From NCBI GenBank assembly GCA_964503955.1, contig CAZDCG010000004.1, positions 16,181-80,180 of the forward strand: a stretch of DNA of 64,000 nt. The letters run 5' to 3'. This stretch comes from an uncultured Gammaproteobacteria bacterium. GTDB lineage: Bacteria; Patescibacteriota; Patescibacteriia; VMEV01; CAYQCH01. Shown in pieces: positions 1 to 64,000 of the stretch (within the stretch, counting starts at the first letter, position 1; each line of letters begins with the position of its first letter). A program made the translations under genes and the position numbers. The notes beneath the pieces were generated by a model, which was given only the letters and a program-made list of their open reading frames with translations, ran no database searches and was not told the DNA's origin.

Positions 1-41
1 AGGCGAAAGCTCTTCTGAATCAAGCGTAAACAAATGAATGT

Positions 42-1538
42 TCATGTGGCTTGTTCGTGTTTTTTAAACGTGAGTAGTTCTGAGATAAACGCTTTTGACA
101 CGGTTCCGCTCAGCAGCAATGCGGCTCCGTACAAGCCGGCCGCGGCAATGATCCGCAGACCGTAATGCCATTCAGGCGTCATCATCAGAAAAATCGACAT
201 CAGCGCGCAGCCGAATATGGCTCCTCCCCAGCGCCTGAAGGACGGCACAATCTTACTGAATTTCACGAAATAGTAAAAGATCATCAATGAGACAAGACCC
301 TCGGTCACGACGGTCATGGCGGCCGCGCCCACGGGACCATAGAGCGGGATGAAAACAAAGTAGCCGACAAGCCCCACGATTGCTGTGATCGCGTAGGCCA
401 CGATAGTCGAACGCTGACGGTTCAGCGCCACGATCGCGTGGGCAAAGACGGCGTTAAAGAAAATAATACCGCTTGCCCAAATCAGCAGCTGCAACAGAAT
501 ACCTGATGAGCGAAAATCTTCTCCGGCGATCAGCGCCATCACGTCGCCGCCCACAAAGAGTGTTCCCACCATAATGGGCCAGGCAAGCAAGCTCATGGTG
601 TCAAAACCCTGCTGAACAAGCAACCGGAAGCGGTTTTTTTCGCCGGTCTGCCAATAGCGCGTCAGCAAAGGAAGCAGCAAGCCGGCAAATAAAACCGGAA
701 AGGTGGTCAGCACTTCAACGACCTTATACGCCGCGCCGTATAACCCCACTTCTTCTGGCGGGCGGACAACCGACAAAACAATGACATCGGTTTTCAAGTA
801 TAAAAGATTCAGCGCGATGCTTACGGCAATGGGCCAGGTTCTGCTCCAGATATCACGCCAGATCGGCAAATCAATGTGCAGGCTGATTCGTCCAAACTTT
901 TTTGCCGGCACGGCGAGCATACCGAATTGAACGATATTGCTTAAAATGACGCTGATCAGAATGCCGGTTAATCCCCATCCAAGGTAAATGGCAAGCAAAG
1001 TCGCAATCAATAAAAAAATACGGTTGCCAACTTCCGCGAGTGACACGTATTGCAAGGAGAGATGTTTTTGGTAAAACCCGAGAAAAATCTGATTGATGCT
1101 CATGAAAAAGAACGAAAGCGTCGTAATGGCAATGCCCGCTTTGACAAAGAACGGATACGGAAAAAAGATAACCAGCAGGGGAGCCAAACCAAGAAAGACA
1201 GCTGCTGAAATAGCTCGCAGAGAGAGGATATTTGCAAAAAGCAGGTCTTCATCCCACTTGCTATGTCCAAGCATTTGCGATGTTGTGAGGCTGAGACCGA
1301 AATCCACCAGGATACCGAAGAATTGTAAGAATCCCATGATGGTGGTGTAATACCCAAAACCCTCTTGGCCAAGCGAGCGGGTAATAAAACCGATTGTGAT
1401 CAATCCTAAAACCGTCCCGATACTCTTTCCGGTATATTGAATGATGGTGTGATGTGCGATGCGGCGGGCAAGCGACATGTTGACAAAGGGGAAGAATTCT
1501 GGCGGTGAACATGATACAATCATTGTACACCAAAACAC
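42..1538 (-). CDS. Polysaccharide/oligosaccharide flippase (Wzx/PST family, MOP superfamily); start may be GTG at 1538 or ATG at 1478
   Basis: 498-aa ORF with about 12-14 predicted TM helices; N-terminal R-x-LG...G-Y motif typical of PST-family flippases. Confidence 0.6.
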   Translation of the reverse strand: MFWCTMIVSCSPPEFFPFVNMSLARRIAHHTIIQYTGKSIGTVLGLITIGFITRSLGQEGFGYYTTIMGFLQFFGILVDFGLSLTTSQMLGHSKWDEDLLFANILSLRAISAAVFLGLAPLLVIFFPYPFFVKAGIAITTLSFFFMSINQIFLGFYQKHLSLQYVSLAEVGNRIFLLIATLLAIYLGWGLTGILISVILSNIVQFGMLAVPAKKFGRISLHIDLPIWRDIWSRTWPIAVSIALNLLYLKTDVIVLSVVRPPEEVGLYGAAYKVVEVLTTFPVLFAGLLLPLLTRYWQTGEKNRFRLLVQQGFDTMSLLAWPIMVGTLFVGGDVMALIAGEDFRSSGILLQLLIWASGIIFFNAVFAHAIVALNRQRSTIVAYAITAIVGLVGYFVFIPLYGPVGAAAMTVVTEGLVSLMIFYYFVKFSKIVPSFRRWGGAIFGCALMSIFLMMTPEWHYGLRIIAAAGLYGAALLLSGTVSKAFISELLTFKKHEQAT

Positions 1539-1540
1539 AT

Positions 1541-3940
1541 ATGAAAAGCGTGTTACGGATGAACCAGGCTTCTGAACAAGCGGCTCTTCATTGGCATTCG
1601 CCGGTGAGCGCTTTGTTTGGTCTTCTCGCGAAAGGCGCGATCTATTTTACAGCCCTTCTGGCTGTTTTTTTGCTGCCATCTCTTGTCTCCGCTCAGGCGG
1701 CAAATACGCATAAAGGGCAGGAAACCGTGCGCAGCCATGGTGTCATCAATCTCAAGCCCGGAGCGGCAATTACCTTTGAAATCCATTTCAAGAATACGGG
1801 AACCGCTGCCTGGAAAAACAGCGGAGCGAATTTTGTTGCTGTGGCAACAGTGGATCCGGAAAAACGGGACAGTGTGTTTGAACATAAATTCTGGGATGCT
1901 TCGTTCCGCCCCGCTTATTTGAAAGAAGCTATTGTCCGTCCGGGAGAAATCGGCACATTCCGTTTCCCGCTGCAGGCGCCAGACAAAACCGGTTCCTATG
2001 AAGAAACTTTTCAGGCGGTAGCTAAGAATCTCGCCTGGATTGGAGGAACAAAATTCACAATCCCGATCAATGTGGTGGAAACAATCGAATTGCCTGCTCC
2101 AATACCGCAAACCGAGGTTCAGACAAATAATGGTTTTGCCATCGCGGTGGATTATCCCGTGCAGGATGCTTCCTATTCCGCACAATGGGTGCAAGGCCAG
2201 AAATTATCACTTGCCGCCGAACCGGGCCAGCAAATTTTACAAACCATTGAAGTAAAGAATACCGGAACTGCAACCTGGAAGAATGCGGGCACGCGCTTTG
2301 TCTCCTTCTATACGGTTCGTCCAAACTATCATGCTTCTCCCTTTCATTCCAATGGCCCCGGGTGGATGAGCAAATCGCAAATCCGCCTTGCTTCAGACAC
2401 GGTAAAACCCGGGGAAACAGGAACCATGGTCGTGCTGCTGCAAGCGCCGTCCGCACCGGGCACGCATAAGGACCGTCTGCGCCTGGCAGCCGAAAACCAT
2501 ACGTGGATGCAGGGCGGAGAGCTTGAAATCGAAATCCAGGTGAATGGCCCGGCTGAGCAGGAATCTGAAACGCCAGGGGAAACCGGCGCGCAGCAATCAA
2601 ATTTGTATCGAGATCAGTCTTACGAAGCCATGATGCTGATCAGTTCGCATCGCAATCTCACGCTTGCGCCCGGCCAGACAATCACTTTTCAGGTTGGATT
2701 TAAGAATGTTGGCGCAAAAGCCTGGAAGAAGTCTGGCAATCGATTCATAAGCATGTATACGATTTCTCCCAATTACCGGGCTTCGCGATTTGCCACTCGC
2801 ACTGCGGCGGTGAATCCTGGCTGGATAACGCCAAGCCAGATCGCCATGTCGGAGGAAACCGTAGAGCCGGGGCAGATCGGATATTTCCGTTTTGATTTGA
2901 CCGCGCCGTCAACGCCGGGATCTTATACGGAACAGTTCCGCCTCGCCGCCGAGGATCATTCCTGGATTAAAGGAGGCGAGTTCACGCTGCCGATTACCGT
3001 ATTGCAAAGCGGCTCATTGCCCGTGATTGACCAGCCTTCAACGGGGCCAACAGATCTCGGTCCGATCATGCGCGTAGGACTCTTTGCATCTGATCAGCCG
3101 CTGAGCATTACCGCGGACAGTCCGTTTCAGGTGCGCTCAGGCTCAGGACAAGTATTGGCGGAAGTGCCGGCAAGAACGGAAGTGCAATTGGCGTACAACC
3201 GCAGCAATGGCATGTATGAGCTGCACTATGCCGCCGCGCATCTGACGACCTCCGACTATCTTGTCGCGCATGCTTTGGATAATCAGACCATCATGGAAAT
3301 TTTGTCGTATGAACGGCGGCTGCCATGGAATCCGGCCGTGAATGAAAATCTTTTCCGTGGCTCAATTGAGATCCGTTACAGCCAGGCGACCAACCAGGTC
3401 TGGGCAATCAACATTCTGCCTATGGAGCATTACCTGCGCGGAATTGCTGAAACCAGCAGTGAATCTCCCGTGGAATTTCTTAAAGTCATGACGGTGGCCG
3501 CCCGCACATACGCCACCTACCACTATGAACGGCAGACAAAGCACGCGGACAAGTATTTCTATGTTGACTCCGAATACGATCAGGTTTATCGTGGCTATGC
3601 TCTGGAGAAACGGCATCCAAGCCTTGTCCAAGCCGTGAACCTGACGACAGGACAGGTCGTTACCTGGACGGATCCGCAAACAGGCGAAACCAAGATCGCA
3701 ATCACTCCGTATTTTTCCAATAGCGACGGCCGCACGCGCGACTGGTCCGAAGTCTGGGGCGGGGAAGTGCCTTGGGCAAAATCTGTGCCTGTTCCGCAGG
3801 ATATCGGCAAAACCTTGCTTGGCCATGGCGTTGGAATGTCCGCCCGCGGAGGCCTCCTCATGGTGGTCAATGACGGCAAGACTTATGACCAGGTGCTGCA
3901 TTATTTCTTCCAGGGCATCCAGATTCAGGATCGGTACTAA
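1541..3940 (+). CDS. Secreted SpoIID/LytB-domain protein with three N-terminal about 110-aa repeats
   Basis: Signal/TM segment; three repeats carrying (F/V)KN(T/V)GTA(A/T)WK; C-terminal AARTYATYHY...YDQVYRGY...TTGQVVTW...YFSNSDGRTRDWSEVWG matches the SpoIID/LytB amidase-enhancer domain. Confidence 0.8.
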   Translation: MKSVLRMNQASEQAALHWHSPVSALFGLLAKGAIYFTALLAVFLLPSLVSAQAANTHKGQETVRSHGVINLKPGAAITFEIHFKNTGTAAWKNSGANFVAVATVDPEKRDSVFEHKFWDASFRPAYLKEAIVRPGEIGTFRFPLQAPDKTGSYEETFQAVAKNLAWIGGTKFTIPINVVETIELPAPIPQTEVQTNNGFAIAVDYPVQDASYSAQWVQGQKLSLAAEPGQQILQTIEVKNTGTATWKNAGTRFVSFYTVRPNYHASPFHSNGPGWMSKSQIRLASDTVKPGETGTMVVLLQAPSAPGTHKDRLRLAAENHTWMQGGELEIEIQVNGPAEQESETPGETGAQQSNLYRDQSYEAMMLISSHRNLTLAPGQTITFQVGFKNVGAKAWKKSGNRFISMYTISPNYRASRFATRTAAVNPGWITPSQIAMSEETVEPGQIGYFRFDLTAPSTPGSYTEQFRLAAEDHSWIKGGEFTLPITVLQSGSLPVIDQPSTGPTDLGPIMRVGLFASDQPLSITADSPFQVRSGSGQVLAEVPARTEVQLAYNRSNGMYELHYAAAHLTTSDYLVAHALDNQTIMEILSYERRLPWNPAVNENLFRGSIEIRYSQATNQVWAINILPMEHYLRGIAETSSESPVEFLKVMTVAARTYATYHYERQTKHADKYFYVDSEYDQVYRGYALEKRHPSLVQAVNLTTGQVVTWTDPQTGETKIAITPYFSNSDGRTRDWSEVWGGEVPWAKSVPVPQDIGKTLLGHGVGMSARGGLLMVVNDGKTYDQVLHYFFQGIQIQDRY

Positions 3941-4139
3941 CGCGTCTTTTATAAAGTTTGTCTAGACGAACGAGATTAAACGTGTTTACTAGAACTTCTG
4001 CTTTCCTGCTTGAGTTTGAACGTCGATTATGCGTTTCCAATTGGAGCAAAGCTCGTAAATGTTCAAATTCAAGTTCAAGCGGAAAGCAAAAGTTCGTGTT
4101 TGGCCAATTTCGCACGTCTAGTTAGACTACATAAAAAAG

Positions 4140-5117
4140 TTGATTATGATCTTGTTTCTCCACGGAGGCGATACGTATCGTTCCCGCCAAAAATTGAAGG
4201 AAATCAGAGAGAAATTTCAAAAAGAGGTTGATCCAAACGGATATAACCTCCTTGTTTTAGATGGAAATACGATCAAATCAGAACACCTTGCGCAGGCAAT
4301 CAGCGCGAGCCCCTTTCTTGCGCCAAAGCGCATGGTGATTGTTGAACAACTCAGCAAACTTTCTCTGTCAGAAGAGGAAGAAGAAAGCCTGGTTGGAGTG
4401 ATCAAGCGCGTCATGGACGAAGAGAATATTCTTGTTGTCTGGGAGGAGGAGCTGAAAAAAAAGGAACTTTCTGCGCCGGTATTCAAGGCGGTGCAAAAGA
4501 CGCAGTTCAATTTCGCTTTTGAACCCTGGAACCATCAGCAAGTAGCCGGCTGGGTTAGGCAGCGGCTCTCCGAACAAGGCATTGATATCGCGCCTGCCGC
4601 CCTGCAGCATCTCTCGCTTTCCGTGGAGGACAATTTATGGCTGGCCGCGCTTGAAACGGACAAGCTGATCCACTACGCGCAGGCAAATGAATTGAAACGC
4701 CTAGATGATTCGCATGTGAAAAACCTGGTAGCCGGAGGAGCGCAGGACAATGTTTTTGCTTTGGTAGACGCGGTAAGCGCGAATGATTTGAAAAAAGGTC
4801 TTTACCTGCTGCAGGATCAGATGAAAGCGGGCAGCCATGAACTTGAAATTCTTTCCCTGCTTTTTCGCCAGTACCGCTTGCTTGCGCAGGCAAAAGACGC
4901 GCAAAAAAAGGGGATGCCGGCAGCAGAAACAGCCAAAGCGTATCAAATGCATCCCTATGTCGCCGGCAAAATGCTTTCGCAGACGCAGCGGTTTTCAGAA
5001 GCTCAGCTGGCCGATACCTACAAGCAGCTCCTGCGCGCGGATAAGCTGATGAAAAGCTCAGGTTTACCAATGGACATACTGCTGACCAAAGCGGTTGCGC
5101 AAATCACGGCAACGTAA
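4140..5117 (+). CDS. holA: DNA polymerase III delta subunit-like (HolA family)
   Basis: 325 aa; N-terminal LFLHGGDTY plus the overall helical pattern of delta subunits; its position next to rpsT is common. Confidence 0.6.
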   Translation: MIMILFLHGGDTYRSRQKLKEIREKFQKEVDPNGYNLLVLDGNTIKSEHLAQAISASPFLAPKRMVIVEQLSKLSLSEEEEESLVGVIKRVMDEENILVVWEEELKKKELSAPVFKAVQKTQFNFAFEPWNHQQVAGWVRQRLSEQGIDIAPAALQHLSLSVEDNLWLAALETDKLIHYAQANELKRLDDSHVKNLVAGGAQDNVFALVDAVSANDLKKGLYLLQDQMKAGSHELEILSLLFRQYRLLAQAKDAQKKGMPAAETAKAYQMHPYVAGKMLSQTQRFSEAQLADTYKQLLRADKLMKSSGLPMDILLTKAVAQITAT

Positions 5118-5142
5118 AAAGCCCCCGCAGGGGCTTTTTTGG
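5118..5142. terminator. Bidirectional rho-independent terminator between holA and rpsT
   Basis: aaaagcccccgcaggggcttttttgg: GC stem with A-run and T-run on either side. Confidence 0.7.
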
Positions 5143-5151
5143 TGGAATCTG

Positions 5152-5415
5152 TTATTTCATGAGCTGCTTCATCTGCTTGATCAAACGCGACTTGCGGCGC
5201 GCGCCGGTATTCTTTTTCACGATGCCTTTCTGGACGGCTTTATCAATGGCCTTGATCGCTGATGTGAGGGAAGCTTCCGCTTTGCTGTTTTTCGCGGTAG
5301 CAAACTTTTTTGTCTGCTTTACCAAAAATTTGATATTGTCGCGAACACTTTGATTGTGAGCCTGTCGTTTGAAGGACTGTCTCAACGCCTTTCGAGCGTT
5401 TTTCATCTGTGGCAT
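5152..5415 (-). CDS. rpsT: 30S ribosomal protein S20
   Basis: 87-aa basic protein MPQMKNARKALRQSFKRQAHNQSVR... typical of S20. Confidence 0.9.
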   Translation of the reverse strand: MPQMKNARKALRQSFKRQAHNQSVRDNIKFLVKQTKKFATAKNSKAEASLTSAIKAIDKAVQKGIVKKNTGARRKSRLIKQMKQLMK

Positions 5416-5543
5416 AAAAACCTATGGAGGAATTAGAAACGGATTATGGGTGGGACTGAGTGATCCTCATTTAACGATAGATTCGCCTTTTTGTCAATTC
5501 CCGTTATCTATTTGCTTCTCCTTATCCTTATCCCCCTCCTTCC

Positions 5544-5855
5544 TTAGGACTGGGGAGGGAACTCTGTTTCCAGCTGGTGCAAAAGCACTCGCTGCATTTG
5601 CAGGTCGCGCTCCAGAAAGGTGATTTCCTGCTGGGATTGGCGTGTTTGCGCGGAGAGAACCTGGGATTCAAATTCCCAGGCATCGATCTCTTCCAATGTT
5701 TCGGCCCGTGAGCAGAGACGCTCAACAAGGCGGTATTTCAACTGAAGTTCTTCATGGTACCGTTCTTCGCGCCCAAGGCGTTCTTCAAGTTCGAAAATGG
5801 TATGGCGCAATTGTTCATTAAGCCGCTGAGCGATTTCAGGAGCGAGAGATTTCAT
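5544..5855 (-). CDS. Small coiled-coil protein (hypothetical), translationally coupled to the upstream LTD protein by an ATGA overlap
   Basis: 103 aa rich in E/L/R/Q heptads; the 4-nt overlap with the stop of the 5852..8050 ORF suggests an operon. Confidence 0.4.
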   Translation of the reverse strand: MKSLAPEIAQRLNEQLRHTIFELEERLGREERYHEELQLKYRLVERLCSRAETLEEIDAWEFESQVLSAQTRQSQQEITFLERDLQMQRVLLHQLETEFPPQS

Positions 5856-8050
5856 ACAAGGAATCGGTTAGTGATGGATTGAAGAAGCGGCCGCAAGGCC
5901 TGGAACACATATTTTTTACCGGCAAAAGCGGCGGCCGCTGAACCGATCAACCAGGGAATGGTTGCGGGAGCAGATTCGCTCTGGCCGGTATCAAGGTCGG
6001 GAGCGACGGTTGTCACTGCTTCAAGAACATATGCATCCCCAACGATATCGTGTGCTGAGCGGGGGATGATCTGCAGGCCGCTTCCGTCTCGATCAAGCAA
6101 ACCGGAAACAGTGATCGCGCTTTCTTCCTTGAATTGAGCCAGAGAAAGCTTTGCCTTTTTTAGATCAACAGACATTTCCTCGCCAAATACCTCGAGCAAA
6201 AGCTGGTCTTTGGCTTGTTCAATGAGGAGGCCGTTCACGAGGATCAGGGTTCCATTGGGCAGATCAGAGATTTCTTTAAGCGAAGCGGGTTCATAGGAAA
6301 AATGCTGGAGCTGGTCCAGAAAAACGATGTCGTCAGCCGAACGAATCAGAAGCCGCTCCGTTGTTTGCGTGACGGATTTTTCTCCGCTTACGCGGATGAT
6401 GCTTCCCGGTTCAAGCTCCGGCCAGAGCGCTTTGTGAAAATATAATTCCACGTTCATGAATGTGTCGGTTGATTGTATGCGCGCGGACCGGGCGGCAAAT
6501 GTGCCTGGCGCAACCGTAATAACTCCCTCAATCGTGACGGCTGTTTTTGGATCAATAGAGGGCCAGTCGTTCATGGAAATAGAGGCGATTGCGGATGCCC
6601 CTGCCTTGACTGCGAAGGATTTTCCTTCGTCCGTGGAATGTGTGGTAAGCGCCGCCGCGGCCTGGGCATTCGGTTCGCCGGGTGTAGGGACCGCTTCAAA
6701 CCAGATACCATCAGCAGACGTTGACCAGCTCAATCCTTCGTTTGATTCCTCATATTCAACTTGATCCAACACCTCTTGTTCATACGATAAAGTCAGCGTA
6801 TCAGCATCATTGTTCAGAGAAATCTTGGTATCGCTGCGATGAAGCAGGAGAAATGCGCCTGGTTCAAGGGAGCCGCTCGGCAGCGCATAGCTTGTTTTTT
6901 CATCCGCGATCGTGACTCCTTTCAGAGCAAGTATTTCTTGGCTTGTATTCAGCAATTCAATCCATTCCTGCGTATCGCTGCCAACGGGATTGGGCAAAAG
7001 CTCATTGATGATTAAGCCGAGGGGCGGAACGGTTGTTTCTTCGGCTTGCTCGATTTCAGAGGGAATTATTTCCGGGCTTTCCTCTTCTGCCGCAGCTTCC
7101 TTCTCCTCTTCTTCCTCGGCTGATTCTTGCTGATTATCATCAAAGTCAGGTGCCGGCCTCTGCGAGTTAATAGTTCCCCCGGTTGGCGCCGCCTCATACC
7201 AGCCTGCATCATCTCTGTTCAGGCTTAGGCCTTCTGTTGATTTTTCATACGATACCTCATCGATCACCGTATCAAAGGGATCAATAAGCCGTACTTGTTC
7301 ATTCGTATTGTTTAACGCAATACCGGTTTGCGTACGAGGCAAAACAAGATGCGCATTAGCAGGAATAATCGTATCTTTGAGAGTGTATGTTTTGCTTGCA
7401 TCAGCAAGCTTCCACATGTGCAAACTCACGGGCTTTGAAGTCGGATTAAACAATTCAATGAATTCCTGGCCGGCTTCGTCCCCCGCCGGATTGGCAAAAA
7501 GCTCATTGATCAGCAGCATGGCCGTTTCTATGACCGGTTCGGGTGCGGGGGATGCTTGAGGAGGAAGAGAAGGGGGTATTTCGTCTTCAACCGGGCATGC
7601 GAGAGGAGCCGGGATCAGGAACAAGTTGGCCCGGCCCGGCGTGGGAGAATCGGTTTTGACAAAACCATGTTCCGATAGGGCAAATGTGTTTCCTTCCATT
7701 GAAAATTGTATTTGATCAACGTTGTTACCAAGCGGATCGCGCAAGATCACATGAGAGGTTTGCGTCGAAATCTCTTTCCAAGCGATGACAAGGTATTGCT
7801 CAGGAGAGATGACGAAATCCAAAAGCAAACCGTCTCCGGTATTGCTGATGATTGACCAGCCAGCCAGATCAACGCGTTTGTCACCGTTGAACGTAAGTTC
7901 AATCCAGCCTGTATCCCCGTCGTATGCGGGCAGGGAAATTTCGCTGAATCGCACGGCAGCATGATCAACCTGCTCTTCCGTCTGGGCAGAGGCGGAAGGA
8001 ACAGGGATGGTAAAAAGAAGGAACAAAAAAACAAGAGCCCATCGCATCAT
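5852..8050 (-). CDS. Secreted lamin-tail-domain (LTD) protein with an acidic linker and C-terminal TM anchor
   Basis: Signal peptide; two INELxxNPxGxDxxxE(F/W)IEL(F/L)N motifs characteristic of LTD domains; an EEEEKEAAAEEE linker; a hydrophobic C-terminus. Confidence 0.6.
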   Translation of the reverse strand: MMRWALVFLFLLFTIPVPSASAQTEEQVDHAAVRFSEISLPAYDGDTGWIELTFNGDKRVDLAGWSIISNTGDGLLLDFVISPEQYLVIAWKEISTQTSHVILRDPLGNNVDQIQFSMEGNTFALSEHGFVKTDSPTPGRANLFLIPAPLACPVEDEIPPSLPPQASPAPEPVIETAMLLINELFANPAGDEAGQEFIELFNPTSKPVSLHMWKLADASKTYTLKDTIIPANAHLVLPRTQTGIALNNTNEQVRLIDPFDTVIDEVSYEKSTEGLSLNRDDAGWYEAAPTGGTINSQRPAPDFDDNQQESAEEEEEKEAAAEEESPEIIPSEIEQAEETTVPPLGLIINELLPNPVGSDTQEWIELLNTSQEILALKGVTIADEKTSYALPSGSLEPGAFLLLHRSDTKISLNNDADTLTLSYEQEVLDQVEYEESNEGLSWSTSADGIWFEAVPTPGEPNAQAAAALTTHSTDEGKSFAVKAGASAIASISMNDWPSIDPKTAVTIEGVITVAPGTFAARSARIQSTDTFMNVELYFHKALWPELEPGSIIRVSGEKSVTQTTERLLIRSADDIVFLDQLQHFSYEPASLKEISDLPNGTLILVNGLLIEQAKDQLLLEVFGEEMSVDLKKAKLSLAQFKEESAITVSGLLDRDGSGLQIIPRSAHDIVGDAYVLEAVTTVAPDLDTGQSESAPATIPWLIGSAAAAFAGKKYVFQALRPLLQSITNRFLV

Positions 8051-8160
8051 AAGAATGCGTTAAGAATAAAAAAGCCCGCTATCGGGTAGATAACGGGTGT
8101 GGGCTTGTTAAAGACATGATAGCACATTTCTGCAAACCCGGAAAGAGGGGGGCCTCGCAA

Positions 8161-8200
8161 CCCTAATTCTTAATTCCTAATTCCCAACCCTAATTCCTCC
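8161..8200. repeat. Tandem TAATTC repeats (ccctaattc ttaattc ctaattc ccaaccctaattc), with an inverted partial copy (attaggaat) about 40 bp downstream
   Basis: Direct reading of the sequence. Confidence 0.4.
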
Positions 8201-8240
8201 CGTCGAAACAGGAAGTATTAGGAATGAGGGGAAAACAAAA

Positions 8241-8262
8241 GCCCCTCGATATGAGGGGCTAG
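8241..8262 (-). terminator. Rho-independent terminator of the GT4 gene
   Basis: On the minus strand: agcccctc-atatc-gaggggct followed by ttttgtttt. Confidence 0.55.
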
Positions 8263-8271
8263 GATATTGGT

Positions 8272-9423
8272 TTATGCAGTCGGTTCAATGGACTTCAGCA
8301 GTTTTCGGAACGGAGCTTTGGCCACTTTGGTATACAGTTCAGTCGTCTCTGCCGCAATCTGATCCCAGTCATAATGACGCTGCACATGGGAGCGGCCCAG
8401 TCGGCGCAATGCATCGGTTTCTTCCGGCTTTTCAAGCAGCTCAATGAGCTTGTCTTTCAGATCTGCCACGTCGCCTGATCGGAAGAACATGCCGACACCT
8501 TCAGCGACTTCGCGGTTTTCAGGAATATCGCTTGCAAGCACTGCCTGACTGTAGCTGAATGCTTCAAGCAGAGCGATAGACAATCCTTCTGAAAGCGAAG
8601 GGTGCACAAAGCAGTACGCATGCGCGAACAGGGAAGCAAGAGCCTCGCCTGACTGTTTATCGGTAAAGATAATGCGGTCGTCGTTTGCGGCAAGCGCATG
8701 CAATTCCTGCACATAGTCATCGGTATATTCCGTACCACCGACAATGACCAGCTTTTTGTCAGTTTCCATTTGCTTGAATGCTTCAATCAGGAAGTGAATG
8801 CCTTTATGGCGGACAAGGCGGCTGATGCTGACGATATATCCCCCCGGAGCAAGGCCCCACTGCGCGAGCGGTTCGGGGGAAACAGATTCCGGGGCAACAG
8901 GAACGCCATTGGGGATATAATGCGCGGCAACCTGATACGCAGCCTGGACATGGTATTTCAACTCCTTTGACACGGTAATGGCCGCGTCTGAAAATTTCGC
9001 GGCAATGCGTTCGCCAAGACGAAGGCTCAATCGGGCAAAGTATCCCCATTTCTGATGGTTGTAGTCGGCGCAATGGATGGTGGCCACAATACGCGTGCGC
9101 GGTTTGATCAACCGGATGAGCGGAATCAGCAGAGACGGGCCAATGGCATGTACATGCACGATATCCGCCTTGCGGGTGGCCAGGTGAAGGATGGAAAAAA
9201 ACGTATGCGTAATCGCTTCCAGATGCTTGGTATAAATGGCGGGCGTATAAATGAGATGAACGCCATTTACGATGTCTGCGTCAGAACCTGTATAATGCTT
9301 TCTCGCATAGGCAAAAACCTCATGTCCATTGGCCGCGATTCGTGACGCAAGCTCCTCGACATGACGTTCTACACCACCGCCTTTGGCGGGCAAACCTTTT
9401 TGTCCGAGAAAGTAAATTTTCAT
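8272..9423 (-). CDS. Glycosyltransferase family 4 (GT-B fold)
   Basis: MKIYFLGQKGLPAKGGGVERHVEELA N-terminus and C-terminal E-x7-E style region typical of GT4; the ATG at 9421-9423 is preferred over the upstream ORF start. Confidence 0.8.
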   Translation of the reverse strand: MKIYFLGQKGLPAKGGGVERHVEELASRIAANGHEVFAYARKHYTGSDADIVNGVHLIYTPAIYTKHLEAITHTFFSILHLATRKADIVHVHAIGPSLLIPLIRLIKPRTRIVATIHCADYNHQKWGYFARLSLRLGERIAAKFSDAAITVSKELKYHVQAAYQVAAHYIPNGVPVAPESVSPEPLAQWGLAPGGYIVSISRLVRHKGIHFLIEAFKQMETDKKLVIVGGTEYTDDYVQELHALAANDDRIIFTDKQSGEALASLFAHAYCFVHPSLSEGLSIALLEAFSYSQAVLASDIPENREVAEGVGMFFRSGDVADLKDKLIELLEKPEETDALRRLGRSHVQRHYDWDQIAAETTELYTKVAKAPFRKLLKSIEPTA

Positions 9424-9613
9424 ACAATTCAACATCTTTGCGGAATTCCGCAATTTAACACAATCCAGGAAAAATGTCAACACTTCAGACCCATCTTGTC
9501 AGCGGTGCTGATGATAGCAAGTTATTGGCTAAAATTAGCCAATAACAATGTAATCTCTGCTGAGAAAACGTGGTTTTATCTCTGCCAAAGTCTGATATAC
9601 TGGGTATAACCGT

Positions 9614-10816
9614 ATGCAATTAGAAATGAAAAAAAGCCCGTTTCTCAGCCAGATGGCGAGAGAGCGCAGACTGATAAGGCTTTGTATCCTGCTTATTTGC
9701 GGGGTCGGCCTGATCGGTCTGATTCTGTATTATGTCACAGTCGGGGCATTTATCCAGTATGTTCATCCTCTCCTGCGCAATGAGACGGAATTTTATCTAT
9801 CGGTAGAAACCGGCTCGCTGCAATTGCCGATCGCAAAAGAATTGCTGGCTTCTCTGCTTGGCGAGGATTCCGTTCAGGAGCTTGAAGAAATGCAAACGGT
9901 ATTTTCGCACACGTCGTTTGAAGGCTACGGAATTCTTCAGGAAGCAGGGGAGCGATACTGGTTTGTGAAGAATCCGCAAGAAGACATTGTTGTTCCCGAA
10001 TCTCTGATGCTTACGGATAAAACGATCAATCATCAGCGATATCTTATTTTTGGCAGCAAGCCCTGGGAACAAGATCAAGCGGCCTTTTCACTTCGGGATT
10101 TCAAAAAACAGCTTAATTACGTCAATAAACAAGGCAAATCTATTTCCCTGCTTTTATTCAGCCGGATGAACGGAGCAGCTCTTTACGGTGTCGCGTATCG
10201 AGAAAACGGAGGGCTGCGCATGGAGATGGGGAAATCAACAAAAGAGTTCTTTCAAGTTCTTGAGCAGCGTGAACAAAGAGCGGGCGTATTCTCTCTTTTC
10301 TCTGAAACAACCCCGGTTATCTTCCCACTCGCTCGTGAAACAGCAGCTCCCCAGCTGGCCTTTGAAGACGCGCTCTGGCCTGGAGAATGGACGCTCTTAG
10401 AGGGCACGCCGGATAATGTATTGCGCAATCCCTATGATGCAGAGTCGCAGTGGTTCTGGTCCGGCCAAGATGAAGATCGGCTGCGCGAAGCCATCCTTTC
10501 GGATTTAGCCTTCTTATATCCGGCGAGCGAACCGCACGAATTGCCGGACGGCTCAATTGTCTTTGAAGTGAGGCGCAGCAGCCCTGAAACCTTTGAACAG
10601 AGCGGCCCCGCGGGCGAGCAATTGCCGATTACCTTTCCCGGCGGACAGGTATTTGTCAGTGAAGGCAAGGTTTCCCGCGGAAGCGAAGACCCCGGAAAGC
10701 GAATAAATACCTGCGTATTGCCTTTGGCATCAAGCTACGGATATCTTCGCTCGGATGCCCTGTGGACAGACTGGCAATTCAGTTTCCGCGACGGGCATTT
10801 TATTGCCTGCTTATAG
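9614..10816 (+). CDS. Hypothetical membrane-anchored extracytoplasmic protein
   Basis: 400-aa ORF with a single N-terminal TM helix (ILLICGVGLIGLILYYVTVGAF); no recognisable domain. Confidence 0.45.
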   Translation: MQLEMKKSPFLSQMARERRLIRLCILLICGVGLIGLILYYVTVGAFIQYVHPLLRNETEFYLSVETGSLQLPIAKELLASLLGEDSVQELEEMQTVFSHTSFEGYGILQEAGERYWFVKNPQEDIVVPESLMLTDKTINHQRYLIFGSKPWEQDQAAFSLRDFKKQLNYVNKQGKSISLLLFSRMNGAALYGVAYRENGGLRMEMGKSTKEFFQVLEQREQRAGVFSLFSETTPVIFPLARETAAPQLAFEDALWPGEWTLLEGTPDNVLRNPYDAESQWFWSGQDEDRLREAILSDLAFLYPASEPHELPDGSIVFEVRRSSPETFEQSGPAGEQLPITFPGGQVFVSEGKVSRGSEDPGKRINTCVLPLASSYGYLRSDALWTDWQFSFRDGHFIACL

Positions 10817-10924
10817 ATTGAATACGGAAATTGTCCGGATTCCCACAGAAGGTTTTCTTCCTGTGGAAAATCCGCAACAATTGCTAATATTAGCTATTGA
10901 TACCAGTGGATAAGTTTGCGGGAC

Positions 10925-10954
10925 TTGCGTCTGCTTGCGGGAAAATAGTATAAT
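10925..10954 (+). promoter_or_regulatory. Sigma70-like promoter (TTGCGT-18 nt-TATAAT) at the start of a 0.55 kb ORF-free transcription unit
   Basis: Near-consensus hexamers with 18-nt spacing; no ORF of 60 aa or more downstream until 11514. Confidence 0.3.
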
Positions 10955-11450
10955 TTGCTCAGAAACAAAAATAAAAGCGAAGACGGATCATTTCCGTCAT
11001 GTGAATCCTTCCATTTTTATTGCTCTTTCCCGTAAAAAAGCTGAGACTTTGCTTCTGAACCCTACGCGCGCTCAGAGCCGATCCCATGATCTGGCCTGAG
11101 GATGAGTCGGAACCGGATTTCTCGGCTGTTCTGCGAAATAAGGGATTGCCTCAACCAATCCTCCTCAAATAAAAAGAAAAGCGAAAAAATATCGTACTCC
11201 TTACCCGGAGAAAGGGTCTTTTGGGGGACAAAAGGCCGAGAAGCGATATCTCATTAGCCGGGGTTTGCGCGAACATCGAATGCGTCGATCAGCGCCGGAC
11301 TGCCGCTGTTATGGGAAAACGCTTAGCCGTCTCTTTAGAAGACGGCACCGCTCAAAGTTGAGACGAGCTGTATCGAAATGTTCCTTCGTCTTACGCGAGA
11401 AAGTCTGTGATTTTCATTGATTTTCTTGCGTAAGGCGAGGAACCCGATCA

Positions 11451-11500
11451 AAGCGGGCTGCGCCTATTTCAGGGCTGTATGCCCGCTTTTCATTTTTCTC
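11451..11500 (+). terminator. Weak terminator-like hairpin (aagcgggc...gcccgctt + ttttcattttt) closing the ORF-free unit
   Basis: 8-bp GC stem, large loop, T-rich tail. Confidence 0.3.
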
Positions 11501-11513
11501 TGTCTGCGGTATA

Positions 11514-11924
11514 GTGTATTTCGACCTGATGGAGAAATCGGGTTTCTCGTCTATCCTTAACAAAAAAGATATGGATCAGAACATACTGAATCAGATCAAA
11601 ACAAGCCTTGAAGATCGTAAAGCCGAGCTGGAAAAAGAGCTCTCTACATTAAGAGAATCCAATGGAGAAGTCCGTTACGATGATATCGGCGATGAAGAGG
11701 ACGCAAATGCACAGGAAGTCACCCAATACAGTGACCGCCTTTCCATTGTGACTGAGCTTGAAAAGCACCTGCAGGATGTGAATAAATCGCTGTCCATGAT
11801 TGAAGAAGGTACCTACGGCATCTGCAAATATTGCAAAAAAGAAATCAATCCGCAGCGTCTGCTTGCACGCCCCGCGTCAAGCTCATGCGTGGAATGCAAA
11901 GCGACCCTGCAAGGGGAACGCTAA
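11514..11924 (+). CDS. DksA/TraR-family C4 zinc-finger protein (alternative starts at 11529 or 11571)
   Basis: Coiled-coil N-terminal part and C-terminal CKYCKKEINPQRLLARPASSSCVECK (CxxC-17-CxxC) typical of DksA/TraR. Confidence 0.6.
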   Translation: MYFDLMEKSGFSSILNKKDMDQNILNQIKTSLEDRKAELEKELSTLRESNGEVRYDDIGDEEDANAQEVTQYSDRLSIVTELEKHLQDVNKSLSMIEEGTYGICKYCKKEINPQRLLARPASSSCVECKATLQGER

Positions 11925-11925
11925 T

Positions 11926-12399
11926 ATGACCACCGTGCTTGCGAAGCACAGTACTGGAGTGATCGCGCTGTTTTTGCTCGATCAACTCTCCAAACAATGG
12001 CTGCGTCTGCATCAAACAGACGCTCTTTTGTTTCAACATGATGTTATTTCCCTCTCTATCAGGGCCAGCCTGAATCATGAGCTGGCCTTTAGCATACCGG
12101 CCCCTCAATGGCTGATTTATGCGATCGTCATGCCATTGCTTGCTATTGTGGGCGCACTTTGGGTTTCACAGGCCAAGGCAATGAAGCCTGGTGCCGTATG
12201 GCTCACGCTTATTCTGGCGGGCGCGCTCGGCAATTTATTCGACCGGCTGGTGCTTGGAGGAGTTGTGGATTTTGTGGAGCTGGCGATTTCGCAATTCAGC
12301 TGGTCAAGCTTTAATCTGGCAGACCTTTTTATTGTGATCGGAATTCTTGGCTGGATTTATTCTGAGTCTTTTCCTTCCCGCTCTCTTGAAAACAACTGA
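11926..12399 (+). CDS. lspA: Lipoprotein signal peptidase (signal peptidase II)
   Basis: 4-TM protein with a FNLAD motif (SWSSFNLADLFIVIGI) and conserved Asn/Asp residues; the ATG at 11926 immediately follows the dksA-like stop. Confidence 0.8.
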   Translation: MTTVLAKHSTGVIALFLLDQLSKQWLRLHQTDALLFQHDVISLSIRASLNHELAFSIPAPQWLIYAIVMPLLAIVGALWVSQAKAMKPGAVWLTLILAGALGNLFDRLVLGGVVDFVELAISQFSWSSFNLADLFIVIGILGWIYSESFPSRSLENN

Positions 12400-12467
12400 A
12401 CGTTTTTTTTCGGAGTCATTGCTGTCAAGTGATAAATCTGCTATACTTGACCTATCAAGCCCACACC

Positions 12468-12495
12468 CCGTTGCCATCAGGCAACGGATTTTTTT
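12468..12495 (+). terminator. Hairpin plus U-run (ccgttgcc-atca-ggcaacgg-attttttt) ending 1 nt before the comM start codon
   Basis: Perfect 8-bp stem followed by T7; its placement against the next start codon is unusual. Confidence 0.5.
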
Positions 12496-13986
12496 ATGGC
12501 CGCAGCAAAAACACTATCAGCCTGCCTTGTGGGGGTGCAGGCTCAGCTCATAGAAGTGGAGGCGGATCAGCGCTCGGGATTTGTCGCCACCCATATCGTC
12601 GGCTTGCCGGACAAGGCCTGCGCGGAAGCAAAGGAGCGGGTAAAAAGCGCCGTTCGCAATACAGGAAATAAATTGCCGCTGGGGCAGTTTACGTTCAACC
12701 TGGCGCCTGCCGACCTGCCGAAAAGCGGAGCGGGATTTGATCTGGCGATGGCCATTGCCATGCTTGTGCGCACCAAGGTGCTTGATCAGCGGCAGGTGGA
12801 GGACGTTCTCTTTCTTGGCGAGCTGGCGCTTGACGGACAATTGCGCTCCGTTCCCGGCGTACTCGCCGCCGTCCAGCTTGCCGCGCAGAAAAACATGCGA
12901 GCATGCGTGGTTCCAAAAGCTAATCAGGTGGAGGCCGGCTTTGTAAAAGGCATGAAGGTATATGCTGCCGAACAATTGAAGGAAGTTATTCTTCATTTAA
13001 AAGGCGGACCTGCTTTGCCGCTGGTCCCTGAACAAACACACCTGAAAACGGAGTCCGCCTACCCGGTTGATCTCAAAGACATTGTCGGGCAGGCATTTTG
13101 CAAACGTGCGCTTGAGATTGCCGCTGTTGCCGGCCACAATGTCCTGCTTTCAGGTCCTCCAGGATCTGGCAAATCCATGCTTGCAAAAGCGCTTATCTCT
13201 TTGCTGCCTCCCATTAAGATAGAAGAGGCTATCGACATTACTCGTATCTACAGCGCCGCCGGCCTGCTGACAAAACAATCTGAATGCATAAGCCGACGCC
13301 CTTTCCGCAGCCCTCATCATAGCGCCTCGGCCGTCGCGTTGATTGGCGGCGGTTCCGTTCCAAAGCCGGGAGAGATCAGCCTCGCACATCGCGGCGTTTT
13401 GTTTCTTGACGAGCTGCTTGAATTTCCACGCCCTGTACTTGAAACGCTCCGCCAGCCGCTTGAAGACAAGGTGGTGAGCATATCGCGCGCGAGACAAAGC
13501 GTGCAATTTCCGGCTGATGTTCTGCTTGTCGGGGCGATGAATCCCTGCCCATGCGGTTATGCCAGCGATCCGGAACGGCAATGCGTCTGTTCAAGCGTGA
13601 GCCTGCGTTCCTATAGGCGCCGGCTTTCAGGGCCATTGCTTGACCGTATCGATCTCTTTTTAGAAGTGCCTCGTCTGCCTTGGAAGGATTTGGTCGATGC
13701 CGGCCAAGAAGAATCGTCGCAAGCCGTGCGCCAGAGAGTTTGTGCCGCAGGAGACGTGCTCGCCTCGGTCAAACAGGCGCTCGACTTAAAAGAATTAAAA
13801 CGTTTGTTGCAGCCAGAAGCAGCCCGGCTCTTGTCACAAGCTCACGAACATTACCAGCTCTCTAATCGTGCCATTGTCCGCCTGCTTCGCGTGGCATTAA
13901 GCATTGCCGCATTGGAAGGAAAGGATTTGATCAGCACGGATTATCTGGCCGAAGCGCTGCAGTATCGTTTGCCGGCAACGGATTGA
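12496..13986 (+). CDS. comM: Mg-chelatase-like AAA+ ATPase ComM/YifB
   Basis: N-terminal Lon-like domain (ACLVGVQAQLIEVEAD), Walker A LLSGPPGSGKSM, and a C-terminal Mg-chelatase subunit ChlI-like region. Confidence 0.85.
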   Translation: MAAAKTLSACLVGVQAQLIEVEADQRSGFVATHIVGLPDKACAEAKERVKSAVRNTGNKLPLGQFTFNLAPADLPKSGAGFDLAMAIAMLVRTKVLDQRQVEDVLFLGELALDGQLRSVPGVLAAVQLAAQKNMRACVVPKANQVEAGFVKGMKVYAAEQLKEVILHLKGGPALPLVPEQTHLKTESAYPVDLKDIVGQAFCKRALEIAAVAGHNVLLSGPPGSGKSMLAKALISLLPPIKIEEAIDITRIYSAAGLLTKQSECISRRPFRSPHHSASAVALIGGGSVPKPGEISLAHRGVLFLDELLEFPRPVLETLRQPLEDKVVSISRARQSVQFPADVLLVGAMNPCPCGYASDPERQCVCSSVSLRSYRRRLSGPLLDRIDLFLEVPRLPWKDLVDAGQEESSQAVRQRVCAAGDVLASVKQALDLKELKRLLQPEAARLLSQAHEHYQLSNRAIVRLLRVALSIAALEGKDLISTDYLAEALQYRLPATD

Positions 13987-14267
13987 CAAAGTCAGGCCTA
14001 TCCTCCAGGGTAAAGGACGGGGGAGGAGGTTTTGGCATGCTCAAGCCGAGGAAGATGACTTCGCTGATGAACTCCACGCTGAGGATCACGTTTCTCAAGC
14101 GCGCGATCGAGATCTTTAGGCTGTATCGCTTCGGGGGAGACGCCCCCAAAACATCAATGGCTCCGCGTTCCGTAAAAGGGAGGCGGAGCCTGTGTCTTTT
14201 CAGGCCTGAAATCTCTTGACAATATTCCTCTTTTACGCTACGATACGACGTTCCTTAAATACACTCT

Positions 14268-14429
14268 ATGCTCCTTATGATCCTCTTGCTGCTGGCAATG
14301 GCTGTATTGGCTCTTGTCTCGTGGCTTGCAAAAGGCGTGGAGGGTCAAACGCTCAGAGCTGAGATGCAGCGCATGGAAATGGAACTCGCCGAATTTGAAC
14401 GTCTGATTAAAGCGTCTCACCGGCAATAA
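14268..14429 (+). CDS. Unannotated 53-aa single-TM small protein (MLLMILLLLAMAVLALVSWLAKG...)
   Basis: Intact ORF below the 60-aa track cutoff, with a perfect terminator immediately downstream; no obvious SD. Confidence 0.4.
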   Translation: MLLMILLLLAMAVLALVSWLAKGVEGQTLRAEMQRMEMELAEFERLIKASHRQ

Positions 14430-14460
14430 AAAAATTCCCTCTTTTGGAGGGATTTTTTTA
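14430..14460. terminator. Bidirectional rho-independent terminator (tccctc-ttttg-gaggga flanked by A6 and T7)
   Basis: Serves the small ORF on + and the M23 peptidase gene on -. Confidence 0.7.
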
Positions 14461-15702
14461 TCTGACGTAGAGGAGAGGATTCTGCCGTACGCCGTTGAGA
14501 TAAATTTCGAAATGCAAATGCGTTCCGGTTGAGAATCCCGTGGTTCCAACCATGGCAAGCACTTCGCCTTTTTCTACGCGTTGGCCCACATTTACAAAAA
14601 TTTTGCTGGCATGTGCATAGCGCGTTTTAAATCCATTCTCGTGATTTACAACAATCTGCAGACCATAGCCTGTGCCCCAGCCGGATACTTCAACCACACC
14701 GGCATCAGACGCGTAAATCGGTGAATCATAATGGCCGTCAATATCAAGACCGGTATGCGTCCATCCCCAGTATTGCGTGATCACTCTGCCCGAAGTCGGC
14801 CAGACCATACCGGAACCTTCTTCCTGAGAAGGTGAGGGTTTGGTAAAGACGGATTGAATTTCGTCGATGGTGGGTGCCGTTCGAACAATGCGCACAGGAG
14901 TCGGCGCCATGCGAGGGGGGCGTCCGCCCGGAACGATAAGTTCTTGTCCCGGCGTAATGGTGTCTTCTTCGTCGAGCTTGTTATACGCGCGGATTTCCGC
15001 TTCGCTGACATCGTAATTATTCGCAAGCTTGCTGAGCGTGTCGCCAGACTTTACCGTATGCTGAACACCGTCGGTAGGGAGAATCGTCAATTCCTGCCCC
15101 GGGCGGATATAATCTCTTGCGCCAAGATCATTGGCCCAAAGAATGGTGCTGCTTGCCAGGCCAAAAAGCGAAGCAATGGTGCTGATGGTGTCTCCGCTTT
15201 TGACAATGTAGACTTCGGTTTTTGTGCGGATTTTTCTTGGACGTTCAACTCCGTTGTCGGCAATACCCGTGGACGGGCTGATGGCAGAAATAGCGCTGCC
15301 TCCGGTAACAAGGAGAGCCTGCTGTTCGGCAACAGGAATAATCTGATCGGAAGCATAAGCAAAAGATGGATTTACTCCATATGCCTGTCCCAAATAGGAA
15401 GAGGTGCTTGCGAGACTGGTCTGAGCTGCGGTTTCTTCAATCAGCTCTAGATCATCTCCTCCGATTGCCTGAAAGAGAAGGCTGCCCTGCCCGCCGCTAT
15501 TTGGAAGAGTGCGGGCTTGGAGGTGTACGGTGGTGAATCCAAAAATCAGCAGCACCATCGCGATATGAATGGCGGGCTTGGCGATCAGCGGGTAGAAGTA
15601 TTTGTTCTTTGCCGGTCCAAGGGATTTTTCAACGCGCTTTTTGGAGCGGAGTCCAAAGGTGTAAACAGGTACAACCAGATGGCGGTAGCATTTTTTTACC
15701 AA
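14458..15702 (-). CDS. Membrane-anchored LysM-LysM-M23 peptidase (peptidoglycan endopeptidase)
   Basis: TM helix; two LysM motifs (YIVKSGDTISTIASLFG, HTVKSGDTLSKLANNY); C-terminal M23 motifs HTGLDI...HLHFEI. Confidence 0.85.
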   Translation of the reverse strand: MVKKCYRHLVVPVYTFGLRSKKRVEKSLGPAKNKYFYPLIAKPAIHIAMVLLIFGFTTVHLQARTLPNSGGQGSLLFQAIGGDDLELIEETAAQTSLASTSSYLGQAYGVNPSFAYASDQIIPVAEQQALLVTGGSAISAISPSTGIADNGVERPRKIRTKTEVYIVKSGDTISTIASLFGLASSTILWANDLGARDYIRPGQELTILPTDGVQHTVKSGDTLSKLANNYDVSEAEIRAYNKLDEEDTITPGQELIVPGGRPPRMAPTPVRIVRTAPTIDEIQSVFTKPSPSQEEGSGMVWPTSGRVITQYWGWTHTGLDIDGHYDSPIYASDAGVVEVSGWGTGYGLQIVVNHENGFKTRYAHASKIFVNVGQRVEKGEVLAMVGTTGFSTGTHLHFEIYLNGVRQNPLLYVR

Positions 15703-16609
15703 CCAAAAAACCGGCCTGAAAACAAACCGGAAAAATACCCTCGCTGCAGTGCCGAGGTATTGGATTGCACGTAGGATTGTTAGTAATACGCGAAAGAAAA
15801 GGCGTTTTACAGGGCGGGGGATAGAGCAAGTCTTTCCCGATTAACCCGAAGGCTCCCACTTTGTCAACAAGATCTCAATGCCGGAAGCTGCCAGAATGCC
15901 GGGAGTTGCTAAGGATTAATTTAACGTAAGAAAAAACAGGAGAGTCGACATCGGCCCTCACTGTTTTGATACACGAATATTAGCGTTTTCTGGCAGAGTT
16001 GTCAACCATTTTCCAGATTTCTTAACTAATGTTAGCACAAAAATGATTAGCATCGAGTATGGCTGGCTTTCCTCTGGCATCTGGTTTCAAGATCCATTTC
16101 TAAATCTAACCCACCCGATACGATCTGACGTTCCAGGTACAAATAAGATGTAAAGGATAAGACATAGATGAGATGGTTCTCTCTCGAGAGAAGCTTCCCC
16201 CCTCTTGAAAAGAGGGGTAAGGATAAACCAAGAGCAAAGATAGATGGTCTTGGGGGATTTCTTTATAAAGCAATCAACAACGAAAAAGCCCCTCAATAAA
16301 GAGGAGCTTTCTTAGCATCCAAAAAGAATGTGCAGAAATAACAGGCGGCGTCATCGTACAGTCACAGAATAAATAGTTGTCTAACTCGTTATGCCGCACT
16401 TGCGGATCGCAAGCATTGGATCCGCTGATAACCTGTTGTTTTTTCGTACCCCGACAAAGGCCGCGCACTGGCTGCGCAATCTTTGTCGAGGGATGAGATG
16501 GTTGCGTACTATCCTTTCCGCCACGTTCATCAGCGATAAACGCAATGGGTAGGTGCCAGGCGGCCGCGCGGGTATGCGCAGCCGCCTGGCGGGGAGCCGG
16601 GATCGTGCT

Positions 16610-16729
16610 CTAGCTGTAGTAGCCCTCCCAGAACTGGCGGTTGGCCCGGCGCATGTGCTCGTGCGCCGTGATCAGGGTGGCGTACTTCTCAGCCAGCTTG
16701 GCGATGCGGTGCTGCTCGTTGTTCAACAT
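16610..16729 (-). CDS. Island ORF P1, 39 aa, hypothetical
   Basis: High-GC3 codons; SD AAGGAGGG 9 nt upstream of the ATG. Confidence 0.35.
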   Translation of the reverse strand: MLNNEQHRIAKLAEKYATLITAHEHMRRANRQFWEGYYS

Positions 16730-16905
16730 GTTAAGGGCCCTCCTTCTTACTTGGCCCCCGCAATCGATCAAGATATCGTCTGTGAATCTGAGAAGTCTTC
16801 AGAGTCTGTAATATCTTGCTCAATTATGGGGGCGCGTCGTTCGTGCATCCAATCCTTGGTGGGGACGGGACGACGAACGACTCGCTTGTGCTGCCCCGGG
16901 AGGGG

Positions 16906-17139
16906 CTAGCGGAGGAAGAACTCGATCTTGCTCTCCTCCTCGTCGAGGCCGATGGCGTCGTTGCTCAGCTCGAGCGAGATGAGCAGGCGCTCGTCCTGCG
17001 GGATGCGAGCGAGAAGGCGGTTGACCCCGCGCTCGTCGCCGTCCTGCACGGCCTTCTTGAACGCATCGCCGAGCCGGGGCTCGACCATCGAGAGAGCGTT
17101 CTGGATCTTCTTGAAGTTGTGCGTGATGGCCCAGTTCAT
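16906..17139 (-). CDS. Island ORF P2, 77 aa (MNWAITHNFKK...), hypothetical
   Basis: High GC3; SD GGAGGGAG upstream; the longer 113-aa ORF in the track probably over-extends the true start. Confidence 0.45.
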   Translation of the reverse strand: MNWAITHNFKKIQNALSMVEPRLGDAFKKAVQDGDERGVNRLLARIPQDERLLISLELSNDAIGLDEEESKIEFFLR

Positions 17140-17362
17140 GGACCTGACCTTTCTCCCTCCAAGGAGGGCGTTGAGAGTTGATCCTTCTTCTTCGGGATAA
17201 TCCCGCAGCTGGCATCCATCAAATGGATGGCAATTGCGGGGGGACAAGAGTTCCTGGGGTGGTTCTCTCGTCCCGAGGGGGAGCGAGCTCGATCTCGCGA
17301 GAGGCAGTCTGCCTCATCTGCAAGAGAGCTCGCTCCCCGGTCGGGTCGCCGGCGGCGAGGTG

Positions 17363-17506
17363 CTAGCGGCGGATGCCGCGCTGGTTCGCCCAGTTCCTGA
17401 CGAACCGGGCGCTGTCGCTCACGTAGTACGGCTTGCGGTCCTCGGCCTGCTTCTCCGTGGAGGTGGCGGGGGTGAGCGCGTCGTTCTTCGTGTTGGGGTT
17501 CGTCAT
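17363..17506 (-). CDS. Island ORF P3, 47 aa, with an Lsr2-like C-terminal DNA-binding motif (FVRNWANQRG versus Lsr2 IREWARRNG)
   Basis: High GC3; SD GAAGGAAAA upstream; motif resemblance recalled from memory only. Confidence 0.35.
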   Translation of the reverse strand: MTNPNTKNDALTPATSTEKQAEDRKPYYVSDSARFVRNWANQRGIRR

Positions 17507-17690
17507 GACGGTTTTCCTTCTTCTCCCAGGCGAACTGCCTGGTCCGGGTTTCCGGACGAGAAGCACAACCTTGTTCTGCTTCTTGTTCGGCCCGGTACAA
17601 CTTGCTTGCGCTGTGTACCGGGTCCCCGGGGGAGCTTCGCGCTCGTCGACTGAGTCGCGCGAAGCTGCCACCCCGGGTTGTCGTGTCGCC

Positions 17691-18224
17691 CTAGCCGACG
17701 TTGCGGATCAGCTTGTGCCGGTCCGAGCAGCGGCGCGGGCGGGGCGAGGCGCCGATGGAGGGCGAGCTCGTCACCGTGGTGACGGTCGTCCAGAGGCGCG
17801 ACTCGTCCGCGATCTTGCCGGCCGCCTCGTAGAGGGCGGCGCGGGCGCGGCGGCTCTTGGGGTTCTTGTCGCTGAGCTCCTGGGCCTTGTCGCGCAGCTC
17901 GCTCAGCTCCTTGCCCGTCGCGGTCTGGAGCTTGGTCTCGATCTCATCGAGCTGCTCGTCGAGCAGGCACTCGGCCTTGGTCTTGTCGTAGTAGGCACGG
18001 TTCTCGGCCCACCTGTTCTTCTCGGCACTGCGGCGCTTGGCCTGCTCGAGCTTCTTGGTGTGCTCGCGCTTGCGGAGCTTGCGCGCGCGGCGGGTCTCGC
18101 CCGTGCCGGACCTGGCGAACTTGCCGCCGGTGTGGCAGACGGGCGAGGGCGCGATGCTCTCGGCGTCCGGGACGGAGCCGAGCAGCTTGAGGAGCGTACC
18201 GACGCGGTTCTTCACGGTCTTCAC
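17691..18224 (-). CDS. Island ORF P4, about 177 aa, basic K/R/E-rich coiled-coil protein (probable GTG start), hypothetical
   Basis: Very high GC3 (aag/gag/ctc/cgc codons); SD GGAAGGAA before the GTG. Confidence 0.5.
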   Translation of the reverse strand: MKTVKNRVGTLLKLLGSVPDAESIAPSPVCHTGGKFARSGTGETRRARKLRKREHTKKLEQAKRRSAEKNRWAENRAYYDKTKAECLLDEQLDEIETKLQTATGKELSELRDKAQELSDKNPKSRRARAALYEAAGKIADESRLWTTVTTVTSSPSIGASPRPRRCSDRHKLIRNVG

Positions 18225-18347
18225 GTATTTCCTTCCTTCTTCTACCGGTTCATCCGGCCAGAGAACATCAAAGGTGATGCGTTCTGGTCGGTCCCGGAGC
18301 CCCACGCGGTTCGCGCGAAGCTCCGGAAGCGTTGCCGCAGCCGACCG

Positions 18348-18626
18348 CTAGGCGGTCTGCAGCTGGGGCGAGATGACGCGCGCGGTCGCCTGTTCGACGA
18401 GCTGGCGCATCCGCTCGCTGAGCCCGAGCGGAGTGATCTTCTCCGCCACGATCTCGATGAGCTCGTCCACGGACTTGACCTTGTCGAGCTCGTCCCTCAG
18501 CCAGCGGACGATCTGGTTGTCGTCCATGCCGACCTGGCTCGCGGGGATCTCCTCGCCGGTCTCGTGATCGACACAGTCCGGGACGAAGCCGTTCAGATTG
18601 CGGAGTTTCCATTCGACGAGAATCAT
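18348..18626 (-). CDS. Island ORF P5, 92 aa, acidic protein (MILVEWKLRNLNGFVPDCVDHETGEEIP...), hypothetical
   Basis: High GC3; SD AAAGGAGA 4-5 nt upstream of the ATG. Confidence 0.5.
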   Translation of the reverse strand: MILVEWKLRNLNGFVPDCVDHETGEEIPASQVGMDDNQIVRWLRDELDKVKSVDELIEIVAEKITPLGLSERMRQLVEQATARVISPQLQTA

Positions 18627-19343
18627 GAGTCTCCTTTGACTCTTGGGGTGGAAGCAGGGCACATGCCCGATTGGAAGGGGAAGGTATGTGAAAGAGCGGC
18701 AGGCATGCGGCCCTTTTTCCACCACAAGAGAAAATGAAAACCCGCCGATGCCAAGATTTTTTCGCTTCCGCCCAAGGCGGATCCGCCTCTGGGGGAAAAG
18801 CTACGAAATCTCAAGAGGTTTTGGCGGGCAGGCCGACTCGCATGAGAAGAGCATATCCTCGTCCCTCCTAAGAGAGCCTTGGGTGATGCGAACGATTTAC
18901 CCAGAACGTAGCCGGAGCCACCTTCTTGGGATAAATTGGACGCGGGACGGGCGTTTGAGCCTTTATGGGGCCTGGGCGCCACGCCGGTCTCTCCTCATGC
19001 GAATCGGCGGTGTCGAGCTTTCAAAGATCAGTCCATCAGCTTGACAAAACACTATATCATATGGTCTAAAATTTGTCAAGACTGGTGAAACAGCTTAGCA
19101 AGAATTTGCTAAAATTAGCGATAAATTCGTGTTAAGATTGTTCAACATCATAAAATAGGACGGACGGGATCTTAGCTTATCTGTACATTTTTGACAAGAG
19201 CAAACATGGGGAAAAAGATCGTTTCATATAAAAAAGCCCTTGTTTTTGTCAGGGATCAAACATGGTGATAGGATTCAATCACGAGAAGAAATGGTCACTG
19301 GACGAGTATTTACCCGTCTAGTGATCTTCATATAAGAGAATTT

Positions 19344-21761
19344 ATGGCCTACGACCACAGAGAAATCGAAGCTAAAATGCAGGCGTACTGGAAAGAAATC
19401 GACGCGTTCAAAACACATGATGCTTCTGGAAAGCCAAAAGCGTATATCCTTGATATGTTTCCCTATCCTTCAGGAGCCGGTTTGCATGTCGGCCATGTTG
19501 AGGGGTATACCGCAACCGATATTCTCGCCCGCTATAAACGGATGAACGGGTTTGAGGTGCTTCATCCCATGGGCTGGGACGCTTTTGGTTTGCCGGCCGA
19601 AAACTACGCCATCAAAGTCAACCGCCATCCGCGCCTGACAACCGACGAGAATATTCAAAACTTCAAGCGCCAGATCAATGCCATGGGAAAAAGCGTTGAC
19701 TGGAGCAGGGAAATCGACACCAGTTCTGAACAGTACTATCGCTGGACGCAATGGTTTTTCCTCTTTTTGTATAAAAACGATTTGGCTTATCGCAAAGAAG
19801 CCCCGGTGAATTGGTGTGAACATGACCAGACCGTTTTAGCCAATGAACAGGTTGTCGACGGCAAATGCGAACGCTGCAAAAACGAAGTGGTGCAAAAAAA
19901 TCTGCCCCAATGGTTCTTCAAGGTGACGTCCTATGCTGACCGCCTGCTCAAAGATTTGGACGCGCTTGATTGGCCTGAGGCGCTCAAAGAAATGCAGCGC
20001 AACTGGATTGGCCGTTCTGAGGGGGCGCGCCTGACTTTCAAAGTTGCAAATGCATCGGCTGAACATACCGGCGAATCCATCGAGGTTTTTACAACACGGC
20101 CGGATACCTTGTTTGGAGCCACGTATCTTGTCTTGGCGCCTGAGCATCCTTTGGTTGAACAGCTCACGACAAAAGAGCAGCTTTTGGCCGTGCAGGCGTA
20201 TCAGGATGAAGCTTCACGGCGGTCTGAACTGGAGCGCGTGGGAACGGATCAGAAGAAAACCGGTGTCTTTACCGGTTCGTATGCTGTACACCCGTTCACC
20301 GGAGACCTCCTGCCGATCTGGATTGCAGACTATGTGCTGATGGGATATGGCACTGGCGCCATCATGGCTGTACCCGCGCATGATGAGCGCGATTACGCCT
20401 TCGCGTCAGCATATGATCTTCCCGTCAAAACGGTCATCGAGCCGGCTGACAAAGAACATACGCAGCATGAGCTGCCATTTACGGGCGAAGGGATTCTGAT
20501 TCATTCCGACGAATTCAGCGGGCTTGAAAGCCATGAAGCAAAAGGCAAGGTCGCGCTTAAAGCAGGCGGTGAAATTGCCGTGAACTATAAAATCCGTGAC
20601 TGGCTTTTATCTCGTCAGCGATTTTGGGGCGCACCAATCCCGATCATCTACTGTGATGCTTGCGGTGTTGTCCCTGTTCCGGAAGATCAGCTGCCGGTTG
20701 TCTTGCCAAAAGAAGCGGATTTCAAATTGCAGGGTGATGGCAAATCGCCGCTGGCGCGCGTTGACGAGTTCGTGAACACCACTTGTCCGAAATGTGACGC
20801 CCCAGCGAAGAGAGAAACCGACACCATGGATGGTTTCGTCGATAACTCATGGTACTTCTTCCGTTATCTTGATCCAAACAATGATCAGGCATTTGCGTCT
20901 GCCGAAACGATCAAGCGCTGGATGCCCGTTGATGTCTATGTCGGTGGCGCGGAGCACGCTGTCGGTCATTTAATCTATTCTCGTTTCTTTACCAAGGTCT
21001 TGTTCGATCATGGGTATATCGATTTTGAAGAGCCGTTCCTGAAACTTGTAAACCAGGGAATCATCCTGGCGGAAGATGGGCAGAAGATGTCGAAGTCTTT
21101 AGGGAATGTGATTAATCCAGATGACGTAATCGCCGAATACGGAGCCGACACATTGCGTCTCTTCGAGATGTTTCTTGGTCCCTTGCAAGACGCAAAACCA
21201 TGGGACACAAAGGGGATTGTTGGCATGAAGCGCTTCTTAGAGCGTGTGCATCGCTTCTTTACCGAAAATCATGTGCGTTCAGATGCCGCTGCAGATCAGC
21301 AGGTAACAGCGCAGCTGCACCGCACCATCAAAAAGGTGACCCATGATATCGAGGCACTTCGTTTCAATACGGCTATCGCTTCGATGATGGAAATGCTTAA
21401 TGCGATGAACAAAAAAGGCGAGCTACCAATGGTTGAGGGTGTGGTTTTCCTCAAGCTGCTTTCTCCGTTCGCGCCGCATCTGGCGGAGTACCTCTACAAC
21501 GAGATGGGGAATGAAAATTCGCTTGGGATGACTGACTGGCCCGCCTATGACGAGAACCTTGTGAAAGAAGAACAGGCGGTGCTCGCCGTTCAGATCAATG
21601 GCAAGGTTCGTGATAAAATCGTTGTGACAAGCGACGCGGACGAAGCAGCTGCAAAGGCCGCCGCGCTCGCGTCTGAAAAAGTCGCTCGTCATCTTGAAGG
21701 ACAGGAAATCAAGAAGGTGATTTATGTGCAGGGAAGAATTATCAGTTTCTTGACGGAGTAA
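19344..21761 (+). CDS. leuS: Leucyl-tRNA synthetase
   Basis: 805 aa; HVGH (HIGH) motif at PYPSGAGLHVGHVEGY, KMSKS motif, and the leucine-specific editing domain pattern. Confidence 0.95.
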   Translation: MAYDHREIEAKMQAYWKEIDAFKTHDASGKPKAYILDMFPYPSGAGLHVGHVEGYTATDILARYKRMNGFEVLHPMGWDAFGLPAENYAIKVNRHPRLTTDENIQNFKRQINAMGKSVDWSREIDTSSEQYYRWTQWFFLFLYKNDLAYRKEAPVNWCEHDQTVLANEQVVDGKCERCKNEVVQKNLPQWFFKVTSYADRLLKDLDALDWPEALKEMQRNWIGRSEGARLTFKVANASAEHTGESIEVFTTRPDTLFGATYLVLAPEHPLVEQLTTKEQLLAVQAYQDEASRRSELERVGTDQKKTGVFTGSYAVHPFTGDLLPIWIADYVLMGYGTGAIMAVPAHDERDYAFASAYDLPVKTVIEPADKEHTQHELPFTGEGILIHSDEFSGLESHEAKGKVALKAGGEIAVNYKIRDWLLSRQRFWGAPIPIIYCDACGVVPVPEDQLPVVLPKEADFKLQGDGKSPLARVDEFVNTTCPKCDAPAKRETDTMDGFVDNSWYFFRYLDPNNDQAFASAETIKRWMPVDVYVGGAEHAVGHLIYSRFFTKVLFDHGYIDFEEPFLKLVNQGIILAEDGQKMSKSLGNVINPDDVIAEYGADTLRLFEMFLGPLQDAKPWDTKGIVGMKRFLERVHRFFTENHVRSDAAADQQVTAQLHRTIKKVTHDIEALRFNTAIASMMEMLNAMNKKGELPMVEGVVFLKLLSPFAPHLAEYLYNEMGNENSLGMTDWPAYDENLVKEEQAVLAVQINGKVRDKIVVTSDADEAAAKAAALASEKVARHLEGQEIKKVIYVQGRIISFLTE

Positions 21762-21927
21762 TCTTGCCCTCCCACTGAGCGCTGACACGCTGATTGCTTG
21801 AGCTGAATTCTGCTCGAGAGCAGCACCCGGCGTCAGTTTCAGCATTCAGCAATCAGCGTTCAGCAAACCAACCACAGTGCTCGTAACCTGTTAAGTCGTG
21901 AACCAGCAAACCCGATAACAACAAAAG

Positions 21928-22923
21928 ATGCTCAAACACTGGCAGGAACATGAATCAACGCAATGGAATGACATCATCGCCCGTCTCGCCAAAGACGGCG
22001 GGCTTTTGCAGTCATGGGAATGGGGGCGCTTTCAGGAATCGCTTGGCAATGCCGTTTACAATCTTTCTCATGAAGAAAAGTGGTACGCGCAATGCATTCA
22101 ACTCAAAGCCGGCAATCAGTGGATTCTCTCCATCCCTCGCGGTCCTGTAACCCCGGTTGCTCATGAGAAGGAATCATTCAAAAACTTTCTTTTTGACCTT
22201 AAAGCATTCGCCAAAGATCGCGGTTGCTTTTTGGTTCGATTCGACCCAGCGTTTGAACTCCCCCTTGCAAAAGAGCTCTCGCTTAAAAAATCCGCTCGCG
22301 AGCGCAATCCGGTGCATACGCTTATCATGAACACGTCCTATGCAGAAGAAGAGCTGCTTGAGCAAATGAAACCGAAGTGGCGCTACAATATCCGCCTCGC
22401 GCAGAAACGGGGAGTCGCCATCCGCCGTTCATGCAATCCGCAGGATGCCACAATGTTTGCATCGCTCATGCAGAAAACAACCGAGCGCCAATCCTTTGCC
22501 ACCTATGATGAGGAGTACTTCACAACCTTCATGAAGGTTTTTGGGAAAAATCAGCAGGCTGAATTTTTCTTTGCGGAATATGAAGGGAAAACCATTGCCG
22601 CAATTTTAGTCGCCTACTTTGGCAAGCGCGCGTATTATCTTCACGGGGGATCGGACAATGCGTACCGCCAGGTGATGGCGCCGCATTTGCTGCAATGGGA
22701 AGCTATTAAAGAAGCTAGAAAGCGAAGCCTGGAATATGACTTCTGGGGTATTGCTGCCGAACCACCGGCCAATAAACAGGAAGCGCAATGGGCGGGGGTG
22801 ACGCGTTTTAAGAAAGGATTTGCTCCGCAAACGGAAGCGACGGAATATATGGGAACGTATGAACTGCCGGTGAGCAAGCTGCTTTTCGTCCTCTACCGTC
22901 TAAGACAGCGGTTAACGGGTTAA
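21928..22923 (+). CDS. FemAB/FemX-family peptidoglycan interpeptide-bridge aminoacyltransferase-like protein
   Basis: 331 aa; LQSWEWGRF N-terminal motif and GNAT-like duplicated fold typical of Fem proteins. Confidence 0.6.
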   Translation: MLKHWQEHESTQWNDIIARLAKDGGLLQSWEWGRFQESLGNAVYNLSHEEKWYAQCIQLKAGNQWILSIPRGPVTPVAHEKESFKNFLFDLKAFAKDRGCFLVRFDPAFELPLAKELSLKKSARERNPVHTLIMNTSYAEEELLEQMKPKWRYNIRLAQKRGVAIRRSCNPQDATMFASLMQKTTERQSFATYDEEYFTTFMKVFGKNQQAEFFFAEYEGKTIAAILVAYFGKRAYYLHGGSDNAYRQVMAPHLLQWEAIKEARKRSLEYDFWGIAAEPPANKQEAQWAGVTRFKKGFAPQTEATEYMGTYELPVSKLLFVLYRLRQRLTG

Positions 22924-22973
22924 AGTGTTCATGAGTTAACGCGTTAACCCATTAACCCGTTAACTCGTTAACA
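22909..22973. repeat. Cluster of about 7 TTAAC/GTTAAC repeats spanning the fem stop codon and the fem-rsmA spacer
   Basis: cggttaacgggttaaagtgttcatgagttaacgcgttaacccattaacccgttaactcgttaac. Confidence 0.4.
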
Positions 22974-22987
22974 TAAAGTTTACGACA

Positions 22988-23908
22988 ATGAACGCACAAG
23001 AAGTTAAGAATATCCTTGCGAGATTAAACATTCGTCCAGCCAGGCAACGCGGACAGAACTTTCTTATTGACGAAGCGTATCTTGACGACATGCTGAACGC
23101 GGCGAACGTCTCAAAAGATGATCTGATTCTTGAAGTCGGTCCGGGTTTGGGCGTGCTGACCCGCAAGCTGGCCGCGGCAGCGCGCAAGGTGGTTTGCGTC
23201 GAATTGGATAAGAAGCTGATCGAGTATGTAAAAACGGACTTGCTTCCCGCGCATCAAAATCTCTCGCTCTTAGAAGGAGATGCTTTGTCGTCCAACGTCT
23301 TTCATCAATTCGCCGCCCTGCTCGCGCGCGACAAAATGCCAGAAATCCATATTGACCGGGAAGATGAAAGTTATCGCGATATTCTTGAATCGCTTGATAA
23401 ATCATACAAAGTGGTTGCCAATCTGCCGTATCAGATTACGTCGCGCGCGCTGAGAACCTTTTTCACCGCGCTGCCGCGGCCGTCCCATGTCGTGGTTATG
23501 GTGCAGAAGGAAGTGGCTGAGCGCATGACAGCAAAAGCAGGGGAGATGAGCTTGCTTGCCTTGGCGACGCAAACAGCTTCTTCAGCCAATATTGTTTCTG
23601 TTGTTCCCAAAGTTGCGTATTTACCTGTGCCAAAAGTCGATTCCGCCATTGTGGCTTGTGATCTGACAAAGCCGAATGCATCGTTTGACGCGCTTACGCC
23701 TGAGGAACAAAGGCTGTTCTGGAAACTCGCGCGCGCGGGCTTTGCGGCCAAACGCAAATTGCTCAAGAAAAATCTTTCATCATTGCGGGGTATCGGCGAG
23801 GTTGACTGGGAAGCGCAGCTTGCTGCCCTTGGCCTTTCGCCAACTGTGCGCGCGCAGGAATTGACCGTGGAGCAATGGGCGGGGCTGGTTAATCGGTTGA
23901 CGAGTTAA
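22988..23908 (+). CDS. rsmA: 16S rRNA (adenine1518/1519-N6)-dimethyltransferase RsmA/KsgA
   Basis: QNFLID motif, SAM-binding ILEVGPGLGVLT, and C-terminal helical domain. Confidence 0.85.
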   Translation: MNAQEVKNILARLNIRPARQRGQNFLIDEAYLDDMLNAANVSKDDLILEVGPGLGVLTRKLAAAARKVVCVELDKKLIEYVKTDLLPAHQNLSLLEGDALSSNVFHQFAALLARDKMPEIHIDREDESYRDILESLDKSYKVVANLPYQITSRALRTFFTALPRPSHVVVMVQKEVAERMTAKAGEMSLLALATQTASSANIVSVVPKVAYLPVPKVDSAIVACDLTKPNASFDALTPEEQRLFWKLARAGFAAKRKLLKKNLSSLRGIGEVDWEAQLAALGLSPTVRAQELTVEQWAGLVNRLTS

Positions 23909-23946
23909 TATACCCTGTTCTGAACTCTGAATCCTGAACTCTGCCT

Positions 23947-24867
23947 GTGGTTCTGAGCCGTCTTAGATCAAGAATTCCGATCCGGAATTCAGAACTCAGA
24001 TTTGCAATCGTTCAAGTGGGGAGACTTCTGCAGGCAGATGTCTTGTTGCTACATCACAAGACATGTTATAATTTCGACAACTGTTGTGAAAAACACATGC
24101 AGGAATTTCCTGAAGATGTTGAGCGTGTTGCTCAGCAAAGCGATGAACAAAGCTTTGCCTATCCCCGCTCGGTTGTTGTCGGGGTCTTTGTCTTATGCGG
24201 TCTCGCTTTGGTTTTGCTCAAAGTGCAACTTGGCGATCGATTGAGTCTTGAAGTGCCAAAGTTCGGACAAGCGGAACTCTCAGGAGATATTTCAAAAAGT
24301 CTGCTTGAAGCGGAAGATGAGCAGCTTAAACGCCAGGATTCCGATGAAGACGGTCTCACGGATTATCAGGAATTGCGCATTTACGGCACAAGCCCGTTTA
24401 TTGCTGATTCCGATTCAGACGGAGAAACAGACGCAGCCGAGATTGCTGCGGGTACTGATCCGAATTGTCCTGAAGGACAGAATTGTTTTCAGCCGCAAAC
24501 GGCTTTTACGGGGGGCACGCTGCAGGAAGTGCTTGCCAATCAGCAGGATCGCCTTCAGGGAGTGCTTGACTCTCCATCAGAAATCCGCCGTCTGCTCATA
24601 GAACAAGGTGCCAGTCCGGCATTGCTGGCCAATATCGATGACCAGTCTCTGCAAATCCTTGCCAATGAAGCCTATCAGGAATATTCCAAGCCGAAAGCGG
24701 AAACCATTGATCTTCTCGCAGGTCTGAATGCTGACCAGCTTCGCGCCCTGCTGGTATCGGCAGGATTAAGCGAGGCGCAAGTGCAAGGCCTGACAGACAA
24801 TGAGCTTACGGATCTTGTGCAATCGGTTTTGACTCAACAAAGAGGACAGATTCAACCCGCGCAATAG
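23947..24867 (+). CDS. Membrane-anchored protein with thrombospondin-type-3-like Ca-binding repeats (DSDEDGLTD, DSDSDGETD); start possibly at 24097
   Basis: TM helix VVVGVFVLCGLALVLL; DxDxDG motifs; stop 3 nt before the giant ORF, so probably co-transcribed. Confidence 0.5.
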   Translation: MVLSRLRSRIPIRNSELRFAIVQVGRLLQADVLLLHHKTCYNFDNCCEKHMQEFPEDVERVAQQSDEQSFAYPRSVVVGVFVLCGLALVLLKVQLGDRLSLEVPKFGQAELSGDISKSLLEAEDEQLKRQDSDEDGLTDYQELRIYGTSPFIADSDSDGETDAAEIAAGTDPNCPEGQNCFQPQTAFTGGTLQEVLANQQDRLQGVLDSPSEIRRLLIEQGASPALLANIDDQSLQILANEAYQEYSKPKAETIDLLAGLNADQLRALLVSAGLSEAQVQGLTDNELTDLVQSVLTQQRGQIQPAQ

Positions 24868-24870
24868 TCT

Positions 24871-27800
24871 ATGCAAACAAGGAAAACAAAAATACTGGTG
24901 GGATTCATGGCGATCGGTCTTTTCATCACGTCTTTTCTTCCAAAGCCGGTTCATGCCGGCCTTCCGGTTTCCGATATCGGATCAATGGTTCAAAGCGCGG
25001 GACAATTTATTAAAAACACGTTTGACAAGATTCAAGAGACATTGTTGGACGAATTGGCAGTTGTTTTTTTCAATAATATCGTTCAGACCTTTGTCAATAA
25101 TCTGGCGGCGGAAACCGCCCAATGGATTGCCAGCGGAGACGAAGGGCAAAAGCCTTTGCTGTTTACCTCCGACTGGCAGGATTATCTTGAGAAAGCCGGT
25201 GAAGACGCGATCGCCTTTGCCGCAATCGGGTTTGCGGACGCGGTTGGCTTAGGAAATATCTGTATTGCTCCGGAAATTGCGATTGACATTATCCTGCCGC
25301 AAATCGAGCAGCCGGGAACAACCAAGCCGCGTTGTAGTCTCGATGATTTAAAGAAAACCTGGGATGTCACAAGCCCGGATTTCTTGCAGAATTTCACCCT
25401 TTCTTTTCAAACCGATCAGAACGACATAGGAATTGCCATTAGCTTCCTTGCGAATCTTGAAAAGGAGAAAACCGAAAAAAAGGAGGCAGCCGAAAATGAA
25501 CGCGATCAAAGCCCTTTTAAAGCCGTGAAAGATGCGATCAGCGGATTAACGGAAACGCCGGCACCTCTGGTTCAGAAGCAGGTGGAAAAAGTTGAAGATG
25601 GCACAACGGTAACTACCTATACATATACCAATCCTATCGGCGTATTGACCGGAGCTATCCAGGTTTTCGCCGGCACCCTCATGGGGCAGTATCTGAATAA
25701 ACTGCAAAGCGGATTTTTCTCCTTGGCTGATGCCGTCCCCGCGGAAGAAGACGTTGCGTCGCTTGTGCGAGGCTCGCTTTCCGATCCTCTTTCCACCGGA
25801 CCAACCGGATCGCAAACAGCACAGCTGAAATTCACCGATGTGTTCAAGCCGAATTTGCGCCAGGCAAATGATTTCAATATTTTGGCTGAACTGGCTGCCT
25901 GTCCTTCTGAAGTTCGATACGCCAGTATTTACAATTGTGTGATTGATTCAGGGTTCATGCAGGCGCTGTCAGGAGGGCGGAATGGATTTTTAACGGTCCG
26001 CGAGGCAGTGCAGCAAAATCTGCTGCATGGAAACTGGGTATTTGGATATGTTAATCCCGGTTCAGGAGCCGAGCCAAGCTATTTGAACGGGTACGCGTAT
26101 AGCAATATGAAAAAGCTGCGCCGGCTCAGAATTGTTCCTGTCGGCTGGGAAATGGCTGCATTGCGCGCACGTTCGCTTGGACAGAGCGTCACCTTGCTTG
26201 ATGTGATCAATTCGTATAACGATCAGGGCTCTCCTTTTTATAAATTGGTTGATCCGGAATGGGTGCTGAAAGTGCCAACCATGCGCTGTGCGGCAAAAGC
26301 ACCTGGGCAGATTCTTCAATCAGGAGGAACCGATCGCGTCGCCGAATGCGTTGATATTCAGGACTGTATTGCCTTTGGCGATGATGGCGAATGCCGAGCG
26401 TGGGCGTATTGTACGGCCGACCAGCGCGAATGGCGATTCCCTGCCGAGCAATGCCCGGAACATTATGCGACCTGCGAACAATTCTATTCTTCCGGCGAAG
26501 ATACGACACAAAATCTCTGGCTTTCTTCCACATTGGAATACGAAGGCTGCAATGCACAGACTGCAGGATGCACATGGTACTCAACGGTTAAAAACTCCGC
26601 CGGCGAATGGCAGGAAACAAATCGTGTCCATTTAACGTCTGCTGTACAGGCCTGTGATCCAAACGATGCGGGATGTCATCTTTATATTCGCATGGGCAAT
26701 GGTTCCAACCTGATCCGTAACGGCAGTTTTGAAGATGATGCGGGGCATAATTATGTGCTCGGACTGGGTGATACGGTTGCGGAAAACAGCATTCCCGACG
26801 GCTGGTCAGCGCGGCAGGCGCTCATCTCACTCAACGATGATGCCCAGCATGGAGAAGCATCCGTCCGCATCCAGCCGCAGCCAGGCGGAGAATGCCGCCC
26901 TGGATTGCAATATGAAGCACCGCTTGGACATTTCGAGATCGGTCAGCAATATACGCTCAGCGGACGCGTCCGAACGGAAAATGTCACTCCGGCAGATTTG
27001 CAGCTGTTCTTTCAGGGAATCACCTTCACCGTTGAAGATGTTAATAATGTTTGGAAATCATTCGCCTTTACCTTTGTCATGCCGTCAACAACACGTTCGT
27101 ACACCTTTGTGCTGGCAGGCAATAACGGGGATTGCGCGAATCTGAATCCAGGCGGAGCGGTTTTCTACGATGCCATCCAGCTTGAACGCAATACCTTGCC
27201 GACCTCCTATAAAGAGTATGGCTCTGTAAACCAGGTCAGCTTGAAGAATGCGCCTGCCTGTACATTTGAAGATGTCGGCTGCCAGCGCTATCTTCCTGTG
27301 GATCGAAAGAACGCGGCAACGGTCACGGGGGTTGCGACAGGACAGGATCTCTGTCCGGCTGAATGTGTCGGGTATGCCACCTACGAACAGCAGGAAACTG
27401 ATCTTGAGCCTGAGCGTATTGTGAATTTTATTCCATCTTCCGCAGATGTTTGTTCCGCTCAGGAAGTCGGTTGTGAGCAGTTCACCAATTTGGACGTAGT
27501 CGCGCGGGGAGGAGAAGGGCTTGAATACTATTCGCAAATCCGCCACTGTGAAAAACCACAGCCGCAATGCCAGACATACTTCGCCTGGGAAGGAAGTGAT
27601 GTAACCGGCTTCCAGCTTGTCAATTTCAGCCTGCTTGCCATCAATGAAGATGGTACGGGCGTGCCGCAAACAACCGATGGCAGCGTCACCTGTGATCCAA
27701 ATGACGCGGATTGCCGCGAGCTGATCGGCGAAGATGGATCACGGTCATTCCGCAATTTGAGCAAAACCATCACCTGTTCGGAAGCCTGCGTGCCGCTGCG

Positions 27801-30800
27801 CGCTCGTCCAGGTCTTGTGAATGAACAGGAATGTATCGCACGGCTTGGCGAATGGGATGCGCTCACGCAGCGCTGTGTTTTCCAGGCGATCGCGTCAGAA
27901 AGCCGTGTCTGCCGCGCCGAAGCGCTTGGCTGCCGCGAGTATCTTGGAACAACCGGCCATAATGTGGCGGTTGTGCTGGCTGAAAACTTTGAGAATGGGA
28001 CAATCGGCGACTGGATCAATGCTTCACTTAGCACAGAGTCTGTCAAAGTCGGCGGCCATTCCATGAAGCTTGGCAATCAGCAGGGAACCATCAATGCGGA
28101 AACCCGAACGGTTGTAGAAGATATCGCCGCCGACACTGCGTATACGCTCGAGCTGAACGCCCGTGCTTCCGTCAGCGATTTCCTCACGGTTACGGCTTAT
28201 CTTGGCAATGCGCCGGTCGAAGCAAACCGCATCGGTAGTTTTGTTACCGGGACCCTGTCATGGAATAAGTACCGTCTCGGGCCGATCACGACTCCTACGG
28301 AGCTTTCAGGCGTTCAGCAGCTGATTCTCGTGGTAGAAGGAGCCTCTAATAAGCCGGATATTATCAGCCTATTTGCGGACGATATCACCTTGCGCCGCAT
28401 CAATAGCAGTTTGTATCTCGCAAAAGATTCTTGGGAAACACCAAATACATGTGAAACAAATCCTCCGCTGGCCGGCGGTTCAGCTTCGCGTTCTATGGTG
28501 GGATGCCAGGCATACCGGATTGAGGGAGACACTTCAAATCAGACGCAGTTTCTCAAATCATTTACACGGCTTTGTTCAGAAGACAAGATCGGATGTGAAG
28601 CCCTGATTGACACGCATAATTCTGTTGCGCCATACCGCGAAGTGTATCAGCCCGGCAATCTCGCCGAAGTTGTTGTGCCTGAAGATAGTGTTACCTATCT
28701 GGTTAATAGAAAAGAGTATCGATGCCAGGCGGAACAAGTGGGCTGCATGGAACTTGGCAAGCCGGTTTTTGACCAGAACAATCAGATTACTTCATTCAAC
28801 TCCGTCTATCTCAAAAATAATCCGGACCAGTACGCAAGTATTCTCTGTCCGCAGGAATCACTGCGATGCGAAGCATTTACCAATAGCCGCAATGAAGTCG
28901 TATACGCCAAGAATCCGGGTCTGCAGCAATGTGAATACCGCGAAGTGCCAAATTCCTTCCCGGTGCGCTACGCATGGTTCAAGGTCGGTGGAACCGAAGA
29001 AAATCCTGTCGACTGTTTGCAGGCAAAGGATAATAGCTATGTGAACCGATGTGTTCCTTCAGCCGTGAGCTGTACGCAGTTTTATGAACCGATTACGCAG
29101 CAGTCATATTATTACAAGAAGAGCACCTTGCCGGGGACAGCGGCTTCTGAATGCAATGGCGTGGTGGACTGGAAGAAAGGCTGCGTCTTGTTTGATGATC
29201 AGAGCGTACGCAGCAAGTATTTCAAATCCGGTGACGATATTGATATCGTCGGCGCGGCGCAGGGCTGCCAGACAGGCGATGTCGGCTGCAATACAAATAC
29301 CTTGCTTCGCGTTCAGCTTGACCGTGTCTGCAGCCAGTGGCTGACCGGTGTCAGCTCAGGTTATTCCTGGGATCAGAATCTGCAGACCTACAAATCATTT
29401 AATTACGATATTGGACGTTGTCTGGAATATGATCCACTCAATCCTGCGGTTTGTCTGCAATGGGATAATGCGGATGACAAGCCGTTGCTCACAGAAGAAT
29501 TCTACAAAAACCGCGATACATCATGGGTGGGCGATGATTATACCGGATACTCCATTCCATTTGCTTATCCTGTTGAAACGCTCAAGCAATACAGTCTGAA
29601 TATCACTGAAGACGGCACTCCGTCCGAGTATCGTCTGGCATATCTTGAAGTTCCTCCGAATCAGCAAAGCTGTCTTACCTCTGCCGATTGTCCGCAGGGA
29701 GGCGGCATTGAGCAGGTTTGCCGTTTGGAATTGAATCCGGACAGCGGAGATTTCCAAGGATCATGTTTCATCAACCGCGGAATCTCACGTGGAGGAACAG
29801 CATCTGAGGGAGAATGCCGCGCGTATCCGGAAAACGATTCTCCATTCCCTCCATCGGTTGCCACCTTCTATCCTGATACAGATGCCGAAAATCCGGGAGG
29901 CATCAGCTCAGTCAATCCGCTCTTTGCCAATGCCAATATCGGTACGGCCGGAGAGAATGTCGAATGTAATTACGTCAAAGCCTACTATGCGGGTGATCGC
30001 CGCTATTACTCGCTTGATACGATTATTCCATCAACCATTACCGTGCGAGGCGAGCCGCAAAAATTCGACAAAAAAGAAGTCTATTACGGCTGGGAAGGCT
30101 ATTGTCTGGAACGAGACAATTCCCGCATCATTAATGGAGACCGTTCACAAACTGCTTGCTTGACCTGGTATCCGGTTGATCTCATCCAGGGCGCGAGAGA
30201 CTTGAACAATACCGATATCAATGCGGGATACTACGCGGATCATGAACAGACCATGTACTGCGCGCAGGCGGTCTTTGCCGAATATCTCACTCCAAGGGAA
30301 TCCTGCGGGGCATGTCCTTCACCACACTATGAAACCATCGTTCAGCGCAGCGGCACCTGTACGCATCCGTTTAAGGCTCCCGACTTGCTTGAATCAACCG
30401 GCACAAGATTCTTGAATCTCAATGAGACAGATCAAACGATTATTTTCGGCCTTGTTTCATTCTTCAGCTTTGGCGCGGGAGCAAGCATATTCCAGGCCCT
30501 GGCAGCCTTTGGCGTGCTGGATCTGGCAAGCGATCTGCTTGGAACGGATGAATATCCTGAAGTGACCTGTATTCCGCGTTACGGCGAAGGGTGGTATCCA
30601 AAAGTCTATCCAAATCCTCCGTTTGATCCGGAAAATCCGAACAATGCCCTTATGTGCAGCGTGGTGGCGCGTATCCAAAGCCCAGCTGGCGTGAACAAAG
30701 CCTATACAGACCGCATCCATGATACTGAATATATCGTGCCGGAGCTTGGCTGGACATACATCCAGCAAAACGTTCCGTTTGGCAGCGTTCGTGCGGGAAC

Positions 30801-32370
30801 AGAAAAGCTTGAAGAACTTGTTGAACCATTATTGCTGAAGCCGGCAACGCAGTTTGTAGAATGCAATGACTGCCGCGTTCCAGGTGAAGATCCTGAAAAT
30901 CCGGATCCATTGAAATTCGGTGTTTGCCAGGATCGTGATCCAAATAAGAAAGGACGTCCATGTCCGCTCTTCCCGAATGCCGGTTCGCCGTACAGTCTGC
31001 TCTCGCTTTATCCGCAATGGGCCAATAATGATTGGGTCCGCGTGCGAGCCGATAATCAGGTCTGGACAGATCAGGCCATCAATCAGCCATATACGCGAAC
31101 CGAACAGTTGGAAGACGGCACAAGACGGCTGCAGGAACTCTTTGCTAAATCCTACGGGGTCTGGTATTGGCAGCTCGGATTTGAAGCGGTTTGCGTCGGA
31201 ACATGCCAGGGAGGACCAAGAGAAGGTGAATTCTGCAAATCAGTCAACGAATGCGGTGATACGGATTCATCTATTGCCTATACATGCCAGCAGGCCAACC
31301 AGGAAACCGGCCTCTGTGTCGGCGGAGTAAAACACACATATTCATGCACAAGCGATCTGGATTGTTCCGGACCAGCCATTGAGGATCTCCAGACCGACTT
31401 TGTTGATATTCCCGGCTTCAACTGTGTTGAAGCGCCTGATGACGCGAATAGCGTGTTCATCTGTGAAGGAGGTCCATGGAAAGGCAATGCGTGCCAAACC
31501 GATGCCGACTGCGCTCCGCCGGTTCTTGACGGTAAATGCGATTTCACGCAGAACCGCTGTGTCGGCCAGGTCAATGGCCAGACAATCTGGTCCGCGAATT
31601 CCGGACAGATCTGCAATAACTCAGCTGAGTGCAATGCGGTTGCCACCTGCCGCGTGGATCGATGTTCCACCGAGATTGGTAAACCAAATACCGGGCTCTG
31701 CGACGGCTTGCAGGCCGGACAAGCATGCGGTGATTCTTCCGGACGAAATCAGTATGTTCAGGATGATGCCATTGGCTGGGACCTGATCCGTGACAATCCA
31801 TCCGTTGCCGAGCCGCCTGTGATTCAGCCGACCATTCCAGATTCCACCAGTCCAAACGGCTATGCGGAAGGATTCATTGCGAATGATGGCGGATTCTCCG
31901 TCAATGGAAGGGTAAACGGCACAATCACGAGCACGGAAGGGCGCGCGCCGGTAACCGTCAGCTTCTATGCCTATAACAGCAATGGAGAACAAATGCCATT
32001 GCGTGTGATCATGGTTGATTGGGGCGACAATACTGACCTGTCTACCTCGGTTGGTTCCTTCAAGAATCATAAACATGTCTGCCGGCGCTCCTGCAGCTAT
32101 AATGTCCTGATCTCCTGTGATGCGGACAGAGATTGCCAGAACCAGCAATTCCCTGACGCGACCTGTAATCCGGAAAATTTCGGCGACAGCCTTGATGCAT
32201 GCGTAGAAGACACGGAAAATGAATTCGGTTTCTTCTCCTTCTCTCATACCTATACGTGTGAAGGCGCAACCGACTGTGTTTACACGCCTCGCGTACTGGT
32301 ACGTGATAACTGGGGAGCCGTCACGCGCGTGACATGGCCTGGACAAATCGTGGTCTCTCCAAGACAGTAA
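24871..32370 (+). CDS. Giant (2499 aa) cysteine-rich extracellular protein with an N-terminal signal-anchor and at least two CBM4/9-like (galactose-binding-like) modules; putative adhesin/surface protein
   Basis: Uninterrupted 7.5 kb ORF; N-terminal TM; more than 100 Cys in CxxC/CxnC patterns; NGSFEDDAGHNY...SVRIQP and ENFENGTIGDW...SMKLGN resemble CBM_4_9 starts. Confidence 0.8.
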   Translation: MQTRKTKILVGFMAIGLFITSFLPKPVHAGLPVSDIGSMVQSAGQFIKNTFDKIQETLLDELAVVFFNNIVQTFVNNLAAETAQWIASGDEGQKPLLFTSDWQDYLEKAGEDAIAFAAIGFADAVGLGNICIAPEIAIDIILPQIEQPGTTKPRCSLDDLKKTWDVTSPDFLQNFTLSFQTDQNDIGIAISFLANLEKEKTEKKEAAENERDQSPFKAVKDAISGLTETPAPLVQKQVEKVEDGTTVTTYTYTNPIGVLTGAIQVFAGTLMGQYLNKLQSGFFSLADAVPAEEDVASLVRGSLSDPLSTGPTGSQTAQLKFTDVFKPNLRQANDFNILAELAACPSEVRYASIYNCVIDSGFMQALSGGRNGFLTVREAVQQNLLHGNWVFGYVNPGSGAEPSYLNGYAYSNMKKLRRLRIVPVGWEMAALRARSLGQSVTLLDVINSYNDQGSPFYKLVDPEWVLKVPTMRCAAKAPGQILQSGGTDRVAECVDIQDCIAFGDDGECRAWAYCTADQREWRFPAEQCPEHYATCEQFYSSGEDTTQNLWLSSTLEYEGCNAQTAGCTWYSTVKNSAGEWQETNRVHLTSAVQACDPNDAGCHLYIRMGNGSNLIRNGSFEDDAGHNYVLGLGDTVAENSIPDGWSARQALISLNDDAQHGEASVRIQPQPGGECRPGLQYEAPLGHFEIGQQYTLSGRVRTENVTPADLQLFFQGITFTVEDVNNVWKSFAFTFVMPSTTRSYTFVLAGNNGDCANLNPGGAVFYDAIQLERNTLPTSYKEYGSVNQVSLKNAPACTFEDVGCQRYLPVDRKNAATVTGVATGQDLCPAECVGYATYEQQETDLEPERIVNFIPSSADVCSAQEVGCEQFTNLDVVARGGEGLEYYSQIRHCEKPQPQCQTYFAWEGSDVTGFQLVNFSLLAINEDGTGVPQTTDGSVTCDPNDADCRELIGEDGSRSFRNLSKTITCSEACVPLRARPGLVNEQECIARLGEWDALTQRCVFQAIASESRVCRAEALGCREYLGTTGHNVAVVLAENFENGTIGDWINASLSTESVKVGGHSMKLGNQQGTINAETRTVVEDIAADTAYTLELNARASVSDFLTVTAYLGNAPVEANRIGSFVTGTLSWNKYRLGPITTPTELSGVQQLILVVEGASNKPDIISLFADDITLRRINSSLYLAKDSWETPNTCETNPPLAGGSASRSMVGCQAYRIEGDTSNQTQFLKSFTRLCSEDKIGCEALIDTHNSVAPYREVYQPGNLAEVVVPEDSVTYLVNRKEYRCQAEQVGCMELGKPVFDQNNQITSFNSVYLKNNPDQYASILCPQESLRCEAFTNSRNEVVYAKNPGLQQCEYREVPNSFPVRYAWFKVGGTEENPVDCLQAKDNSYVNRCVPSAVSCTQFYEPITQQSYYYKKSTLPGTAASECNGVVDWKKGCVLFDDQSVRSKYFKSGDDIDIVGAAQGCQTGDVGCNTNTLLRVQLDRVCSQWLTGVSSGYSWDQNLQTYKSFNYDIGRCLEYDPLNPAVCLQWDNADDKPLLTEEFYKNRDTSWVGDDYTGYSIPFAYPVETLKQYSLNITEDGTPSEYRLAYLEVPPNQQSCLTSADCPQGGGIEQVCRLELNPDSGDFQGSCFINRGISRGGTASEGECRAYPENDSPFPPSVATFYPDTDAENPGGISSVNPLFANANIGTAGENVECNYVKAYYAGDRRYYSLDTIIPSTITVRGEPQKFDKKEVYYGWEGYCLERDNSRIINGDRSQTACLTWYPVDLIQGARDLNNTDINAGYYADHEQTMYCAQAVFAEYLTPRESCGACPSPHYETIVQRSGTCTHPFKAPDLLESTGTRFLNLNETDQTIIFGLVSFFSFGAGASIFQALAAFGVLDLASDLLGTDEYPEVTCIPRYGEGWYPKVYPNPPFDPENPNNALMCSVVARIQSPAGVNKAYTDRIHDTEYIVPELGWTYIQQNVPFGSVRAGTEKLEELVEPLLLKPATQFVECNDCRVPGEDPENPDPLKFGVCQDRDPNKKGRPCPLFPNAGSPYSLLSLYPQWANNDWVRVRADNQVWTDQAINQPYTRTEQLEDGTRRLQELFAKSYGVWYWQLGFEAVCVGTCQGGPREGEFCKSVNECGDTDSSIAYTCQQANQETGLCVGGVKHTYSCTSDLDCSGPAIEDLQTDFVDIPGFNCVEAPDDANSVFICEGGPWKGNACQTDADCAPPVLDGKCDFTQNRCVGQVNGQTIWSANSGQICNNSAECNAVATCRVDRCSTEIGKPNTGLCDGLQAGQACGDSSGRNQYVQDDAIGWDLIRDNPSVAEPPVIQPTIPDSTSPNGYAEGFIANDGGFSVNGRVNGTITSTEGRAPVTVSFYAYNSNGEQMPLRVIMVDWGDNTDLSTSVGSFKNHKHVCRRSCSYNVLISCDADRDCQNQQFPDATCNPENFGDSLDACVEDTENEFGFFSFSHTYTCEGATDCVYTPRVLVRDNWGAVTRVTWPGQIVVSPRQ

Positions 32371-32405
32371 TAATTGACAAAGAAACAACCTAATCGTACA
32401 GTACA

Positions 32406-32434
32406 AAACGTGCCAGCCAGGCACGTTTTTGTTT
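32406..32434 (+). terminator. Rho-independent terminator of the giant gene (aaacgtgcc-agcca-ggcacgttt-ttgttt)
   Basis: 9-bp stem plus T-run 35 nt after the stop. Confidence 0.7.
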
Positions 32435-32521
32435 CCCTTTGCCGGGGTGGTGGAACCCGCCGTCCATCGGTCGTCGAACTCCCTTAGGACTGGCGGGCAG
32501 GTTGGCAGACACAATTTATAT

Positions 32522-32608
32522 GCCGGGGTGGTGGAATTGGTAGACACGCGTGGCTTAGGACCACGTGGGGTAAAACCTGTGCAGGTTCGAGTCCTGTCCC
32601 CGGTACCA
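32522..32608 (+). tRNA. tRNA-Leu (anticodon TAG), class II with long variable arm, CCA encoded
   Basis: GCCGGGG acceptor stem, GTGGAATTGGTAGAC D-arm, anticodon loop CTTAGGA, long variable arm, GGTTCGAGTCC T-arm, ...CCCCGGTACCA. Confidence 0.85.
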
Positions 32609-32779
32609 GCAAAGCTCCCGCATGATTGTATGCGGGGGCTTTGCTTTTATTCAGAGGACTCGAACCTTGGGAAAGGGGCGTGGGGAAAACGGAAGTTTTC
32701 ACCACTGGGCGGTTTTTGAGGAAGGGGTACAGCGAAGCGCCATAGGGGAAACGCCGTTTCCCCTTGGAGAGCGAAGCGA

Positions 32780-32806
32780 CGGTTTGATGTCCTGTCCCCG
32801 GTACCA
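32780..32806 (+). repeat. Duplicate of the tRNA-Leu T-arm/3' acceptor end (ggtttgatgtcctgtccccggtacca), about 180 bp downstream of the intact gene
   Basis: 18/18 identity over gtcctgtccccggtacca plus a diverged T-loop; this resembles the att-core scar of a tRNA-targeting integrative element. Confidence 0.5.
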
Positions 32807-33107
32807 CAAAAAAACGCACTCTGTGCGTTTTTTTGCTCTAGTGTCTGATTTCTCTGTCTACATCTATATCTAAACATCGTCATAATCTCTTGTGTCTCTT
32901 AGATAGAGAAGTAGACCTGGAAAATAGAGGTAGATCACGGTGTCGCTTCGCGAGCTTTTCAATGCAGCAGCAGAAAAACGCTTGTGTTTGTCTGCAGATC
33001 TCAGGAGCCTGTTATGTCTTTAAAGTCTGCCCAACGCTCACCCACCTTGCTTCAATCTCCCACATCTGTTGAAATATCACATCCCGAGGATTCCAACAGG
33101 AGGAGAA

Positions 33108-33320
33108 ATGTTTTACGTGGGACGACTCATCTGGCTCTTGTCGTTTGCCATGTTCAGTCTTACCGTTTACGTCCAGGTTGCCCACTCGGACTGGTCGCCT
33201 CCGGATCTTCTGCTGATCCAGATCAGGCAGGGGTTGTTCATGATCGCACTCTTTGGGGTGGGGATCATGAGCATGGATCGGAACCGTGAGCGGGACGAGC
33301 GGCAACGCCCTCAGCGGTAG
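33108..33320 (+). CDS. Small (70 aa) two-TM membrane protein, hypothetical
   Basis: SD AGGAGGAG immediately upstream of the ATG; hydrophobic helices LIWLLSFAMFSLTVYV and LFMIALFGVGIM. Confidence 0.4.
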   Translation: MFYVGRLIWLLSFAMFSLTVYVQVAHSDWSPPDLLLIQIRQGLFMIALFGVGIMSMDRNRERDERQRPQR

Positions 33321-33480
33321 GGCATTTAGGACGGCACAGCGATGCAGATTGCTCGTGCCGTTCGCCCTTTATAAGCTGAATTTCAGGCGGTAGATTGCTG
33401 TTTATAGCCCGCTGCAGATTCTTTTACCTGCAACCAAAACCTCCAAACGAACAGCTATCCACCGGCTATCCCCAAAAGAC

Positions 33481-33509
33481 TTGACGTGTTTTTCCTTCTT
33501 TGCTACAAT
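33481..33509 (+). promoter_or_regulatory. Strong sigma70-type promoter (TTGACG-17-TACAAT), probably the rRNA operon promoter
   Basis: Near-consensus -35/-10 with 17-nt spacing, about 380 nt upstream of the mature 23S 5' end. Confidence 0.5.
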
Positions 33510-34522
33510 CTGTCTACCAATGAAATGTCCGATTTCTTAGAAATGCGGACCTCTTTCTGGGAATTATCTTATGCAAAATCTCCAAAGTGAACAGAATACT
33601 GTTTTCTAGGCAAGTCGCATAATGATTTCTGGAAAGGAAATCCTTGCGGCTGGCTTACGGGCCAGTTTTTTCGTCCCTCAAATTTCACCCCCGAGACTGG
33701 ATGATCCGGTCATTCGATCCCGGTTGTGAAGACTGCATTTTGACAATTGAATATAACGCAATACAAACCAGTAATGTCACATGCATCTTTGTGAAGATAC
33801 ATGCGACGCAAATGCAATTTACAATGCAGTGTCTTAAATGACACTGCTGCTACAAATGCTTATTGTGGCCATTCAAGTTCATTGAATGGTTACCTCAATA
33901 AGGGCAAATGTGTGAATGCCTAGACATCTGGAGACGATGAAGGACGTGGCAGCCTGCGAAAAGCTTCGGTGAGGTGGCAAGCAACCTGTGACCCGGAGAT
34001 GTCCCAATGGGGAAACCCGGCCGTGTAAAGCACGGTCATCACATGACTGAATACATAGGTCAGTGAAGACAACCTAGGGAACTGAAACATCTTAGTACCT
34101 AGAGGAAAAGAAAACAGCAAGACCCTTTATAAATCTGCAGACATCACTTCGGTGCTGACTGTCAGATTTATAAAGGACGTGATTCCCTTAGTAGCGGCGA
34201 GCGAACGGGGAAAAGCCTAAACCCTATCGGTGGGCCTTTCTGTAAGATGTGGGATTTATCTTATATCAAGCAGTCAGGTTAAAGGATTGTGCCGTTGCCG
34301 ATTCGGTGTTGTGAGGCGAGTCGTTAGGAATCACAATATTCCTAGATAGTTGGAGTTCATATAGAAGAAGTTCCTGGAATCGGAACGCCAAAGAAGGTGA
34401 TAGCCCTGTAATCGAAATATGCTTCTCCACCTATGGACTATGTCCTCAAGTACAGCGGGACTCGTGAAATCCTGTTGGAATCAGGGGTGACTATGCTCCA
34501 AGGCTAAATACTACCAGATGAT

Positions 34523-34559
<37 letters not shown>

Positions 34560-36061
34560 CACCCCGGTGAGGGGTCGTGAAATAGACCTGAAACCATTTG
34601 CCTACAAGGAGTCGAAGGTCCTTCGGGACTGACGGCGTGCCTATTGAAGAATGAGCCAACGAGTTTGTTCTATGTTGCTTGTTTAATCTCTATATAGAGA
34701 GAAGGCATAGTGAAAGCGAGGCTTAACCGCCGAACTGAGAGGAATAATTCCCGTCTCGGGTCATTGACCCGTCCGGGGATTTATTCCTCTCTTCTGCAGC
34801 ATAGACAAGACCCGAAGCCGGGTGATCTATCCATGGCCAGGTTGAATCTCATCGAAAGATGAGAGGAGGACCGAACCCACGCGCCGTGCAACACGCGGGG
34901 ATGAGTTGTGGATAGCGGAGAAATTCCAATCGAACTCGGCTATAGCTGGTTCTCCCCGAAACAGTTTTTGGACTGGCCTGCGATCGTCCCCTCTGGGGGT
35001 AGAGCACTGTTTGAGGTTCGGGCCTTCGGGTACCGTCCACAGACAAACTCCGAATACCGGAGGATTATAATCGCAGAGTTACACTATGGGGGCTAAGCTC
35101 CATTAGTGAAAAGGGAAACAGCCCAGATCGCCAAATAAGGTCCTTAAATCTTCGTTAAGTGTGAAAGGTGGTGAGGCGGCTTATACAACGAGGAGGTTGG
35201 CTTAGAAGCAGCCATCCTTTAAAGAAAGCGTAATAGCTCACTCGTCCAGCTGCCTTGCGCCGAAAATGTAACGGGGCTAAACGAAGTACCGAATTTGCGG
35301 GTCTATACCTTTCGAGGTATGGGCGGTAGGGGAGCGTTCTTATCTGCGTTGAAGCCCAAACGTGAGAATGGGTGGAGTGATAAGAAGTGAGAATGTTGGC
35401 ATAAGTAGCAGAAATGCGGGTGAGAACCCCGCACACCGAAAACCCAAGGTTTCCTGGGCCATGAAAATCAGCTCAGGGTTAGTCGGTCCTAAGGCGAGGC
35501 TGAAAAGCGTAGTCGATGGACAGCAGGTTAATATTCCTGCACCACGGTGTTGACTGATGGAGTGACGCTTGATCAAAGTCTCCGCGTAGTTTGGTTATCT
35601 ACGTTGGGGCAGGCAACTGGCGCTATTGGCAAATCCGTAGCGCAATACAGAAGCCTGCATCTGAAGAGGAAGCCCTCGGGTGGAATCGACGGAGGCGGAG
35701 GTTGAGCCAAGAAAAACTTCTAGGGTTAATCAGCATCGTGTCCGTACCGTAAACCGACACAGGTGGGTGAGGCGAGAAGCCTCAGGTGAACGAGAGAAAC
35801 ATGGTTAAGGAACTCGGCAAAACAGCGGTCGTACCTTCGGTATAAGGCCTGCCTACGCCCTTCGGGGTTGTAGGTCGCAGCGAAAGACTCCAAGCGACTG
35901 TTTACCAAAAACACAGGTCCCTGCTAAAGCGCAAGCTGATGTATAGGGGCTGATGCCTGGCCAGTGTCCGAACGTTAAGAGGAGAGGTGATCCAATTTAT
36001 TGGCGTAGCCTTGAATCCAAGCGCGGATGAACGCCGGCGATAACTATAATCGTCCTAAGGT

Positions 36062-36831
36062 GAATTTGTTGCCTTAGTGGGGTGAAAGCCCCCTCTTCCG
36101 AACTGCCTATGCCGGGCAGATGTAGGAGAAAAATCTGGCTATATGCTGGAATATCTGGAGAATTCTGTGCTCCTAGGGTATACTGTCACCATAGTATGCC
36201 TAGGAAAAACGCCACAGATGTAGCTTTGGTTGAAGATTTACCAAAGTTGCCAGACAATCAGCAGGAAAGACCAGAAATGATTGGTTGGATTGTAGGATTT
36301 ACTGACGGTGAAGGTTGCTTCTCTGTTAGTCTTATCCGTAACAAAACAACCTCTACTGGGTGGCAGGTGTTTCCTGAGTTTGTTATCACGCAAGGAGAGA
36401 AAAGCAGATCAGCGCTTGAATTACTTCAAAAACATTTCAAATGCGGACAGCTAATCCTCAATAAGCGCTATGACAATCATCGCGAACATCTAATAAAATA
36501 CTGCGTCAGGTCTCGTAGAGACTTGAAAGAAAAAATTATTCCCTTCTTCAAAAAAGCTCAGCTTTTGACGGCGAAGAGAAATGATTTTGAAATCTTTTGT
36601 AAGATCATCGTTCTTATGGAAGAACGAAAGCATCTGCATCTTTCAGGATTGAAAACAATCGCGAAACTGATCGAACAGATGAACCGCAGAAAACCCTCCT
36701 CATTTCTGGAATCCTCAGAGACTACACGCCGGAACGATACATAATCGTAAGATATAGTCCGACCCCTATGGCGACATAGGGAGAATGGCAGAAATGACCA
36801 TTCCTCTACATGTGGTAGAAGTAACAAATTG
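36062..36831 (+). mobile_element. Group I intron inserted after U of CCTAAGGU (E. coli about position 1917) in 23S rRNA, ending in omega-G
   Basis: 23S exon sequence breaks after cgtcctaaggt and resumes exactly at agcgaaattccttgtcggg; the intron houses a LAGLIDADG ORF. Confidence 0.7.
36196..36744 (+). CDS. LAGLIDADG-family homing endonuclease (single-motif type); the better SD-supported start is at 36277 (MIGWIVGFTDGEGCF)
   Basis: IVGFTDGEGCF LAGLIDADG motif and overall I-CreI-like size (about 155-180 aa). Confidence 0.8.
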   Translation: MPRKNATDVALVEDLPKLPDNQQERPEMIGWIVGFTDGEGCFSVSLIRNKTTSTGWQVFPEFVITQGEKSRSALELLQKHFKCGQLILNKRYDNHREHLIKYCVRSRRDLKEKIIPFFKKAQLLTAKRNDFEIFCKIIVLMEERKHLHLSGLKTIAKLIEQMNRRKPSSFLESSETTRRNDT

Positions 36832-36884
<53 letters not shown>

Positions 36885-37109
36885 GGAGACTGTCTCAACC
36901 ATGTACTCGGTGAAATTGCATGACGAGTAAAGATGCTCGTTACGCGTAGCAGGACGAAAAGACCCCGTGAAGCTTTACTACAGCTTGATATTGTCTTATT
37001 GCTTCAACTGTTCAGCATAGGTGGGAGCCTTCGGGCGCCAGTGAGATACCACCCTGTTGTCGTGGTAAGGCTAACCTTGCGCCGTCTATCCGGTGCGGGG
37101 ACAGTATCT

Positions 37110-37144
<35 letters not shown>

Positions 37145-37363
37145 AAGTAACGGAGGCGTTTACAAAGGTTGGCTAGCTCCGGATGGAAATCGGAGCGATA
37201 GTGTAAAGGCACAAGCCAGCTTTACTGCAAGACAGACACGTCGCGCAGTTACGAAAGTAGAACTTAGTGATCCGACGATCCAATATAGGATGGTCGAAGC
37301 TCATCGGATAAAAGTTACTCCGGGGATAACAGGCTGATCGCGCCCAAGCGTCCACAGCGACGG

Positions 37364-37425
<62 letters not shown>

Positions 37426-37438
37426 TGGCTGTTCGCCA

Positions 37439-37490
<52 letters not shown>

Positions 37491-38032
37491 CTATCCGCTA
37501 TGCGCGTTAAGATTTGAGAACCTCCTTCTCTAGTACGAGAGGACCGAGAAGGACGAACCTCTAGTGTACCAGTTGTCCCACCAGGGGCACCGCTGGGTAG
37601 CTATGTTCGGGTCGGATAAGTGCTGAAGGCATCTAAGCACGAAGCCGTGTTCAAGATTAGATCTTTATTCCTCCTGGGAGACGACCAGGTTGATAGGCTG
37701 CAGGTGTAAGCCCCGTGAGGGGTTCAGCCGAGCAGTACTAATGGATTGAGGTAACCTTTCAGTGAATTTCTCTGCGTCATATTTCGCGCGCTTCTTTGTT
37801 GAGAGCTCCGGTGCTCGACGCCGTACATCAGTACGGTTTACTCCGCACCTCGCTCTCGCCTCGAATCGCACTGAAATCTGAACGAGATTAAAGCCGCTGA
37901 AAAGATAGCATAAATACGTTTGCGATCACATGCGACTCGCAAAGGTGCAGTTGATATTATTGGAAGTATTGCGTTCAGAGAAATGGAATGGAAAGAGACG
38001 ACTAATCATCTAGTCTGCTCCTTCTGGTGCCA

Positions 38033-38140
38033 TTTCCAGAGGGGTCACACCTGTTCCCATCCCGAACACAGCAGTTAAGCCCTCCAGGGCCGATGGTAGT
38101 GCACAGCGCGAGAGTAGGTCGGTGCCAGGTTATGAAAAGA
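38033..38140 (+). rRNA. 5S rRNA
   Basis: UCUGGUGCC...GGUCACACCUGUUCCCAUCCCGAACAC...GCCGAUGGUAGU...GAGAGUAGGUCGGUGCCAGG, with helix I pairing between the ends. Confidence 0.8.
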
Positions 38141-38147
38141 GACGCGT

Positions 38148-38175
38148 TAATACGCGTCTTTTTTCTTTAGGCTCG
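38148..38175 (+). terminator. rRNA operon terminator (agacgcgt-taat-acgcgtct-tttttc)
   Basis: Perfect 8-bp palindromic stem plus T6 directly after the 5S gene. Confidence 0.75.
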
Positions 38176-38632
38176 TGATTTTACCGTACTTCTTTGTCAG
38201 CGGATGCGGTCCGCACTCGACGTACATTTCAGTACGCCTCGTTTGCGATCCTCCCGCTTCCTCGAATCACGGTAAACTTACGAGCCTTTTAAGAGAAGGT
38301 GTAGACTAGCGAGCATTGTTTGGATATAGAATGGGCATCCTTACTTTGGACGCATCATTGTATTCCAGTACGCTTCACTCCGGTACTCGGTTTTCCTTGA
38401 ATCTCATCGAAAGCTGAGATCTTATGGAAAAATCCTCCATCTTCCTCAAGCCCCTCGGAGCCTGCATGCCTCTTGCATATTGGATTGCTTGCGTAAAAAC
38501 CTTTGCCGCCTGTGATGTCTCCAGCGTCTGACAAGTCTGTAATGTCTCCGCCCTCGGGGCGGAAATTGTCGTCACTTTTTGCAAATGTTTTGATTGGCTC
38601 AGGTAACTTTGTTATGATACGGTTGTCTGCAT

Positions 38633-39175
38633 ATGGCTATTGGCTTTCTTACCTCAAGTGAAAAAAAATTCCGCGAGGCGCAGGCGATCATTCCATCGCT
38701 TGAACAAATACAGATCGATCTGGATGAGATTCAGCATGAAGATCCGAAATTCGTGATCAAGAAGAAGCTGGAACAGGCAAAAGCCTATGCAAGAGGGGAA
38801 TTTATCGTAGAGGATTCCGGTTTGTATCTGGAATGCCTGAATGGCTGGCCCGGGCCTTTTACCCGATGGTTTCTGTCAAAAGTTGAACACGCGCGCTTGT
38901 ACGATATTGCCGCATGTTTTAGCAATCATTACGCGGAAGCCAAAACCGTGATCGGGTATTTGGACGATCAGGGGCGTGATCATTACTTTGAAGGTTCGGT
39001 GCGAGGATTGATCGTTCAACCAAGAGGTGAATTCGGGTTTGGGTGGGATCCTATTTTTCTTCCTGAAAATGCCACAAAAACATTCGCGGAAATGTCTTTT
39101 GAAGAGAAGAATCAACTGAGTATGCGCCGCCGCGCTCTTTCTGAATTCAGAGACTTCCTCGCCAAGAAAAAATAA
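38633..39175 (+). CDS. rdgB: Non-canonical purine NTP pyrophosphatase (RdgB/Ham1/ITPase family)
   Basis: 180 aa; FEGS...GEFGFGWDPIF signature of Ham1-like proteins. Confidence 0.85.
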   Translation: MAIGFLTSSEKKFREAQAIIPSLEQIQIDLDEIQHEDPKFVIKKKLEQAKAYARGEFIVEDSGLYLECLNGWPGPFTRWFLSKVEHARLYDIAACFSNHYAEAKTVIGYLDDQGRDHYFEGSVRGLIVQPRGEFGFGWDPIFLPENATKTFAEMSFEEKNQLSMRRRALSEFRDFLAKKK

Positions 39176-39177
39176 TT

Positions 39178-40344
39178 ATGCGATCCATCGTTGATCTCTC
39201 AATGAAGGGCAAAATCGCCCTTCTTCGTTTAAATCTGAACGTTCCGTTAAAAGACGGGATGATCGTTGACGATTTTCGCATCAAAACAATCTTGCAAACG
39301 GTTGCTTATGCGGCAGGCCGCGCCAAGAAAACCGTGATCATCGCGCATCTGGGACGGCCGCAGCGGCGTGATCCGCAATGTTCGCTGATGCCGGTCGCCA
39401 GAAGAATGCAGGAGTTGCTTGGGCAGGAAGTCCGATTTCTATCTGATTGCGTCGGGCGGGAAGTGGAACACCATATTGAAGATGCGCCAGACGGAACAAT
39501 TTTTCTTCTGGAAAATCTCCGGTTTCACGAAGGAGAACGAAAAAACGACAAGGACTTCGGATGCCAGTTGGCACGGCTTGGCCATGTTTTTGTTAATGAC
39601 GCTTTTGCCGACAGCTATGAATCCTATGCCTCGGTTATCTGGCCGCCAAAACTCATGCCGGCTGCCGCAGGGTTTCGCCTGCAACAAGAGTTGGGGCATC
39701 TGAATTCGCTTCGAGACGAGCCGGAGCAGCCATTTGTCATTCTCGTCGGCGGCGCCAAAATAAAAGAAAAAATGGGGGCTTTGCGCGTGCTTGGAGAAAA
39801 AGCCGATACTCTTCTTATGGGGGGGGCAATCGCGAATACATTGTTTGCCGCTCAGGGGTATAAGATCGGCGCGTCCTTAGTCCAGCCCGAAGAACTTGAT
39901 CTGGCTAAGCAACTTATGGAGGAGTTTTCTGGGAAGATTATTCTGCCCTCTGACGTGGCGGTCGCCGAGAAGAAGGAAGGAGAGATTGTGATCAAAACAC
40001 TGAAACATTTTCAGATGCGTCATCTTGAAGAGCAGGAAGCCATTCTTGATATCGGTCCTGCGAGCGTGGCTGCTTATAAAGGGATCGTGCAAAAAGCTAA
40101 AACGATTTTTTGGGCCGGCCCCATGGGCTATATCGAAGAGGAGCAAACACGGCAGGGCTCTTATGCACTGATCGAAACTCTGTCTGTTCATTCAGGGATG
40201 GTTTTAATCGGAGGGGGGGAAACAGGTGCATTGATTGCCGATCTCGGGATGCTGGATGAGTTTGATTTCATCTCAACAGGTGGCAGTGCCGCGTTGAAGT
40301 TTTTGTCAGGGGAATCATTGCCTGGTATCGAAGCTTTAGGATGA
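39178..40344 (+). CDS. pgk: Phosphoglycerate kinase
   Basis: 388 aa; N-terminal LRLNLNVPL, and GGGA/GGGE hinge and nucleotide-binding motifs. Confidence 0.9.
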   Translation: MRSIVDLSMKGKIALLRLNLNVPLKDGMIVDDFRIKTILQTVAYAAGRAKKTVIIAHLGRPQRRDPQCSLMPVARRMQELLGQEVRFLSDCVGREVEHHIEDAPDGTIFLLENLRFHEGERKNDKDFGCQLARLGHVFVNDAFADSYESYASVIWPPKLMPAAAGFRLQQELGHLNSLRDEPEQPFVILVGGAKIKEKMGALRVLGEKADTLLMGGAIANTLFAAQGYKIGASLVQPEELDLAKQLMEEFSGKIILPSDVAVAEKKEGEIVIKTLKHFQMRHLEEQEAILDIGPASVAAYKGIVQKAKTIFWAGPMGYIEEEQTRQGSYALIETLSVHSGMVLIGGGETGALIADLGMLDEFDFISTGGSAALKFLSGESLPGIEALG

Positions 40345-40469
40345 TTGTAGAAAATATTCTTCAAAAATCTCCATTTTTTGGACCTGATCTTAGCAAAAAT
40401 CAGGTTTTTTATTTTATTTTGCAGATAAAAAGTTGACAGGATATATGGATAGGCTATGATGAGCTGAGT

Positions 40470-41231
40470 ATGGTCACGCCTGAATTATTTCTCCATGGTT
40501 TGGGGCTTTCTCCCAAAGAAGTGTCCGTCTATCTGGCCTTGCTGCGCAGGGGGCCCAGTTCAGTTCGCCAATTGTCCGAAGTTTCCGGGGTCAACCGCGG
40601 AACGACCTACGACATTCTCAAATCGCTGCAGGAACGAGGCGTTGTTTCCTTCTACGATGAATCAAAGAAAACATACTTTGTGGCAGAAGATCCTGGATCG
40701 CTCGCGCAAATGATTGATGACCGCCGCCAGGAAATTCTTCAGCTGCAGCAGCAATTGCAGGACGTTTTGCCTCAGCTTTCATCGATCGCCAAACAGGCGG
40801 CAAAATCAAAACCGGTTGCACGGTATTACCATGGAGCAAAGGCTATTCGTTCTATTCTCCTTGAGGTGCTCAGTGATGTATCGCAATTACCGAAGAAGGA
40901 ATATTTCGTCTATTCTTCTTCCGTCATTGCGCAGCATCTTTACGACGCGATCCCCGATTTCACAAAACGGCGGACACAAGCGGGCATTTTCGTCTCGGTG
41001 ATCGCCCTTGGACCGGGGGGATCGAATCATGAGCAGCTTGCCCAGCGACGCTGGCTGAGCAAAGAAGCCAGAGCTATGACCTACACCATTATTTTTGGAA
41101 GTAAAACAGCGTTCATTTCGCTTGATGACCAGGAGCAGCCGCACGGGGTGATCCTTGAAGACAGCAATGTCGCGCAGACCCAGGTTCTGCTATTTCAATC
41201 AATGTGGGAGACGCTTAATGAACATGTATGA
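40470..41231 (+). CDS. TrmB-family sugar-responsive transcriptional regulator
   Basis: N-terminal wHTH LGLSPKEVSVYLALLRRGPSSVRQLSEVSGVNRGTTYDILKSL plus C-terminal effector domain; overlaps the downstream nucleotidyltransferase gene by 4 nt. Confidence 0.65.
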   Translation: MVTPELFLHGLGLSPKEVSVYLALLRRGPSSVRQLSEVSGVNRGTTYDILKSLQERGVVSFYDESKKTYFVAEDPGSLAQMIDDRRQEILQLQQQLQDVLPQLSSIAKQAAKSKPVARYYHGAKAIRSILLEVLSDVSQLPKKEYFVYSSSVIAQHLYDAIPDFTKRRTQAGIFVSVIALGPGGSNHEQLAQRRWLSKEARAMTYTIIFGSKTAFISLDDQEQPHGVILEDSNVAQTQVLLFQSMWETLNEHV

Positions 41232-41980
41232 AAGTCCTCATTCTTGCTGCCGGAAAAGGAACGCGCATGAAATCTGAAATGCCAAAAGTGCTCACGCCGC
41301 TTGCCGGTAAATCGCTGATTGAGCATGTGCTTGGCGCGGTGAAATCGAGCGGCCTTGATCCCAAGCCAACGATCATTGTTGGCCATGGAGCGGATCAGGT
41401 AAAAGCCCATTTGAAGGATCATGATGTTCATTTTGTGGAACAGCATCAGCAGCTTGGGACCGGACATGCGGTTGCCGTTTGCGAGCACGCGGTTGATCCT
41501 AATGAAGATGTCATCATTGTCTACGGAGATCATCCCGCAGTCAGGCCTTCTACCTTGAAGCGACTGGCGGAAATGCTGCAATACAGCCGCGGTCCGATTG
41601 CCATGGTTACCTATCGTATTCCGCATTTTGGCATCCATGAAGGCCAATTCAGCCGCTATGGCCGCATTCTGCGCGACGAGGACGAGAATATCTGCGCGAT
41701 CCGCGAAGCCAAAGACGCGTCGGATACGGAGCTTGACGTGAAAGAAATCAATCCGGGCTACTACGCGTTTCACGGGCCTTGGCTTTGGCAGAATATCAAG
41801 CGCCTTTCAAAGGCAAACGCTCAGGGCGAATATTATCTGACGGAATTAATTGAGCTTGCGATTAAGCAGGGAGAAATTCTTGATACCATGATCGGCGATG
41901 ACCTCGTCGAAGCGATGGGGGTCAATACTCCTGAACAGCTGGCCATGGTCGAAAAGCTTCTTAAACGGAATTCTCCATAA
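41228..41980 (+). CDS. Sugar-1-phosphate nucleotidyltransferase resembling the GlmU N-terminal (UDP-GlcNAc pyrophosphorylase) domain, without the acetyltransferase domain
   Basis: MKVLILAAGKGTRMKSEMPKVL matches the GlmU/RmlA G-x-G-T-R-M motif; only 250 aa. Confidence 0.75.
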   Translation: MKVLILAAGKGTRMKSEMPKVLTPLAGKSLIEHVLGAVKSSGLDPKPTIIVGHGADQVKAHLKDHDVHFVEQHQQLGTGHAVAVCEHAVDPNEDVIIVYGDHPAVRPSTLKRLAEMLQYSRGPIAMVTYRIPHFGIHEGQFSRYGRILRDEDENICAIREAKDASDTELDVKEINPGYYAFHGPWLWQNIKRLSKANAQGEYYLTELIELAIKQGEILDTMIGDDLVEAMGVNTPEQLAMVEKLLKRNSP

Positions 41981-42002
41981 TTTCTCATCTCGTCTAAGCT
42001 TT

Positions 42003-42626
42003 ATGCGAATTATTCTCGACTTTGATCATACCCTCTTTGACATGCAGCGCATGCATCAGGAGCTTATTAGCGCGCTGGAGCGGATCGGCATCCCTGAAAA
42101 GATGTACAAAGAGGCCTATAGCCTTGAAACGCACTGGAAAGTGTTTACCGTGCAGGGATTTGCGAATCGACTGGCTTCTAAATCAGGCATCGCTCAGGAA
42201 ATCATTGAAAAAACGTTGTGGGATGTTGCCAAATCGAGCGGTCACTGCCTCTACCCGGATGTGATGGAGGTCTGCAGGGAACTCAAATCAGTCGGTCATA
42301 CGCTCATTCTTTTATCCTGGGGCGATGAAGATTGGCAGGGAGCAAAAATCGAGCAATCAGGCGTCCGTTCTTTTTTTGATGAAATTGTCACGATTACGGA
42401 TTTGAAAGCGGATTACCTAAAAGGGCGAGGCAATGGCAGGCCGGTTGTCCTGGTGGATGACAAGCCGGCTGAACTGAAATCCGTTCAGGAGGCAAGACCC
42501 GATATTCAGCTTGTCCGTATGCGAAGGCCCAATGCCAAATATTCTGATACGCCAACGCCGGACGGCATGACGGAAGTAACTTCCATGAGGGAATTGCAAG
42601 CTCATCTTCGAAATTCATCTTCATAG
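42003..42626 (+). CDS. HAD-superfamily hydrolase (putative sugar-phosphate phosphatase)
   Basis: DFDHTLFD motif I at the N-terminus (MRIILDFDHTLFD); the longer upstream ORF extension overlaps the previous gene and is unlikely. Confidence 0.6.
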   Translation: MRIILDFDHTLFDMQRMHQELISALERIGIPEKMYKEAYSLETHWKVFTVQGFANRLASKSGIAQEIIEKTLWDVAKSSGHCLYPDVMEVCRELKSVGHTLILLSWGDEDWQGAKIEQSGVRSFFDEIVTITDLKADYLKGRGNGRPVVLVDDKPAELKSVQEARPDIQLVRMRRPNAKYSDTPTPDGMTEVTSMRELQAHLRNSSS

Positions 42627-42629
42627 CGT

Positions 42630-44396
42630 ATGTGTGGGATTATCGCCTATAAAGGGAATCGCAATGCGGTTCCTATGCTTCTTGAGGGATTGCAGCATCT
42701 TGAATACCGAGGGTATGACTCCTGGGGGATCGCGGTATCTTCAAGTCCCGTGCGCGTGATCAAGCGCGTGGGAAAAGTGGGCGATATTTCCTTAGAGCAG
42801 GTTTTGTCGCTTGGCGAACATGCGCTGGGCATTGGCCATTCCCGCTGGGCCACGACTGGATCCGTAACGGAAGAGAATGCGCATCCGCATCTCAGCAATA
42901 ATGGGCGGTACGCGCTTGTGCACAATGGCATCGTAGAGAATTTTCAGGAATTGAAAGAAGAATTGTTGGGAGAACAATATTCGTTTACTTCAGAAACAGA
43001 CTCCGAAGTGATCGCAAACTTGATTCAGCGATACGCTTCTGAAATGGAATTTTTACCCGCGGTGCAAAAAGCCTTTTTACGGCTTGAAGGAAGAAACGCG
43101 ATTGTTGTGATTGATAAGGATCTACACCGTTTAGTTGGCGTGCGATTCGGATCTCCATTGATTGTGGGAATCGGAAATGATGAATGCTTCATTGCGTCAG
43201 ATGTTCCGGCCTTCCTTGCGCATACAAGAGAGGTGAATTATCTCGATGATTATCAAATGGTAGTGGTGGATGACGCCCCTCGTTACTATGATGTGAGAAC
43301 GCTGCTGCCGGTTGAGCGCCGAACCGTGACCATTGATTGGAACGCGGAGCAAGCGGAGAAAGGCGATTATCCTCATTTCATGATCAAAGAAATTCATGAG
43401 CAGCGTGAGACAATCCGGCGCGCAATCGAACAGGATGAGGAAGAGATCATGAAGGCGGTGCAAATGATCAAAGATTCCCGCGGAGCATTTCTTTCTGGTT
43501 GCGGCACGGCGGGCAAGGTATGCCATATTGGCGAATACTTTTTTAACGCCATCGCGCGCCGGCATACCAATTTTGTGATCGCGTCGGAATTCAGCAACTA
43601 CACCCCATTTTTGAACGAAAAAAGTTTATTGATGGTCGTTTCTCAAAGCGGCGAAACCGCAGACGTTCTCGAGGCCATCGAACAGGCAAAGGCAAAGGGA
43701 GTGAATATTCTTTCGCTGGTGAATGTGCGAGGCTCATCCATTATGCGCGCCTCCGACCTGTCTCTTTTAGTTAATGCGGGACCTGAGCAGGCGGTTGCGT
43801 CTACAAAGGCAACGACGGCCCAGATGTCGCTGCTCGCCTTGCTGGCATACGCGGTGAATGGACGACTGAAGGAAGGCAAGCTGCGTCTTACCGAGCTGGT
43901 TGGTCAGATCAACGAATGGTTGAACCCGCGCTATGAAGAGCATATTCAGAAACTGGCTGAACGGTTGCAAAACGAAACCGATATGTATTTTATCGGTCGT
44001 GGCGTGAACTATCCGCTGGCTTTGGAGTGCGCGATCAAGGTGCAGGAAGTCAGCTATATTCACGGCGAAGGTTTTGCGGGCGGTGAACTGAAGCATGGCC
44101 CTTTGGCGCTGATTAAAGAAGGAACACCGGTTGTTGCTTTAGTCGCTGATGATGGCAACAAGGCAGCGATTCTTTCAAATGCGCAGGAAGTAAAATCCCG
44201 CGGAGGGTATATCATTGGTGTTTCACCGACCAATGAGCCGGTCTTTGATTACTGGTTGCGCGTGCCCAATGAAGACGTGCTTTCACCGATTGTGAATATC
44301 ATCCCCGTGCAAATGCTGGCCTATCATCTGGGCGTTCTGCGGGGTAATAATCCTGATAAACCTAGAAACTTGGCAAAGAGTGTGACGGTGAAGTAG
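42630..44396 (+). CDS. glmS: Glutamine--fructose-6-phosphate aminotransferase (isomerising)
   Basis: MCGIIAY N-terminal nucleophile Cys, and two SIS domains (VSQSGETAD). Confidence 0.95.
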   Translation: MCGIIAYKGNRNAVPMLLEGLQHLEYRGYDSWGIAVSSSPVRVIKRVGKVGDISLEQVLSLGEHALGIGHSRWATTGSVTEENAHPHLSNNGRYALVHNGIVENFQELKEELLGEQYSFTSETDSEVIANLIQRYASEMEFLPAVQKAFLRLEGRNAIVVIDKDLHRLVGVRFGSPLIVGIGNDECFIASDVPAFLAHTREVNYLDDYQMVVVDDAPRYYDVRTLLPVERRTVTIDWNAEQAEKGDYPHFMIKEIHEQRETIRRAIEQDEEEIMKAVQMIKDSRGAFLSGCGTAGKVCHIGEYFFNAIARRHTNFVIASEFSNYTPFLNEKSLLMVVSQSGETADVLEAIEQAKAKGVNILSLVNVRGSSIMRASDLSLLVNAGPEQAVASTKATTAQMSLLALLAYAVNGRLKEGKLRLTELVGQINEWLNPRYEEHIQKLAERLQNETDMYFIGRGVNYPLALECAIKVQEVSYIHGEGFAGGELKHGPLALIKEGTPVVALVADDGNKAAILSNAQEVKSRGGYIIGVSPTNEPVFDYWLRVPNEDVLSPIVNIIPVQMLAYHLGVLRGNNPDKPRNLAKSVTVK

Positions 44397-44751
44397 ATGA
44401 GATTAATTATCGCCCACCCCTCGCCCCTCCTAAGCACGGAGGGGTGATTTGTAAGGATAAAACCTTCCCTTCCATTTAGGAGAGGCGAGGGGTGGTATTT
44501 TGAGAAATCAATAATGTTGATCATCATGAGCATCTTTACGACTCACCATCTCACGAGAGAAGATCCCTGGGCTGGCGCTCGGGCTTACGAGGATGGGGCC
44601 GGGGATGTAGACGCGACCTAAAATCGCGGCATCCTCGGCGAACATCAATCTTTCAAACCACCCGTTCGGGTGTTTTTTGACTTGCCGGTTATCTTGACAA
44701 ATATCCCTTTTTATGTCAGGGTGATTCTAAATCCAAATCAGGAGAACTTCA

Positions 44752-45294
44752 ATGGATGCAGGATTGCGTGACCTCGAGCGTGATGCGCTGAGCAACGGCG
44801 ATCCTCATGCCGAGGCTCGCCTGCTAAGGGAAAAAATTCGTTCCGGAGAGCTCAACCCTCACCTCGTGATGGCTGTTGCCTCCCTCGAGCATCCGGCCGC
44901 TTGCCTGGTCTATCCTGATCAGGCTCTGGGAGCTCACCCCTTCTCGGTGTCGCTGGTTGAAGCGGGGCGGCTGCATGTGGTGCGCGTCTTGTTCGCTGTT
45001 ACCATTAAGCTGCAGACGCAAGATGAACAGGAACGAGCTCTGATTAACGCTGTCTCTCATTGGCTTGCCTGTCCTTGTCGTGAGCACAAGCATGCCGTTG
45101 CCATGGCAAACCTTACGACGCCTAAGCACCCGGCGGGCGGATACTTCGTTCATTCGCTGGGTAGCTCAGTGACAAGGCTTCGCGACAAGCGTCTCAGAGC
45201 TGCTATCGCTTCCCACTGCTTCGTTTACGCTGGACTCAGCATGCCTCAAGGTCTTGTCCGGCAGACAGCATTGGATGCGATCCTGACAACCTAA
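44752..45294 (+). CDS. Hypothetical protein with elevated local GC (about 57 %); followed by an ORF-free structured region
   Basis: Good SD (AGGAGAAC-4-ATG); no recognisable domain. Confidence 0.45.
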   Translation: MDAGLRDLERDALSNGDPHAEARLLREKIRSGELNPHLVMAVASLEHPAACLVYPDQALGAHPFSVSLVEAGRLHVVRVLFAVTIKLQTQDEQERALINAVSHWLACPCREHKHAVAMANLTTPKHPAGGYFVHSLGSSVTRLRDKRLRAAIASHCFVYAGLSMPQGLVRQTALDAILTT

Positions 45295-45299
45295 CAAGC

Positions 45300-45550
45300 C
45301 CGGTAGAGTCGATGAGGGATACAACCGGGTGTAGATCCCTCCGCTGTTCACCAAGTGGGAACCGTGATGAGCAGCGAGTCGAGTGTTCCTGTACCCTTCG
45401 GGGTTCTATCATAGCCTGGCATTCTTTCGCTTTCGGGCGAAGGTCAACCGCGGGCACTTCTGCTTGACCTCACAGGTACAGTTTCAGGGCGCGGGTCGTG
45501 AGACCTTCGCCCATCGAGCCACTTCTTTCGGGAGGTGGCTCGTTCTTTTT
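45300..45550 (+). ncRNA. Candidate structured ncRNA (about 250 nt): several UUCG-capped hairpins, an 11-bp long-range stem (gggcgaaggtc/gaccttcgccc) and its own intrinsic terminator; class not identified
   Basis: No ORF; acccTTCGgggt, cTTTCGggcg, 45432-45515 hairpin; terminator gagccac...gtggctc + tcttttt at 45516-45550. Confidence 0.3.
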
Positions 45551-45605
45551 AACAAGTTTTTTATTGTTGGCGATGATAACCCATTCCTGCTAAACTGATC
45601 TTCCT

Positions 45606-46583
45606 ATGGAACAGAAAAAGATCGTTTTTTTAGGCGGAGGGGGAGGAGCAACCAATATCCTTCCCGGTTTGCGCGATGACTTTGATGTCACTGCCATTGT
45701 AACCACTTTTGATGACGGGGGAAGTTATGGATATCTTCGCCGCGATTATAAATCGCCATTAAGCGGAGATATCCGACGGGCTTTGGCGGCGCTCTCAACC
45801 AATGATCTTAAAGCAAGCGCAGAATTCCGTTTTCCTGAAGGCGGGTTGAAAGGGCATACCCTTGGCAATCTGCTCTTAGCATCCGAGTGGATACGGCATG
45901 AAGATGCTGAGGTGGCGATGGAATCGCTGCACCGGATTTTTGCCGTTAAAGGAAATGTGCTTGGCGTGTCCTATCAGCTGGCTGAATTGACGGCTGAGTT
46001 GATGGATCGAACCATTATCCGTGGCGAGGGAAAAATCGACGAACCGCATGCAAAATCGCATATCCGCATTCAGCGCGTTTGGCTTGATCCGGATCCAAAA
46101 CCCGCGCGAGGAGTGCTTGAAGCGATCGCGCAGGCCGATCTGATTATCATGGGGCCGGGCGATATTTATACAAGCATTATTCCTTGTCTGCTTGTTGAAG
46201 GCATTGCGCAAGCTATTCAGGCAAGCAAGGCAAAAACCATTTATTTTTGTAATCGCTTTACCAAGCATGGTCAGACAAATGGCTTTACAGCCGGCGATCA
46301 TTTGCTCGCGATCGAACAATATCTGCAAAAACGGCTCGATCTGGTTGTTCTTGAAATCTCGGAATTGCCAGAAGAGCTGATTGCTTTTCATGAAACACAA
46401 CTGGAAAAGCCTGTTTTATACGACATTGAACGGCTTCAGGCCGCGGGTTATGATATCAGGGAGGCGAAGCTGTTGGACGGCATAATCCATGAAAAAGCTG
46501 ATTCAGACCCGTTGAAAAGAAGCAAGATACGATATAAACCGGAGCTGGTAAGAGATGTGGTAGATCAGATTTCTGAACGCTGA
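45606..46583 (+). CDS. YvcK/CofD-like (UPF0052, gluconeogenesis factor family) protein
   Basis: N-terminal GGGGGATNILPGL and TTFDDGGSYGYLRR...GDIRRAL motifs typical of YvcK/CofD. Confidence 0.7.
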   Translation: MEQKKIVFLGGGGGATNILPGLRDDFDVTAIVTTFDDGGSYGYLRRDYKSPLSGDIRRALAALSTNDLKASAEFRFPEGGLKGHTLGNLLLASEWIRHEDAEVAMESLHRIFAVKGNVLGVSYQLAELTAELMDRTIIRGEGKIDEPHAKSHIRIQRVWLDPDPKPARGVLEAIAQADLIIMGPGDIYTSIIPCLLVEGIAQAIQASKAKTIYFCNRFTKHGQTNGFTAGDHLLAIEQYLQKRLDLVVLEISELPEELIAFHETQLEKPVLYDIERLQAAGYDIREAKLLDGIIHEKADSDPLKRSKIRYKPELVRDVVDQISER

Positions 46584-46676
46584 ATACTGAATGCCGACAC
46601 GCTGCCGCTGAGCGCTCAGTAATCAGCGGCCAGCCATGAAATTTCGTCTGTGTTCTGAGAAGTCTATGATGTCTGT

Positions 46677-47903
46677 GTGTCTATGTATTTAACCGAGGGC
46701 GAAGGAAAAACCTTATTCAAGGAGGCTGGTATACCCGTACCAGACTTTTTCTTTCATGAGAAAGGCGCAACGCTTCCTTCTCATGTCGCGTATCCGGCAA
46801 TGCTCAAAGCGCAGACGTTGAGCGGGTCGAGGGGGAAAGCTGGGCTCATTAAAGAAGCTGCCGACGCGCATGAAGCAGAAGCGATCCTTACAAAAATGTG
46901 GAAACAGCAAAGCCCGCGGCGATATTTTGAATCAATCCTGATTGAACCTCGTCTTCAGGCAAAAAGAGAATTCTATCTTAGTGTCACCTATGACACACTG
47001 TTGCGAAAGCCCATGCTAATGCTCAGCAAATTCGGAGGGATGGATATTGAGCTGGTGGCTAAACGGCAGCCAGATGCGGTTGTACAGATGGAACTCAGTT
47101 TGCTCCATCCGATCTCGCAACAGGAACTGGAACAAACATTTGTAAAAGCCGAGGTCCGCCCGGAACTGTTTCCATCGCTGTCAGAGATTGTTCACCATTT
47201 GTACCGGCTCTTTTTGCAATATGACTGCGAGCTGGCTGAAATCAATCCGTTGATAGAAACTGAGAATGGCTTTATGGCGGTCGACGCAAAGATCATTTTG
47301 GATGATACTGCTCTTTATCGGCACGAGCTCCCGTTTCCAAGACGAATGGGCGGTCGTCCACTTACGACAATGGAAGAACAAGCCCGAGCCATCGATGGAC
47401 GTTCACACCGCGGTGTAGTTGGAAGAACCTTTATCGAGCTTGATGGTAATATTGCCGTTCTTTCTTCCGGCGGGGGAGCCAGCGTTACTTGTCTGGATGC
47501 CTTAATCCATTACGGAGGCCGCCCCGCCAACTTTGCGGAGTATAGCGGGAATCCTGAGCGCGAAGATGTGCGCGATCTCACCAAACTCTTGCTTTCCAAA
47601 GAGGGGCTGGCCGGATTATGGGTGGTTGGTCCCACTGCCAATTTCACCGATGTACACGAAACAATTGGCGGGATTATCGATGCGCTCAAAGAAGTGAAGC
47701 CGAGCTTCCCGGTTGTCATCCGCCGCGCCGGCCCTAATGACGAAAAAGCCCGCGAACTGGTTGAGCATGTCAAAAAGGAAACCGGGCTTGATATCACTTT
47801 TTATGGTGAAGAAATTCCGATGACCGAGACCGCGAAGATTCTGTTGGAAAAATGCGATCCCAACCGAAGTGCCAGCGGAGCGGAGGCAGAGCATTTGTCG
47901 TAA
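46677..47903 (+). CDS. Succinyl-CoA synthetase beta-subunit-like ATP-grasp protein (SucC/citryl-CoA synthetase large-subunit-like); start GTG 46677 or ATG 46683
   Basis: ATP-grasp N-terminal half (LTEGEGKTLFKEAGIPVP...SGSRGKAGLIK) and C-terminal CoA-ligase domain. Confidence 0.7.
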   Translation: MSMYLTEGEGKTLFKEAGIPVPDFFFHEKGATLPSHVAYPAMLKAQTLSGSRGKAGLIKEAADAHEAEAILTKMWKQQSPRRYFESILIEPRLQAKREFYLSVTYDTLLRKPMLMLSKFGGMDIELVAKRQPDAVVQMELSLLHPISQQELEQTFVKAEVRPELFPSLSEIVHHLYRLFLQYDCELAEINPLIETENGFMAVDAKIILDDTALYRHELPFPRRMGGRPLTTMEEQARAIDGRSHRGVVGRTFIELDGNIAVLSSGGGASVTCLDALIHYGGRPANFAEYSGNPEREDVRDLTKLLLSKEGLAGLWVVGPTANFTDVHETIGGIIDALKEVKPSFPVVIRRAGPNDEKARELVEHVKKETGLDITFYGEEIPMTETAKILLEKCDPNRSASGAEAEHLS

Positions 47904-47961
47904 CTCGGTTTTATCTTAGGATGAGATCCATCCTGTCGGCGCTTGGGATGACGAAACTACT

Positions 47962-48411
47962 ATGTACAAAGCAGTCATTTTCGATTTCCTTGGAACGCTT
48001 TTCTTTGAAACTTCCTCGCTTGCTCCCGGCGCGGAGGATCTTTTACAATTCTGCAGGGAAAAAGGCTTAATGCTGGCCGCGGTTACAGCCGGGCAGTATG
48101 ATACAACCGAACTCAGCCGCCTTAAGCTTGATCAATATATTCCTCTGATCCGCATGGTTCAGACCTATGAAAGCAAGACACCAGAACTCTTTTCTGAGGT
48201 AATCAGCCAGCTTGGCGTAGAACCTAAGGAAGTGATCGGTGTGGGAGATTTGCTCCATAGAGAAATCAAATCGCTGAATCAGCTTGGAGCAACAACCATC
48301 AGCGTACACACGGAGCGGGCAGCAAGGGATGGATATGAGGAACCGCATTATAGGGCGAGGGATTTGTATGCTGTGAAGAAAATCATCCATTCTTTAATGT
48401 CTGAAAACTGA
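47962..48411 (+). CDS. HAD-like hydrolase (short), inserted between the SucC-like and SucD-like genes
   Basis: MYKAVIFDFLGTLF motif I; 149 aa. Confidence 0.55.
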   Translation: MYKAVIFDFLGTLFFETSSLAPGAEDLLQFCREKGLMLAAVTAGQYDTTELSRLKLDQYIPLIRMVQTYESKTPELFSEVISQLGVEPKEVIGVGDLLHREIKSLNQLGATTISVHTERAARDGYEEPHYRARDLYAVKKIIHSLMSEN

Positions 48412-48503
48412 ATCCTGATTTCTCGCTCTGGATTTGAGCCGCTTCAGAATCAGAAACGCAGGTCCAGTATTCAGAGATCAGATCTATCTTGATCAGACTA
48501 TAT

Positions 48504-49427
48504 ATGTCCATCTTCATCAATCAAGAAACACAATTCATTATCCAAGGCATCACCGGCAAGGAAGGACAACGCGCTGCTGCCTTCATGCAGGCGGCCGGAT
48601 CGCATGTGGTCGGCGGAGTGCGTCCCGGCAAAGCGGGAGAGGTGGTGGAGGGCGTGCCAGTTTTTGATACGGTGCGGGATGCTGTGGATGCATCAGGCAC
48701 GCCAAACCTTACGGCCGCGGATTTACCCTATGCGTTAGCGTCTGTTATTGTCGTGCCGCCGGCCGTGGTCAAGGCCGCCGTGGAGGAAGCGATTCTTGCG
48801 GGTGTGAAATTTGTTATCCCAATCGCGGAAGGGGTACCGGTCAGAGATATGTCGTATCTTTATGAGCTTGCTCAGCAGCACGATGCGCGTATTTTAGGAC
48901 CGAATACCGTTGGCATGATTATTCCGGGAATGTGCAAAGCAGGAGTGATCGGCGGAGCGGATAACCGCGCTTTTATGCCCGGCCCTGTCGGCATCATTTC
49001 AAAAAGCGGAGGCATGACCAGCGAAACGGCCCGGCTGCTCACGGCTGCCGGGTTCGGGCAATCAGCCTGCGTGAACATCGGCGGAGATAAGCTCATTGGT
49101 ACCGATTTCGTTGATTGTTTAAGAGCATTTGCGGATGATGAACAGACAAAGGTTGTGGTTCTGTTTGGAGAGATTGGAGGGCGCTATGAAGAAGAGGCAG
49201 CGCGGTTTATCAAAGAATCAAACTATGCAAAACCGGTGATTGCGTTTATTTCAGGAGCGTCGGCCGAGCGTTTTAAAGGGATGACATTAGGGCATGCCGG
49301 CGCGATCATTCATGGACAGCAGGGGACAAGGACCAGCAAGGTCCGCGCTTTGCAGGATGCGGGCGTGATGGTTGTTGACGTGCATCATGAGATCCTGGGG
49401 GAGGTGCGAAAAGCTCTGGATCTCTAA
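48504..49427 (+). CDS. Succinyl-CoA synthetase alpha-subunit-like CoA-binding protein (SucD/citryl-CoA synthetase small-subunit-like)
   Basis: IQGITGKEGQ...VGGVRPGKAG...VPVFDTVRDAV and the phospho-His loop region GHAGAII. Confidence 0.8.
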   Translation: MSIFINQETQFIIQGITGKEGQRAAAFMQAAGSHVVGGVRPGKAGEVVEGVPVFDTVRDAVDASGTPNLTAADLPYALASVIVVPPAVVKAAVEEAILAGVKFVIPIAEGVPVRDMSYLYELAQQHDARILGPNTVGMIIPGMCKAGVIGGADNRAFMPGPVGIISKSGGMTSETARLLTAAGFGQSACVNIGGDKLIGTDFVDCLRAFADDEQTKVVVLFGEIGGRYEEEAARFIKESNYAKPVIAFISGASAERFKGMTLGHAGAIIHGQQGTRTSKVRALQDAGVMVVDVHHEILGEVRKALDL

Positions 49428-49496
49428 ACTCTGGAGATCTAGAATCTGGATCTCTAGATCAAAGAGATCAAGAGTAACTGAAAACACCAGGTCCCC

Positions 49497-49904
49497 CTAG
49501 GCCTGGTGCTCTTTGTCTTCACGCAGCAGGGCGCAAAGATGCATAAGAAATTGTCCCTCCAAATCCGTGTGGAGTTCGCCGAACGAATGCTGTGCGAAAC
49601 GCATTGAATAGTAGAGCGTTTCAGCCCGAGCCCCTTTCAGAAGCTCGATGAGCTCGTGGCGGTCGCGCCGCTTCCAAATGAGTCTTGCAAATTGCAGGAT
49701 CTCGTCCACGACGCCGGCGGGGTACGGATTGCCGATAACGAAGTTGACCCAGAATCTGAGAAACCGCTTCTGCCGCTCGTATGGCAGGATTCTAAGCAGG
49801 GCAATGCTGGTATCAATGAGACGGATCAGATTATGCCGGTCTCGGCATTGCCACATGTCCACAAGGACCCGATACGATTGCTTCTCCTTGTCGCAACTTG
49901 ACAC
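49497..49904 (-). CDS. Hypothetical protein with an internal repeat (CRDRHNLIRLID / RRDRHELIELLKG), opposite strand inside the CoA-ligase cluster
   Basis: SD AAGGAGGGGG upstream of a GTG; about 55 % GC; no known domain. Confidence 0.4.
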   Translation of the reverse strand: MSSCDKEKQSYRVLVDMWQCRDRHNLIRLIDTSIALLRILPYERQKRFLRFWVNFVIGNPYPAGVVDEILQFARLIWKRRDRHELIELLKGARAETLYYSMRFAQHSFGELHTDLEGQFLMHLCALLREDKEHQA

Positions 49905-49974
49905 GCCCCCTCCTTGGTGGAAAGCTTGATGAGATAAACCTATTGTTCACAAAGCTATACGATTTGTCAAAACT

Positions 49975-50646
49975 ATGGAACAACCAACCATTCGTGAAAA
50001 GCTGATCGAGGACATCCTCTCTGAAATGAGCTTTGCGCAAGCCCTTTATTTCACCTGGACCGGCCGAAAGCCAAATACGGCACAGAACGAGCTTCTGGAA
50101 GCGATCTTTATTGTATTGCTTGATCATGGCTCGGAGGCGCTTTCCACAAAAACAGCCCGCCTGGCCGCCTCCGGAGGGGCAGCATTTCACGCAGCACTTG
50201 CGGCCGGTCTGATAGCGGCGGGCAAGCATCATGGTTCAATTCCTTTGCAAGAGGCAATGCGGCTTTTTCAAACAGCGGTCAGAGAAAAAACACCGGCGGA
50301 TCAACTGGTTGCAGACGTTTTGTCGGCAGGCAAGCGGTTCCCGGGCTATGGGCATCGAGTGTATGAAACCGATCCTCGCACCATGCTTTTATTAAAGAAA
50401 GCAGAAGCACTGGGCATGTGGGATAACCATGTTGAATTTGCGTTGTCCGTGGAACAGGAACTTGAAAAGCAAAAAGGCAAAAAACTTTGTTTAAATGTCG
50501 ACGGCATGGTTGGAGCATTGCTCCCAGGTCTTGGGCTGTCTGCAGAGATTGCGCCTGCTGTCTTTTTGGTCGCTCGTTCTATTGGCATGGCCATGCATAT
50601 CGCCAATGAGCAAAAAGAAAAGCCCGCGTCTTTGCGCGAAGCCTGA
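49975..50646 (+). CDS. Short citrate-synthase-fold protein resembling citryl-CoA lyase (Ccl) or the C-terminal domain of ATP-citrate lyase
   Basis: GYGHRVYETDPR citrate-synthase signature and C-terminal LNVDGMVGALLPGLGL...ARSIGMAMHIANE helices; only 223 aa. Confidence 0.65.
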   Translation: MEQPTIREKLIEDILSEMSFAQALYFTWTGRKPNTAQNELLEAIFIVLLDHGSEALSTKTARLAASGGAAFHAALAAGLIAAGKHHGSIPLQEAMRLFQTAVREKTPADQLVADVLSAGKRFPGYGHRVYETDPRTMLLLKKAEALGMWDNHVEFALSVEQELEKQKGKKLCLNVDGMVGALLPGLGLSAEIAPAVFLVARSIGMAMHIANEQKEKPASLREA

Positions 50647-50677
50647 AAGGTAACCGTAAAGGGCAAGCCTCCGGTCT

Positions 50678-50899
50678 CTAGGAGATCGAAGGCCTTATCT
50701 GCCCGCGTATGCGTCTTGACGGTTTCTTCGAGGCTTTGTCATGTTCCGATGAAACGTTCTCTTTGACAAGACCGGTCATGGCCTGGATCAGAGCAACGAA
50801 TATCAGAACGATGATCTTGATGATCATGAAGACAATAGCCAGAACGATAACAACGCACAGCAGCAGATACTGGATGGCCGTACCGATATGGCCGGACAT
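50678..50899 (-). CDS. Small (73 aa) two-TM protein with a highly basic C-terminus (holin-like topology), hypothetical
   Basis: Perfect SD AAGGAGGG-4-ATG; TM1 AIQYLLLCVVIVLAIVF, TM2 IIVLIFVALIQAM. Confidence 0.5.
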   Translation of the reverse strand: MSGHIGTAIQYLLLCVVIVLAIVFMIIKIIVLIFVALIQAMTGLVKENVSSEHDKASKKPSRRIRGQIRPSIS

Positions 50900-51003
50900 G
50901 CCGCCCTCCTTTCTGCCGGCATTATCACAAGAATATCCTGAATTGGCAAATGCAATTTCGGCCTAAAAAGAAGCGAGCCCAGTCGCACTATGCGACCGGG
51001 CTC

Positions 51004-51222
51004 TCAACGAATCTCCCCCAAACGGACAACCGCTCCGATGACGTAGAACACCCCCGCGGGACAGGACATCATCAGGATCGATTGCACCGGGGCATTGCGG
51101 AAGTCCGCCAGCATCCAAGCGAAAAACCCGAAGGCGCTTGAAATGACCAGCCGCAGTCCCACCTCGACCCAGTCGATCCCATCGTCGCCGGTATCCTCGT
51201 CTGCCGTCTGCTCGTTTTGCAT
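51004..51222 (-). CDS. Small (72 aa) membrane protein with an acidic N-terminus, hypothetical
   Basis: SD AAGGAGGGAGC-ATG; two hydrophobic segments. Confidence 0.5.
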   Translation of the reverse strand: MQNEQTADEDTGDDGIDWVEVGLRLVISSAFGFFAWMLADFRNAPVQSILMMSCPAGVFYVIGAVVRLGEIR

Positions 51223-51319
51223 GCTCCCTCCTTGCTGGGCTCAGCTTGCCTTATGAGCAGGGGATATGTCAAACAACTGGATTTGCGGCAACTTCATTCT
51301 TTGCTTATGATAGAAACAT

Positions 51320-51874
51320 ATGTATGAAATTTCTTCTTTGATCGTGACATTTCTCAAAGAGCATCTCGGCCAGATTGCCGGCATCATCTTACTTTTTCTG
51401 TTCGGCAAACTGCTTCTGAAGAGGCTGGTGCGAAAGATCGCCAGGCTGATCGGCAATCATGGAAGTACTCCCACCAAACAAAAAAGAAAAGAGCAGCAGA
51501 TGCGCACATTCGCCCAGGTGGTGATCACCACGGGCAATGTGATGATTTACAGCGTGATCGTATTCATGATTCTTGATTTGTTCAATGTCAATCTCGGGCC
51601 TGTGTTAACCGGAGCAGGAATCATCGGCCTTGCGGTGGGTTTTGGTTCTCAAACATTGGTGAAAGACTTCGTTTCCGGGTTGTTTATTATCATGGAACAG
51701 CAATACGGTATTGGCGATGAAGTGAAAATCGGTGACGCGGAAGGCGAGGTGATAAAGATGACCATGCGTTCGACTGTGCTCAAAGACAAAGAAGGAAACC
51801 GCATTTTTTTAACGAATGGAACGATTACCAAGGTGATCAATCGTTCTCAGGGAATGGAAAAAGCCGGAAAATAA
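51320..51874 (+). CDS. Small-conductance mechanosensitive channel (MscS family, short form)
   Basis: TM3-like GAGIIGLAVGFGSQTLVKDFVSGLFIIMEQQYGIGDEV and beta-domain GEVIKMTMRSTVLKDKEGNRIFLTNGTI. Confidence 0.75.
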   Translation: MYEISSLIVTFLKEHLGQIAGIILLFLFGKLLLKRLVRKIARLIGNHGSTPTKQKRKEQQMRTFAQVVITTGNVMIYSVIVFMILDLFNVNLGPVLTGAGIIGLAVGFGSQTLVKDFVSGLFIIMEQQYGIGDEVKIGDAEGEVIKMTMRSTVLKDKEGNRIFLTNGTITKVINRSQGMEKAGK

Positions 51875-51957
51875 GGTTATCTCCGAAGATAGCTCAGCCA
51901 AGGTTGATTTTGTTCCTGTTCTGTGATCAAATATGACGTGGGCGGAAGGAGCTTACC

Positions 51958-52122
51958 ATGCTTGAGCTCATTGGCTTCACGGTTGCGGCAAGTGTCGCGC
52001 TGGGGGTTGTCTACGTCTATGACAAACCTCAGGAGACCAAGCGGCCTCCGTGGTGGCGGTCGGATGTCTGGCACCAGATGGAAAGCAAACGCAATCCATT
52101 CCATCCGAAGTATCCGCACTGA
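51958..52122 (+). CDS. Unannotated 54-aa single-TM small protein
   Basis: SD GGAAGGAG-6-ATG; TM LIGFTVAASVALGVVYVY; local GC about 58 %. Confidence 0.4.
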   Translation: MLELIGFTVAASVALGVVYVYDKPQETKRPPWWRSDVWHQMESKRNPFHPKYPH

Positions 52123-52370
52123 CAGGAGGTGCACACATGAGGAGGTTAGAAGAACCTCCATAGCGCATCGCTTCCCCGAGCAAGGGTAGTCGATGCGCTT
52201 CGCTTTCCAGGCAAGAATTGACGTGTTAGGATAGCCCCAAAAGGGGCATTTTTTGATGGGGACGAATCGCGAATCTGTACAAATGTACGGATAATCCAGT
52301 ATCTCCGTCTACATGTCTTGGCTAAATGAGATCATTGTGCCGAACAGGAGAAGGAATTGATCAGCAGTTT

Positions 52371-53063
52371 ATGAATGTAAACAACATTTTCCCTCATGCG
52401 TCTGAATCCACGAAAGAAGTGCTCGCAAATCTGCCCGCTCTTTCCTGGGCTGATATTTTCCAGCGCCACGCATCATTTAAACAAGAGGGGAAATGCCATT
52501 CCACAAGCATTATCTCTGACCGGGTTGGTATCGGCATGGGGACGGAAATCGGCCCTTTCGTGGTTATTGAAGACAATGTGCTTATCGGAAAAAATTGCGT
52601 TATTCGCGCCGGCGCGCTTATTCGTTCCAATACGATTATCGGCGATGATTGCGTGATTGGGCATGGCGCAGAGATCAAACACGCATTCATTTTTGATCAG
52701 GCAAAAATCCAGGGCAATGTTTTCGTGGGGGATTCCATTATCGGCAAAGGCGCGCGCCTTGGAACAGGCGTGGTGATCGGAAATCGCCGTTTTGATCAGC
52801 AGGAAATTTCCTGGCAAACCGAAGATGGTCTGGTGGCTTCCGGTTCAGACAAAGTCGGCGCATTGATCGGTGATTACGCGCGTTTGGGGGCCAATGTCAC
52901 CACGAATCCCGGAACGGTCATCGGGGCATTTACCTGGATCATAGGTGGACAGGCAATTGGAGGGTTCATTCCGGCCAGGACGTTCGTGAAAGGGAAGGGA
53001 GAGCTGGTGGAGAATCTTCATGCAAAAGAGCTATCGGCCGTTGACAAGAATGGACAATATTAA
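52371..53063 (+). CDS. Hexapeptide-repeat (left-handed beta-helix) acyltransferase resembling the GlmU C-terminal acetyltransferase domain
   Basis: Repeated [LIV]-G-x-x-x-x-[IV] hexads (IGKNCVIRAGALIRSNTIIGDDCVIGHGAEI...); the start is uncertain (52326 or 52371). Confidence 0.65.
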   Translation: MNVNNIFPHASESTKEVLANLPALSWADIFQRHASFKQEGKCHSTSIISDRVGIGMGTEIGPFVVIEDNVLIGKNCVIRAGALIRSNTIIGDDCVIGHGAEIKHAFIFDQAKIQGNVFVGDSIIGKGARLGTGVVIGNRRFDQQEISWQTEDGLVASGSDKVGALIGDYARLGANVTTNPGTVIGAFTWIIGGQAIGGFIPARTFVKGKGELVENLHAKELSAVDKNGQY

Positions 53064-53106
53064 ACACGTCCACGTGTTCGCACATACATCTGTAAACACC
53101 TTTACG

Positions 53107-54393
53107 ATGATTACCGACCTCCACATTCATTCTAAATATGCCCGTGCCTGCTCCAAACTTCTGGATCTGGAGCATATTTTTTTCTGGTGCCAAATCAAGG
53201 GCATTGATCTGGTTGCTTGCGGCGACTTTACGCATCCTGCCTGGTTTAAGGAAATCGAAAACAAGCTGGAGCCTGAAGGAAACGGTTTTTTTCAATTACG
53301 TTCAGAGGAGACAATCGCCGTGAGCCGGTCAATCGGCTTTGCGCCGCCCTCGCCTAAACCAGTTCGTTTCCTGCTTGGGACCGAGATATCCTCAATTTAT
53401 TCACAAGGAGGCAAAGCGCGCCGCATTCATCTGCTGATTCTGTTTCCTGAATTGGCGCACGTAAAGCGATTCAATCAGGAATTAATCAGGCGGGGTGCGA
53501 ATTTGCACGCAGACGGGCGTCCGATTCTTGGCCTGTCAGCCCAGGAAATTGCATCAATTTGCCTGGACATTTCAGATCGGGCTCTGCTTATCCCCGCGCA
53601 TGCCTGGACCCCCTGGTACGCGATATTCGGATCCAAATCCGGCTTTGATTCCGTTGAAGAATGCTTTGGCGAATACGCTCAATTCATTTATGCCTTTGAA
53701 ACCGGATTGTCTTCCGATCCAAAAATGAATTGGATGCTTTCTCAAAATGACCGCTATGCCGTTGTATCAAATTCCGATGCGCATAGCCTGGACAATTTAG
53801 GACGGGAAGCCAATGTTTTTTCGTTTCCTGAAATGACTTATGACCAACTTGTTTCCGCTATCAAGGACAAGGATCCCCAGCGGTTTTTATTTACGATCGA
53901 GTTTTACCCCGAAGAAGGGAAATACCACTTGGACGGGCATCGAATATGTGGCTTTTCCTGCATGCCCGAGGAAACAAAAAAACTCAATGGACGCTGTCCA
54001 AAATGCGGCAGGCTGCTGACGGTTGGCGTGCATCATCGCATCTCCGAATTGGCGGACCATCCATTCGGCCGCGAGCCCAAACAAAAGATTCCGTATAAAA
54101 GCATTGTTCCTTTGCAGGAAATGATTGCAGATATGCTTGCCGTGGGAAAGAAAACCAAGAAAGTTCAGCAGTTGTACCAAAAAGCGATCACCCGGCTCGG
54201 AAATGAATTTCACATTTTGCTTGAAAACGAGATGGAAGAGATTGCACAAGTTGATTCTTTGCTTGCCGAAGGTGTTCGTCGCATGAGATCAGGAGAAGTG
54301 CATATAAAACCGGGATATGACGGTGAATATGGAACGATGAAAATTTTTGATGAAAAAGAGCCTGCTCAAGAGAAGCAGGGGAGTTTGATTTGA
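53107..54393 (+). CDS. PHP-domain nuclease resembling endonuclease Q (EndoQ / TIGR00375 family) with a Cys4 zinc ribbon
   Basis: DLHIHSKYA, HLLILFP, PAHAWTPW, SNSDAHS PHP motifs, then C-x2-C...CPKCGRLLTVGVHHRI; the upstream in-frame extension overlaps the previous gene. Confidence 0.55.
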   Translation: MITDLHIHSKYARACSKLLDLEHIFFWCQIKGIDLVACGDFTHPAWFKEIENKLEPEGNGFFQLRSEETIAVSRSIGFAPPSPKPVRFLLGTEISSIYSQGGKARRIHLLILFPELAHVKRFNQELIRRGANLHADGRPILGLSAQEIASICLDISDRALLIPAHAWTPWYAIFGSKSGFDSVEECFGEYAQFIYAFETGLSSDPKMNWMLSQNDRYAVVSNSDAHSLDNLGREANVFSFPEMTYDQLVSAIKDKDPQRFLFTIEFYPEEGKYHLDGHRICGFSCMPEETKKLNGRCPKCGRLLTVGVHHRISELADHPFGREPKQKIPYKSIVPLQEMIADMLAVGKKTKKVQQLYQKAITRLGNEFHILLENEMEEIAQVDSLLAEGVRRMRSGEVHIKPGYDGEYGTMKIFDEKEPAQEKQGSLI

Positions 54394-54722
54394 GTCCGAA
54401 GAAGAAAAGCTCGCGAAACGCCCCCATGATGCAATATCTAAATTCTACGTCTACATCTATATCTAAGCCACAATTGGCAGTCAGATCGGCAGATCCAGAA
54501 GGAGATGTAGACAGTAGATGGTTATAAAACCGCCATATTTTGATGAAATGCGAGGAGATGACGAGAAACGCAAGTGAAGCGTACGTGAGTGTACGCTGAA
54601 TGCGTATCGGGGTCATTGACGAAGCAGATCGCGAAATATGGCGGTTTTACAATCAAAAAACCCCCACAAGCATGCAGGGATTTTTTGTATTTTTCCGACC
54701 GGAAAAAGGTCGTTAGAAGTGT

Positions 54723-54897
54723 TTACTTCTTGCGCTTCGCAGCTTTACGCTTTGCTGGCTTTTTAGCCGCTTTGCGCTTTGCTGGCTTACGCTTTGCAGC
54801 CTTACGCTTCGCTGGCTTCTTCGCCATCTTGCGCTTTGCTGGTTTACGCTTCGCAGCTTTTTTCTTTGGAGCTGCTTTTCGTTTCTTTGCTGGCATG
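54723..54897 (-). CDS. Histone H1/Hc1-like lysine-rich DNA-binding protein (58 aa; KAAKRKPAKRK repeats)
   Basis: Low-complexity K/A/P/R repeats; SD GGGAGGTGA-5-ATG; the longer ORF start is unlikely. Confidence 0.6.
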
Positions 54898-54922
54898 TAT
54901 ATCACCTCCCTTCTTTGTCGAG

Positions 54923-54968
54923 TGACAAGAACTTTTTCAAAAAATGTTTTTAAAGAAGTTCTTGTCAC
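54923..54968. promoter_or_regulatory. Perfect 13-bp inverted repeat GTGACAAGAACTT-N20-AAGTTCTTGTCAC in the divergent promoter region between the histone-like gene and polA; putative operator
   Basis: Exact reverse-complement arms; a third half-site-like copy, gagtgaca, lies 20 bp downstream. Confidence 0.45.
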
Positions 54969-55136
54969 GCTTTGTTTTTATTTTTCAACGAGTGACATAG
55001 ATATTATATGACGACTTCTTTGATCATACAACAAAAATTTGTCAAGGGAGTCAACAAAATATTGTGACAAAATTTGTTTGAGCGCCACGCAAGTTCCCTA
55101 TACGAAAAAAGAATAATCGGCTATGATGAGCGCGTT

Positions 55137-57860
55137 ATGAAGAAACAGAAAACATTTATCATCATCGACGGCAACGCGATTCTGCATCGCGCATGGCATG
55201 CATTACCGCCAACGCTCATGACCAAAGACGGATTGATCGTGAATGCAGTCTTTGGTTTTACATCGATTCTACTCAAGGTTTTCAGCGATCTTAAGCCCGA
55301 TTTTATTGCGGTTGCGTGGGATACGGCGGCCAAGACCGTACGCGCGGAAAAGTATGTTGACTACAAAGCAACACGCGAAAAAAAGGAGCAGGAGCTCTAC
55401 GATCAAATCGAATTGATCCAGGAAATCGTGGCGGCATTTGCCATTCCAAATCTCATGAAAGACGGGTATGAAGCAGATGATATGATCGCGACATTGGCAA
55501 AGCGGGCGAAAAAAGAGGGGCTTTCAACCATCATCGTGACTGGGGATATGGATTTGCTTCAGCTTGTGGATGAATCAACGTTTGTGTACGCATTAAAGAA
55601 AGGAATTTCGCAAACGATTCTGTTTGATCGGGCCGCCGTAAAAGAACGTTATGGATTGTCGCCATTGCAAATCATCGATTATAAGGCGCTCAAAGGCGAT
55701 CCATCTGACAATATCAAAGGAGTAAAAGGAATCGGCGAAAAGAGCGCGATCGAACTGCTGCAGCAATTTGAAACGGTGGAAGGCATTTATGAAGCGATTG
55801 AGTCGGGCAAAACAGCATCCATCAAGCCGGCTCAGCTCAAGAAATTGGTTGATGGGAAAAAAGATGCCCTGCTTTCAAAAGAAATTGTCACATTATATTC
55901 GGATGTACCATGCAAATTTACCTTTGAAGAGGCGGCATTTGGCCGATATAACTTGAATGACGTATTTGAATTGTTCCAACGTTACGAATTCAGGTCTTTG
56001 TTAAGCCGCGTCCCCAAACCTCAGCAGGCGCTTGATTTCGACTCGTCCGCGCCTAAAACTGCCGGATATGTTTACGTGACCACGCCGGATGAATGCGACA
56101 AGGTTGCGGCTTTGCTCAAACAAGCAAAGGCATTCGCCTTTGATACGGAAACAACAGGCTATCGTCCGCTCTATGATGAAATGCTTGGATTAAGCGTAAG
56201 TTTTGAGGAGGAAAAAGCATTTTACATCCATGCAAAAGCCGTCACCGATGCATTAAAGGGGGTGTTTGCTGATTCACAGATCAAGAAAATCGCGCATCAG
56301 GCAAGATTTGACCTGGAGGTGCTCATGAAGGCCGGATTTGAAATCAATAATCTTGTCTTTGATACGAAAATCGCGGCCTATCTGCTTAATCCGGGCAGCA
56401 CATCAACCGGCTTGAAAGATTTGGCCTTTGAAGAATTCGGCGTGCAGATGACCAAGCTTGAGGATTTGCTTGGAAAAGGGAAGAACGCGTTGACGATGCC
56501 TCAGCTGGCTGAACAAAAATCTGAGCAGCTGGCAGAGTATGCTGCAGCCGACGCCGATTTTACCTTCCGGCTCTGGCCGATTCTTGCGAAACGGCTAAAA
56601 GAAGAAGGCTTGGAAACAGTTTTTGCCGAGATAGAAATCCCGCTGATCAGGGTACTGGTCGATATTGAACAAAACGGTGTCGTGCTTGATAAAAGCGTTC
56701 TTGCAAAACTTGCCAAGACATTCCGCAAGCGCATGGACACCATGGAGGAAGAAATTTATACATTGAGCAAAGGTGAATTTAATATCAACTCGCCCCGTCA
56801 ATTAGCCGAAGTCTTGTTTGATCGTTTAGGTTTGCCAACGGAGGGCATCAAAAAAACGAAAAGCGGCTATTCAACCGCGGCCTCTGAACTGGACAAACTC
56901 GCCCCCTTGCATCCGCTGATCAGTTTGATCGGGGATTACCGTGAATTGGCGAAGCTGAAAAGCACCTATATCGATTCACTGCCTGAATTGATTCACCCCA
57001 AAACCGGGCGTGTCCATGGCAGCTTCCATCAGACCGTAGCGGCGACCGGCCGTCTTTCGTCCTCTGATCCGAATCTGCAGAATATTCCGATTCGAACCGA
57101 AGAAGGCAAAAAAATCCGCGAAGCATTTATTGCTCCAAAAGGATACTATCTGCTCAGCTGCGATTATTCGCAATTTGAACTTCGCATTGTCGCTTCGCTC
57201 GCGCAAGATCCTGAAATGATTGATGCCTTCAAAAAAGGAGAAGACATCCACCGCCGCACAGCTGCGCTGATTAACGAAATCAAGCCTGAGCAAGTGACGG
57301 ATGCCATGCGCTATGCCGCCAAAGCAGTGAATTTCGGGATTATTTATGGGCAGGGGCCATGGGGATTATCGCAAACCGCAAAAATCCCTCTGAATGAAGC
57401 GAAAATGTTCATTGAGAAGTACTTTAAAAAGCATGCGGCCATTGAGCGGTATCTGGACAAGGCAAAAGCGGACGCGAAGAAGAAAGGGTATGCGCAGACC
57501 ATGTTCGGACGAAAACGCTATTTGCCTGAAATCAATTCATCCGTGCCGGCTGTCAGAGCGGCTGCAGAGCGCATGGCCATCAATATGCCGATTCAAGGCA
57601 GCCAGGCGGATATCCTCAAAATGGCCATGATCCAGCTGCATGAAGCACTGAAATCACGCTTTTCCCGCGACGAAGTCCGCATGATTTTAACCGTGCATGA
57701 CGAGCTGGTTTTTGAAGTAAAAAAAGAACGGCTCAAGGAAGCCGCTCAGTTTATTCGTGAAGCTATGGAGCATCCAAAAGGTGTCAAGTTGAAGGTACCA
57801 ATGAAAGTGGATGCGGAATTCGGTGAAAACTGGGGAGAAATGCAGCCGGTTGCATTTTAG
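55137..57860 (+). CDS. polA: DNA polymerase I (5'-3' exonuclease, 3'-5' exonuclease-like and polymerase domains)
   Basis: FIIIDGNAILHRAWHA 5'-nuclease N-terminus; polymerase motifs DYSQFELRIVA (motif A), RRTAALINE (motif B-like), and ILTVHDELVFE (motif C). Confidence 0.95.
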   Translation: MKKQKTFIIIDGNAILHRAWHALPPTLMTKDGLIVNAVFGFTSILLKVFSDLKPDFIAVAWDTAAKTVRAEKYVDYKATREKKEQELYDQIELIQEIVAAFAIPNLMKDGYEADDMIATLAKRAKKEGLSTIIVTGDMDLLQLVDESTFVYALKKGISQTILFDRAAVKERYGLSPLQIIDYKALKGDPSDNIKGVKGIGEKSAIELLQQFETVEGIYEAIESGKTASIKPAQLKKLVDGKKDALLSKEIVTLYSDVPCKFTFEEAAFGRYNLNDVFELFQRYEFRSLLSRVPKPQQALDFDSSAPKTAGYVYVTTPDECDKVAALLKQAKAFAFDTETTGYRPLYDEMLGLSVSFEEEKAFYIHAKAVTDALKGVFADSQIKKIAHQARFDLEVLMKAGFEINNLVFDTKIAAYLLNPGSTSTGLKDLAFEEFGVQMTKLEDLLGKGKNALTMPQLAEQKSEQLAEYAAADADFTFRLWPILAKRLKEEGLETVFAEIEIPLIRVLVDIEQNGVVLDKSVLAKLAKTFRKRMDTMEEEIYTLSKGEFNINSPRQLAEVLFDRLGLPTEGIKKTKSGYSTAASELDKLAPLHPLISLIGDYRELAKLKSTYIDSLPELIHPKTGRVHGSFHQTVAATGRLSSSDPNLQNIPIRTEEGKKIREAFIAPKGYYLLSCDYSQFELRIVASLAQDPEMIDAFKKGEDIHRRTAALINEIKPEQVTDAMRYAAKAVNFGIIYGQGPWGLSQTAKIPLNEAKMFIEKYFKKHAAIERYLDKAKADAKKKGYAQTMFGRKRYLPEINSSVPAVRAAAERMAINMPIQGSQADILKMAMIQLHEALKSRFSRDEVRMILTVHDELVFEVKKERLKEAAQFIREAMEHPKGVKLKVPMKVDAEFGENWGEMQPVAF

Positions 57861-58429
57861 GCTTGCGTATCGTGTTGCACGTGATAGGTACGGTATTCGT
57901 AGGCGATACGGTTGACTTCGCGCGAAATCATTTCCGGCTGGGGAATTTGCTGGAACTGGAAGAGATTTTTCGCGGCGGCGGATTGTACCAGCACATTGCC
58001 GTAATTCAGAATGGTTGGAAAAAATCCTTTCACGGTCGCAGACACATCCTGTACCTGGGAGAGATTCTGCTCAGAGACACGGATATTGAATAATCCTTTC
58101 TGCTCTCGATCAACAATGCGGTGGGAGGTGACAATCCATAAATCAAGGTAATAATCGATAAAAACCGTAAACGCGATCACCCAGAGGAAAAGGTAGTACA
58201 GGCTGGCCAGCAGCGTAAGGATCGCCCGGGTCGATTCTGTTTGAAAAAGGGAAGGGAATGAGTCGTCGAAGAAGAAATAGAGCACGACGGGGATGACGGC
58301 AAACATCAAGAGAAAGAGGTATTTCCCGACGATGACAAACCAATGGCGTCTAAGAAAATAGAGAATACGTTCATCGCCGATGCGCTTTTGATTCGGGAGC
58401 CATCTCTCCCAGAGCTGTTGCTGGCTCAT
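57857..58429 (-). CDS. Membrane protein with bacterial PH-like (YdbS/YdbT, DUF304-type) topology, hypothetical
   Basis: Two N-terminal TM helices followed by a roughly 100-aa soluble domain; overlaps the upstream gene by 4 nt. Confidence 0.4.
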   Translation of the reverse strand: MSQQQLWERWLPNQKRIGDERILYFLRRHWFVIVGKYLFLLMFAVIPVVLYFFFDDSFPSLFQTESTRAILTLLASLYYLFLWVIAFTVFIDYYLDLWIVTSHRIVDREQKGLFNIRVSEQNLSQVQDVSATVKGFFPTILNYGNVLVQSAAAKNLFQFQQIPQPEMISREVNRIAYEYRTYHVQHDTQA

Positions 58430-58701
58430 AATGAGAAGTCATTAAAGGAAGCGGGTGATTGAAAGCTTCCGGATCCGGAAAAAACACTCAAGGAATCACT
58501 CCAGTTCACTTGCAGCAGGAAGGTTGATGACGCAAAGAGGATGAACAAAAATCCGGCCAGGAAAATGCCGGTGGCAAAGTAGCTGAGCCTGTCGAAATGT
58601 CCGAAGCGAAACATGTGGTACAGGTTGAAGAGGGCATAGATAACCGCGAGTCCGCAAAGGACAAGGTAAACTGTCAGGAAAAAAGAAAGAGGAATGCCCA
58701 T
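58426..58701 (-). CDS. Small three-TM membrane protein, hypothetical; in an operon with ruvB
   Basis: 91-aa hydrophobic ORF 3 nt downstream of ruvB and overlapping the next gene. Confidence 0.4.
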   Translation of the reverse strand: MGIPLSFFLTVYLVLCGLAVIYALFNLYHMFRFGHFDRLSYFATGIFLAGFLFILFASSTFLLQVNWSDSLSVFSGSGSFQSPASFNDFSL

Positions 58702-58704
58702 ACG

Positions 58705-59709
58705 CTAGGGTTGTTTTAAGCCAAGATGTTTGTAAGCAAGCGATGTGACGAGTCTTCCCCGCGGGGTGCGCTCAATCAGGCCGGCTTGAAGCAAAAAGGG
58801 TTCGCAGACTTCTTCGACCGTGCCGACTTCCTGATCAGTTGCCGCGGCTATGGTGGTTAAACCGACCGGTCCGCCGGAGAATTTATTGATAATGGTGGTA
58901 AGGATCAGGCGGTCAACTTTATCAAGGCCGAGCAAATCAACTTCAAGCAAATCCAGTGCTTCAGACGCGATTTTTGGAGTGAGGTTCCCGCCATGTTTGA
59001 CCTGGCTGTAATCACGGACGCGCTTGAGAAGGCGATTGGCAATGCGCGGCGTTTTCCGTGCGCGGGCGGCAATAGACAGAGCGGTTTCCTGTTCAATTGG
59101 AACGGAGAGCATATGCGCATTGCGTTTGAGAATGGACGCGATTTCTTCGTCTTCGTAGAACGAAAGGTGGAGCAGATTGCCAAAGCGGTCGCGAAGCGGG
59201 GAAGAGAGCAGGCTCATGCGCGTTGTCGCGCCGATAAGTGTGAATTTAGGCAAATCAAGGCGGATCGTTCGCGCGGAAGGGCCTTTTCCAATAACGAGAT
59301 CCAGTGCGTAATCTTCCATGGCGGGATACAGCATTTCTTCAACCGTGCGGTTGAGACGGTGGATTTCATCAATGAATAGAATATCTCCCGGCTGCAAATT
59401 TGTGAGCAGCGCGGCCAGGTCGCCCGTGCGTTCAAGGGCAGGACCGGACGTAATCACAATCTGCGCACCCATTTCCTTGGCGATGATATGCGCCAGGGTT
59501 GTTTTCCCAAGTCCGGGAGAGCCGTACAGGAGCACATGATCAAGCGATTCTTTGCGCTGCTTTGCGGCTTCAATTGCGATCAGCAAATTCGCCTTGATCT
59601 TTTCCTGGCCGACATACTCATCGAGATTTTTCGGGCGCAAAGATTGCTGAAACTGCTGTTCTTCAGCCAATTCGACGCGCTGGGTGGTTTCACTGACAAA
59701 ATCTTGCAT
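58705..59709 (-). CDS. ruvB: Holliday junction branch-migration ATPase RuvB
   Basis: Walker [21 protein letters not shown] sensor region, and C-terminal winged helix. Confidence 0.95.
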
Positions 59710-59853
59710 ATACGCAATTATAACGGAAAAATGAGTTGATTTCTACCGCCAAGGCCTACCCTGTAATTCCTCGATTTACATCCAGTCTTCCCTCTCTACT
59801 TACGTTTAAATCCAAACAGAGAAGTAGCCATGAGTCCGTTTAGATAGATAAAC

Positions 59854-59882
59854 AAAGACGGTCCAGCTTGTGGACCGTCTTT
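59854..59882. terminator. Perfect 12-bp hairpin (aaagacggtcca-gcttg-tggaccgtcttt) flanked by A/T runs; bidirectional terminator-like
   Basis: Direct reading of the sequence. Confidence 0.55.
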
Positions 59883-60506
59883 GAATAACACGTATCGTCT
59901 TTGCGGCTCCGAAAGGAGCCTGCTCTCATCGTGGAGGTGCATCCGCTTTGCGGATGTTGTTTGTTTAATGGTTATCGCCCCCTAGGCTTTTTGGGACGAT
60001 ATACCCGGCTATTGGAACAATTTTCCAAAAACGTCGACTGTGGCATATCGCTCCAGGTGAAAAGGTATGATACACAGATGCAAGTTCTGTATGAATTCCG
60101 TTTCACGAAGACCTTACTGGATACCATCCAAGAAACCCAGATTCGGGAGAGATGGGGCATTGCTTCCTCCTCTGGTGGCTTTCTTGATCGAGACGCTTAG
60201 AGCTACCGAAGTGACAGGTCTTTCTATTGAACGACCAACGGCTCCGGAGACGAGATGAGGAGGAAGCGTCTCTCCCGTACGTCTCGGCGTCAAGAAAGCC
60301 CAGAGGGGAAAACAATGTTGTTAAAAGGGCAGAGTGATTCGAGACTATCTTAACATGGGGGAGCTGGTCTGCAAGTTGTGCTAATATTAGATAAAAAATG
60401 GGGCATTGTGGACACGGTGTGAACAACTCAGGGATAAATGGATAACCGCGCAGCATCAATAATTTATACAATTTCCCTAAGGAAAACTTACGCAGAATAC
60501 ACCGCA

Positions 60507-60806
60507 TTAAGCGGATGGATTCTGCGCGCCGGCTTTGAGCGCGTCTTTTAGCGCTTTTCCGGCTTTAAATTTTGGAATGGTAACGGCCGGAATTTGGATG
60601 CGTTCTTCGGGCTTCTGCGGATTCACACCCATGCGCGCTGAACGAAATTTTGCGGAGAAGGTGCCAAAGCCGGTTAATGTGACTTCATTCCCTTTTGTCA
60701 GGGAATCCGTAATGACATCCAGCATGGTGCGGATAATTTGTTCAACATCTTTTTTGGGAAGGCCGGTTCGCGCAACAATCGCGTCTGCCAGTTCAAATTT
60801 ATTCAT
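60507..60806 (-). CDS. hup: DNA-binding protein HU
   Basis: MNKFELADAIVARTGLPKKDVEQII...GFGTF...RNPQT-like arm (GVNPQKPEERIQIPA). Confidence 0.9.
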   Translation of the reverse strand: MNKFELADAIVARTGLPKKDVEQIIRTMLDVITDSLTKGNEVTLTGFGTFSAKFRSARMGVNPQKPEERIQIPAVTIPKFKAGKALKDALKAGAQNPSA

Positions 60807-60896
60807 AGAGGAGGCGATTAAGTGGTTGAAATAGGTTGAATCATTATAAAAGGTTTGGTCAAGGAATGGTAGTGGAAATCCTTGCGCATGCAAAGC

Positions 60897-61688
60897 TCAG
60901 ACGGCTATTTCCGTTTGCAGCTGGGTGAAGTTGACGGCTTTGTAGTCTTCGCCGGTTTCAAGCAGCACGGCATTGATCATGCAGACGCCTTCTTCCGCAT
61001 AGCGAAAGCCGATCTTTTCTCCGGTCACAAATCGTTTAACAATCACGTCTTTGTCTACGCCGATCACCGAATCTTTTGGGCCAACCATACCTACATCGGA
61101 TATATACGCTGTACCATCGGGCAATATTCTGGCATCTGCGGTTGGAACATGCGTATGGCTGCCGACAACGCACGAAACGCGTCCGTCCAGATGCCATCCT
61201 AAAGCGACTTTTTCAGAGGTGGTTTCCGCGTGGAAATCCACAAAAATGGCGGCGTATTTATGTGGAGGATAGCTTGCCAGAATATGATTTGCGGCAAGAA
61301 ACGGATTGTCGACTTCTTCTTTCATGAAGACCTGTCCCTGCAGATTGATGATGAGCACTTTTTTCCCGCCAATTTCAAGCTCGGCAATGCCTTTGCCTGA
61401 GCGGCGGCTGCCATAATTTTCCGGACGGATCACAACCGGCTTTGATTCCTGCAGGAGTTCCTCACCATTGGGTTTATCCCAGACATGGTTTCCGGACGTG
61501 AAGAATTGCACGCCCGCCTGCTGCAATTCATGAACAGTTTTTGGCGTGATACCTGCTCCATGAGCCACATTTTCCGCATTGGCGATAATCAGGTCGGGTT
61601 GATATTCCTTGATCCATTGCGGGAGTATTGCCCGCACGCCAGCCCGTCCAACCTTGCCAACCACATCGCCGAAGTAGAGGATTTTCAT
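60897..61688 (-). CDS. ymdB: YmdB-family metallophosphoesterase (2',3'-cyclic-nucleotide phosphodiesterase-like)
   Basis: MKILYFGDVVGKVGRAGV...ANAENVAHG...GNHVWD motifs; lies immediately downstream of rny as in Firmicutes. Confidence 0.8.
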   Translation of the reverse strand: MKILYFGDVVGKVGRAGVRAILPQWIKEYQPDLIIANAENVAHGAGITPKTVHELQQAGVQFFTSGNHVWDKPNGEELLQESKPVVIRPENYGSRRSGKGIAELEIGGKKVLIINLQGQVFMKEEVDNPFLAANHILASYPPHKYAAIFVDFHAETTSEKVALGWHLDGRVSCVVGSHTHVPTADARILPDGTAYISDVGMVGPKDSVIGVDKDVIVKRFVTGEKIGFRYAEEGVCMINAVLLETGEDYKAVNFTQLQTEIAV

Positions 61689-61788
61689 ATCAGGAGACGA
61701 ACAGACACACAGACTTTTCAGACGCACAGACCTACTCGCACTGTATCTTGGTCTGTGAGTCTGGCGTTCTGTGATGTCTGTGAGTCTA

Positions 61789-63303
61789 TTATCGAGCGTA
61801 TTCCACGAAACGCTTTTCACGAATCAAATTCACTTTGATTTCACCTGGGTAATTGAGCTCGGTCTGGATATCGTTGGCGATATCGCGGCAAAGCTTCATG
61901 GCCGCCCAGTCATCGACCTTGTCAGAAGCAACAAAGACACGGATTTCTCGTCCTGCCTGAATCGCGTAGGCTTTCTCAACAGAATCGCGGCGGGTTGCGA
62001 CATTTTCAAGTTCGGTCAGGCGCTGGATATACAGCTCATGCGTGTCTCTGCGCGCGCCTGGCCGCCCGCCTGAGATCATATCGGCAACTTTCACGATGAG
62101 CGCTTCAAGGGTCGGAGGAACATCGTCATGATGATTGGCAATCGGGTAGATAATTTCCTCGGGCAAACCGAATTTGCGCCCAAGCACGGCGCCGATTTCC
62201 GGATGCGTTCCCTGTACTTCGTGATCAACCGCTTTTCCGATGTCATGCAGCAGACCTCCTTTGCGGGCAACTCCAACGTCCGCGCCAAGCTCTTCGGCCA
62301 GCAGAGCCGCAAGGTGCGCCACTTCAATCGAATGAAGCAAGACGTTCTGGCCATAACTTGTGCGGTATTTGAGGCGGCCCAGGATGGCGATGATATTTTT
62401 ATCAAGTCCCGCAACGCCGGCTTTATAGGCTGCTTCTTCTCCGGCGCGCTTAAGATCAAGCGCCATTTCCTTTTTGGCGGTTTCAACCACTTCTTCAATG
62501 CGCGCCGGCTGGATGCGTCCGTCGGCAAGCATTTTTTCAAGCGCGCGCTTTGCCAAATGGCGTCGGATGGGGCTGAACGAAGAAATGGTGATGACCTGAG
62601 GGGTATCGTCCACGATCAGCTCAACACCGGTAAGGCGCTCAAGCGTTTTGATATTGCGGCCTTCTTTGCCGATAATACGGCCCTTCATTTCATCGGAAGG
62701 CAAATCCACGATGGTGGTAGTGACTTCCGCAATATGCGATTGCGCCACGCGCTGGATGACATTAGCCAAGACTTTTTTGGCCTTGATTTCCATTTCTTCC
62801 GCAGTCTCGTCTTGCAACTTTCTGACGCGCTGTAAAATTTCAGGCCCCCATTCTTTCTCAACAGACTGCATCAGAACATTCTTTGCGTCTTCACGGCTCA
62901 GCGCTGCCACGCGTTCAAGCTTGGCCAGCTGCTCTTCCTTGATTTTGCGGATTTCTTCCTTGTTTTTTTCGATATCCTGAGCCTTTTCTTGCAAAGCTTC
63001 CTGTTTATCCTGCAATTCCAAAATCTTCTTATCAAAGGCCTCTTCGCGCTGCTCAATGCGCTTCTGCTGCTGGGCGATTTCCTGGCGGCGCTGCTGCTCT
63101 TGCTGGCGCGCTTCATCAAGCGCTCGTTGCGCTTCTTTTTTCGCATTCAGGACCAGGTCTTCGGCCTGGCTCTTTGCTTTCTTTAAAAGATCCTGCGCTT
63201 TTTCTTCCGCGTTCTCGGTCGTCTTTTTGGCAAGCGACTGTCTGAGAACATAGCCCGCGCCGGCTCCAACCAGGAGACCGATCACGATATAAACGAGTTG
63301 CAT
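61789..63303 (-). CDS. rny: Ribonuclease Y
   Basis: N-terminal TM, long coiled-coil, KH domain (GRIIGKEGRNI), and HD domain (LLHDIGKAVDHE). Confidence 0.95.
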   Translation of the reverse strand: MQLVYIVIGLLVGAGAGYVLRQSLAKKTTENAEEKAQDLLKKAKSQAEDLVLNAKKEAQRALDEARQQEQQRRQEIAQQQKRIEQREEAFDKKILELQDKQEALQEKAQDIEKNKEEIRKIKEEQLAKLERVAALSREDAKNVLMQSVEKEWGPEILQRVRKLQDETAEEMEIKAKKVLANVIQRVAQSHIAEVTTTIVDLPSDEMKGRIIGKEGRNIKTLERLTGVELIVDDTPQVITISSFSPIRRHLAKRALEKMLADGRIQPARIEEVVETAKKEMALDLKRAGEEAAYKAGVAGLDKNIIAILGRLKYRTSYGQNVLLHSIEVAHLAALLAEELGADVGVARKGGLLHDIGKAVDHEVQGTHPEIGAVLGRKFGLPEEIIYPIANHHDDVPPTLEALIVKVADMISGGRPGARRDTHELYIQRLTELENVATRRDSVEKAYAIQAGREIRVFVASDKVDDWAAMKLCRDIANDIQTELNYPGEIKVNLIREKRFVEYAR

Positions 63304-63650
63304 AAGGGGGATGCCCCTTCAAATACTGCGATGGATGTCTAAAAACGAAAAGCACGCTGCCTTAGCAGAGCAGCGTCTTAGGATACGGAGTAGTGGTGTA
63401 ATCCGTTCGAGTTGTGTTCGCGTTGTGGCGGTCTGATACCGTCATAATTGTGCGAATGTTAGCTGTATACACCAGAGTTTCTGAGGCAATTCCACCGGAT
63501 CTGAAAGGACGGTTTAATAACAGATGAACAAGCAAACGATAACAGGTTTTTCTCTTCTGGTCAATCGTGTTAAATAGGCGTGGAATATCTTTGTTTTTAG
63601 ACCGTCCTTGTATCCTTATCTTCCTTCATCCTTCTTCTTAATACATGTCA

Positions 63651-63682
63651 CAATCAAAAACACCCTTGGATGAGCAAGGGTG
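63651..63682 (-). terminator. Rho-independent terminator of clpP (cacccttg-ctcatc-caagggtg + tttttgattg on the minus strand)
   Basis: 8-bp stem plus T-run about 20 nt after the clpP stop. Confidence 0.7.
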
Positions 63683-63703
63683 TTCTCGTAGACGAGGGCG
63701 GAT

Positions 63704-64000
63704 TTACTTCTTCTCGATAATCTTATCAACCAGTCCGTACTTCTGGGCTTCAGGAGCTCCCATGAAATAATCGCGGTCCGCGTCTTTTTCAATCGTCTTC
63801 ATGTCCTGGCCGGTATGCTTTGAGAGGATTTCGTTCAGCTTATTTTTGATTTTGAGGATATGCTCGGCATGAATCTGAATGTCGGAAGCTTGTCCCTGTG
63901 CGCCCCCCATGACCTGATGGATCATGATTTCCGCATTTGGCAAGGCAAAGCGTTTCCCGGCTGCCCCTGAAGCGAGCAGGACTGCGCCCATGCTGGCCGC
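63704..64000 (-). CDS. clpP: ATP-dependent Clp protease proteolytic subunit (C-terminal part; the gene continues beyond the window)
   Basis: ...[81 protein letters not shown] matches the ClpP C-terminus. Confidence 0.9.

Follow-up and report, generated by a model that had tools for sequence, protein, structure and literature searches.

A five-gene operon of small orphan proteins with foreign codon usage and hairpin-filled spacers in a Patescibacteria (CPR) genome

In a Patescibacteria (CPR) bacterium, the M23-peptidase and leuS genes are transcribed divergently and lie 3,641 nt apart, matching the gap of about 3.6 kb noted in an earlier sequence-only reading of the window (the whole 64-kb stretch of DNA analyzed here), and between them lies an operon of five small minus-strand genes with codon usage foreign to the chromosome that carries it. 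We interpret the operon as a polycistronic cassette punctuated by hairpins, gained by horizontal transfer from a GC3-rich source that has not been sampled and now stably integrated, and give this reading a probability of roughly 0.55. The unit extends from a candidate promoter at ~19079 to a terminator at 16283, spans ~2.8 kb, and contains five cistrons. The anomaly does lie at positions 16545 to 18640, where it was first delimited, but the unit is wider and includes a 420-nt leader and a trailer of ~330 nt. The LeuS relatives, which are of Parcubacteria/ABY1/Microgenomates-type lineages (best matches, 55 to 71%), and a 23S rRNA with a LAGLIDADG insertion place the genome within the Patescibacteria, and its owner is plausibly an episymbiont-type CPR bacterium. 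The resident genome is ~50% GC, and there is no second island of this kind in the 64-kb window.

All five ORFs described previously are present with their reported lengths of 39, 77, 47, 177, and 92 aa, and a purine-rich Shine-Dalgarno (SD) sequence precedes every start codon, as had also been claimed. In order of transcription, P5 (18348-18626; 92 aa) is acidic (pI 4.6) with GC3 of 0.91 and the SD AAAGGAG; P4 (17691-18224; 177 aa) is basic (pI 10.2; 40 K+R) with GC3 of 0.98, starts with GTG, and has predicted helices at residues 45 to 101, 105 to 120, and 125 to 153; P3 (17363-17506; 47 aa) is basic with GC3 of 1.00; P2 (16906-17139; 77 aa) is mildly acidic (pI 5.1) with GC3 of 0.95 and the SD GGAGGGAGAAAGG; and P1 (16610-16729; 39 aa) is basic (pI 9.4) with GC3 of 0.97. 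The SDs of P4 and P3 are of the AGAAGAAGGA type. Three-base periodicity is restricted exactly to these five ORFs, which, judged from their sequence, are genuine coding sequences. Their predicted products are small, soluble, and charged and lack membrane segments, and their most likely binding partners are nucleic acids or other proteins. We note that public gene calls mostly overlook the five ORFs and annotate opposite-strand shadow ORFs instead. The antisense 434-aa ORF is a shadow made up of L/G/A/V/R/D/E, and P1 is the sole member of the five whose sequence is also at NCBI.

The site is a compositional outlier, as proposed: the island reaches a tetranucleotide distance of 0.57, the median over all subwindows being 0.23, and nowhere else in the 64 kb is the distance as large. 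The GC content had been overstated at 70 to 75%, as the mean of positions 16545 to 18640 is 0.644 (64%) and only 13% of 200-nt windows there have a GC of at least 0.70 (maximum, 0.74); likewise, the climb at the left edge, described as a jump over a few bases near 16545, is spread over ~150 nt. The GC excess is located in the third codon positions of the five ORFs and in hairpin stems, and GC among the unpaired noncoding bases is only 45%. GC3, described earlier as near 90%, is 0.91 to 1.00 in the five ORFs (0.96 overall) versus 0.53±0.04 (maximum, 0.61) in 34 resident ORFs, which is 19 standard deviations above the expectation from resident codon usage for the same proteins (z≈19), in a small sample of 432 codons from unusually hydrophilic proteins. 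Even the highly expressed resident S20 gene has a GC3 of just 0.60. The codon table of the island departs from the resident one throughout, including Lys AAG (97% versus 37% in resident genes), Glu GAG (95% versus 28%), and His CAC (100% versus 23%), and A or T occupies the last position in just 17 of 427 codons. The first two codon positions are resident-like (GC1, 0.60; GC2, 0.42), and GARP (0.27), FYMINK (0.23), and K/(K+R) (0.43) are at resident values. For comparison, a Microbacteriaceae (actinobacterial) ORF with GC3 of 0.94 has GC1 of 0.75, GC2 of 0.56, GARP of 0.43, FYMINK of 0.10, and K/(K+R) of 0.12; the amino acid composition and the GC1 and GC2 of the operon are not those expected from a lineage with GC3 of 0.96.

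A sister copy of part of the operon is present on a 1-kb contig from elsewhere (L005), which carries a divergent P4-P3 pair with 54% amino acid identity, the same GC3, and hairpins that covary. Conservation of P4 and P3 extends to the protein level, where indels remain in frame and the start position is shared, and the gene order and spacer are kept as a unit; the antisense frames are interrupted by stops. The only homolog of P4 (P0002; 54% amino acid identity) has ATG at the position of the GTG start, and the C-terminal motifs TTVTTVTSSP...RNVG of P4 and Y.VSDS.RFV..WA..RGIRR of P3 are conserved. Synonymous codons differ between the window and L005 at 24 of 72 comparable sites (33%), and GC3 is at least 0.96 in both copies. 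The same mosaic is seen in L005, where GC1, GC2, GARP, FYMINK, and K/(K+R) are resident-like, and the third positions staying G or C fit maintenance by selection as well as they fit transfer.

The candidate sigma-70 promoter (19051..19079, minus strand) has TTGACA, a 17-nt spacer, and TATAGT with an extended TG (11 of 12 matches), and is embedded in resident-type DNA of 35% GC, with a predicted transcription start at ~19044. Promoter-like sites are more numerous than expected (5 found versus 1.2), and this is the only strong minus-strand site upstream of the ORFs. It is followed by a structured 5' leader (18627..19046, minus strand) of 420 nt and 56% GC without coding periodicity, the fold of which has a minimum free energy of −184.8 kcal/mol (z = −7.4; none of 100 shuffles is as stable) and includes a long-range helix of 20 bp between 18832-18851 and 18989-19008. 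Downstream of P1, a structured 3' trailer (16313..16609, minus strand; z = −7.8) contains a 15-bp GC hairpin at 16555-16590 and a further hairpin at 16444-16496. Reading on from the five ORFs on their strand, the first intrinsic terminator, and the only canonical one, lies at 16283..16312 (minus strand) and has a 12-bp stem and then a T-run. Both promoter and terminator are of resident type.

The ORFs themselves are unstructured (z near 0) and alternate with strongly structured spacers of 120 to 220 nt, with z of −5 to −9 on the minus (coding) strand and weaker structure on the plus strand. Each spacer has three to five hairpins, and the hairpins following the ORFs lack U-tracts. The short repeats with which the gap was said to be packed are these inverted repeats; tandem repeats are essentially missing according to Tandem Repeats Finder. 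Spacer A (18225..18347, minus strand; z = −6.4 versus −0.9 on the plus strand) consists of a 17-bp hairpin that follows P5 and has no U-tract, a 5'-UTR hairpin, a small hairpin, and the AGAAGAAGGA SD. The 5'-UTR hairpin (CCAGA..CAUCA / UGAUG..UCUGG) is conserved, with 14 pairs kept in L005. Spacer B (17507..17690, minus strand) has five consecutive hairpins and then an exposed SD, that of P3, which is unpaired in the predicted fold of this spacer, the one inspected in this respect. Of its 44 pairs, nine have compensatory double changes relative to L005 and none is broken, and a hairpin around GAAGCAGAA...UGCUUC with the flanking CCGGAAACC has almost the same sequence in both known copies. Such a near-invariant hairpin in two diverged copies is a candidate new cis-regulatory RNA element. 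Spacer C (17140..17362, minus strand; z down to −8.8) has a hairpin with 30-nt arms at 17278-17338, the 5' arm of which is conserved in L005, together with two more hairpins and the SD, and Spacer D (16730..16905, minus strand; z = −8.5 versus −2.6 on the plus strand) has two long hairpins at 16832-16885 and 16754-16833 and the P1 SD AAGAAGGAGGG. No known RNA family in Rfam 15 reaches its gathering score in the region, the leader included; the lone match is a chance one to mir-1253 (E = 0.45; 22 bits versus a gathering score of 103).

The five proteins have no homologs among 5.8 billion protein clusters other than the one sister copy of P4, and P5 (AF2 model pLDDT, 58), scanned exhaustively with HMMER against 1.84 billion representatives, had no credible match. 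There are no credible matches in GTDB species genomes, JGI metagenomes, IMG/VR, INPHARED phages, or PLSDB plasmids; INPHARED searches by blastn and tblastn were without a match or stayed at E≥0.1, matches to PHROGs were all at E>0.02, and no hit in Pfam, NCBIfam, or PADLOC passed the curated cut-offs (best E values of 0.003 to 0.05, to coiled-coil segments). None of the five proteins has a match in the PDB, and P4 has no fold match. The operon adds five unannotated small-protein families.

Under the transfer reading, the source would be a bacterium, phage, plasmid, or CPR-specific mobile element with GC3-saturated genes, and the acquisition would predate the split of the two sampled strains, that of the window and a 96.5% identical variant (L003), in both of which at least the portion of the island nearest leuS is present. 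In common with horizontally transferred ORFan islets, the operon has a codon usage and a tetranucleotide signature far from the rest of the chromosome, and consists of small orphan genes, intergenic between intact housekeeping genes, that are absent from all GTDB species representatives searched. It differs from them in having neither an adjoining integrase or tRNA gene nor an identifiable donor, and in a GC excess confined to synonymous sites and RNA stems with a resident-like amino acid composition. An imperfect 13-nt direct repeat (left copy CAAGAGCAAAGAT at 16229..16241, plus strand; right copy CAAGAGCAAACAT at 19195-19207) brackets the promoter, ORFs, and terminator and could be an insertion scar, although it is not significant, an equal or better repeat occurring in 14% of shuffles (p≈0.14). 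No empty insertion site is found; the collections contain no relatives close enough to reveal one (best LeuS matches, 55 to 71%). Counting against transfer are the failure of every homology search to return a donor (one sister copy being all that was found), the resident-like amino acid composition, GC1, and GC2, and the low GC of unpaired noncoding bases. Gene flow into streamlined CPR genomes has been documented before (e.g., PMC12455944). A simple transfer would add one more example of such gene flow.

In the transferred cassette, a single long transcript would start at ~19044 and end at ~16283, with the U-less post-ORF hairpins probably acting not as terminators but as processing sites or barriers to 3' exonucleases, and the 5'-UTR hairpins presumably protecting 5' ends. 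The outcome would be stable mRNA segments that are translated separately, as happens where stem-loops or RNase III sites lie between the cistrons of an operon. Polycistronic units of this type include the phage T7 early operon and the Rhodobacter puf operon, and the layout here is compatible with theirs, with one host-type promoter, a leader, small genes each with a long U-less hairpin and its own SD, and a final terminator; processing at the hairpins is a candidate feature. Differences are the three to five hairpins per spacer rather than one, and no sequence or protein similarity to those operons was found.

A credible though doubtful alternative is a native or long-resident operon, or a CPR-only cassette, in which synonymous G and C are kept by selection rather than inherited from a high-GC donor. 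It would account for a GC excess seen only at third codon positions and RNA stems, for GC1, GC2, GARP, FYMINK, and K/(K+R) that are indistinguishable from those of resident proteins in both the window copy and L005 and quite unlike those of the actinobacterial ORF, for the 45% GC of unpaired noncoding bases, for the resident-type promoter and terminator, and for the high GC3 of both copies despite change at a third of comparable synonymous codons. One possible mechanism is the removal of A/U-rich single-stranded RNase Y-type targets which, with protective hairpins, would give very long-lived mRNAs, and the window contains a gene for RNase Y; alternatively, the message might be translated against another, GC-rich, tRNA background. 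However, resident genes including S20 are without such bias, and since they prefer AAA and GAA, AAG and GAG are not what translational selection in this cell would favor. Selection is further weakened by the absence of the genes from GTDB relatives and by the small and hydrophilic codon sample, and we know of no precedent for mRNA-level selection of such strength.

A related idea, unlikely in our estimation, is that this is a small-protein operon, perhaps specific to CPR bacteria, in which synonymous G and C and the multihairpin spacers are jointly kept by RNA-level selection. Selection could be for extreme stability of the mRNA or for resistance to RNases or, more speculatively, for a message that is used inside a GC-rich partner cell, and GC3-saturated codons with resident-type amino acids would then be a designed property and not a trace of ancestry. 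If GC3 saturation is selected, the operon would be an unusually clean natural case of mRNA-level synonymous-site selection coupled to conserved intercistronic hairpins, in a group of organisms whose gene regulation is almost unknown.

The sequence-only reading proposed that, if the genome belongs to an episymbiont of high-GC hosts, the DNA came from a high-GC actinobacterial host or its phage and carried a possible toxin-like or regulatory module. Its observation of foreign codons stands, as does a CPR genome with a plausible episymbiotic life, and the codon choices are of the high-GC actinobacterial type; U-less hairpins after genes and a GTG start may also resemble actinobacterial features. 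Nonetheless, an origin in the host or host phage is not supported, and we regard it as improbable: no search returned an actinobacterial or actinophage homolog, the amino acid composition is resident-like and not actinobacterial, and no Saccharibacteria record, the CPR group known for life on actinobacteria, is among the 80 LeuS relatives listed. Small acidic and basic proteins lie side by side on one strand, as in type II toxin-antitoxin systems, but there are five genes rather than two, and Pfam, NCBIfam, PADLOC, and PHROGs provide no support for toxin, antitoxin, defense, or regulatory families. Toxin-antitoxin ORFs typically overlap or abut, and structured spacers of 120 to 220 nt fit neither the gene packing of toxin-antitoxin systems nor that of phages.

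A CALIN, the integron-like array in which each cassette lacks a promoter and ends in an attC hairpin, is very improbable. Small same-strand orphan ORFs, an imperfect palindrome after each, and one upstream promoter for the whole array are shared with such arrays, but no paired R'' (RYYYAAC) / R' (GTTRRRY) cores turned up when 16200-19100 was scanned by regex on both strands, multiple hairpins occupy each spacer, P4 and P3 keep their order and spacer together in the two copies, and no integrase was found nearby. Lastly, the composition shift and two assemblies that break off at 18150-18232 might suggest a chimera in which high-GC reads of another organism were joined into a CPR contig, but this has a negligible chance of being correct because independent assemblies cross both junctions (seven contigs, drawn from five runs, are 100% identical to the window, with L001, window 11645-19593, and L086, 9279-25702, each crossing both in one contig) and the diverged strain L003, from another run, joins leuS to the leader and P5. 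Over the leader and P5, L003 differs from the window by ~0.8%, all of it outside P5, the amino acid sequence of which is identical.

The GC3-rich island between the M23 peptidase gene and leuS (16545-18640) is real, integrated, and reproducible, and its unusual signature is restricted to synonymous sites. Its mean GC content is 64.4 % in a window of 50 % GC, below the 70 to 75 % put forward in the sequence-only reading; 200-nt windows range from 0.53 to 0.74, with only 13 % reaching 0.70, and the left edge climbs over ~150 nt instead of jumping within a few bases as had been described. The tetranucleotide distance of the island (0.57, versus a median of 0.23) is by far the largest in the window, and there is no second region like it anywhere in the 64 kb. 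The high GC3 of its ORFs is borne out, as P1 to P5 have values of 0.91 to 1.00, compared with 0.53±0.04 (maximum, 0.61) for 34 resident ORFs; when the same proteins are re-encoded using the codon frequencies of resident genes, GC3 is 0.525±0.023, placing the observed 0.96 at 19 SD. Only 17 of 427 codons in the island ORFs end in A or T, AAG provides 97 % of the lysine codons (37 % in resident genes), and GAG provides 95 % of the glutamate codons (28 % in resident genes). This usage clearly differs from that of the resident genome, and neither is it the resident pattern for highly expressed genes, as shown by S20 (GC3, 0.60). Import is therefore the simplest reading, and horizontal transfer from a GC3-saturated source is the leading explanation, with a probability of about 0.55.

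As proposed earlier, five small ORFs of 39 to 177 aa are found on the minus strand, each preceded by its own purine-rich Shine-Dalgarno (SD) sequence: P5 (18348-18626, 92 aa), P4 (17691-18224, 177 aa, with a GTG start), P3 (17363-17506, 47 aa), P2 (16906-17139, 77 aa), and P1 (16610-16729, 39 aa). In a frame-resolved plot, three-base periodicity starts and stops exactly at the ORF borders and is absent from the leader, trailer, and spacers, and we reject decayed genes in the leader or trailer on this ground. Five copies of the 10-mer AGAAGAAGGA are present in the window, and P4, P3, and P2 each have one of them upstream; it sits 9 to 10 nt ahead of the P4 and P3 start codons and ~43 nt ahead of that of P2, which also has a nearer SD. 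A 434-aa antisense ORF on the plus strand (17433-18737), composed of L/G/A/V/R/D/E, is a mechanical shadow of the GC3≈1 codons of P4 and P5, which share a frame, and stops break up the antisense frames in a diverged sister copy, L005. We note that automatic gene calls in public assemblies (L086 and L087; ~16.9-18.7 kb) often choose antisense shadow ORFs (374, 139, and 112 aa) over the real small genes. P1 alone is also recorded at NCBI (in a 106-kb contig); for P2 to P5, Logan assemblies are the sole source.

Within the M23-leuS gap, the best match to a promoter (TTGACA-17-TATAGT with an extended TG; minus strand, 19079-19051) is surrounded by DNA of 35 % GC, and the first canonical terminator on the minus strand is at 16312-16283. 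A 420-nt leader (fold z = -7.4) lies between the promoter and P5, a ~330-nt trailer (z = -7.8) between P1 and the terminator, and four spacers of 123 to 223 nt each between the ORFs. Sliding-window folding of the minus strand gives z values of -5 to -9 in every spacer and near zero inside the ORFs, and the plus strand folds clearly more weakly (e.g., -8.5 on the minus strand versus -2.6, and -6.4 versus -0.9), which points to structure in the minus-strand RNA. A GC-rich hairpin (stem, ~13 to 30 bp) lacking a T-run comes after every ORF, and there are further hairpins before the next SD; the fold predicted for the P4-P3 spacer leaves the SD of P3 unpaired. The gap had been described as packed with short repeats, but it has no tandem repeats and instead holds these hairpins, with no family match in an Rfam search of the region. 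The two copies of an imperfect 13-nt direct repeat flank the entire unit, but shuffled sequences match or beat this repeat 14 % of the time, and we reject it as a target-site duplication (p≈0.14); integron cassettes are likewise rejected, attC core sites being absent. Between the island promoter and leuS (19041-19250), where the DNA is 35 % GC, several TTGACA/TTGTCA motifs on both strands (19042, 19074-19079, 19192-19197, and 19246) form a dense divergent-promoter region. The M23/LysM peptidase gene apparently has its own promoter (TTGACA-17-TAATAT; minus strand, 15977-16005) ~270 nt upstream of its start, and its long 5' UTR region (within 15703-16282) also holds palindromes at 16172-16218.

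The layout thus comprises one strong promoter, one canonical terminator, conserved U-less hairpins after every cistron, extra 5'-UTR hairpins, and strong SDs. We infer that transcription would proceed past the hairpins to give a single ~2.76-kb RNA, and that the hairpins may serve as processing sites or exonuclease barriers, such that each small cistron would persist and be translated independently. The T7 early operon carries RNase III sites, and operons such as puf carry intercistronic stabilizing stem-loops. These two are the nearest working parallels to the inferred arrangement, as analogies only.

Among 5.8 billion protein clusters, P5 and P2 have no homologs and P4 has one (P0002, 54 % identity), which is encoded on L005, a 1,014-bp contig of SRR30309627. 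The P4-spacer-P3 layout of L005 is colinear with that of the window (69 % nucleotide identity), and the L005 ORFs have GC3 values of 0.99 and 0.96, with a 5' UTR of 47 % GC and a spacer of 54 % GC. RNAalifold identifies 44 pairs common to the two P4-P3 spacers, nine with compensatory double changes and none broken, and one hairpin with the adjoining CCGGAAACC is almost invariant. L005 also retains the hairpin in the P4 5' UTR, as well as the first arm of the one following P3, and this conservation suggests that the whole array may be present in that organism too. At identical residues from families of at least four codons, 24 of the 72 codons differ, yet the third position is G or C in both copies. 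Searches for more family members found no matches to the conserved hairpin pattern in metagenome and viral contigs, or to the back-translated P3 motif in viral contigs.

The GC excess is located in synonymous sites and RNA stems. This confinement leaves room for a serious rival, if a clearly less probable one, in which GC3 and the hairpins are selected at the RNA level. It is favored by the amino acid composition and by GC1 and GC2, which are resident-like here (GC1, 0.60; GC2, 0.42; GARP, 0.27; FYMINK, 0.23; K/(K+R), 0.43; resident values, 0.59, 0.39, 0.26, 0.24, and 0.51) and likewise in L005, and an RNase Y gene is present in the same window. We nonetheless keep horizontal transfer ahead of RNA-level selection, given a small sample, proteins of unusual charge, and an L005 contig without known surroundings.

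Origin specifically from a high-GC actinobacterial host or its phage, as the sequence-only reading had it, is improbable; the codon usage is indeed foreign to the genome, but the host-derived account is unsupported. Codon-position GC correlates with genomic GC, and a Microbacteriaceae comparison ORF with a GC3 of 0.94 fits that expectation (GC1, 0.75; GC2, 0.56; GARP, 0.43; FYMINK, 0.10; K/(K+R), 0.12), unlike the island. Unpaired noncoding bases of the island are only 45 % GC, compared with 32 to 38 % in resident intergenic controls, and there are no actinobacterial or actinophage homologs in very large collections. Further searches of INPHARED phages (blastn and tblastn), PLSDB plasmids (blastn), IMG/VR (by protein and by pattern), JGI metagenomes, and, with P4, GTDB species representatives gave no match. 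On the transfer reading, the island falls among the ORFan islets gained by horizontal transfer, a broad category. It carries five genes for small proteins not described before, along with RNA hairpins that are conserved, and it would be of far greater interest if longer relatives turned out to keep the cassette in genomes of ~50 % GC.

A suggested toxin-like or regulatory role finds no backing in Pfam, PHROGs, NCBIfam, or PADLOC, and a PDB sequence search was also negative. An exhaustive HMMER search with P5 against 1.84 billion representatives gave two weak matches only (P0005 and P0006), mutually unrelated repeat proteins with scores summed over five to seven repeats, which we judge not credible. 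Phasin-like matches to P4 (PF05597 and TIGR01837, both E = 0.015) are far below the cutoffs, fall in a coiled-coil segment, and are taken as compositional. The P3 C terminus resembles an Lsr2-like pattern ('IR.WA...G..RGR'), and the relationship is rejected, as BLASTP against an M. tuberculosis Lsr2 sequence gave no alignment and Pfam gave nothing. P1 to P5 are hydrophilic and without membrane segments; P5 and P2 are acidic and P4, P3, and P1 are basic. The AlphaFold model of P5 is poor (pLDDT, 58) and unfit for structure searching; that of P4 is confident only in long helices (residues 45-101, 105-120, and 125-153), and Foldseek against PDB gave nothing better than E = 0.9. Judging from the charge pattern and from the long basic helices predicted in P4, the five proteins may bind nucleic acid or partner proteins.

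An assembly chimera, once raised as the trivial alternative, is excluded by independent assemblies that cross both junctions (one contig spans 11645-19593 and another 9279-25702) and by the agreement of a strain variant, L003. Seven Logan contigs (L001, L002, L004, and L086 to L089; L090, extracted a second time from the L087 contig, is not counted separately) from five runs (SRR11843816, SRR11843817, SRR11843827, SRR11843830, and SRR11843835) match the window at 100 % identity. L003 belongs to an unrelated accession block (SRR19086438) and shares 96.5 % identity with the window over 18232-20366; 60 of its 75 mismatches are within a 455-nt leuS patch (window 19500-19960; ~13 % divergence), and divergence elsewhere is ~0.8 %. 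The 1.1 kb spanning P5, the leader, and the promoter region contains only nine mismatches, all of them outside P5, so the island, at least in its leuS-proximal part, is older than the strain split. The leuS patch resembles a recombination tract imported into that gene. In the P4 start region, contigs of two samples (L089 in SRR11843816 and L003) both end at 18232, and another SRR11843816 contig begins at 18150, an 81-nt gap; the final L003 bases depart from the window (…GGAAGAGA in L003 versus …GGAAGGAA in the window). Either a strain bubble or reduced coverage over the purine-rich SD and the GC-rich beginning of P4 could account for these ends. The same CPR strain recurs at 100 % identity in no fewer than five runs of the SRR11843816-35 block, perhaps through a common source in water, reagents, or stool-associated material. 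A whole-genome project on Cryptosporidium hominis from stool (PMC8115899) includes the neighboring runs SRR11843786-813 and does not list the island-carrying ones.

The closest LeuS relatives are in MAGs at 55 to 71 % identity, and below these are Falkowbacteria, Parcubacteria, Daviesbacteria, and Kaiserbacteria; none of ten LeuS-relative loci, mostly CPR-type (L006 to L013, L077, and L078), has a comparable island upstream of leuS. The 23S rRNA gene (33888-37758) exceeds the Rfam model by ~950 nt, and within it is an ORF for a LAGLIDADG homing endonuclease (36082-36744); the 5S gene (38023-38130) follows it, and a 16S gene is absent from the window. A lengthened, intron-bearing 23S gene and apparently unlinked rRNA genes are typical CPR traits. 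A 2,499-aa ORF (24871-32370), following rsmA and a TSP3-repeat protein gene, probably codes for a giant surface protein.

What the first reader, a model, noticed from the sequence alone, without database searches (positions are those of the whole stretch)
23947..32370. Two-gene surface module: Ca-binding-repeat membrane protein plus a 2499-aa cysteine-rich giant protein with CBM-like domains
The 7.5 kb ORF encodes a signal-anchored protein with more than 100 cysteines in CxxC/Cx(n)C patterns and at least two jelly-roll carbohydrate-binding-module-like segments (NGSFEDDAGHNY..., ENFENGTIGDWINASL...SMKLGNQQGT...). It also has repeated CQ/CE-rich segments in the C-terminal third and no recognisable enzymatic domain. 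It is preceded, 3 nt upstream, by a membrane protein carrying thrombospondin-type-3-like DxDxDG calcium-binding repeats. In a minimal genome, spending about 12 % of this window on one extracellular protein suggests a host- or substrate-attachment factor, probably disulfide-rich and Ca-dependent.
Basis: partly seen in the sequence, partly recalled or inferred. Interest (0 to 1): 0.6.

Follow-up and report, generated by a model that had tools for sequence, protein, structure and literature searches.

The report
Giant lectin-like protein tied to secretion machinery
This is an intact two-gene module from an ultra-small Patescibacteria bacterium, made of a small calcium-binding membrane protein and a 2,499-residue secreted, cysteine-rich, sugar-binding giant. 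In most related species the same pair leads the type IV secretion gene cluster, so it is a good candidate for the missing host-contact part of that machine.

Summary
The giant has 98 Cys, 3.9% against 0.72% in the other window proteins. CxxC is almost absent (2 copies). The recurrent motif is Cx6C, with 14 copies.

Both CBM-like segments are real. One is a Pfam CBM_4_9 match and the other an AlphaFold/Foldseek match to CBM16/22. No enzymatic domain was found. The N-terminus is a conserved, cleavable-looking Sec signal peptide, not an anchor.

The family is large, with at least 1,257 clusters at 50% identity and at least 581 species, apparently all Patescibacteria. Members run 2,433-3,859 aa, and 50 of 61 have an even Cys count.

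The main new point is context. The order KsgA, TSP3 protein, giant is nearly universal. In 41 of 55 loci with enough downstream sequence, a VirB6-like gene follows on the same strand, and the loci that reach further continue with VirB3, TrsD-like and VirB4 genes. In this window and its close relatives the module is detached from those genes.

Best reading: a disulfide-stabilised, glycan-binding host-contact protein linked to the Patescibacteria type IV secretion system. That function is inferred, not shown.

The parts
24064..24072 (+). Extended -10 promoter-like element TGTTATAAT, 25 nt upstream of ATG 24097. It lies inside the GTG-extended ORF.
   Evidence: Read directly from the sequence. 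The consensus scan did not list it because there is no good -35 element. Inference only.
24097..24867 (+). Partner gene encoding a 256-aa single-pass membrane protein with two TSP3-type DxDxDG calcium-binding repeats.
   Evidence: Pfam TSP3_bac E 1.2e-8. The exact 256-aa product is on record from NCBI. Homologues sit immediately upstream of the giant gene in 73 loci, mostly with gaps of 0-43 nt.
24169..24225 (+). Predicted transmembrane helix of the partner protein (aa 25-43, SVVVGVFVLCGLALVLLKV).
   Evidence: Hydropathy 2.63. Coordinates.
24337..24486 (+). Conserved ectodomain core of the partner: TSP3 repeat 1 (24337-24372), TSP3 repeat 2 (24406-24441) and the Cys pair NCPEGQNC (24463-24486).
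   Evidence: Family consensus DTDxDGLxDYDELxxYxTSPYLxDSDSDGxxDxxEIxxGxDPNCPxGxxC. Coordinates.
24871..32370 (+). Giant gene encoding a 2499-aa secreted Cys-rich protein. The end coordinate includes the stop codon.
   Evidence: Forty homologues were found, and 1257 representative clusters.
24871..24957 (+). Sec signal peptide (aa 1-29), with a probable cleavage site after VHA.
   Evidence: The n/h/c regions and the AxA motif are conserved in 66 homologues. The cleavage site is inferred from the -3/-1 rule. No predictor was run.
24958..26280 (+). Family-specific N-terminal domain (aa 30-470). It always sits at the N-terminus and its fold is unknown. Aa 335-470 (25873-26280) form a confidently modelled alpha/beta subdomain.
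   Evidence: AF2 pLDDT is 84-98 for aa 340-470 and low for aa 1-330. No Pfam hit in any of 46 members and no PDB profile hit. Foldseek found nothing in PDB or BFVD.
26287..26700 (+). Cys-rich beta-hairpin region 1 (aa 473-610) with 11 Cys, including three Cx6C motifs.
26704..27114 (+). CBM-like module 1 (aa 612-748), with a single Cys.
   Evidence: Pfam CBM_4_9 E 1.5e-6, 29 bits against a cutoff of 25.9.
27238..27957 (+). Cys-rich all-beta scaffold region 2 (aa 790-1029) with 16 Cys. This is the most conserved part of the protein.
   Evidence: AF2 pLDDT 85-95. Conservation profile.
27958..28440 (+). CBM-like module 2 (aa ~1030-1190), with no Cys.
   Evidence: Foldseek matches CBM16, CBM22, CBM4 and CBM61 at E 2e-7 and TM 0.62-0.70. 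Weak Pfam CBM_4_9 match at E 0.087 that spans the whole profile.
28441..30360 (+). Cys-rich beta scaffold region 3 (aa 1191-1830) with 31 Cys.
   Evidence: AF2 confidence is high to about aa 1300 and moderate after that. Invariant Cys.
30364..30570 (+). Lineage-specific insertion (aa 1832-1900) that holds the hydrophobic stretch at aa 1856-1874.
   Evidence: Absent from P0002-type homologues.
30571..32367 (+). Variable C-terminal third (aa 1901-2499). It includes a Cys-dense stretch at aa 2100-2300 and a C-terminal beta domain at aa ~2340-2499. There is no LPXTG motif and no C-terminal transmembrane segment.
   Evidence: Lowest conservation in the protein. Twenty Cys in aa 2100-2300. No Pfam or PDB hit. 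This region was not modelled.
32405..32439 (+). Terminator-like hairpin (10-bp stem) followed by a T-run, 35 nt after the stop codon. It probably marks the end of the two-gene unit.
   Evidence: This is a pattern match only.

Best explanation
The two genes form a conserved surface module of Patescibacteria. The giant protein is exported through Sec and its signal peptide is removed. It folds outside the cell into a long, rigid, beta-rich scaffold held together by roughly 49 disulfides, many of them short Cx6C loops. This scaffold displays two lectin-type CBM jelly-rolls and a fast-evolving C-terminal third.

The small partner is a single-pass membrane protein. Its short conserved ectodomain is a pair of Ca-binding TSP3 repeats followed by a Cys pair. 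It most likely docks or organises the giant at the membrane.

Ancestrally, and still in most relatives, the pair leads the operon that encodes the Patescibacteria type IV secretion system: an extended VirB6-like protein, VirB3/PrgI, a TrsD/TraC-like protein and VirB4. I therefore read the giant as the host-contact and target-recognition component of that machine. It would bind glycans on the host envelope, a role analogous to the surface adhesins encoded at the head of Gram-positive conjugation operons. In this genome and its near relatives the module has become physically detached from the T4SS genes.

Shown: the sequence features, two of the folds, the family size and the gene order. Inferred: disulfide bonding, glycan binding, Ca-dependent docking, and any functional coupling to the T4SS.
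For: Secretion and folding:
- Classical signal peptides with an AxA site occur in the window protein and 66 homologues.
- There is no LPXTG motif or C-terminal transmembrane segment.
- About 45 Cys are invariant at 25-30% identity.
- Cys content is 3.9% against 0.72% in the 27 other window proteins.
- The Cys number is even in 50 of 61 full-length members, P = 2.3e-7.
- Cx6C occurs 14 times against 3.8 expected.
- AF2 confidence is high for aa 340-470 and 790-1300.

Glycan-binding folds:
- Pfam CBM_4_9 matches aa 612-748.
- Foldseek matches CBM16/22/4/61 for aa ~1030-1190.
- The CBM modules and the C-terminal third are less conserved than the scaffold.

Partner protein:
- It carries TSP3_bac repeats.
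- It lies immediately upstream in 73 loci, mostly 0-43 nt away.

Link to the T4SS:
- The order KsgA, TSP3 protein, giant held in all 5 loci first examined.
- By tblastn, 79 of the 88 sequences held (87 loci plus the window) have a TSP3 match and 66 a KsgA match.
- In 41 of 55 loci with at least 3 kb downstream, a VirB6-like gene follows on the same strand, often within 300 nt.
- That gene encodes 6-8 transmembrane helices plus a ~700-aa tail.
- Where the sequence reaches far enough, PrgI, a TraC-like gene and VirB4 follow.
- In the complete genome CP129476.1 (L073) all these genes sit in one block with gaps of 44 nt or less. Pfam confirms PrgI (3e-9) and the VirB4 ATPase (P-loop_TraG 7e-28) there.

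Literature:
- The T4SS is essential for epibiotic growth of a Saccharibacterium (PMC10633639).
- KsgA is reported as abundant near virB4, and 'no adhesins such as PrgB were detected' (PMC12102498).
Against: - No experiment or expression data bear on this protein.
- In this window, in L001 and in L008 no T4SS gene is adjacent. None was found anywhere in the 64-kb window by tblastn or jackhmmer. Fourteen of the 55 loci lack the adjacency. The module can therefore persist apart from the T4SS genes.
- I could not check whether this genome has a T4SS at all.
- Conserved gene order in reduced genomes can reflect inherited synteny rather than shared function. KsgA and LeuRS are also syntenic here.
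- The 'VirB6-like' label rests on topology and one weak precomputed TrbL_3 hit.
- CBM folds also occur in enzymes, toxins and phage fibres, and no ligand is known.
- The N-terminal 330 aa are poorly modelled. Aa 611-779 and 1831-2499 were not modelled at all.
- No DsbA-like gene occurs in the window.
Confidence: 0.5

Rival explanations
1. The giant is a general envelope or surface-layer protein, or a stand-alone adhesin, that has nothing to do with type IV secretion. Under this reading, its position next to T4SS genes in other genomes is inherited synteny in a conserved chromosomal neighbourhood.
For: The module stays intact without adjacent T4SS genes in the window, L001, L008 and 11 other loci. 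Housekeeping genes are syntenic with it too: KsgA in 66 loci and LeuRS in 35. The published survey attributes the KsgA-virB4 proximity to location near the replication origin (PMC12102498).
Against: In 41 of 41 cases the VirB6-like gene is on the same strand. Spacing is often operon-like, for example 8 nt in L073. The arrangement holds across divergent lineages named Falkow-, Uhr-, Kuenen- and Nomurabacteria and Parcubacteria, at only 25-30% protein identity.
Confidence: 0.27
2. The giant is a secreted envelope-degrading enzyme whose catalytic domain is too divergent to recognise. It would be a functional stand-in for the VirB1/PrgK-type cell-wall hydrolase of Gram-positive T4SSs, with the CBMs targeting it to the substrate.
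For: CBM4/9/16/22 modules are typically appended to glycoside hydrolases (established knowledge; PDB matches). VirB1 homologues are rarely found near virB4 in Patescibacteria (PMC12102498). The confidently folded N-terminal subdomain at aa 340-470 has no assigned function.
Against: No catalytic family was detected by Pfam, NCBIfam or PDB sequence and profile searches. Foldseek with the N-terminal model found no lysozyme, transglycosylase or peptidase fold in PDB, with a best E of 0.55. The invariant residues are mostly Cys, Gly, Pro and aromatics rather than an obvious acid/base set.
Confidence: 0.1
3. The giant is a secreted toxin or effector that acts on the host cell, with CBM-like receptor-binding domains as in Cry, Vip or binary toxins.
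For: The Foldseek list includes Cry11, Vip3/Vip4 and iota-toxin Ib chains. The gene lies next to a secretion system in relatives.
Against: Those toxin matches have rmsd of 15-36 A over long alignments and reflect only the shared beta-sandwich. No pore-forming or enzymatic toxin domain was found. A Sec signal peptide does not fit a substrate delivered from the cytoplasm through VirB4 (plus established T4SS biology).
Confidence: 0.06

Closest known systems
Surface adhesins at the head of Gram-positive conjugative T4SS operons (for example PrgB aggregation substance, PrgA and PrgC of pCF10)
   Same: It is a large Sec-exported surface protein. In most relatives it is encoded at the 5' end of an MPF-FATA-type T4SS cluster, upstream of VirB6-, VirB3- and VirB4-like genes. 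It has a plausible role in contact with the target cell.
   Different: There is no sequence or fold similarity. There is no LPXTG sortase signal. It is about twice the size, is rich in Cys, and has CBM modules instead of a glucan-binding or polymer-adhesin domain. The published survey found no PrgB homologues in Patescibacteria (PMC12102498).
Large cysteine-rich extracellular proteins of CPR bacteria (described for Peribacteria, PMC4736985)
   Same: Both are large, carry signal peptides, have unusually high Cys content and come from a CPR organism. Both are proposed to act in attachment.
   Different: The Peribacteria proteins average 1,655 aa and 7.2% Cys, lie in a 14-gene cluster, and show weak similarity to Myxococcus Cys-rich repeats and pappalysin. 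The protein here has 3.9% Cys, a Cx6C motif, CBM modules and a fixed TSP3 partner. I did not test homology between the two sets.
CBM4/CBM9/CBM16/CBM22 carbohydrate-binding modules
   Same: Module 1 passes the Pfam CBM_4_9 threshold. Module 2 superposes on CBM16 and CBM22 structures at TM 0.62-0.70.
   Different: These modules are not attached to any recognisable glycoside hydrolase. Sequence identity to solved CBMs is 13-19%. Ligand-binding residues were not assessed.
Bacterial thrombospondin type-3 repeat proteins (Pfam TSP3_bac; for example Myxococcus CglD and MtsD)
   Same: The partner has two DxDxDGxxDxxE repeats above the Pfam threshold. It gives weak NCBIfam matches to CglD and MtsD over the repeats.
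   Different: The partner is only 256 aa, with one transmembrane helix and two repeats. The NCBIfam scores (12-16 bits) are far below the equivalog cutoffs (400-800 bits), so it is not a member of those families.
Giant bacterial adhesins (RTX/LapA/SiiE type, Ebh)
   Same: It is of multi-thousand-residue size, is extracellular and has a Ca-binding element in the system.
   Different: It is not built from tandem Ig/BIg or RTX repeats. It has no T1SS signal. The Ca-binding repeats sit on a separate small protein. The scaffold appears to be stabilised by disulfides.

Membership tests
Pfam CBM_4_9 (PF02018) carbohydrate-binding module | A sequence match above the curated gathering score | tested here: met
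   Aa 612-748 score 29.0 bits against a cutoff of 25.9, E 1.5e-6, covering profile positions 1-129 of 136. The second module (aa 1030-1200) scores only 13.6 bits, E 0.087.
Pfam CBM_4_9 (PF02018) carbohydrate-binding module | Beta-sandwich jelly-roll fold | tested here: met
   For module 2, AF2 pLDDT is about 90 and Foldseek matches CBM16, CBM22, CBM4 and CBM61 at E 2e-7 to 2e-5 and TM 0.62-0.70. Module 1 was not modelled.
Pfam CBM_4_9 (PF02018) carbohydrate-binding module | Binding of a carbohydrate ligand | not testable with these tools
   This needs glycan arrays or pull-downs with the recombinant modules.
Bacterial TSP3 repeat proteins (PF18884) | DxDxDGxxDxxE repeats above the gathering score | tested here: met
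   35.1 bits against a cutoff of 25, in two stretches. The motif is conserved in the upstream gene of 73 loci.
Bacterial TSP3 repeat proteins (PF18884) | Ca2+ binding | not testable with these tools
   Inferred from the known chemistry of thrombospondin type-3 repeats.
Patescibacteria / MPF-FATA-like type IV secretion system (as an accessory component) | Encoded in one gene cluster with virB4 and other T4SS genes | tested here: inconclusive
   Not met in this window: no T4SS gene was found in 64 kb. Met in relatives: 41 of 55 loci have a VirB6-like gene downstream on the same strand, and L073 shows one tight block through PrgI and VirB4.
Patescibacteria / MPF-FATA-like type IV secretion system (as an accessory component) | Homology to a described T4SS component (VirB1-11, PrgA/B/C, TrsD and others) | tested here: not met
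   Pfam, NCBIfam and PDB searches returned no T4SS family for the giant or its partner.
Patescibacteria / MPF-FATA-like type IV secretion system (as an accessory component) | Physical or functional dependence on the T4SS | not testable with these tools
   This needs genetics, co-purification or cryo-ET.
Sortase-anchored Gram-positive adhesins (PrgB-like) | C-terminal LPXTG motif with a hydrophobic, positively charged tail | tested here: not met
   The C-terminus is ...VTWPGQIVVSPRQ, and none of the 60 homologue C-termini listed ends in a sorting signal.
PKD domain (suspected for the C-terminal ~160 aa from the WGD...HTY...DNWG motifs) | A match to a Pfam PKD model | tested here: not met
   There was no hit at E<=1 on the native tile, and none at E<=5 after I removed the Cys-rich insert. 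The resemblance remains a recollection only.
Phage tail-fibre or receptor-binding proteins | A match to a phage protein family or viral fold | tested here: not met
   PHROGs gave no family. BFVD Foldseek on the N-terminal model gave a best E of 0.26. The only hint is a sub-threshold NCBIfam GTA_spike_fiber match on aa 690-780 (23 bits against a cutoff of 36).

The most novel reading that the evidence does not exclude
The giant protein may be more than an adhesin. It could be a structural part of the Patescibacteria T4SS outside the membrane: the envelope-spanning stalk or conduit that replaces the missing VirB7/9/10 core or carries the VirB2-like pilins. That would be a candidate for the 'lance'-like tube seen by cryo-ET in a Saccharibacterium (PMC11880426). 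The TSP3 protein would then be its Ca-dependent membrane socket.
Probability: 0.12. Interest if true: 0.85.

Novelty: new variant of a known kind. Interest (0 to 1): 0.6.

Why it matters
Patescibacteria make up a large share of bacterial diversity and live attached to other microbes. Their type IV secretion system is the first shown to be essential for growth of the bacterium that carries it (PMC10633639, PMC12857230). What it contacts or transports is unknown, and the published genomic survey found no adhesin (PMC12102498).

A conserved, very costly two-gene module sits at the head of that gene cluster in dozens of divergent species, with lectin folds and a variable distal end. It is a concrete, testable candidate for the host-recognition part of the machine. 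It could also help predict host range from genomes.

The family exceeds 1,200 clusters at 50% identity. Apart from its CBM modules, it has no family model and no known fold.

Tried and rejected
- A second word-index homologue search with the alignment returned no new sequences, so the AF2 alignments stayed at 39 rows.
- The idea of a PKD-like C-terminal domain was tested and got no support.
- An internal transmembrane helix at aa 1856-1874 was rejected, because it lies in an insertion that many homologues lack.
- The prophage or tail-fibre reading was rejected.
- The pseudogene reading was rejected. The ORF is intact, collinear with its homologues, and keeps the invariant residues.
- The proteins between the giant gene and PrgI in relatives have no Pfam family. 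'VirB6-like' therefore rests on topology and one weak hit.
- Looking up the contig of the window's own protein failed. I could not identify the assembly or check the rest of the genome for virB4.
- The supplements held for the T4SS survey paper do not mention CBM_4_9 or TSP3_bac, but one file was truncated when stored.
- I could not confirm a possible orthologue among the highly expressed 'galactose-binding fold' genes of methanogen-parasitising Paceibacteria (PMC10936435).

Full report
**1. The observation**

The window carries an intact ORF at 24871-32370 (+) of 2499 aa. A second ORF ends at 24867, 3 nt before it.

The giant has 98 Cys. That is 3.92%, against 0.72% pooled over 27 other proteins of the window. 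CxxC occurs only twice. The over-represented spacing is Cx6C, usually C-x5-G-C-x2-[YF]. It occurs 14 times against 3.8 expected, and none of 2000 shuffles reached 14.

Pfam places a CBM_4_9 module at aa 612-748 (E 1.5e-6, above the gathering score) and finds nothing else. Tiled Pfam scans, NCBIfam, PHROGs and PDB sequence searches find no enzymatic or other named domain. The only other signals are a weak full-length CBM_4_9 match on aa 1030-1200 (E 0.087) and a sub-threshold NCBIfam spike-fibre match on aa 690-780.

The upstream ORF has two TSP3_bac repeats above threshold and one hydrophobic helix. Its real start is most likely ATG 24097, giving 256 aa. Three things point that way. The 256-aa product is exactly the one on record from NCBI. 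Homologues are 199-291 aa. A TGTTATAAT extended -10 element lies 25 nt upstream, inside the GTG-extended frame.

A terminator-like hairpin follows the giant's stop codon at 32405-32429. The pair therefore looks like a bicistronic unit, though that is an inference.

**2. Organism and surroundings**

The homologues are from Parcubacteria/Patescibacteria MAGs. The window otherwise holds housekeeping genes:
- LeuRS, FemAB and KsgA upstream.
- tRNA-Leu, a 23S rRNA interrupted by a LAGLIDADG ORF, 5S rRNA and PGK downstream.

No type IV secretion gene was detected anywhere in the 64 kb by tblastn or iterated HMM searches.

**3. The family**

A word-index search gave 40 homologues of 1,674-3,859 aa.

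An exhaustive phmmer search with aa 1-610 against 1.84 billion cluster representatives gave 1,257 hits at E<=1e-3 and 965 at E<=1e-30. In nearly all the matched region lies at or near the N-terminus of the hit, and most hits are 2,400-3,400 aa.

Many record titles read 'uncultured Gammaproteobacteria bacterium'. Those loci share the same Patescibacteria-type synteny, so I take the titles to be placeholder or mislabelled names. I could not verify that.

Among 61 full-length members, length is 2,433-3,859 aa and Cys content 2.4-5.3% (median 3.9%). There are 9-22 Cx6C motifs and about one CxxC per protein. Fifty of the 61 have an even number of Cys (binomial P = 2.3e-7).

At 25-30% identity about 45 Cys are invariant. 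Conservation is highest in the Cys-rich scaffold regions (aa 400-600, 800-1000, 1200-1500). It is lower in the two CBM modules and lowest in the C-terminal third.

The hydrophobic stretch at aa 1856-1874 sits in an insertion that many homologues lack.

All N-termini inspected are classical Sec signal peptides with an AxA-type site. None of the C-termini listed has a sorting signal or transmembrane segment.

**4. Structure**

AlphaFold2 used 39-row alignments.
- Tile aa 1-610: mean pLDDT 61. Aa 1-330 are low-confidence long helices, aa 340-470 a confident alpha/beta subdomain (84-98), and aa 470-610 moderate beta hairpins.
- Tile aa 780-1830: mean pLDDT 75. Aa ~790-1300 are all-beta at 85-95.

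Foldseek against PDB matched the second tile to CBM16, CBM22, CBM4 and CBM61 modules over about 150 residues (E 2e-7, TM 0.62-0.70). The longer 'toxin' alignments have rmsd of 15-36 A and are not credible.

The first tile had no match in PDB or BFVD. A 46-member profile of the N-terminal 650 aa hit nothing in PDB, and none of the 46 members has a Pfam family there.

Most of the protein is folded but of unrecognised fold.

**5. Genomic context in relatives: the main finding**

The first five homologue loci all show KsgA, then a small TSP3 protein, then the giant.

Two distant loci continue with two to four large unannotated ORFs and then PrgI (VirB3), a TraC-like/TrsD protein and a VirB4-type ATPase.

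The session holds 87 loci plus the window (88 sequences searched):
- tblastn with the window's TSP3 protein matches 79 of the 88 sequences, and a homologue lies immediately upstream of the giant in 73 of them, mostly with gaps of 0-43 nt.
- KsgA is present in 66.
- Of 55 loci with at least 3 kb downstream of the giant, 41 (75%) have a homologous 800-1,060-aa protein on the same strand, often within 300 nt.
- Loci that extend far enough also have PrgI, the TraC-like gene and VirB4.

That 800-1,060-aa protein has 6-8 transmembrane helices in its first ~330 aa and a ~700-aa hydrophilic tail. One fragment gives a weak TrbL_3 hit. This is the architecture of an 'extended VirB6' (PMC12857230), but Pfam does not confirm it.

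In the complete genome CP129476.1 (L073) the order is KsgA, TSP3, giant (2,970 aa), VirB6-like (973 aa), a 582-aa protein, PrgI, TraC-like, VirB4 (641 aa). All gaps are 44 nt or less. Pfam confirms PrgI (3e-9) and the ATPase (P-loop_TraG 7e-28, AAA_10, DUF87).

The 14 loci without the adjacency include the window and its close relatives L001 and L008. In that clade the module has been separated from the T4SS genes. Whether the genome still has a T4SS elsewhere could not be checked.

A membrane-anchored DsbA-like gene lies within 10 kb upstream in 13 loci, but not in the window.

**6. What is known**

- The Patescibacteria T4SS is related to Gram-positive (MPF-FATA) conjugation systems. It usually lacks a relaxase and is thought to be repurposed (PMC12102498).
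- It is essential for epibiotic growth of Southlakia epibionticum (PMC10633639, PMC12857230).
- The survey paper reports KsgA as abundant near virB4. It explains this by proximity to the replication origin and states that no adhesins such as PrgB were detected. Neither its text nor the supplements held mention CBM_4_9 or TSP3 proteins.
- Large Cys-rich extracellular proteins have been noted in other CPR bacteria and proposed to act in attachment (PMC4736985).
- I found no paper describing this family or its link to the T4SS cluster in the searchable library. That library does not cover everything.

**7. Mechanism proposed**

Shown: the signal peptide motif, the Cys statistics, two CBM-type modules, folded beta scaffolds, the fixed partner gene, and the conserved position at the head of T4SS clusters in relatives.

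Inferred:
- The protein is exported by Sec and its signal peptide is cleaved.
- Its Cys form about 49 disulfides. The even counts and invariant positions support this.
- The CBMs bind glycans on a host envelope.
- The variable C-terminal third tunes specificity.
- The partner's membrane-tethered TSP3 pair binds Ca2+ and docks the giant.
- The module serves host contact for the T4SS.

The analogy is to the surface adhesin genes prgA, prgB and prgC at the 5' end of the pCF10 transfer operon. That comparison comes from my own knowledge, not from a test here.

I put this reading at 0.5. The main rival is a T4SS-independent surface protein kept nearby by synteny, at about 0.27. A cryptic hydrolase (0.1) and a toxin (0.06) have little support.

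**8. Verdict**

The interpretation as an attachment factor is plausible and now better grounded, but it remains unproven. Ca-dependence is only inferred.

The finding is one member of a very large, uncharacterised, Patescibacteria-specific family. The added value is its systematic association with the T4SS locus.

Novelty: a new variant of a known kind, namely a secretion-system-associated giant adhesin-like protein. Interest: 0.6.

Noticed in passing
window 33888-37758, ORF 36082-36744 (+): The 23S rRNA gene spans 3,871 nt against a 2,925-nt model. It contains a 220-aa LAGLIDADG_1 homing-endonuclease ORF (E 4.5e-23), so there is an intron-like insertion, as is common in CPR rRNA genes. No 16S rRNA gene lies next to the 23S-5S pair in the window.
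   Followed up: partly
window 46677-47903, 48489-49427, 49975-50646 (+): Three consecutive genes resemble ATP-citrate lyase or citryl-CoA synthetase/lyase parts: ATP-grasp_2 plus Citrate_bind, CoA-ligase, and a citrate synthase C-terminal domain. This is an unusual metabolic set for a reduced Parcubacteria genome.
   Followed up: no
loci L003, L014, L019, L020, L023, L031, L034, L037, L051, L062, L070, L077, L083 (within 10 kb upstream of the giant gene): A membrane-anchored DsbA/thioredoxin-like gene recurs near the module in 13 relatives. That would fit a need for extracellular disulfide formation. None is present in the window.
   Followed up: partly
loci L003, L005, L007, L022, L050, L073 (downstream of the giant gene): Between the giant gene and PrgI, relatives carry conserved proteins with no Pfam family. 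One is an 800-1,060-aa protein with 6-8 N-terminal transmembrane helices and a long hydrophilic tail (VirB6-like). Others are 320-350-aa and 500-740-aa soluble proteins, and a 200-330-aa protein with a C-terminal transmembrane helix. These are likely uncharacterised T4SS parts.
   Followed up: partly
record titles of many loci (for example L008, L010, L013): Many MAG records that carry this Patescibacteria-type locus are titled 'uncultured Gammaproteobacteria bacterium'. The names look like placeholders or mislabels.
   Followed up: no
window 1505-3940 (+), 5852-8050 (-), 14458-15702 (-): Other large envelope proteins lie in the same window: a SpoIID protein with Ig-like repeats (0 Cys), a protein with three lamin-tail domains, and a LysM plus M23 peptidase. 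Unlike the giant, all are Cys-poor.
   Followed up: no
window 16001-18000; ORF 17433-18737 (+): There is a local GC rise to 0.59, against about 0.50 elsewhere. It overlaps a 434-aa ORF with no Pfam family.
   Followed up: no
window 32522-32608 and 32608-32645 (+): A tRNA-Leu gene sits between the giant gene and the 23S rRNA. It is followed directly by a strong 17-bp terminator-like hairpin.
   Followed up: no
PMC10936435 (Paceibacteria parasitising methanogens): [quoted passage not shown] They might be orthologues of this family. The sequences and lengths were not available in the supplements held.
   Followed up: partly

Follow-up and report, generated by a model that had tools for sequence, protein, structure and literature searches.

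A tRNA-Leu(TAG) gene with duplicated ends is flanked by a recurrent gene-less module and a copy-number-variable repeat unit

Introduction

tRNA genes are classic landing sites for mobile DNA, and the partial tRNA copies found beside them are usually read as dead scars. In the stretch of DNA analysed here (64 kb in full, hereafter the window), a tRNA-Leu(TAG) gene is accompanied by fragments of both of its own ends, which an initial annotation attributed to a decayed or excised element. The locus raises the question of whether such fragments are neutral debris or parts of something that moves or functions. Partial tRNAs, tandem arrays and degenerate remnants beside tRNA genes are a recognised signature of integrating elements (bioRxiv 10.1101/2020.12.28.424599; PMC9897764), and the core of NBU1 overlaps the 3′ end of a tRNA-Leu (PMC10865867). 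At phage tRNA genes, the GIY-YIG homing endonuclease SegB drives tandem amplification via microhomology with the tRNA 5′ end (PMC13096335).

Architecture of the tRNA-Leu(TAG) locus

The tRNA-Leu(TAG) gene lies on the + strand at 32522-32608 (ARAGORN; Rfam tRNA, 54.8 bits) and is the single tRNA gene of the window. Its left neighbour is a 2499-aa ORF (24871-32370), followed by a sigma-70-like site (TTGACA-17-TACAGT, 32374-32402) that abuts a terminator; its right neighbour is an unlinked 23S-5S rRNA unit (23S, 33888-37758; 5S, 38023-38130). The 23S gene of this genome contains an ORF for a LAGLIDADG homing endonuclease. The interval preceding the rRNA unit, described in the initial annotation as poor in ORFs, is so apart from one credible small gene of 70 aa with a ribosome-binding site (33108-33320). 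Window ORFs with a length of 200 aa or more encode housekeeping proteins, LeuRS, PolA, RuvB and RNase Y among them.

Both ends of the tRNA are duplicated exactly. The 16-nt sequence TGCCGGGGTGGTGGAA occurs at 32440-32455 and, at a spacing of 81 bp, at 32521-32536, where it comprises the first 15 nt of the tRNA and 1 nt upstream; three matches at ≤3 mismatches were obtained in no dinucleotide shuffle. The last 18 nt of the tRNA, GTCCTGTCCCCGGTACCA (32591-32608), recur at 32789-32806 with a spacing of 198 bp (a mean of 0.04 matches in shuffles). Similarity around this downstream copy reaches over 32781-32810 (90% over 31 nt), where a T-loop-like GGTTTGAT is found, in agreement with the diverged T-loop noticed initially. 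The duplications reported at the outset are real, non-random and exact, with coordinates that needed shifting by 1-3 nt (the 5′ copy had been started at 32441), and the palindrome reported between the 3′ copies also exists, at 32744-32764 rather than 32742-32760.

Three terminator hairpins surround the gene (32405-32429, 32608-32645 and 32807-32835). Between the two 3′ copies the parts follow in the order terminator (T1), inverted T-arm copy, hairpins, motif CCCCTNGGAGAGCGNAGCGACGTTTG and tRNA 3′ end (Table 1). T1 is unidirectional, because no T-run is present on the other strand. We use the term module for the segment whose left end, AGGACTCGAACCT, pairs with its right end, GGTTTGATGTCCTGT; an imperfect T-arm half-site, GACGGTTTGAT, precedes the displaced tRNA 3′ end, and the module interior is no copy of local sequence. 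An exact 18-nt repeat on both sides of an insert, with an intact tRNA at one junction, is the arrangement that characterises integration at a tRNA gene. The inverted T-arm copy, the three terminator hairpins, the D-arm remainder TTGGCAGACAC and the copy of a dispersed repeat at 32844-32960 had not been remarked before; this repeat has its second copy at 54404-54514, with a match of 69% over 111 nt (E 2e-9).

Table 1. Sequence features at and around the tRNA-Leu(TAG) gene (positions in the window)
Feature	Position	Strand	Remarks
Terminator hairpin with T-run, after the 2499-aa gene	32405..32429	+	Left border of the tRNA locus
81-bp 5′ unit	32440..32520	+	1 copy in the window; at least 2 in strain L154
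5′ unit: tRNA 5′ copy TGCCGGGGTGGTGGAA	32440-32455	+	
5′ unit: 42-nt hairpin CCCGCCGTCC...GGACTGGCGGG	32456-32497	+	Followed by CAGG
5′ unit: D-arm remainder TTGGCAGACAC	32502-32512	+	10/11 match to tRNA nt 17-27
Intact tRNA-Leu(TAG) gene	32522..32608	+	CCA encoded
Terminator T1: 17-bp GC-rich hairpin, then TTTTATT	32608..32651	+	Unidirectional; opens the block that is missing from L001 and L154
Inverted T-arm copy AGGACTCGAACCT	32655..32667	+	Reverse complement of 32583-32595; module left end
Module interior	32668..32788	+	
Hairpin with GGAA loop, in module interior	32685-32700		
Direct repeats AGCGAAGCG	32731-39 and 32770-78		Flank the palindrome at 32744-32764
21-nt palindrome AGGGGAAACG-C-CGTTTCCCCT	32744-32764		
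Conserved right-arm motif CCCCTTGGAGAGCGAAGCGACGGTTTG	32760-32786		Common to window, L175 and L183
tRNA 3′ end, copy 2 (GTCCTGTCCCCGGTACCA)	32789..32806	+	Weaker similarity over 32781-32810
Terminator T2 (A7, hairpin, T7)	32807..32835	.	Bidirectional; directly after the second CCA
Quasi-palindromic dispersed repeat	32844..32960	.	Part of the strain-variable block
Strain-variable block, 411 bp	32609..33019	+	64 bp instead in L001 and L154

Comparison with closely related strains

Two contigs of the same species cover this locus: L001, a Logan contig that encodes a protein identical to the 70-aa product of 33108-33320, and L154, a JGI contig found with a T-arm plus acceptor pattern. The organism is present in the SRR118438xx sequencing runs. 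Over the 132 bp that end at the tRNA CCA, L001 and the window are 100% identical; from 33020 on, L001 matches at 99.5% over 945 bp. The corresponding regions of L154 are identical at 99.4% (tRNA side) and 96.4% (downstream). Between these regions lies the strain-variable block, whose left edge falls exactly at the tRNA CCA and whose right edge fades into weak similarity. In both contigs the CCA leads directly into TAAAAAATCCAAACATTTGTTTGGATTTTTT, with a terminator different from T1 and no 3′ block, so that one allele has the block with the second 3′ copy and two alleles lack it. The same locus in relatives thus provides empty sites, and the 3′ duplication behaves as an insertion at the tRNA 3′ end, as the initial annotation had supposed.

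The second copy in the window continues as CCA-C-A7-hairpin-T7 and the tRNA of the empty allele as CCA-T-A6-hairpin-T6, alike in position and style. This resemblance between T2 and the empty-allele terminator fits an inserted part made up of T1 and the module, with T2 as the original terminator. The window and L001 also differ past the second repeat, in T2 and in 32836-33019. Since the difference extends past T2 and takes in the copy of the dispersed repeat, it amounts to more than one clean insertion, and a divergent allele may possibly have been brought in by homologous recombination.

The filled allele comes from one assembly, and the same-organism contigs break at these repeats: L001 begins inside the 5′ unit and L154 at a unit boundary. 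A chimeric join at conserved tRNA sequence in a metagenome-assembled genome could leave such a picture, but we find an assembly artefact barely credible here. The sequence adjoining the block on either side is 99.5-100% identical to L001, the block contains the repeat that also occurs at 54404-54514, and the same architecture was assembled independently in L175, L183 and five L162-type contigs, described below.

The 5′ unit and hairpin-patched tRNA fragments

The 5′ fragment, initially read as a simple scar, turned out to be the start of the 81-bp unit, in which the first 27 nt of tRNA-Leu(TAG) are split by a hairpin and the last part, after TTGGCAGACAC, is AATTTATA. The units are arranged head to tail, and their copy number differs between strains, as in a variable-number tandem repeat. 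The window has 1.2 copies and L154 at least 2.2, in a tandem array with a period of 81 and a 100% match that reaches, and is bounded by, the contig end. The layout of tRNA nt 1-16, hairpin and D-arm rest is also found in L056 (Kaiserbacteria) and at the tRNA-Gly of L103, so the unit is not a one-off. It is best seen as an insertion separate from the 3′ block, bounded by the 16-nt repeats, whose copy number shifts by unequal exchange. A nested model, with an element carrying its own tRNA inside a resident tRNA as in tRNA-dependent lysogeny, was rejected because each part is found without the other: L154 has 5′ units but no 3′ block, and in L175 and L183 the 3′ module is unaccompanied by any 5′ fragment.

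In a genome-collection scan, the 26-nt 5′ half of the tRNA proved common to many phyla, with no close relatives among the matches listed; the tRNA-Leu loci recovered in this way served as a background sample. A viral match to the 5′ hairpin in IMG/VR (L182) was a chance 19-mer within a coding region.

Hairpin-patched tRNA pseudo-fragments also flank intact tRNAs beside small free-standing GIY-YIG genes (PF01541, E 1e-16 to 1e-18), for example at the tRNA-Cys of L109, at the tRNA-Leu of L103 and in L095. One of the L103 units has lost its ORF, an instance of decay into ORF-less units. The stem CCCGCC/GGCGGG of the window 5′ unit recurs in L109, with a related form at the L103 tRNA-Gly. These loci, like T4 SegB, have in common with the window partial tRNA copies, hairpin patches and tandem amplification. 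They suggest a rival explanation: a homing endonuclease or an abortive recombinase would cut the tRNA gene, and repair of the double-strand break, by segmental duplication via microhomology with template switching at hairpins, would leave hairpin-patched partial tRNA copies as by-products. The SegB precedent at phage tRNA genes (PMC13096335) and the LAGLIDADG ORF of this genome are in keeping with such a process, and an inverted T-arm copy across T1 is what a fold-back template switch would be expected to leave. However, tblastn queries with the proteins of L103 and L109 and Pfam searches found no GIY-YIG or other nuclease ORF in the vicinity of this tRNA, the module differs in sequence from the GIY-YIG-linked units, and its interior was not copied from local sequence. 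One-off scars would, moreover, neither be 97.5% conserved nor have one motif across distant hosts, as the 3′ module does (see below), and we consider this origin unlikely. It is a possibility that GC-hairpin patches in tRNA pseudo-copies, here and beside GIY-YIG genes elsewhere, are the signature of an uncharacterised mobility mechanism that targets tRNA genes.

Recurrence of the 3′ module in other lineages

We surveyed 250 tRNAs in 1.19 Mb of loci of at most 8 kb each. Only about eight of them had a copy of their own end within 500 nt, and one had a long-range copy (>700 nt), a comparison limited by the length of the loci. Four unrelated contigs carried the ORF-less 3′ architecture after a tRNA-Leu: L175, L183, L162 and a contig of a Spirochaetaceae genome, L112. 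In each, the order is tRNA, terminator or spacer, inverted copy of its own T-arm, hairpins, second tRNA 3′ end and terminator, and the L162-type arrangement was assembled in five contigs. The direct repeats measure 48 nt in both L175 and L183, where they include a host-specific terminator, about 13-30 nt in L162 and 19 nt in L112. The inverted T-arm copies measure 18 nt in L175 and L183, 13 nt in L162 and 11 nt in L112; a further contig, L096, has an inverted T-arm of 15 nt without a second 3′ copy. The L112 copy lacks CCA, like its gene, which implies that the copies derive from DNA and not from mature tRNA. A primer-binding-site role for the second copy (18 nt complementary to the tRNA 3′ end) was rejected on this contig.

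Just before the second copy, the window and L175 have in common a motif unrelated to the tRNA, CCCCT(T/G)GGA(G)GAGCG(A/T)AGCGAC(G)GTTTG, at a score reached by 0/2000 shuffles. A covariance model built from L175 and L183 alone placed 32651-32806 of the window at the top rank over its full length (E 0.012), with bits coming mostly from the tRNA-derived end: the tRNA's own 3′ end scored 11.2 bits and the module 13.0 bits. The hairpins match in position and differ in sequence (AGGGGAAACG/CGTTTCCCCT in the window, AGGGGT/ACCCCT in L175), every module has a GNRA-type loop (GGAA, GGAA, GCAA and GTAA), and a G.T wobble in the pairing of the module ends is kept in the window and L175.

L183 was reached via a homologue of the ORF adjoining the L175 module. 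The tRNAs of the two contigs are 100% identical and their module interiors 97.5% identical (118/121), L183 having in addition one 20-nt hairpin insertion. The terminator copies are 93% identical each, with the same two lineage-specific substitutions in both copies. In contrast, identity is 72% in the spacer, 71% in the adjacent ORF and 40%, or saturation, at third codon positions. With the module at 97.5% beside an ORF saturated at synonymous sites, the module is not drifting like neutral DNA.

Presence and absence could be compared in two cases: the window (module present) with L001 and L154 (absent), and L162 (present) with L200 (absent). L200 is syntenic with L162 (tRNA-Leu(TAA), then a GtrA-like gene, 75% aa identity) and has no module. 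L164 was rejected as an empty site for L175, as the two have the tRNA alone in common. Relatives of the ORF next to the L175 module mostly do not lie beside a tRNA. Homologues of the C-terminus of the 2499-aa protein, sought for syntenic loci, were not found.

These comparisons, drawn from a few contigs, bear on the interpretation first given to the locus, namely that an ordinary large island or prophage had decayed by random deletion to a last remnant. Direct repeats of the tRNA 3′ end without an integrase fit such an origin, and degenerate elements with partial tRNAs are documented. Random deletion in separate lineages would nevertheless not arrive at one motif and one order of parts, nor would a neutral remnant keep 97.5% identity beside a spacer at 72%. 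The survey, too, yielded about eight short-range copies and a single long-range one in loci of at most 8 kb. We consider a remnant of this kind very unlikely; a module that recurs, has a motif in common with L175 and L183 and is this well conserved does not look like neutral debris.

The conservation also admits a different reading, namely that the module, and perhaps the 5′ unit too, is a selected functional element, whether as a structured RNA derived from the trailer or leader of the tRNA or as a site on the DNA for a host protein; its tRNA-like ends would pair mutually or with the T-arm or reuse processing signals. This is the main alternative to a miniature element, although in our judgement a rather improbable one. 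The 97.5% identity between L175 and L183 despite saturated synonymous sites, the position-matched hairpins of differing sequence, the extra 20-nt hairpin of L183, reminiscent of an expansion segment, the GNRA-type loops, the pairing of module ends with its retained wobble, and the concerted evolution of the two terminator copies are all consistent with selection. Yet the tRNA was the sole Rfam match even at E up to 10, and fold energies were no better than those of shuffles on either strand (+ strand: z of -0.07 for the module, 0.01 for the 5′ unit; - strand: -1.1 and -1.5, respectively). The module contains no promoter-like site and has terminators on either side. The module is also dispensable, being absent in L001 (99.5%), L154 (96%) and L200, and its homologous sequences number only three, too few for covariation.

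Several other candidates were considered and rejected. ARAGORN and Rfam found no convergent tRNA or tmRNA between the repeats, and acceptor pairing is impossible there. No D5 helix is present, as domain V of a group II intron would require. Casposon target duplication with terminal repeats does not agree with the variable duplication length, and the borders of the repeats have no terminal repeats. IS200/605-type ends do not match the sequence features either.

A proposed origin of the two insertions

The reading we favour, and hold with middling confidence, is that a miniature att-flanked element, itself non-autonomous, inserted site-specifically at the 3′ end of the tRNA, and that the 5′ repeat is separate and unstable. 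The tRNA-Leu(TAG) gene would accordingly be a recombination hotspot with two separate small insertions. On its 3′ side, an ORF-less insert of ~180 bp (32609-32788) would lie between the two copies of the last 18 nt, supplying its own terminator T1 so that the tRNA stays intact and properly terminated, while the original 3′ end would have been displaced downstream together with its terminator T2. Site-specific recombination between att sites (att x att) at the 3′ end of a tRNA would produce this geometry. The insert would belong to a family composed of a terminator, an inverted T-arm copy, hairpins, the GAGCGNAGCGAC motif and a T-arm-like half-site, and may be either a whole non-autonomous element or just its arm regions, fused together, with the recombinase presumably encoded elsewhere and acting in trans. 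On the 5′ side, the 81-bp unit between two copies of the first 16 nt of the tRNA would expand and contract by unequal crossing-over or slippage. What favours a miniature element over random debris is that the insert is tiny, mimics the T-arm in inverted orientation, is strongly conserved and consists of ordered parts that recur.

Several observations weigh against this reading. A circle of 165-200 bp would be very small as a recombination substrate. No integrase, recombinase or transposase domain was found by Pfam in window ORFs of at least 200 aa, in agreement with the initial annotation, which had seen no integrase remaining, and no excisionase was found within the 64 kb. The segment 32609-32788 contains no ORF, and no ORF remnants are visible in the modules. 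IMG/VR yielded no autonomous element with the core or module motifs and no free or circular form. The direct repeat varies from 13 to 48 nt and in L175 and L183 resembles the product of target duplication or gene conversion more closely than it does a fixed att core, and the window allele differs from L001 past the second repeat, so it is no clean single insertion. Most bits of the covariance model come from the tRNA-derived end, and the 97.5% conservation is equally compatible with a selected function.

Relation to known mobile elements

The closest likeness to the favoured miniature element is with tyrosine-integrase elements at tRNA 3′ ends (P4-like elements, NBU1-like elements at tRNA-Leu, tycheposons). 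These also show a direct repeat of the tRNA 3′ end, a restored tRNA followed by element sequence, a displaced 3′ end downstream and an empty site in related strains, and tandem arrangements and remnants of them are known. In contrast to these elements, the insert has neither integrase nor cargo and measures only about 110-180 bp, its repeat runs into the terminator and varies between 13 and 48 nt, an inverted T-arm stands at the left end, and the insert is highly conserved between diverged hosts.

CIMEs are cis-mobilizable, att-flanked elements without recombination genes that are mobilised by a related ICE or IME; known examples measure several kb and have an identified helper element. The window insert likewise has att-like repeats on both sides and no recombinase of its own, with mobilisation in trans presumed, whereas it is shorter than 200 bp and no helper was found. 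CIMEs as a concept appear in a review (PMC5704250). With MITEs, the module has in common its small size, the lack of ORFs, inverted-repeat ends, richness in hairpins, sporadic occurrence and near-identity in diverged hosts. Unlike MITEs, it occurs in one copy per genome fragment and always at its one fixed target, the tRNA-Leu 3′ end; its ends mimic the T-arm of that target, and the flanking duplication is long and variable (13-48 nt) rather than fixed and short.

Duplication of tRNA ends by insertion is of a known kind; a conserved, recurrent, gene-less module of less than 200 bp is, as far as could be found, undescribed in the literature searched. What had looked like a scar in the window is a recurrent, highly conserved module without genes, whose presence varies even among near-identical strains. 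Should it prove mobile, no smaller kind of tRNA-targeting insertion would be known, and its mobility would suggest that a trans-acting recombinase operates in these tiny-genome organisms; should it instead serve a function, it would be a tRNA-linked element that has gone unrecognised. Either way, annotators are warned that short tRNA fragments by tRNA genes are not all neutral remnants, and the module offers a concrete sequence family for searches.

More tentatively, and with less confidence than in an insertion at this one locus, we suggest that such modules may form an undescribed class of gene-less elements of ~120-180 bp for tRNA-Leu 3′ ends in uncultivated lineages with small genomes, among them CPR-like bacteria and a spirochaete. 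Their parts would be a terminator, an inverted T-arm mimic and a conserved arm motif, and their insertion would duplicate the tRNA 3′ end, sometimes together with its terminator. The recombinase would act in trans and might be the host's own; IMEX elements, for example, exploit XerCD. As to the hosts of L175 and L183, some homologues of the ORFs neighbouring their modules are labelled as DPANN archaea, the tRNA and promoter look bacterial, and one homologue adjoins a DnaA-like gene.

Hairpins and GIY-YIG genes at tRNA pseudo-copies

CCCGCC/GGCGGG-type stems are common to hairpins that interrupt tRNA pseudo-copies in unrelated genomes, namely that of the window and those represented by contigs L103 and L109. 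These two contigs hold four of the six hairpins of this type found in the low-GC loci (322 kb); all three whose surroundings were assessed adjoin tRNA pseudo-copies, and the fourth is at L109 4817. A second similarity involves the gene-less, hairpin-rich insert that follows tRNA-Leu in several contigs: in L183, this module carries a 20-nt hairpin, TTGTCTGCCGTTAGGCAGAC (760-779), that is absent from the L175 module. It has TGTCTGCCG...AGGCAG in common with the hairpin that interrupts the T-arm in the tRNA-Leu pseudo-copies of L103 (6405-6423 and 6742-6760).

In L109 (4070-4570), L103 (5800-6780) and a further contig, L095 (7690-7980), a small GIY-YIG gene encoding 79-83 aa is flanked on one side by an intact tRNA and on the other by the 3' pseudo-copy of that tRNA. 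L109 additionally contains a 5' tRNA pseudo-copy, in which an identical 15-nt hairpin patch, CCCGCCTGAGGCGGG, again stands in place of the tRNA middle. L103 has two units in tandem, the first of which has lost the ORF.

Features of the window and of the compared contigs
Feature	Position	Details
Pseudo-copy hairpin, CCCGCC/GGCGGG-type stem	window 32456-32497	
Pseudo-copy hairpins, CCCGCC/GGCGGG-type stems	L109:4114-4128, 4540-4554	
Pseudo-copy hairpins, CCCGCC/GGCGGG-type stems	L103:5830-5850, 6069-6091	
Sigma-70-like site TTGACA-17-TACAGT + terminator hairpin	window 32374-32429	site scores 10/12
Small gene, 70 aa	window 33108-33320	ribosome-binding site; N-terminal half hydrophobic
LAGLIDADG homing-endonuclease ORF	window 36082-36744, inside 23S rRNA gene	Pfam E 4.5e-23
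ORF matches	window 46677-50646	ATP-grasp with citrate-binding; CoA-ligase; citrate-synthase C-terminal domain

Surroundings of tRNA-Leu(TAG)

Upstream of tRNA-Leu, a terminator hairpin begins 3 nt past the end of the sigma-70-like site, which may drive the tRNA through this hairpin or may match by chance. The leucyl-tRNA synthetase gene (19344-21761) lies ~11 kb upstream on the same strand.

A quasi-palindromic repeat of ~110 nt, with the core GTCTACATCTATATCTAA and its inverted partner, has two intergenic copies in the window (32844-32960 and 54404-54514) that share 69% identity (E 2e-9) and match in both orientations. The former falls within the strain-variable block 3' of the tRNA.

Between the tRNA locus and an rRNA promoter-like site (33481-33509) lies the 70-aa gene, whose product has no Pfam match, is identical in the near-identical strain contig L001 and belongs to the same 90% cluster in the second such contig, L154.

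23S rRNA gene, host type and other genes

The 23S rRNA gene (33888-37758) measures 3871 nt, versus 2925 nt for the model, and contains a small hairpin insertion near 34110-34170 in addition to the LAGLIDADG ORF; no 16S gene occurs upstream of it in the window. Together with the gene content, these features point to a CPR-like bacterium as the host. L154 ceases to match the window from 33598, some 290 bp short of the 23S gene, and L154:1-158 is unrelated to the window, so the rRNA leader or its linkage is also strain-variable.

Elsewhere, three separate ORFs match portions of an ATP-citrate-lyase or succinyl-CoA-synthetase-like enzyme; with gaps of ~550-590 bp between them, they could represent split or insertion-bearing genes.
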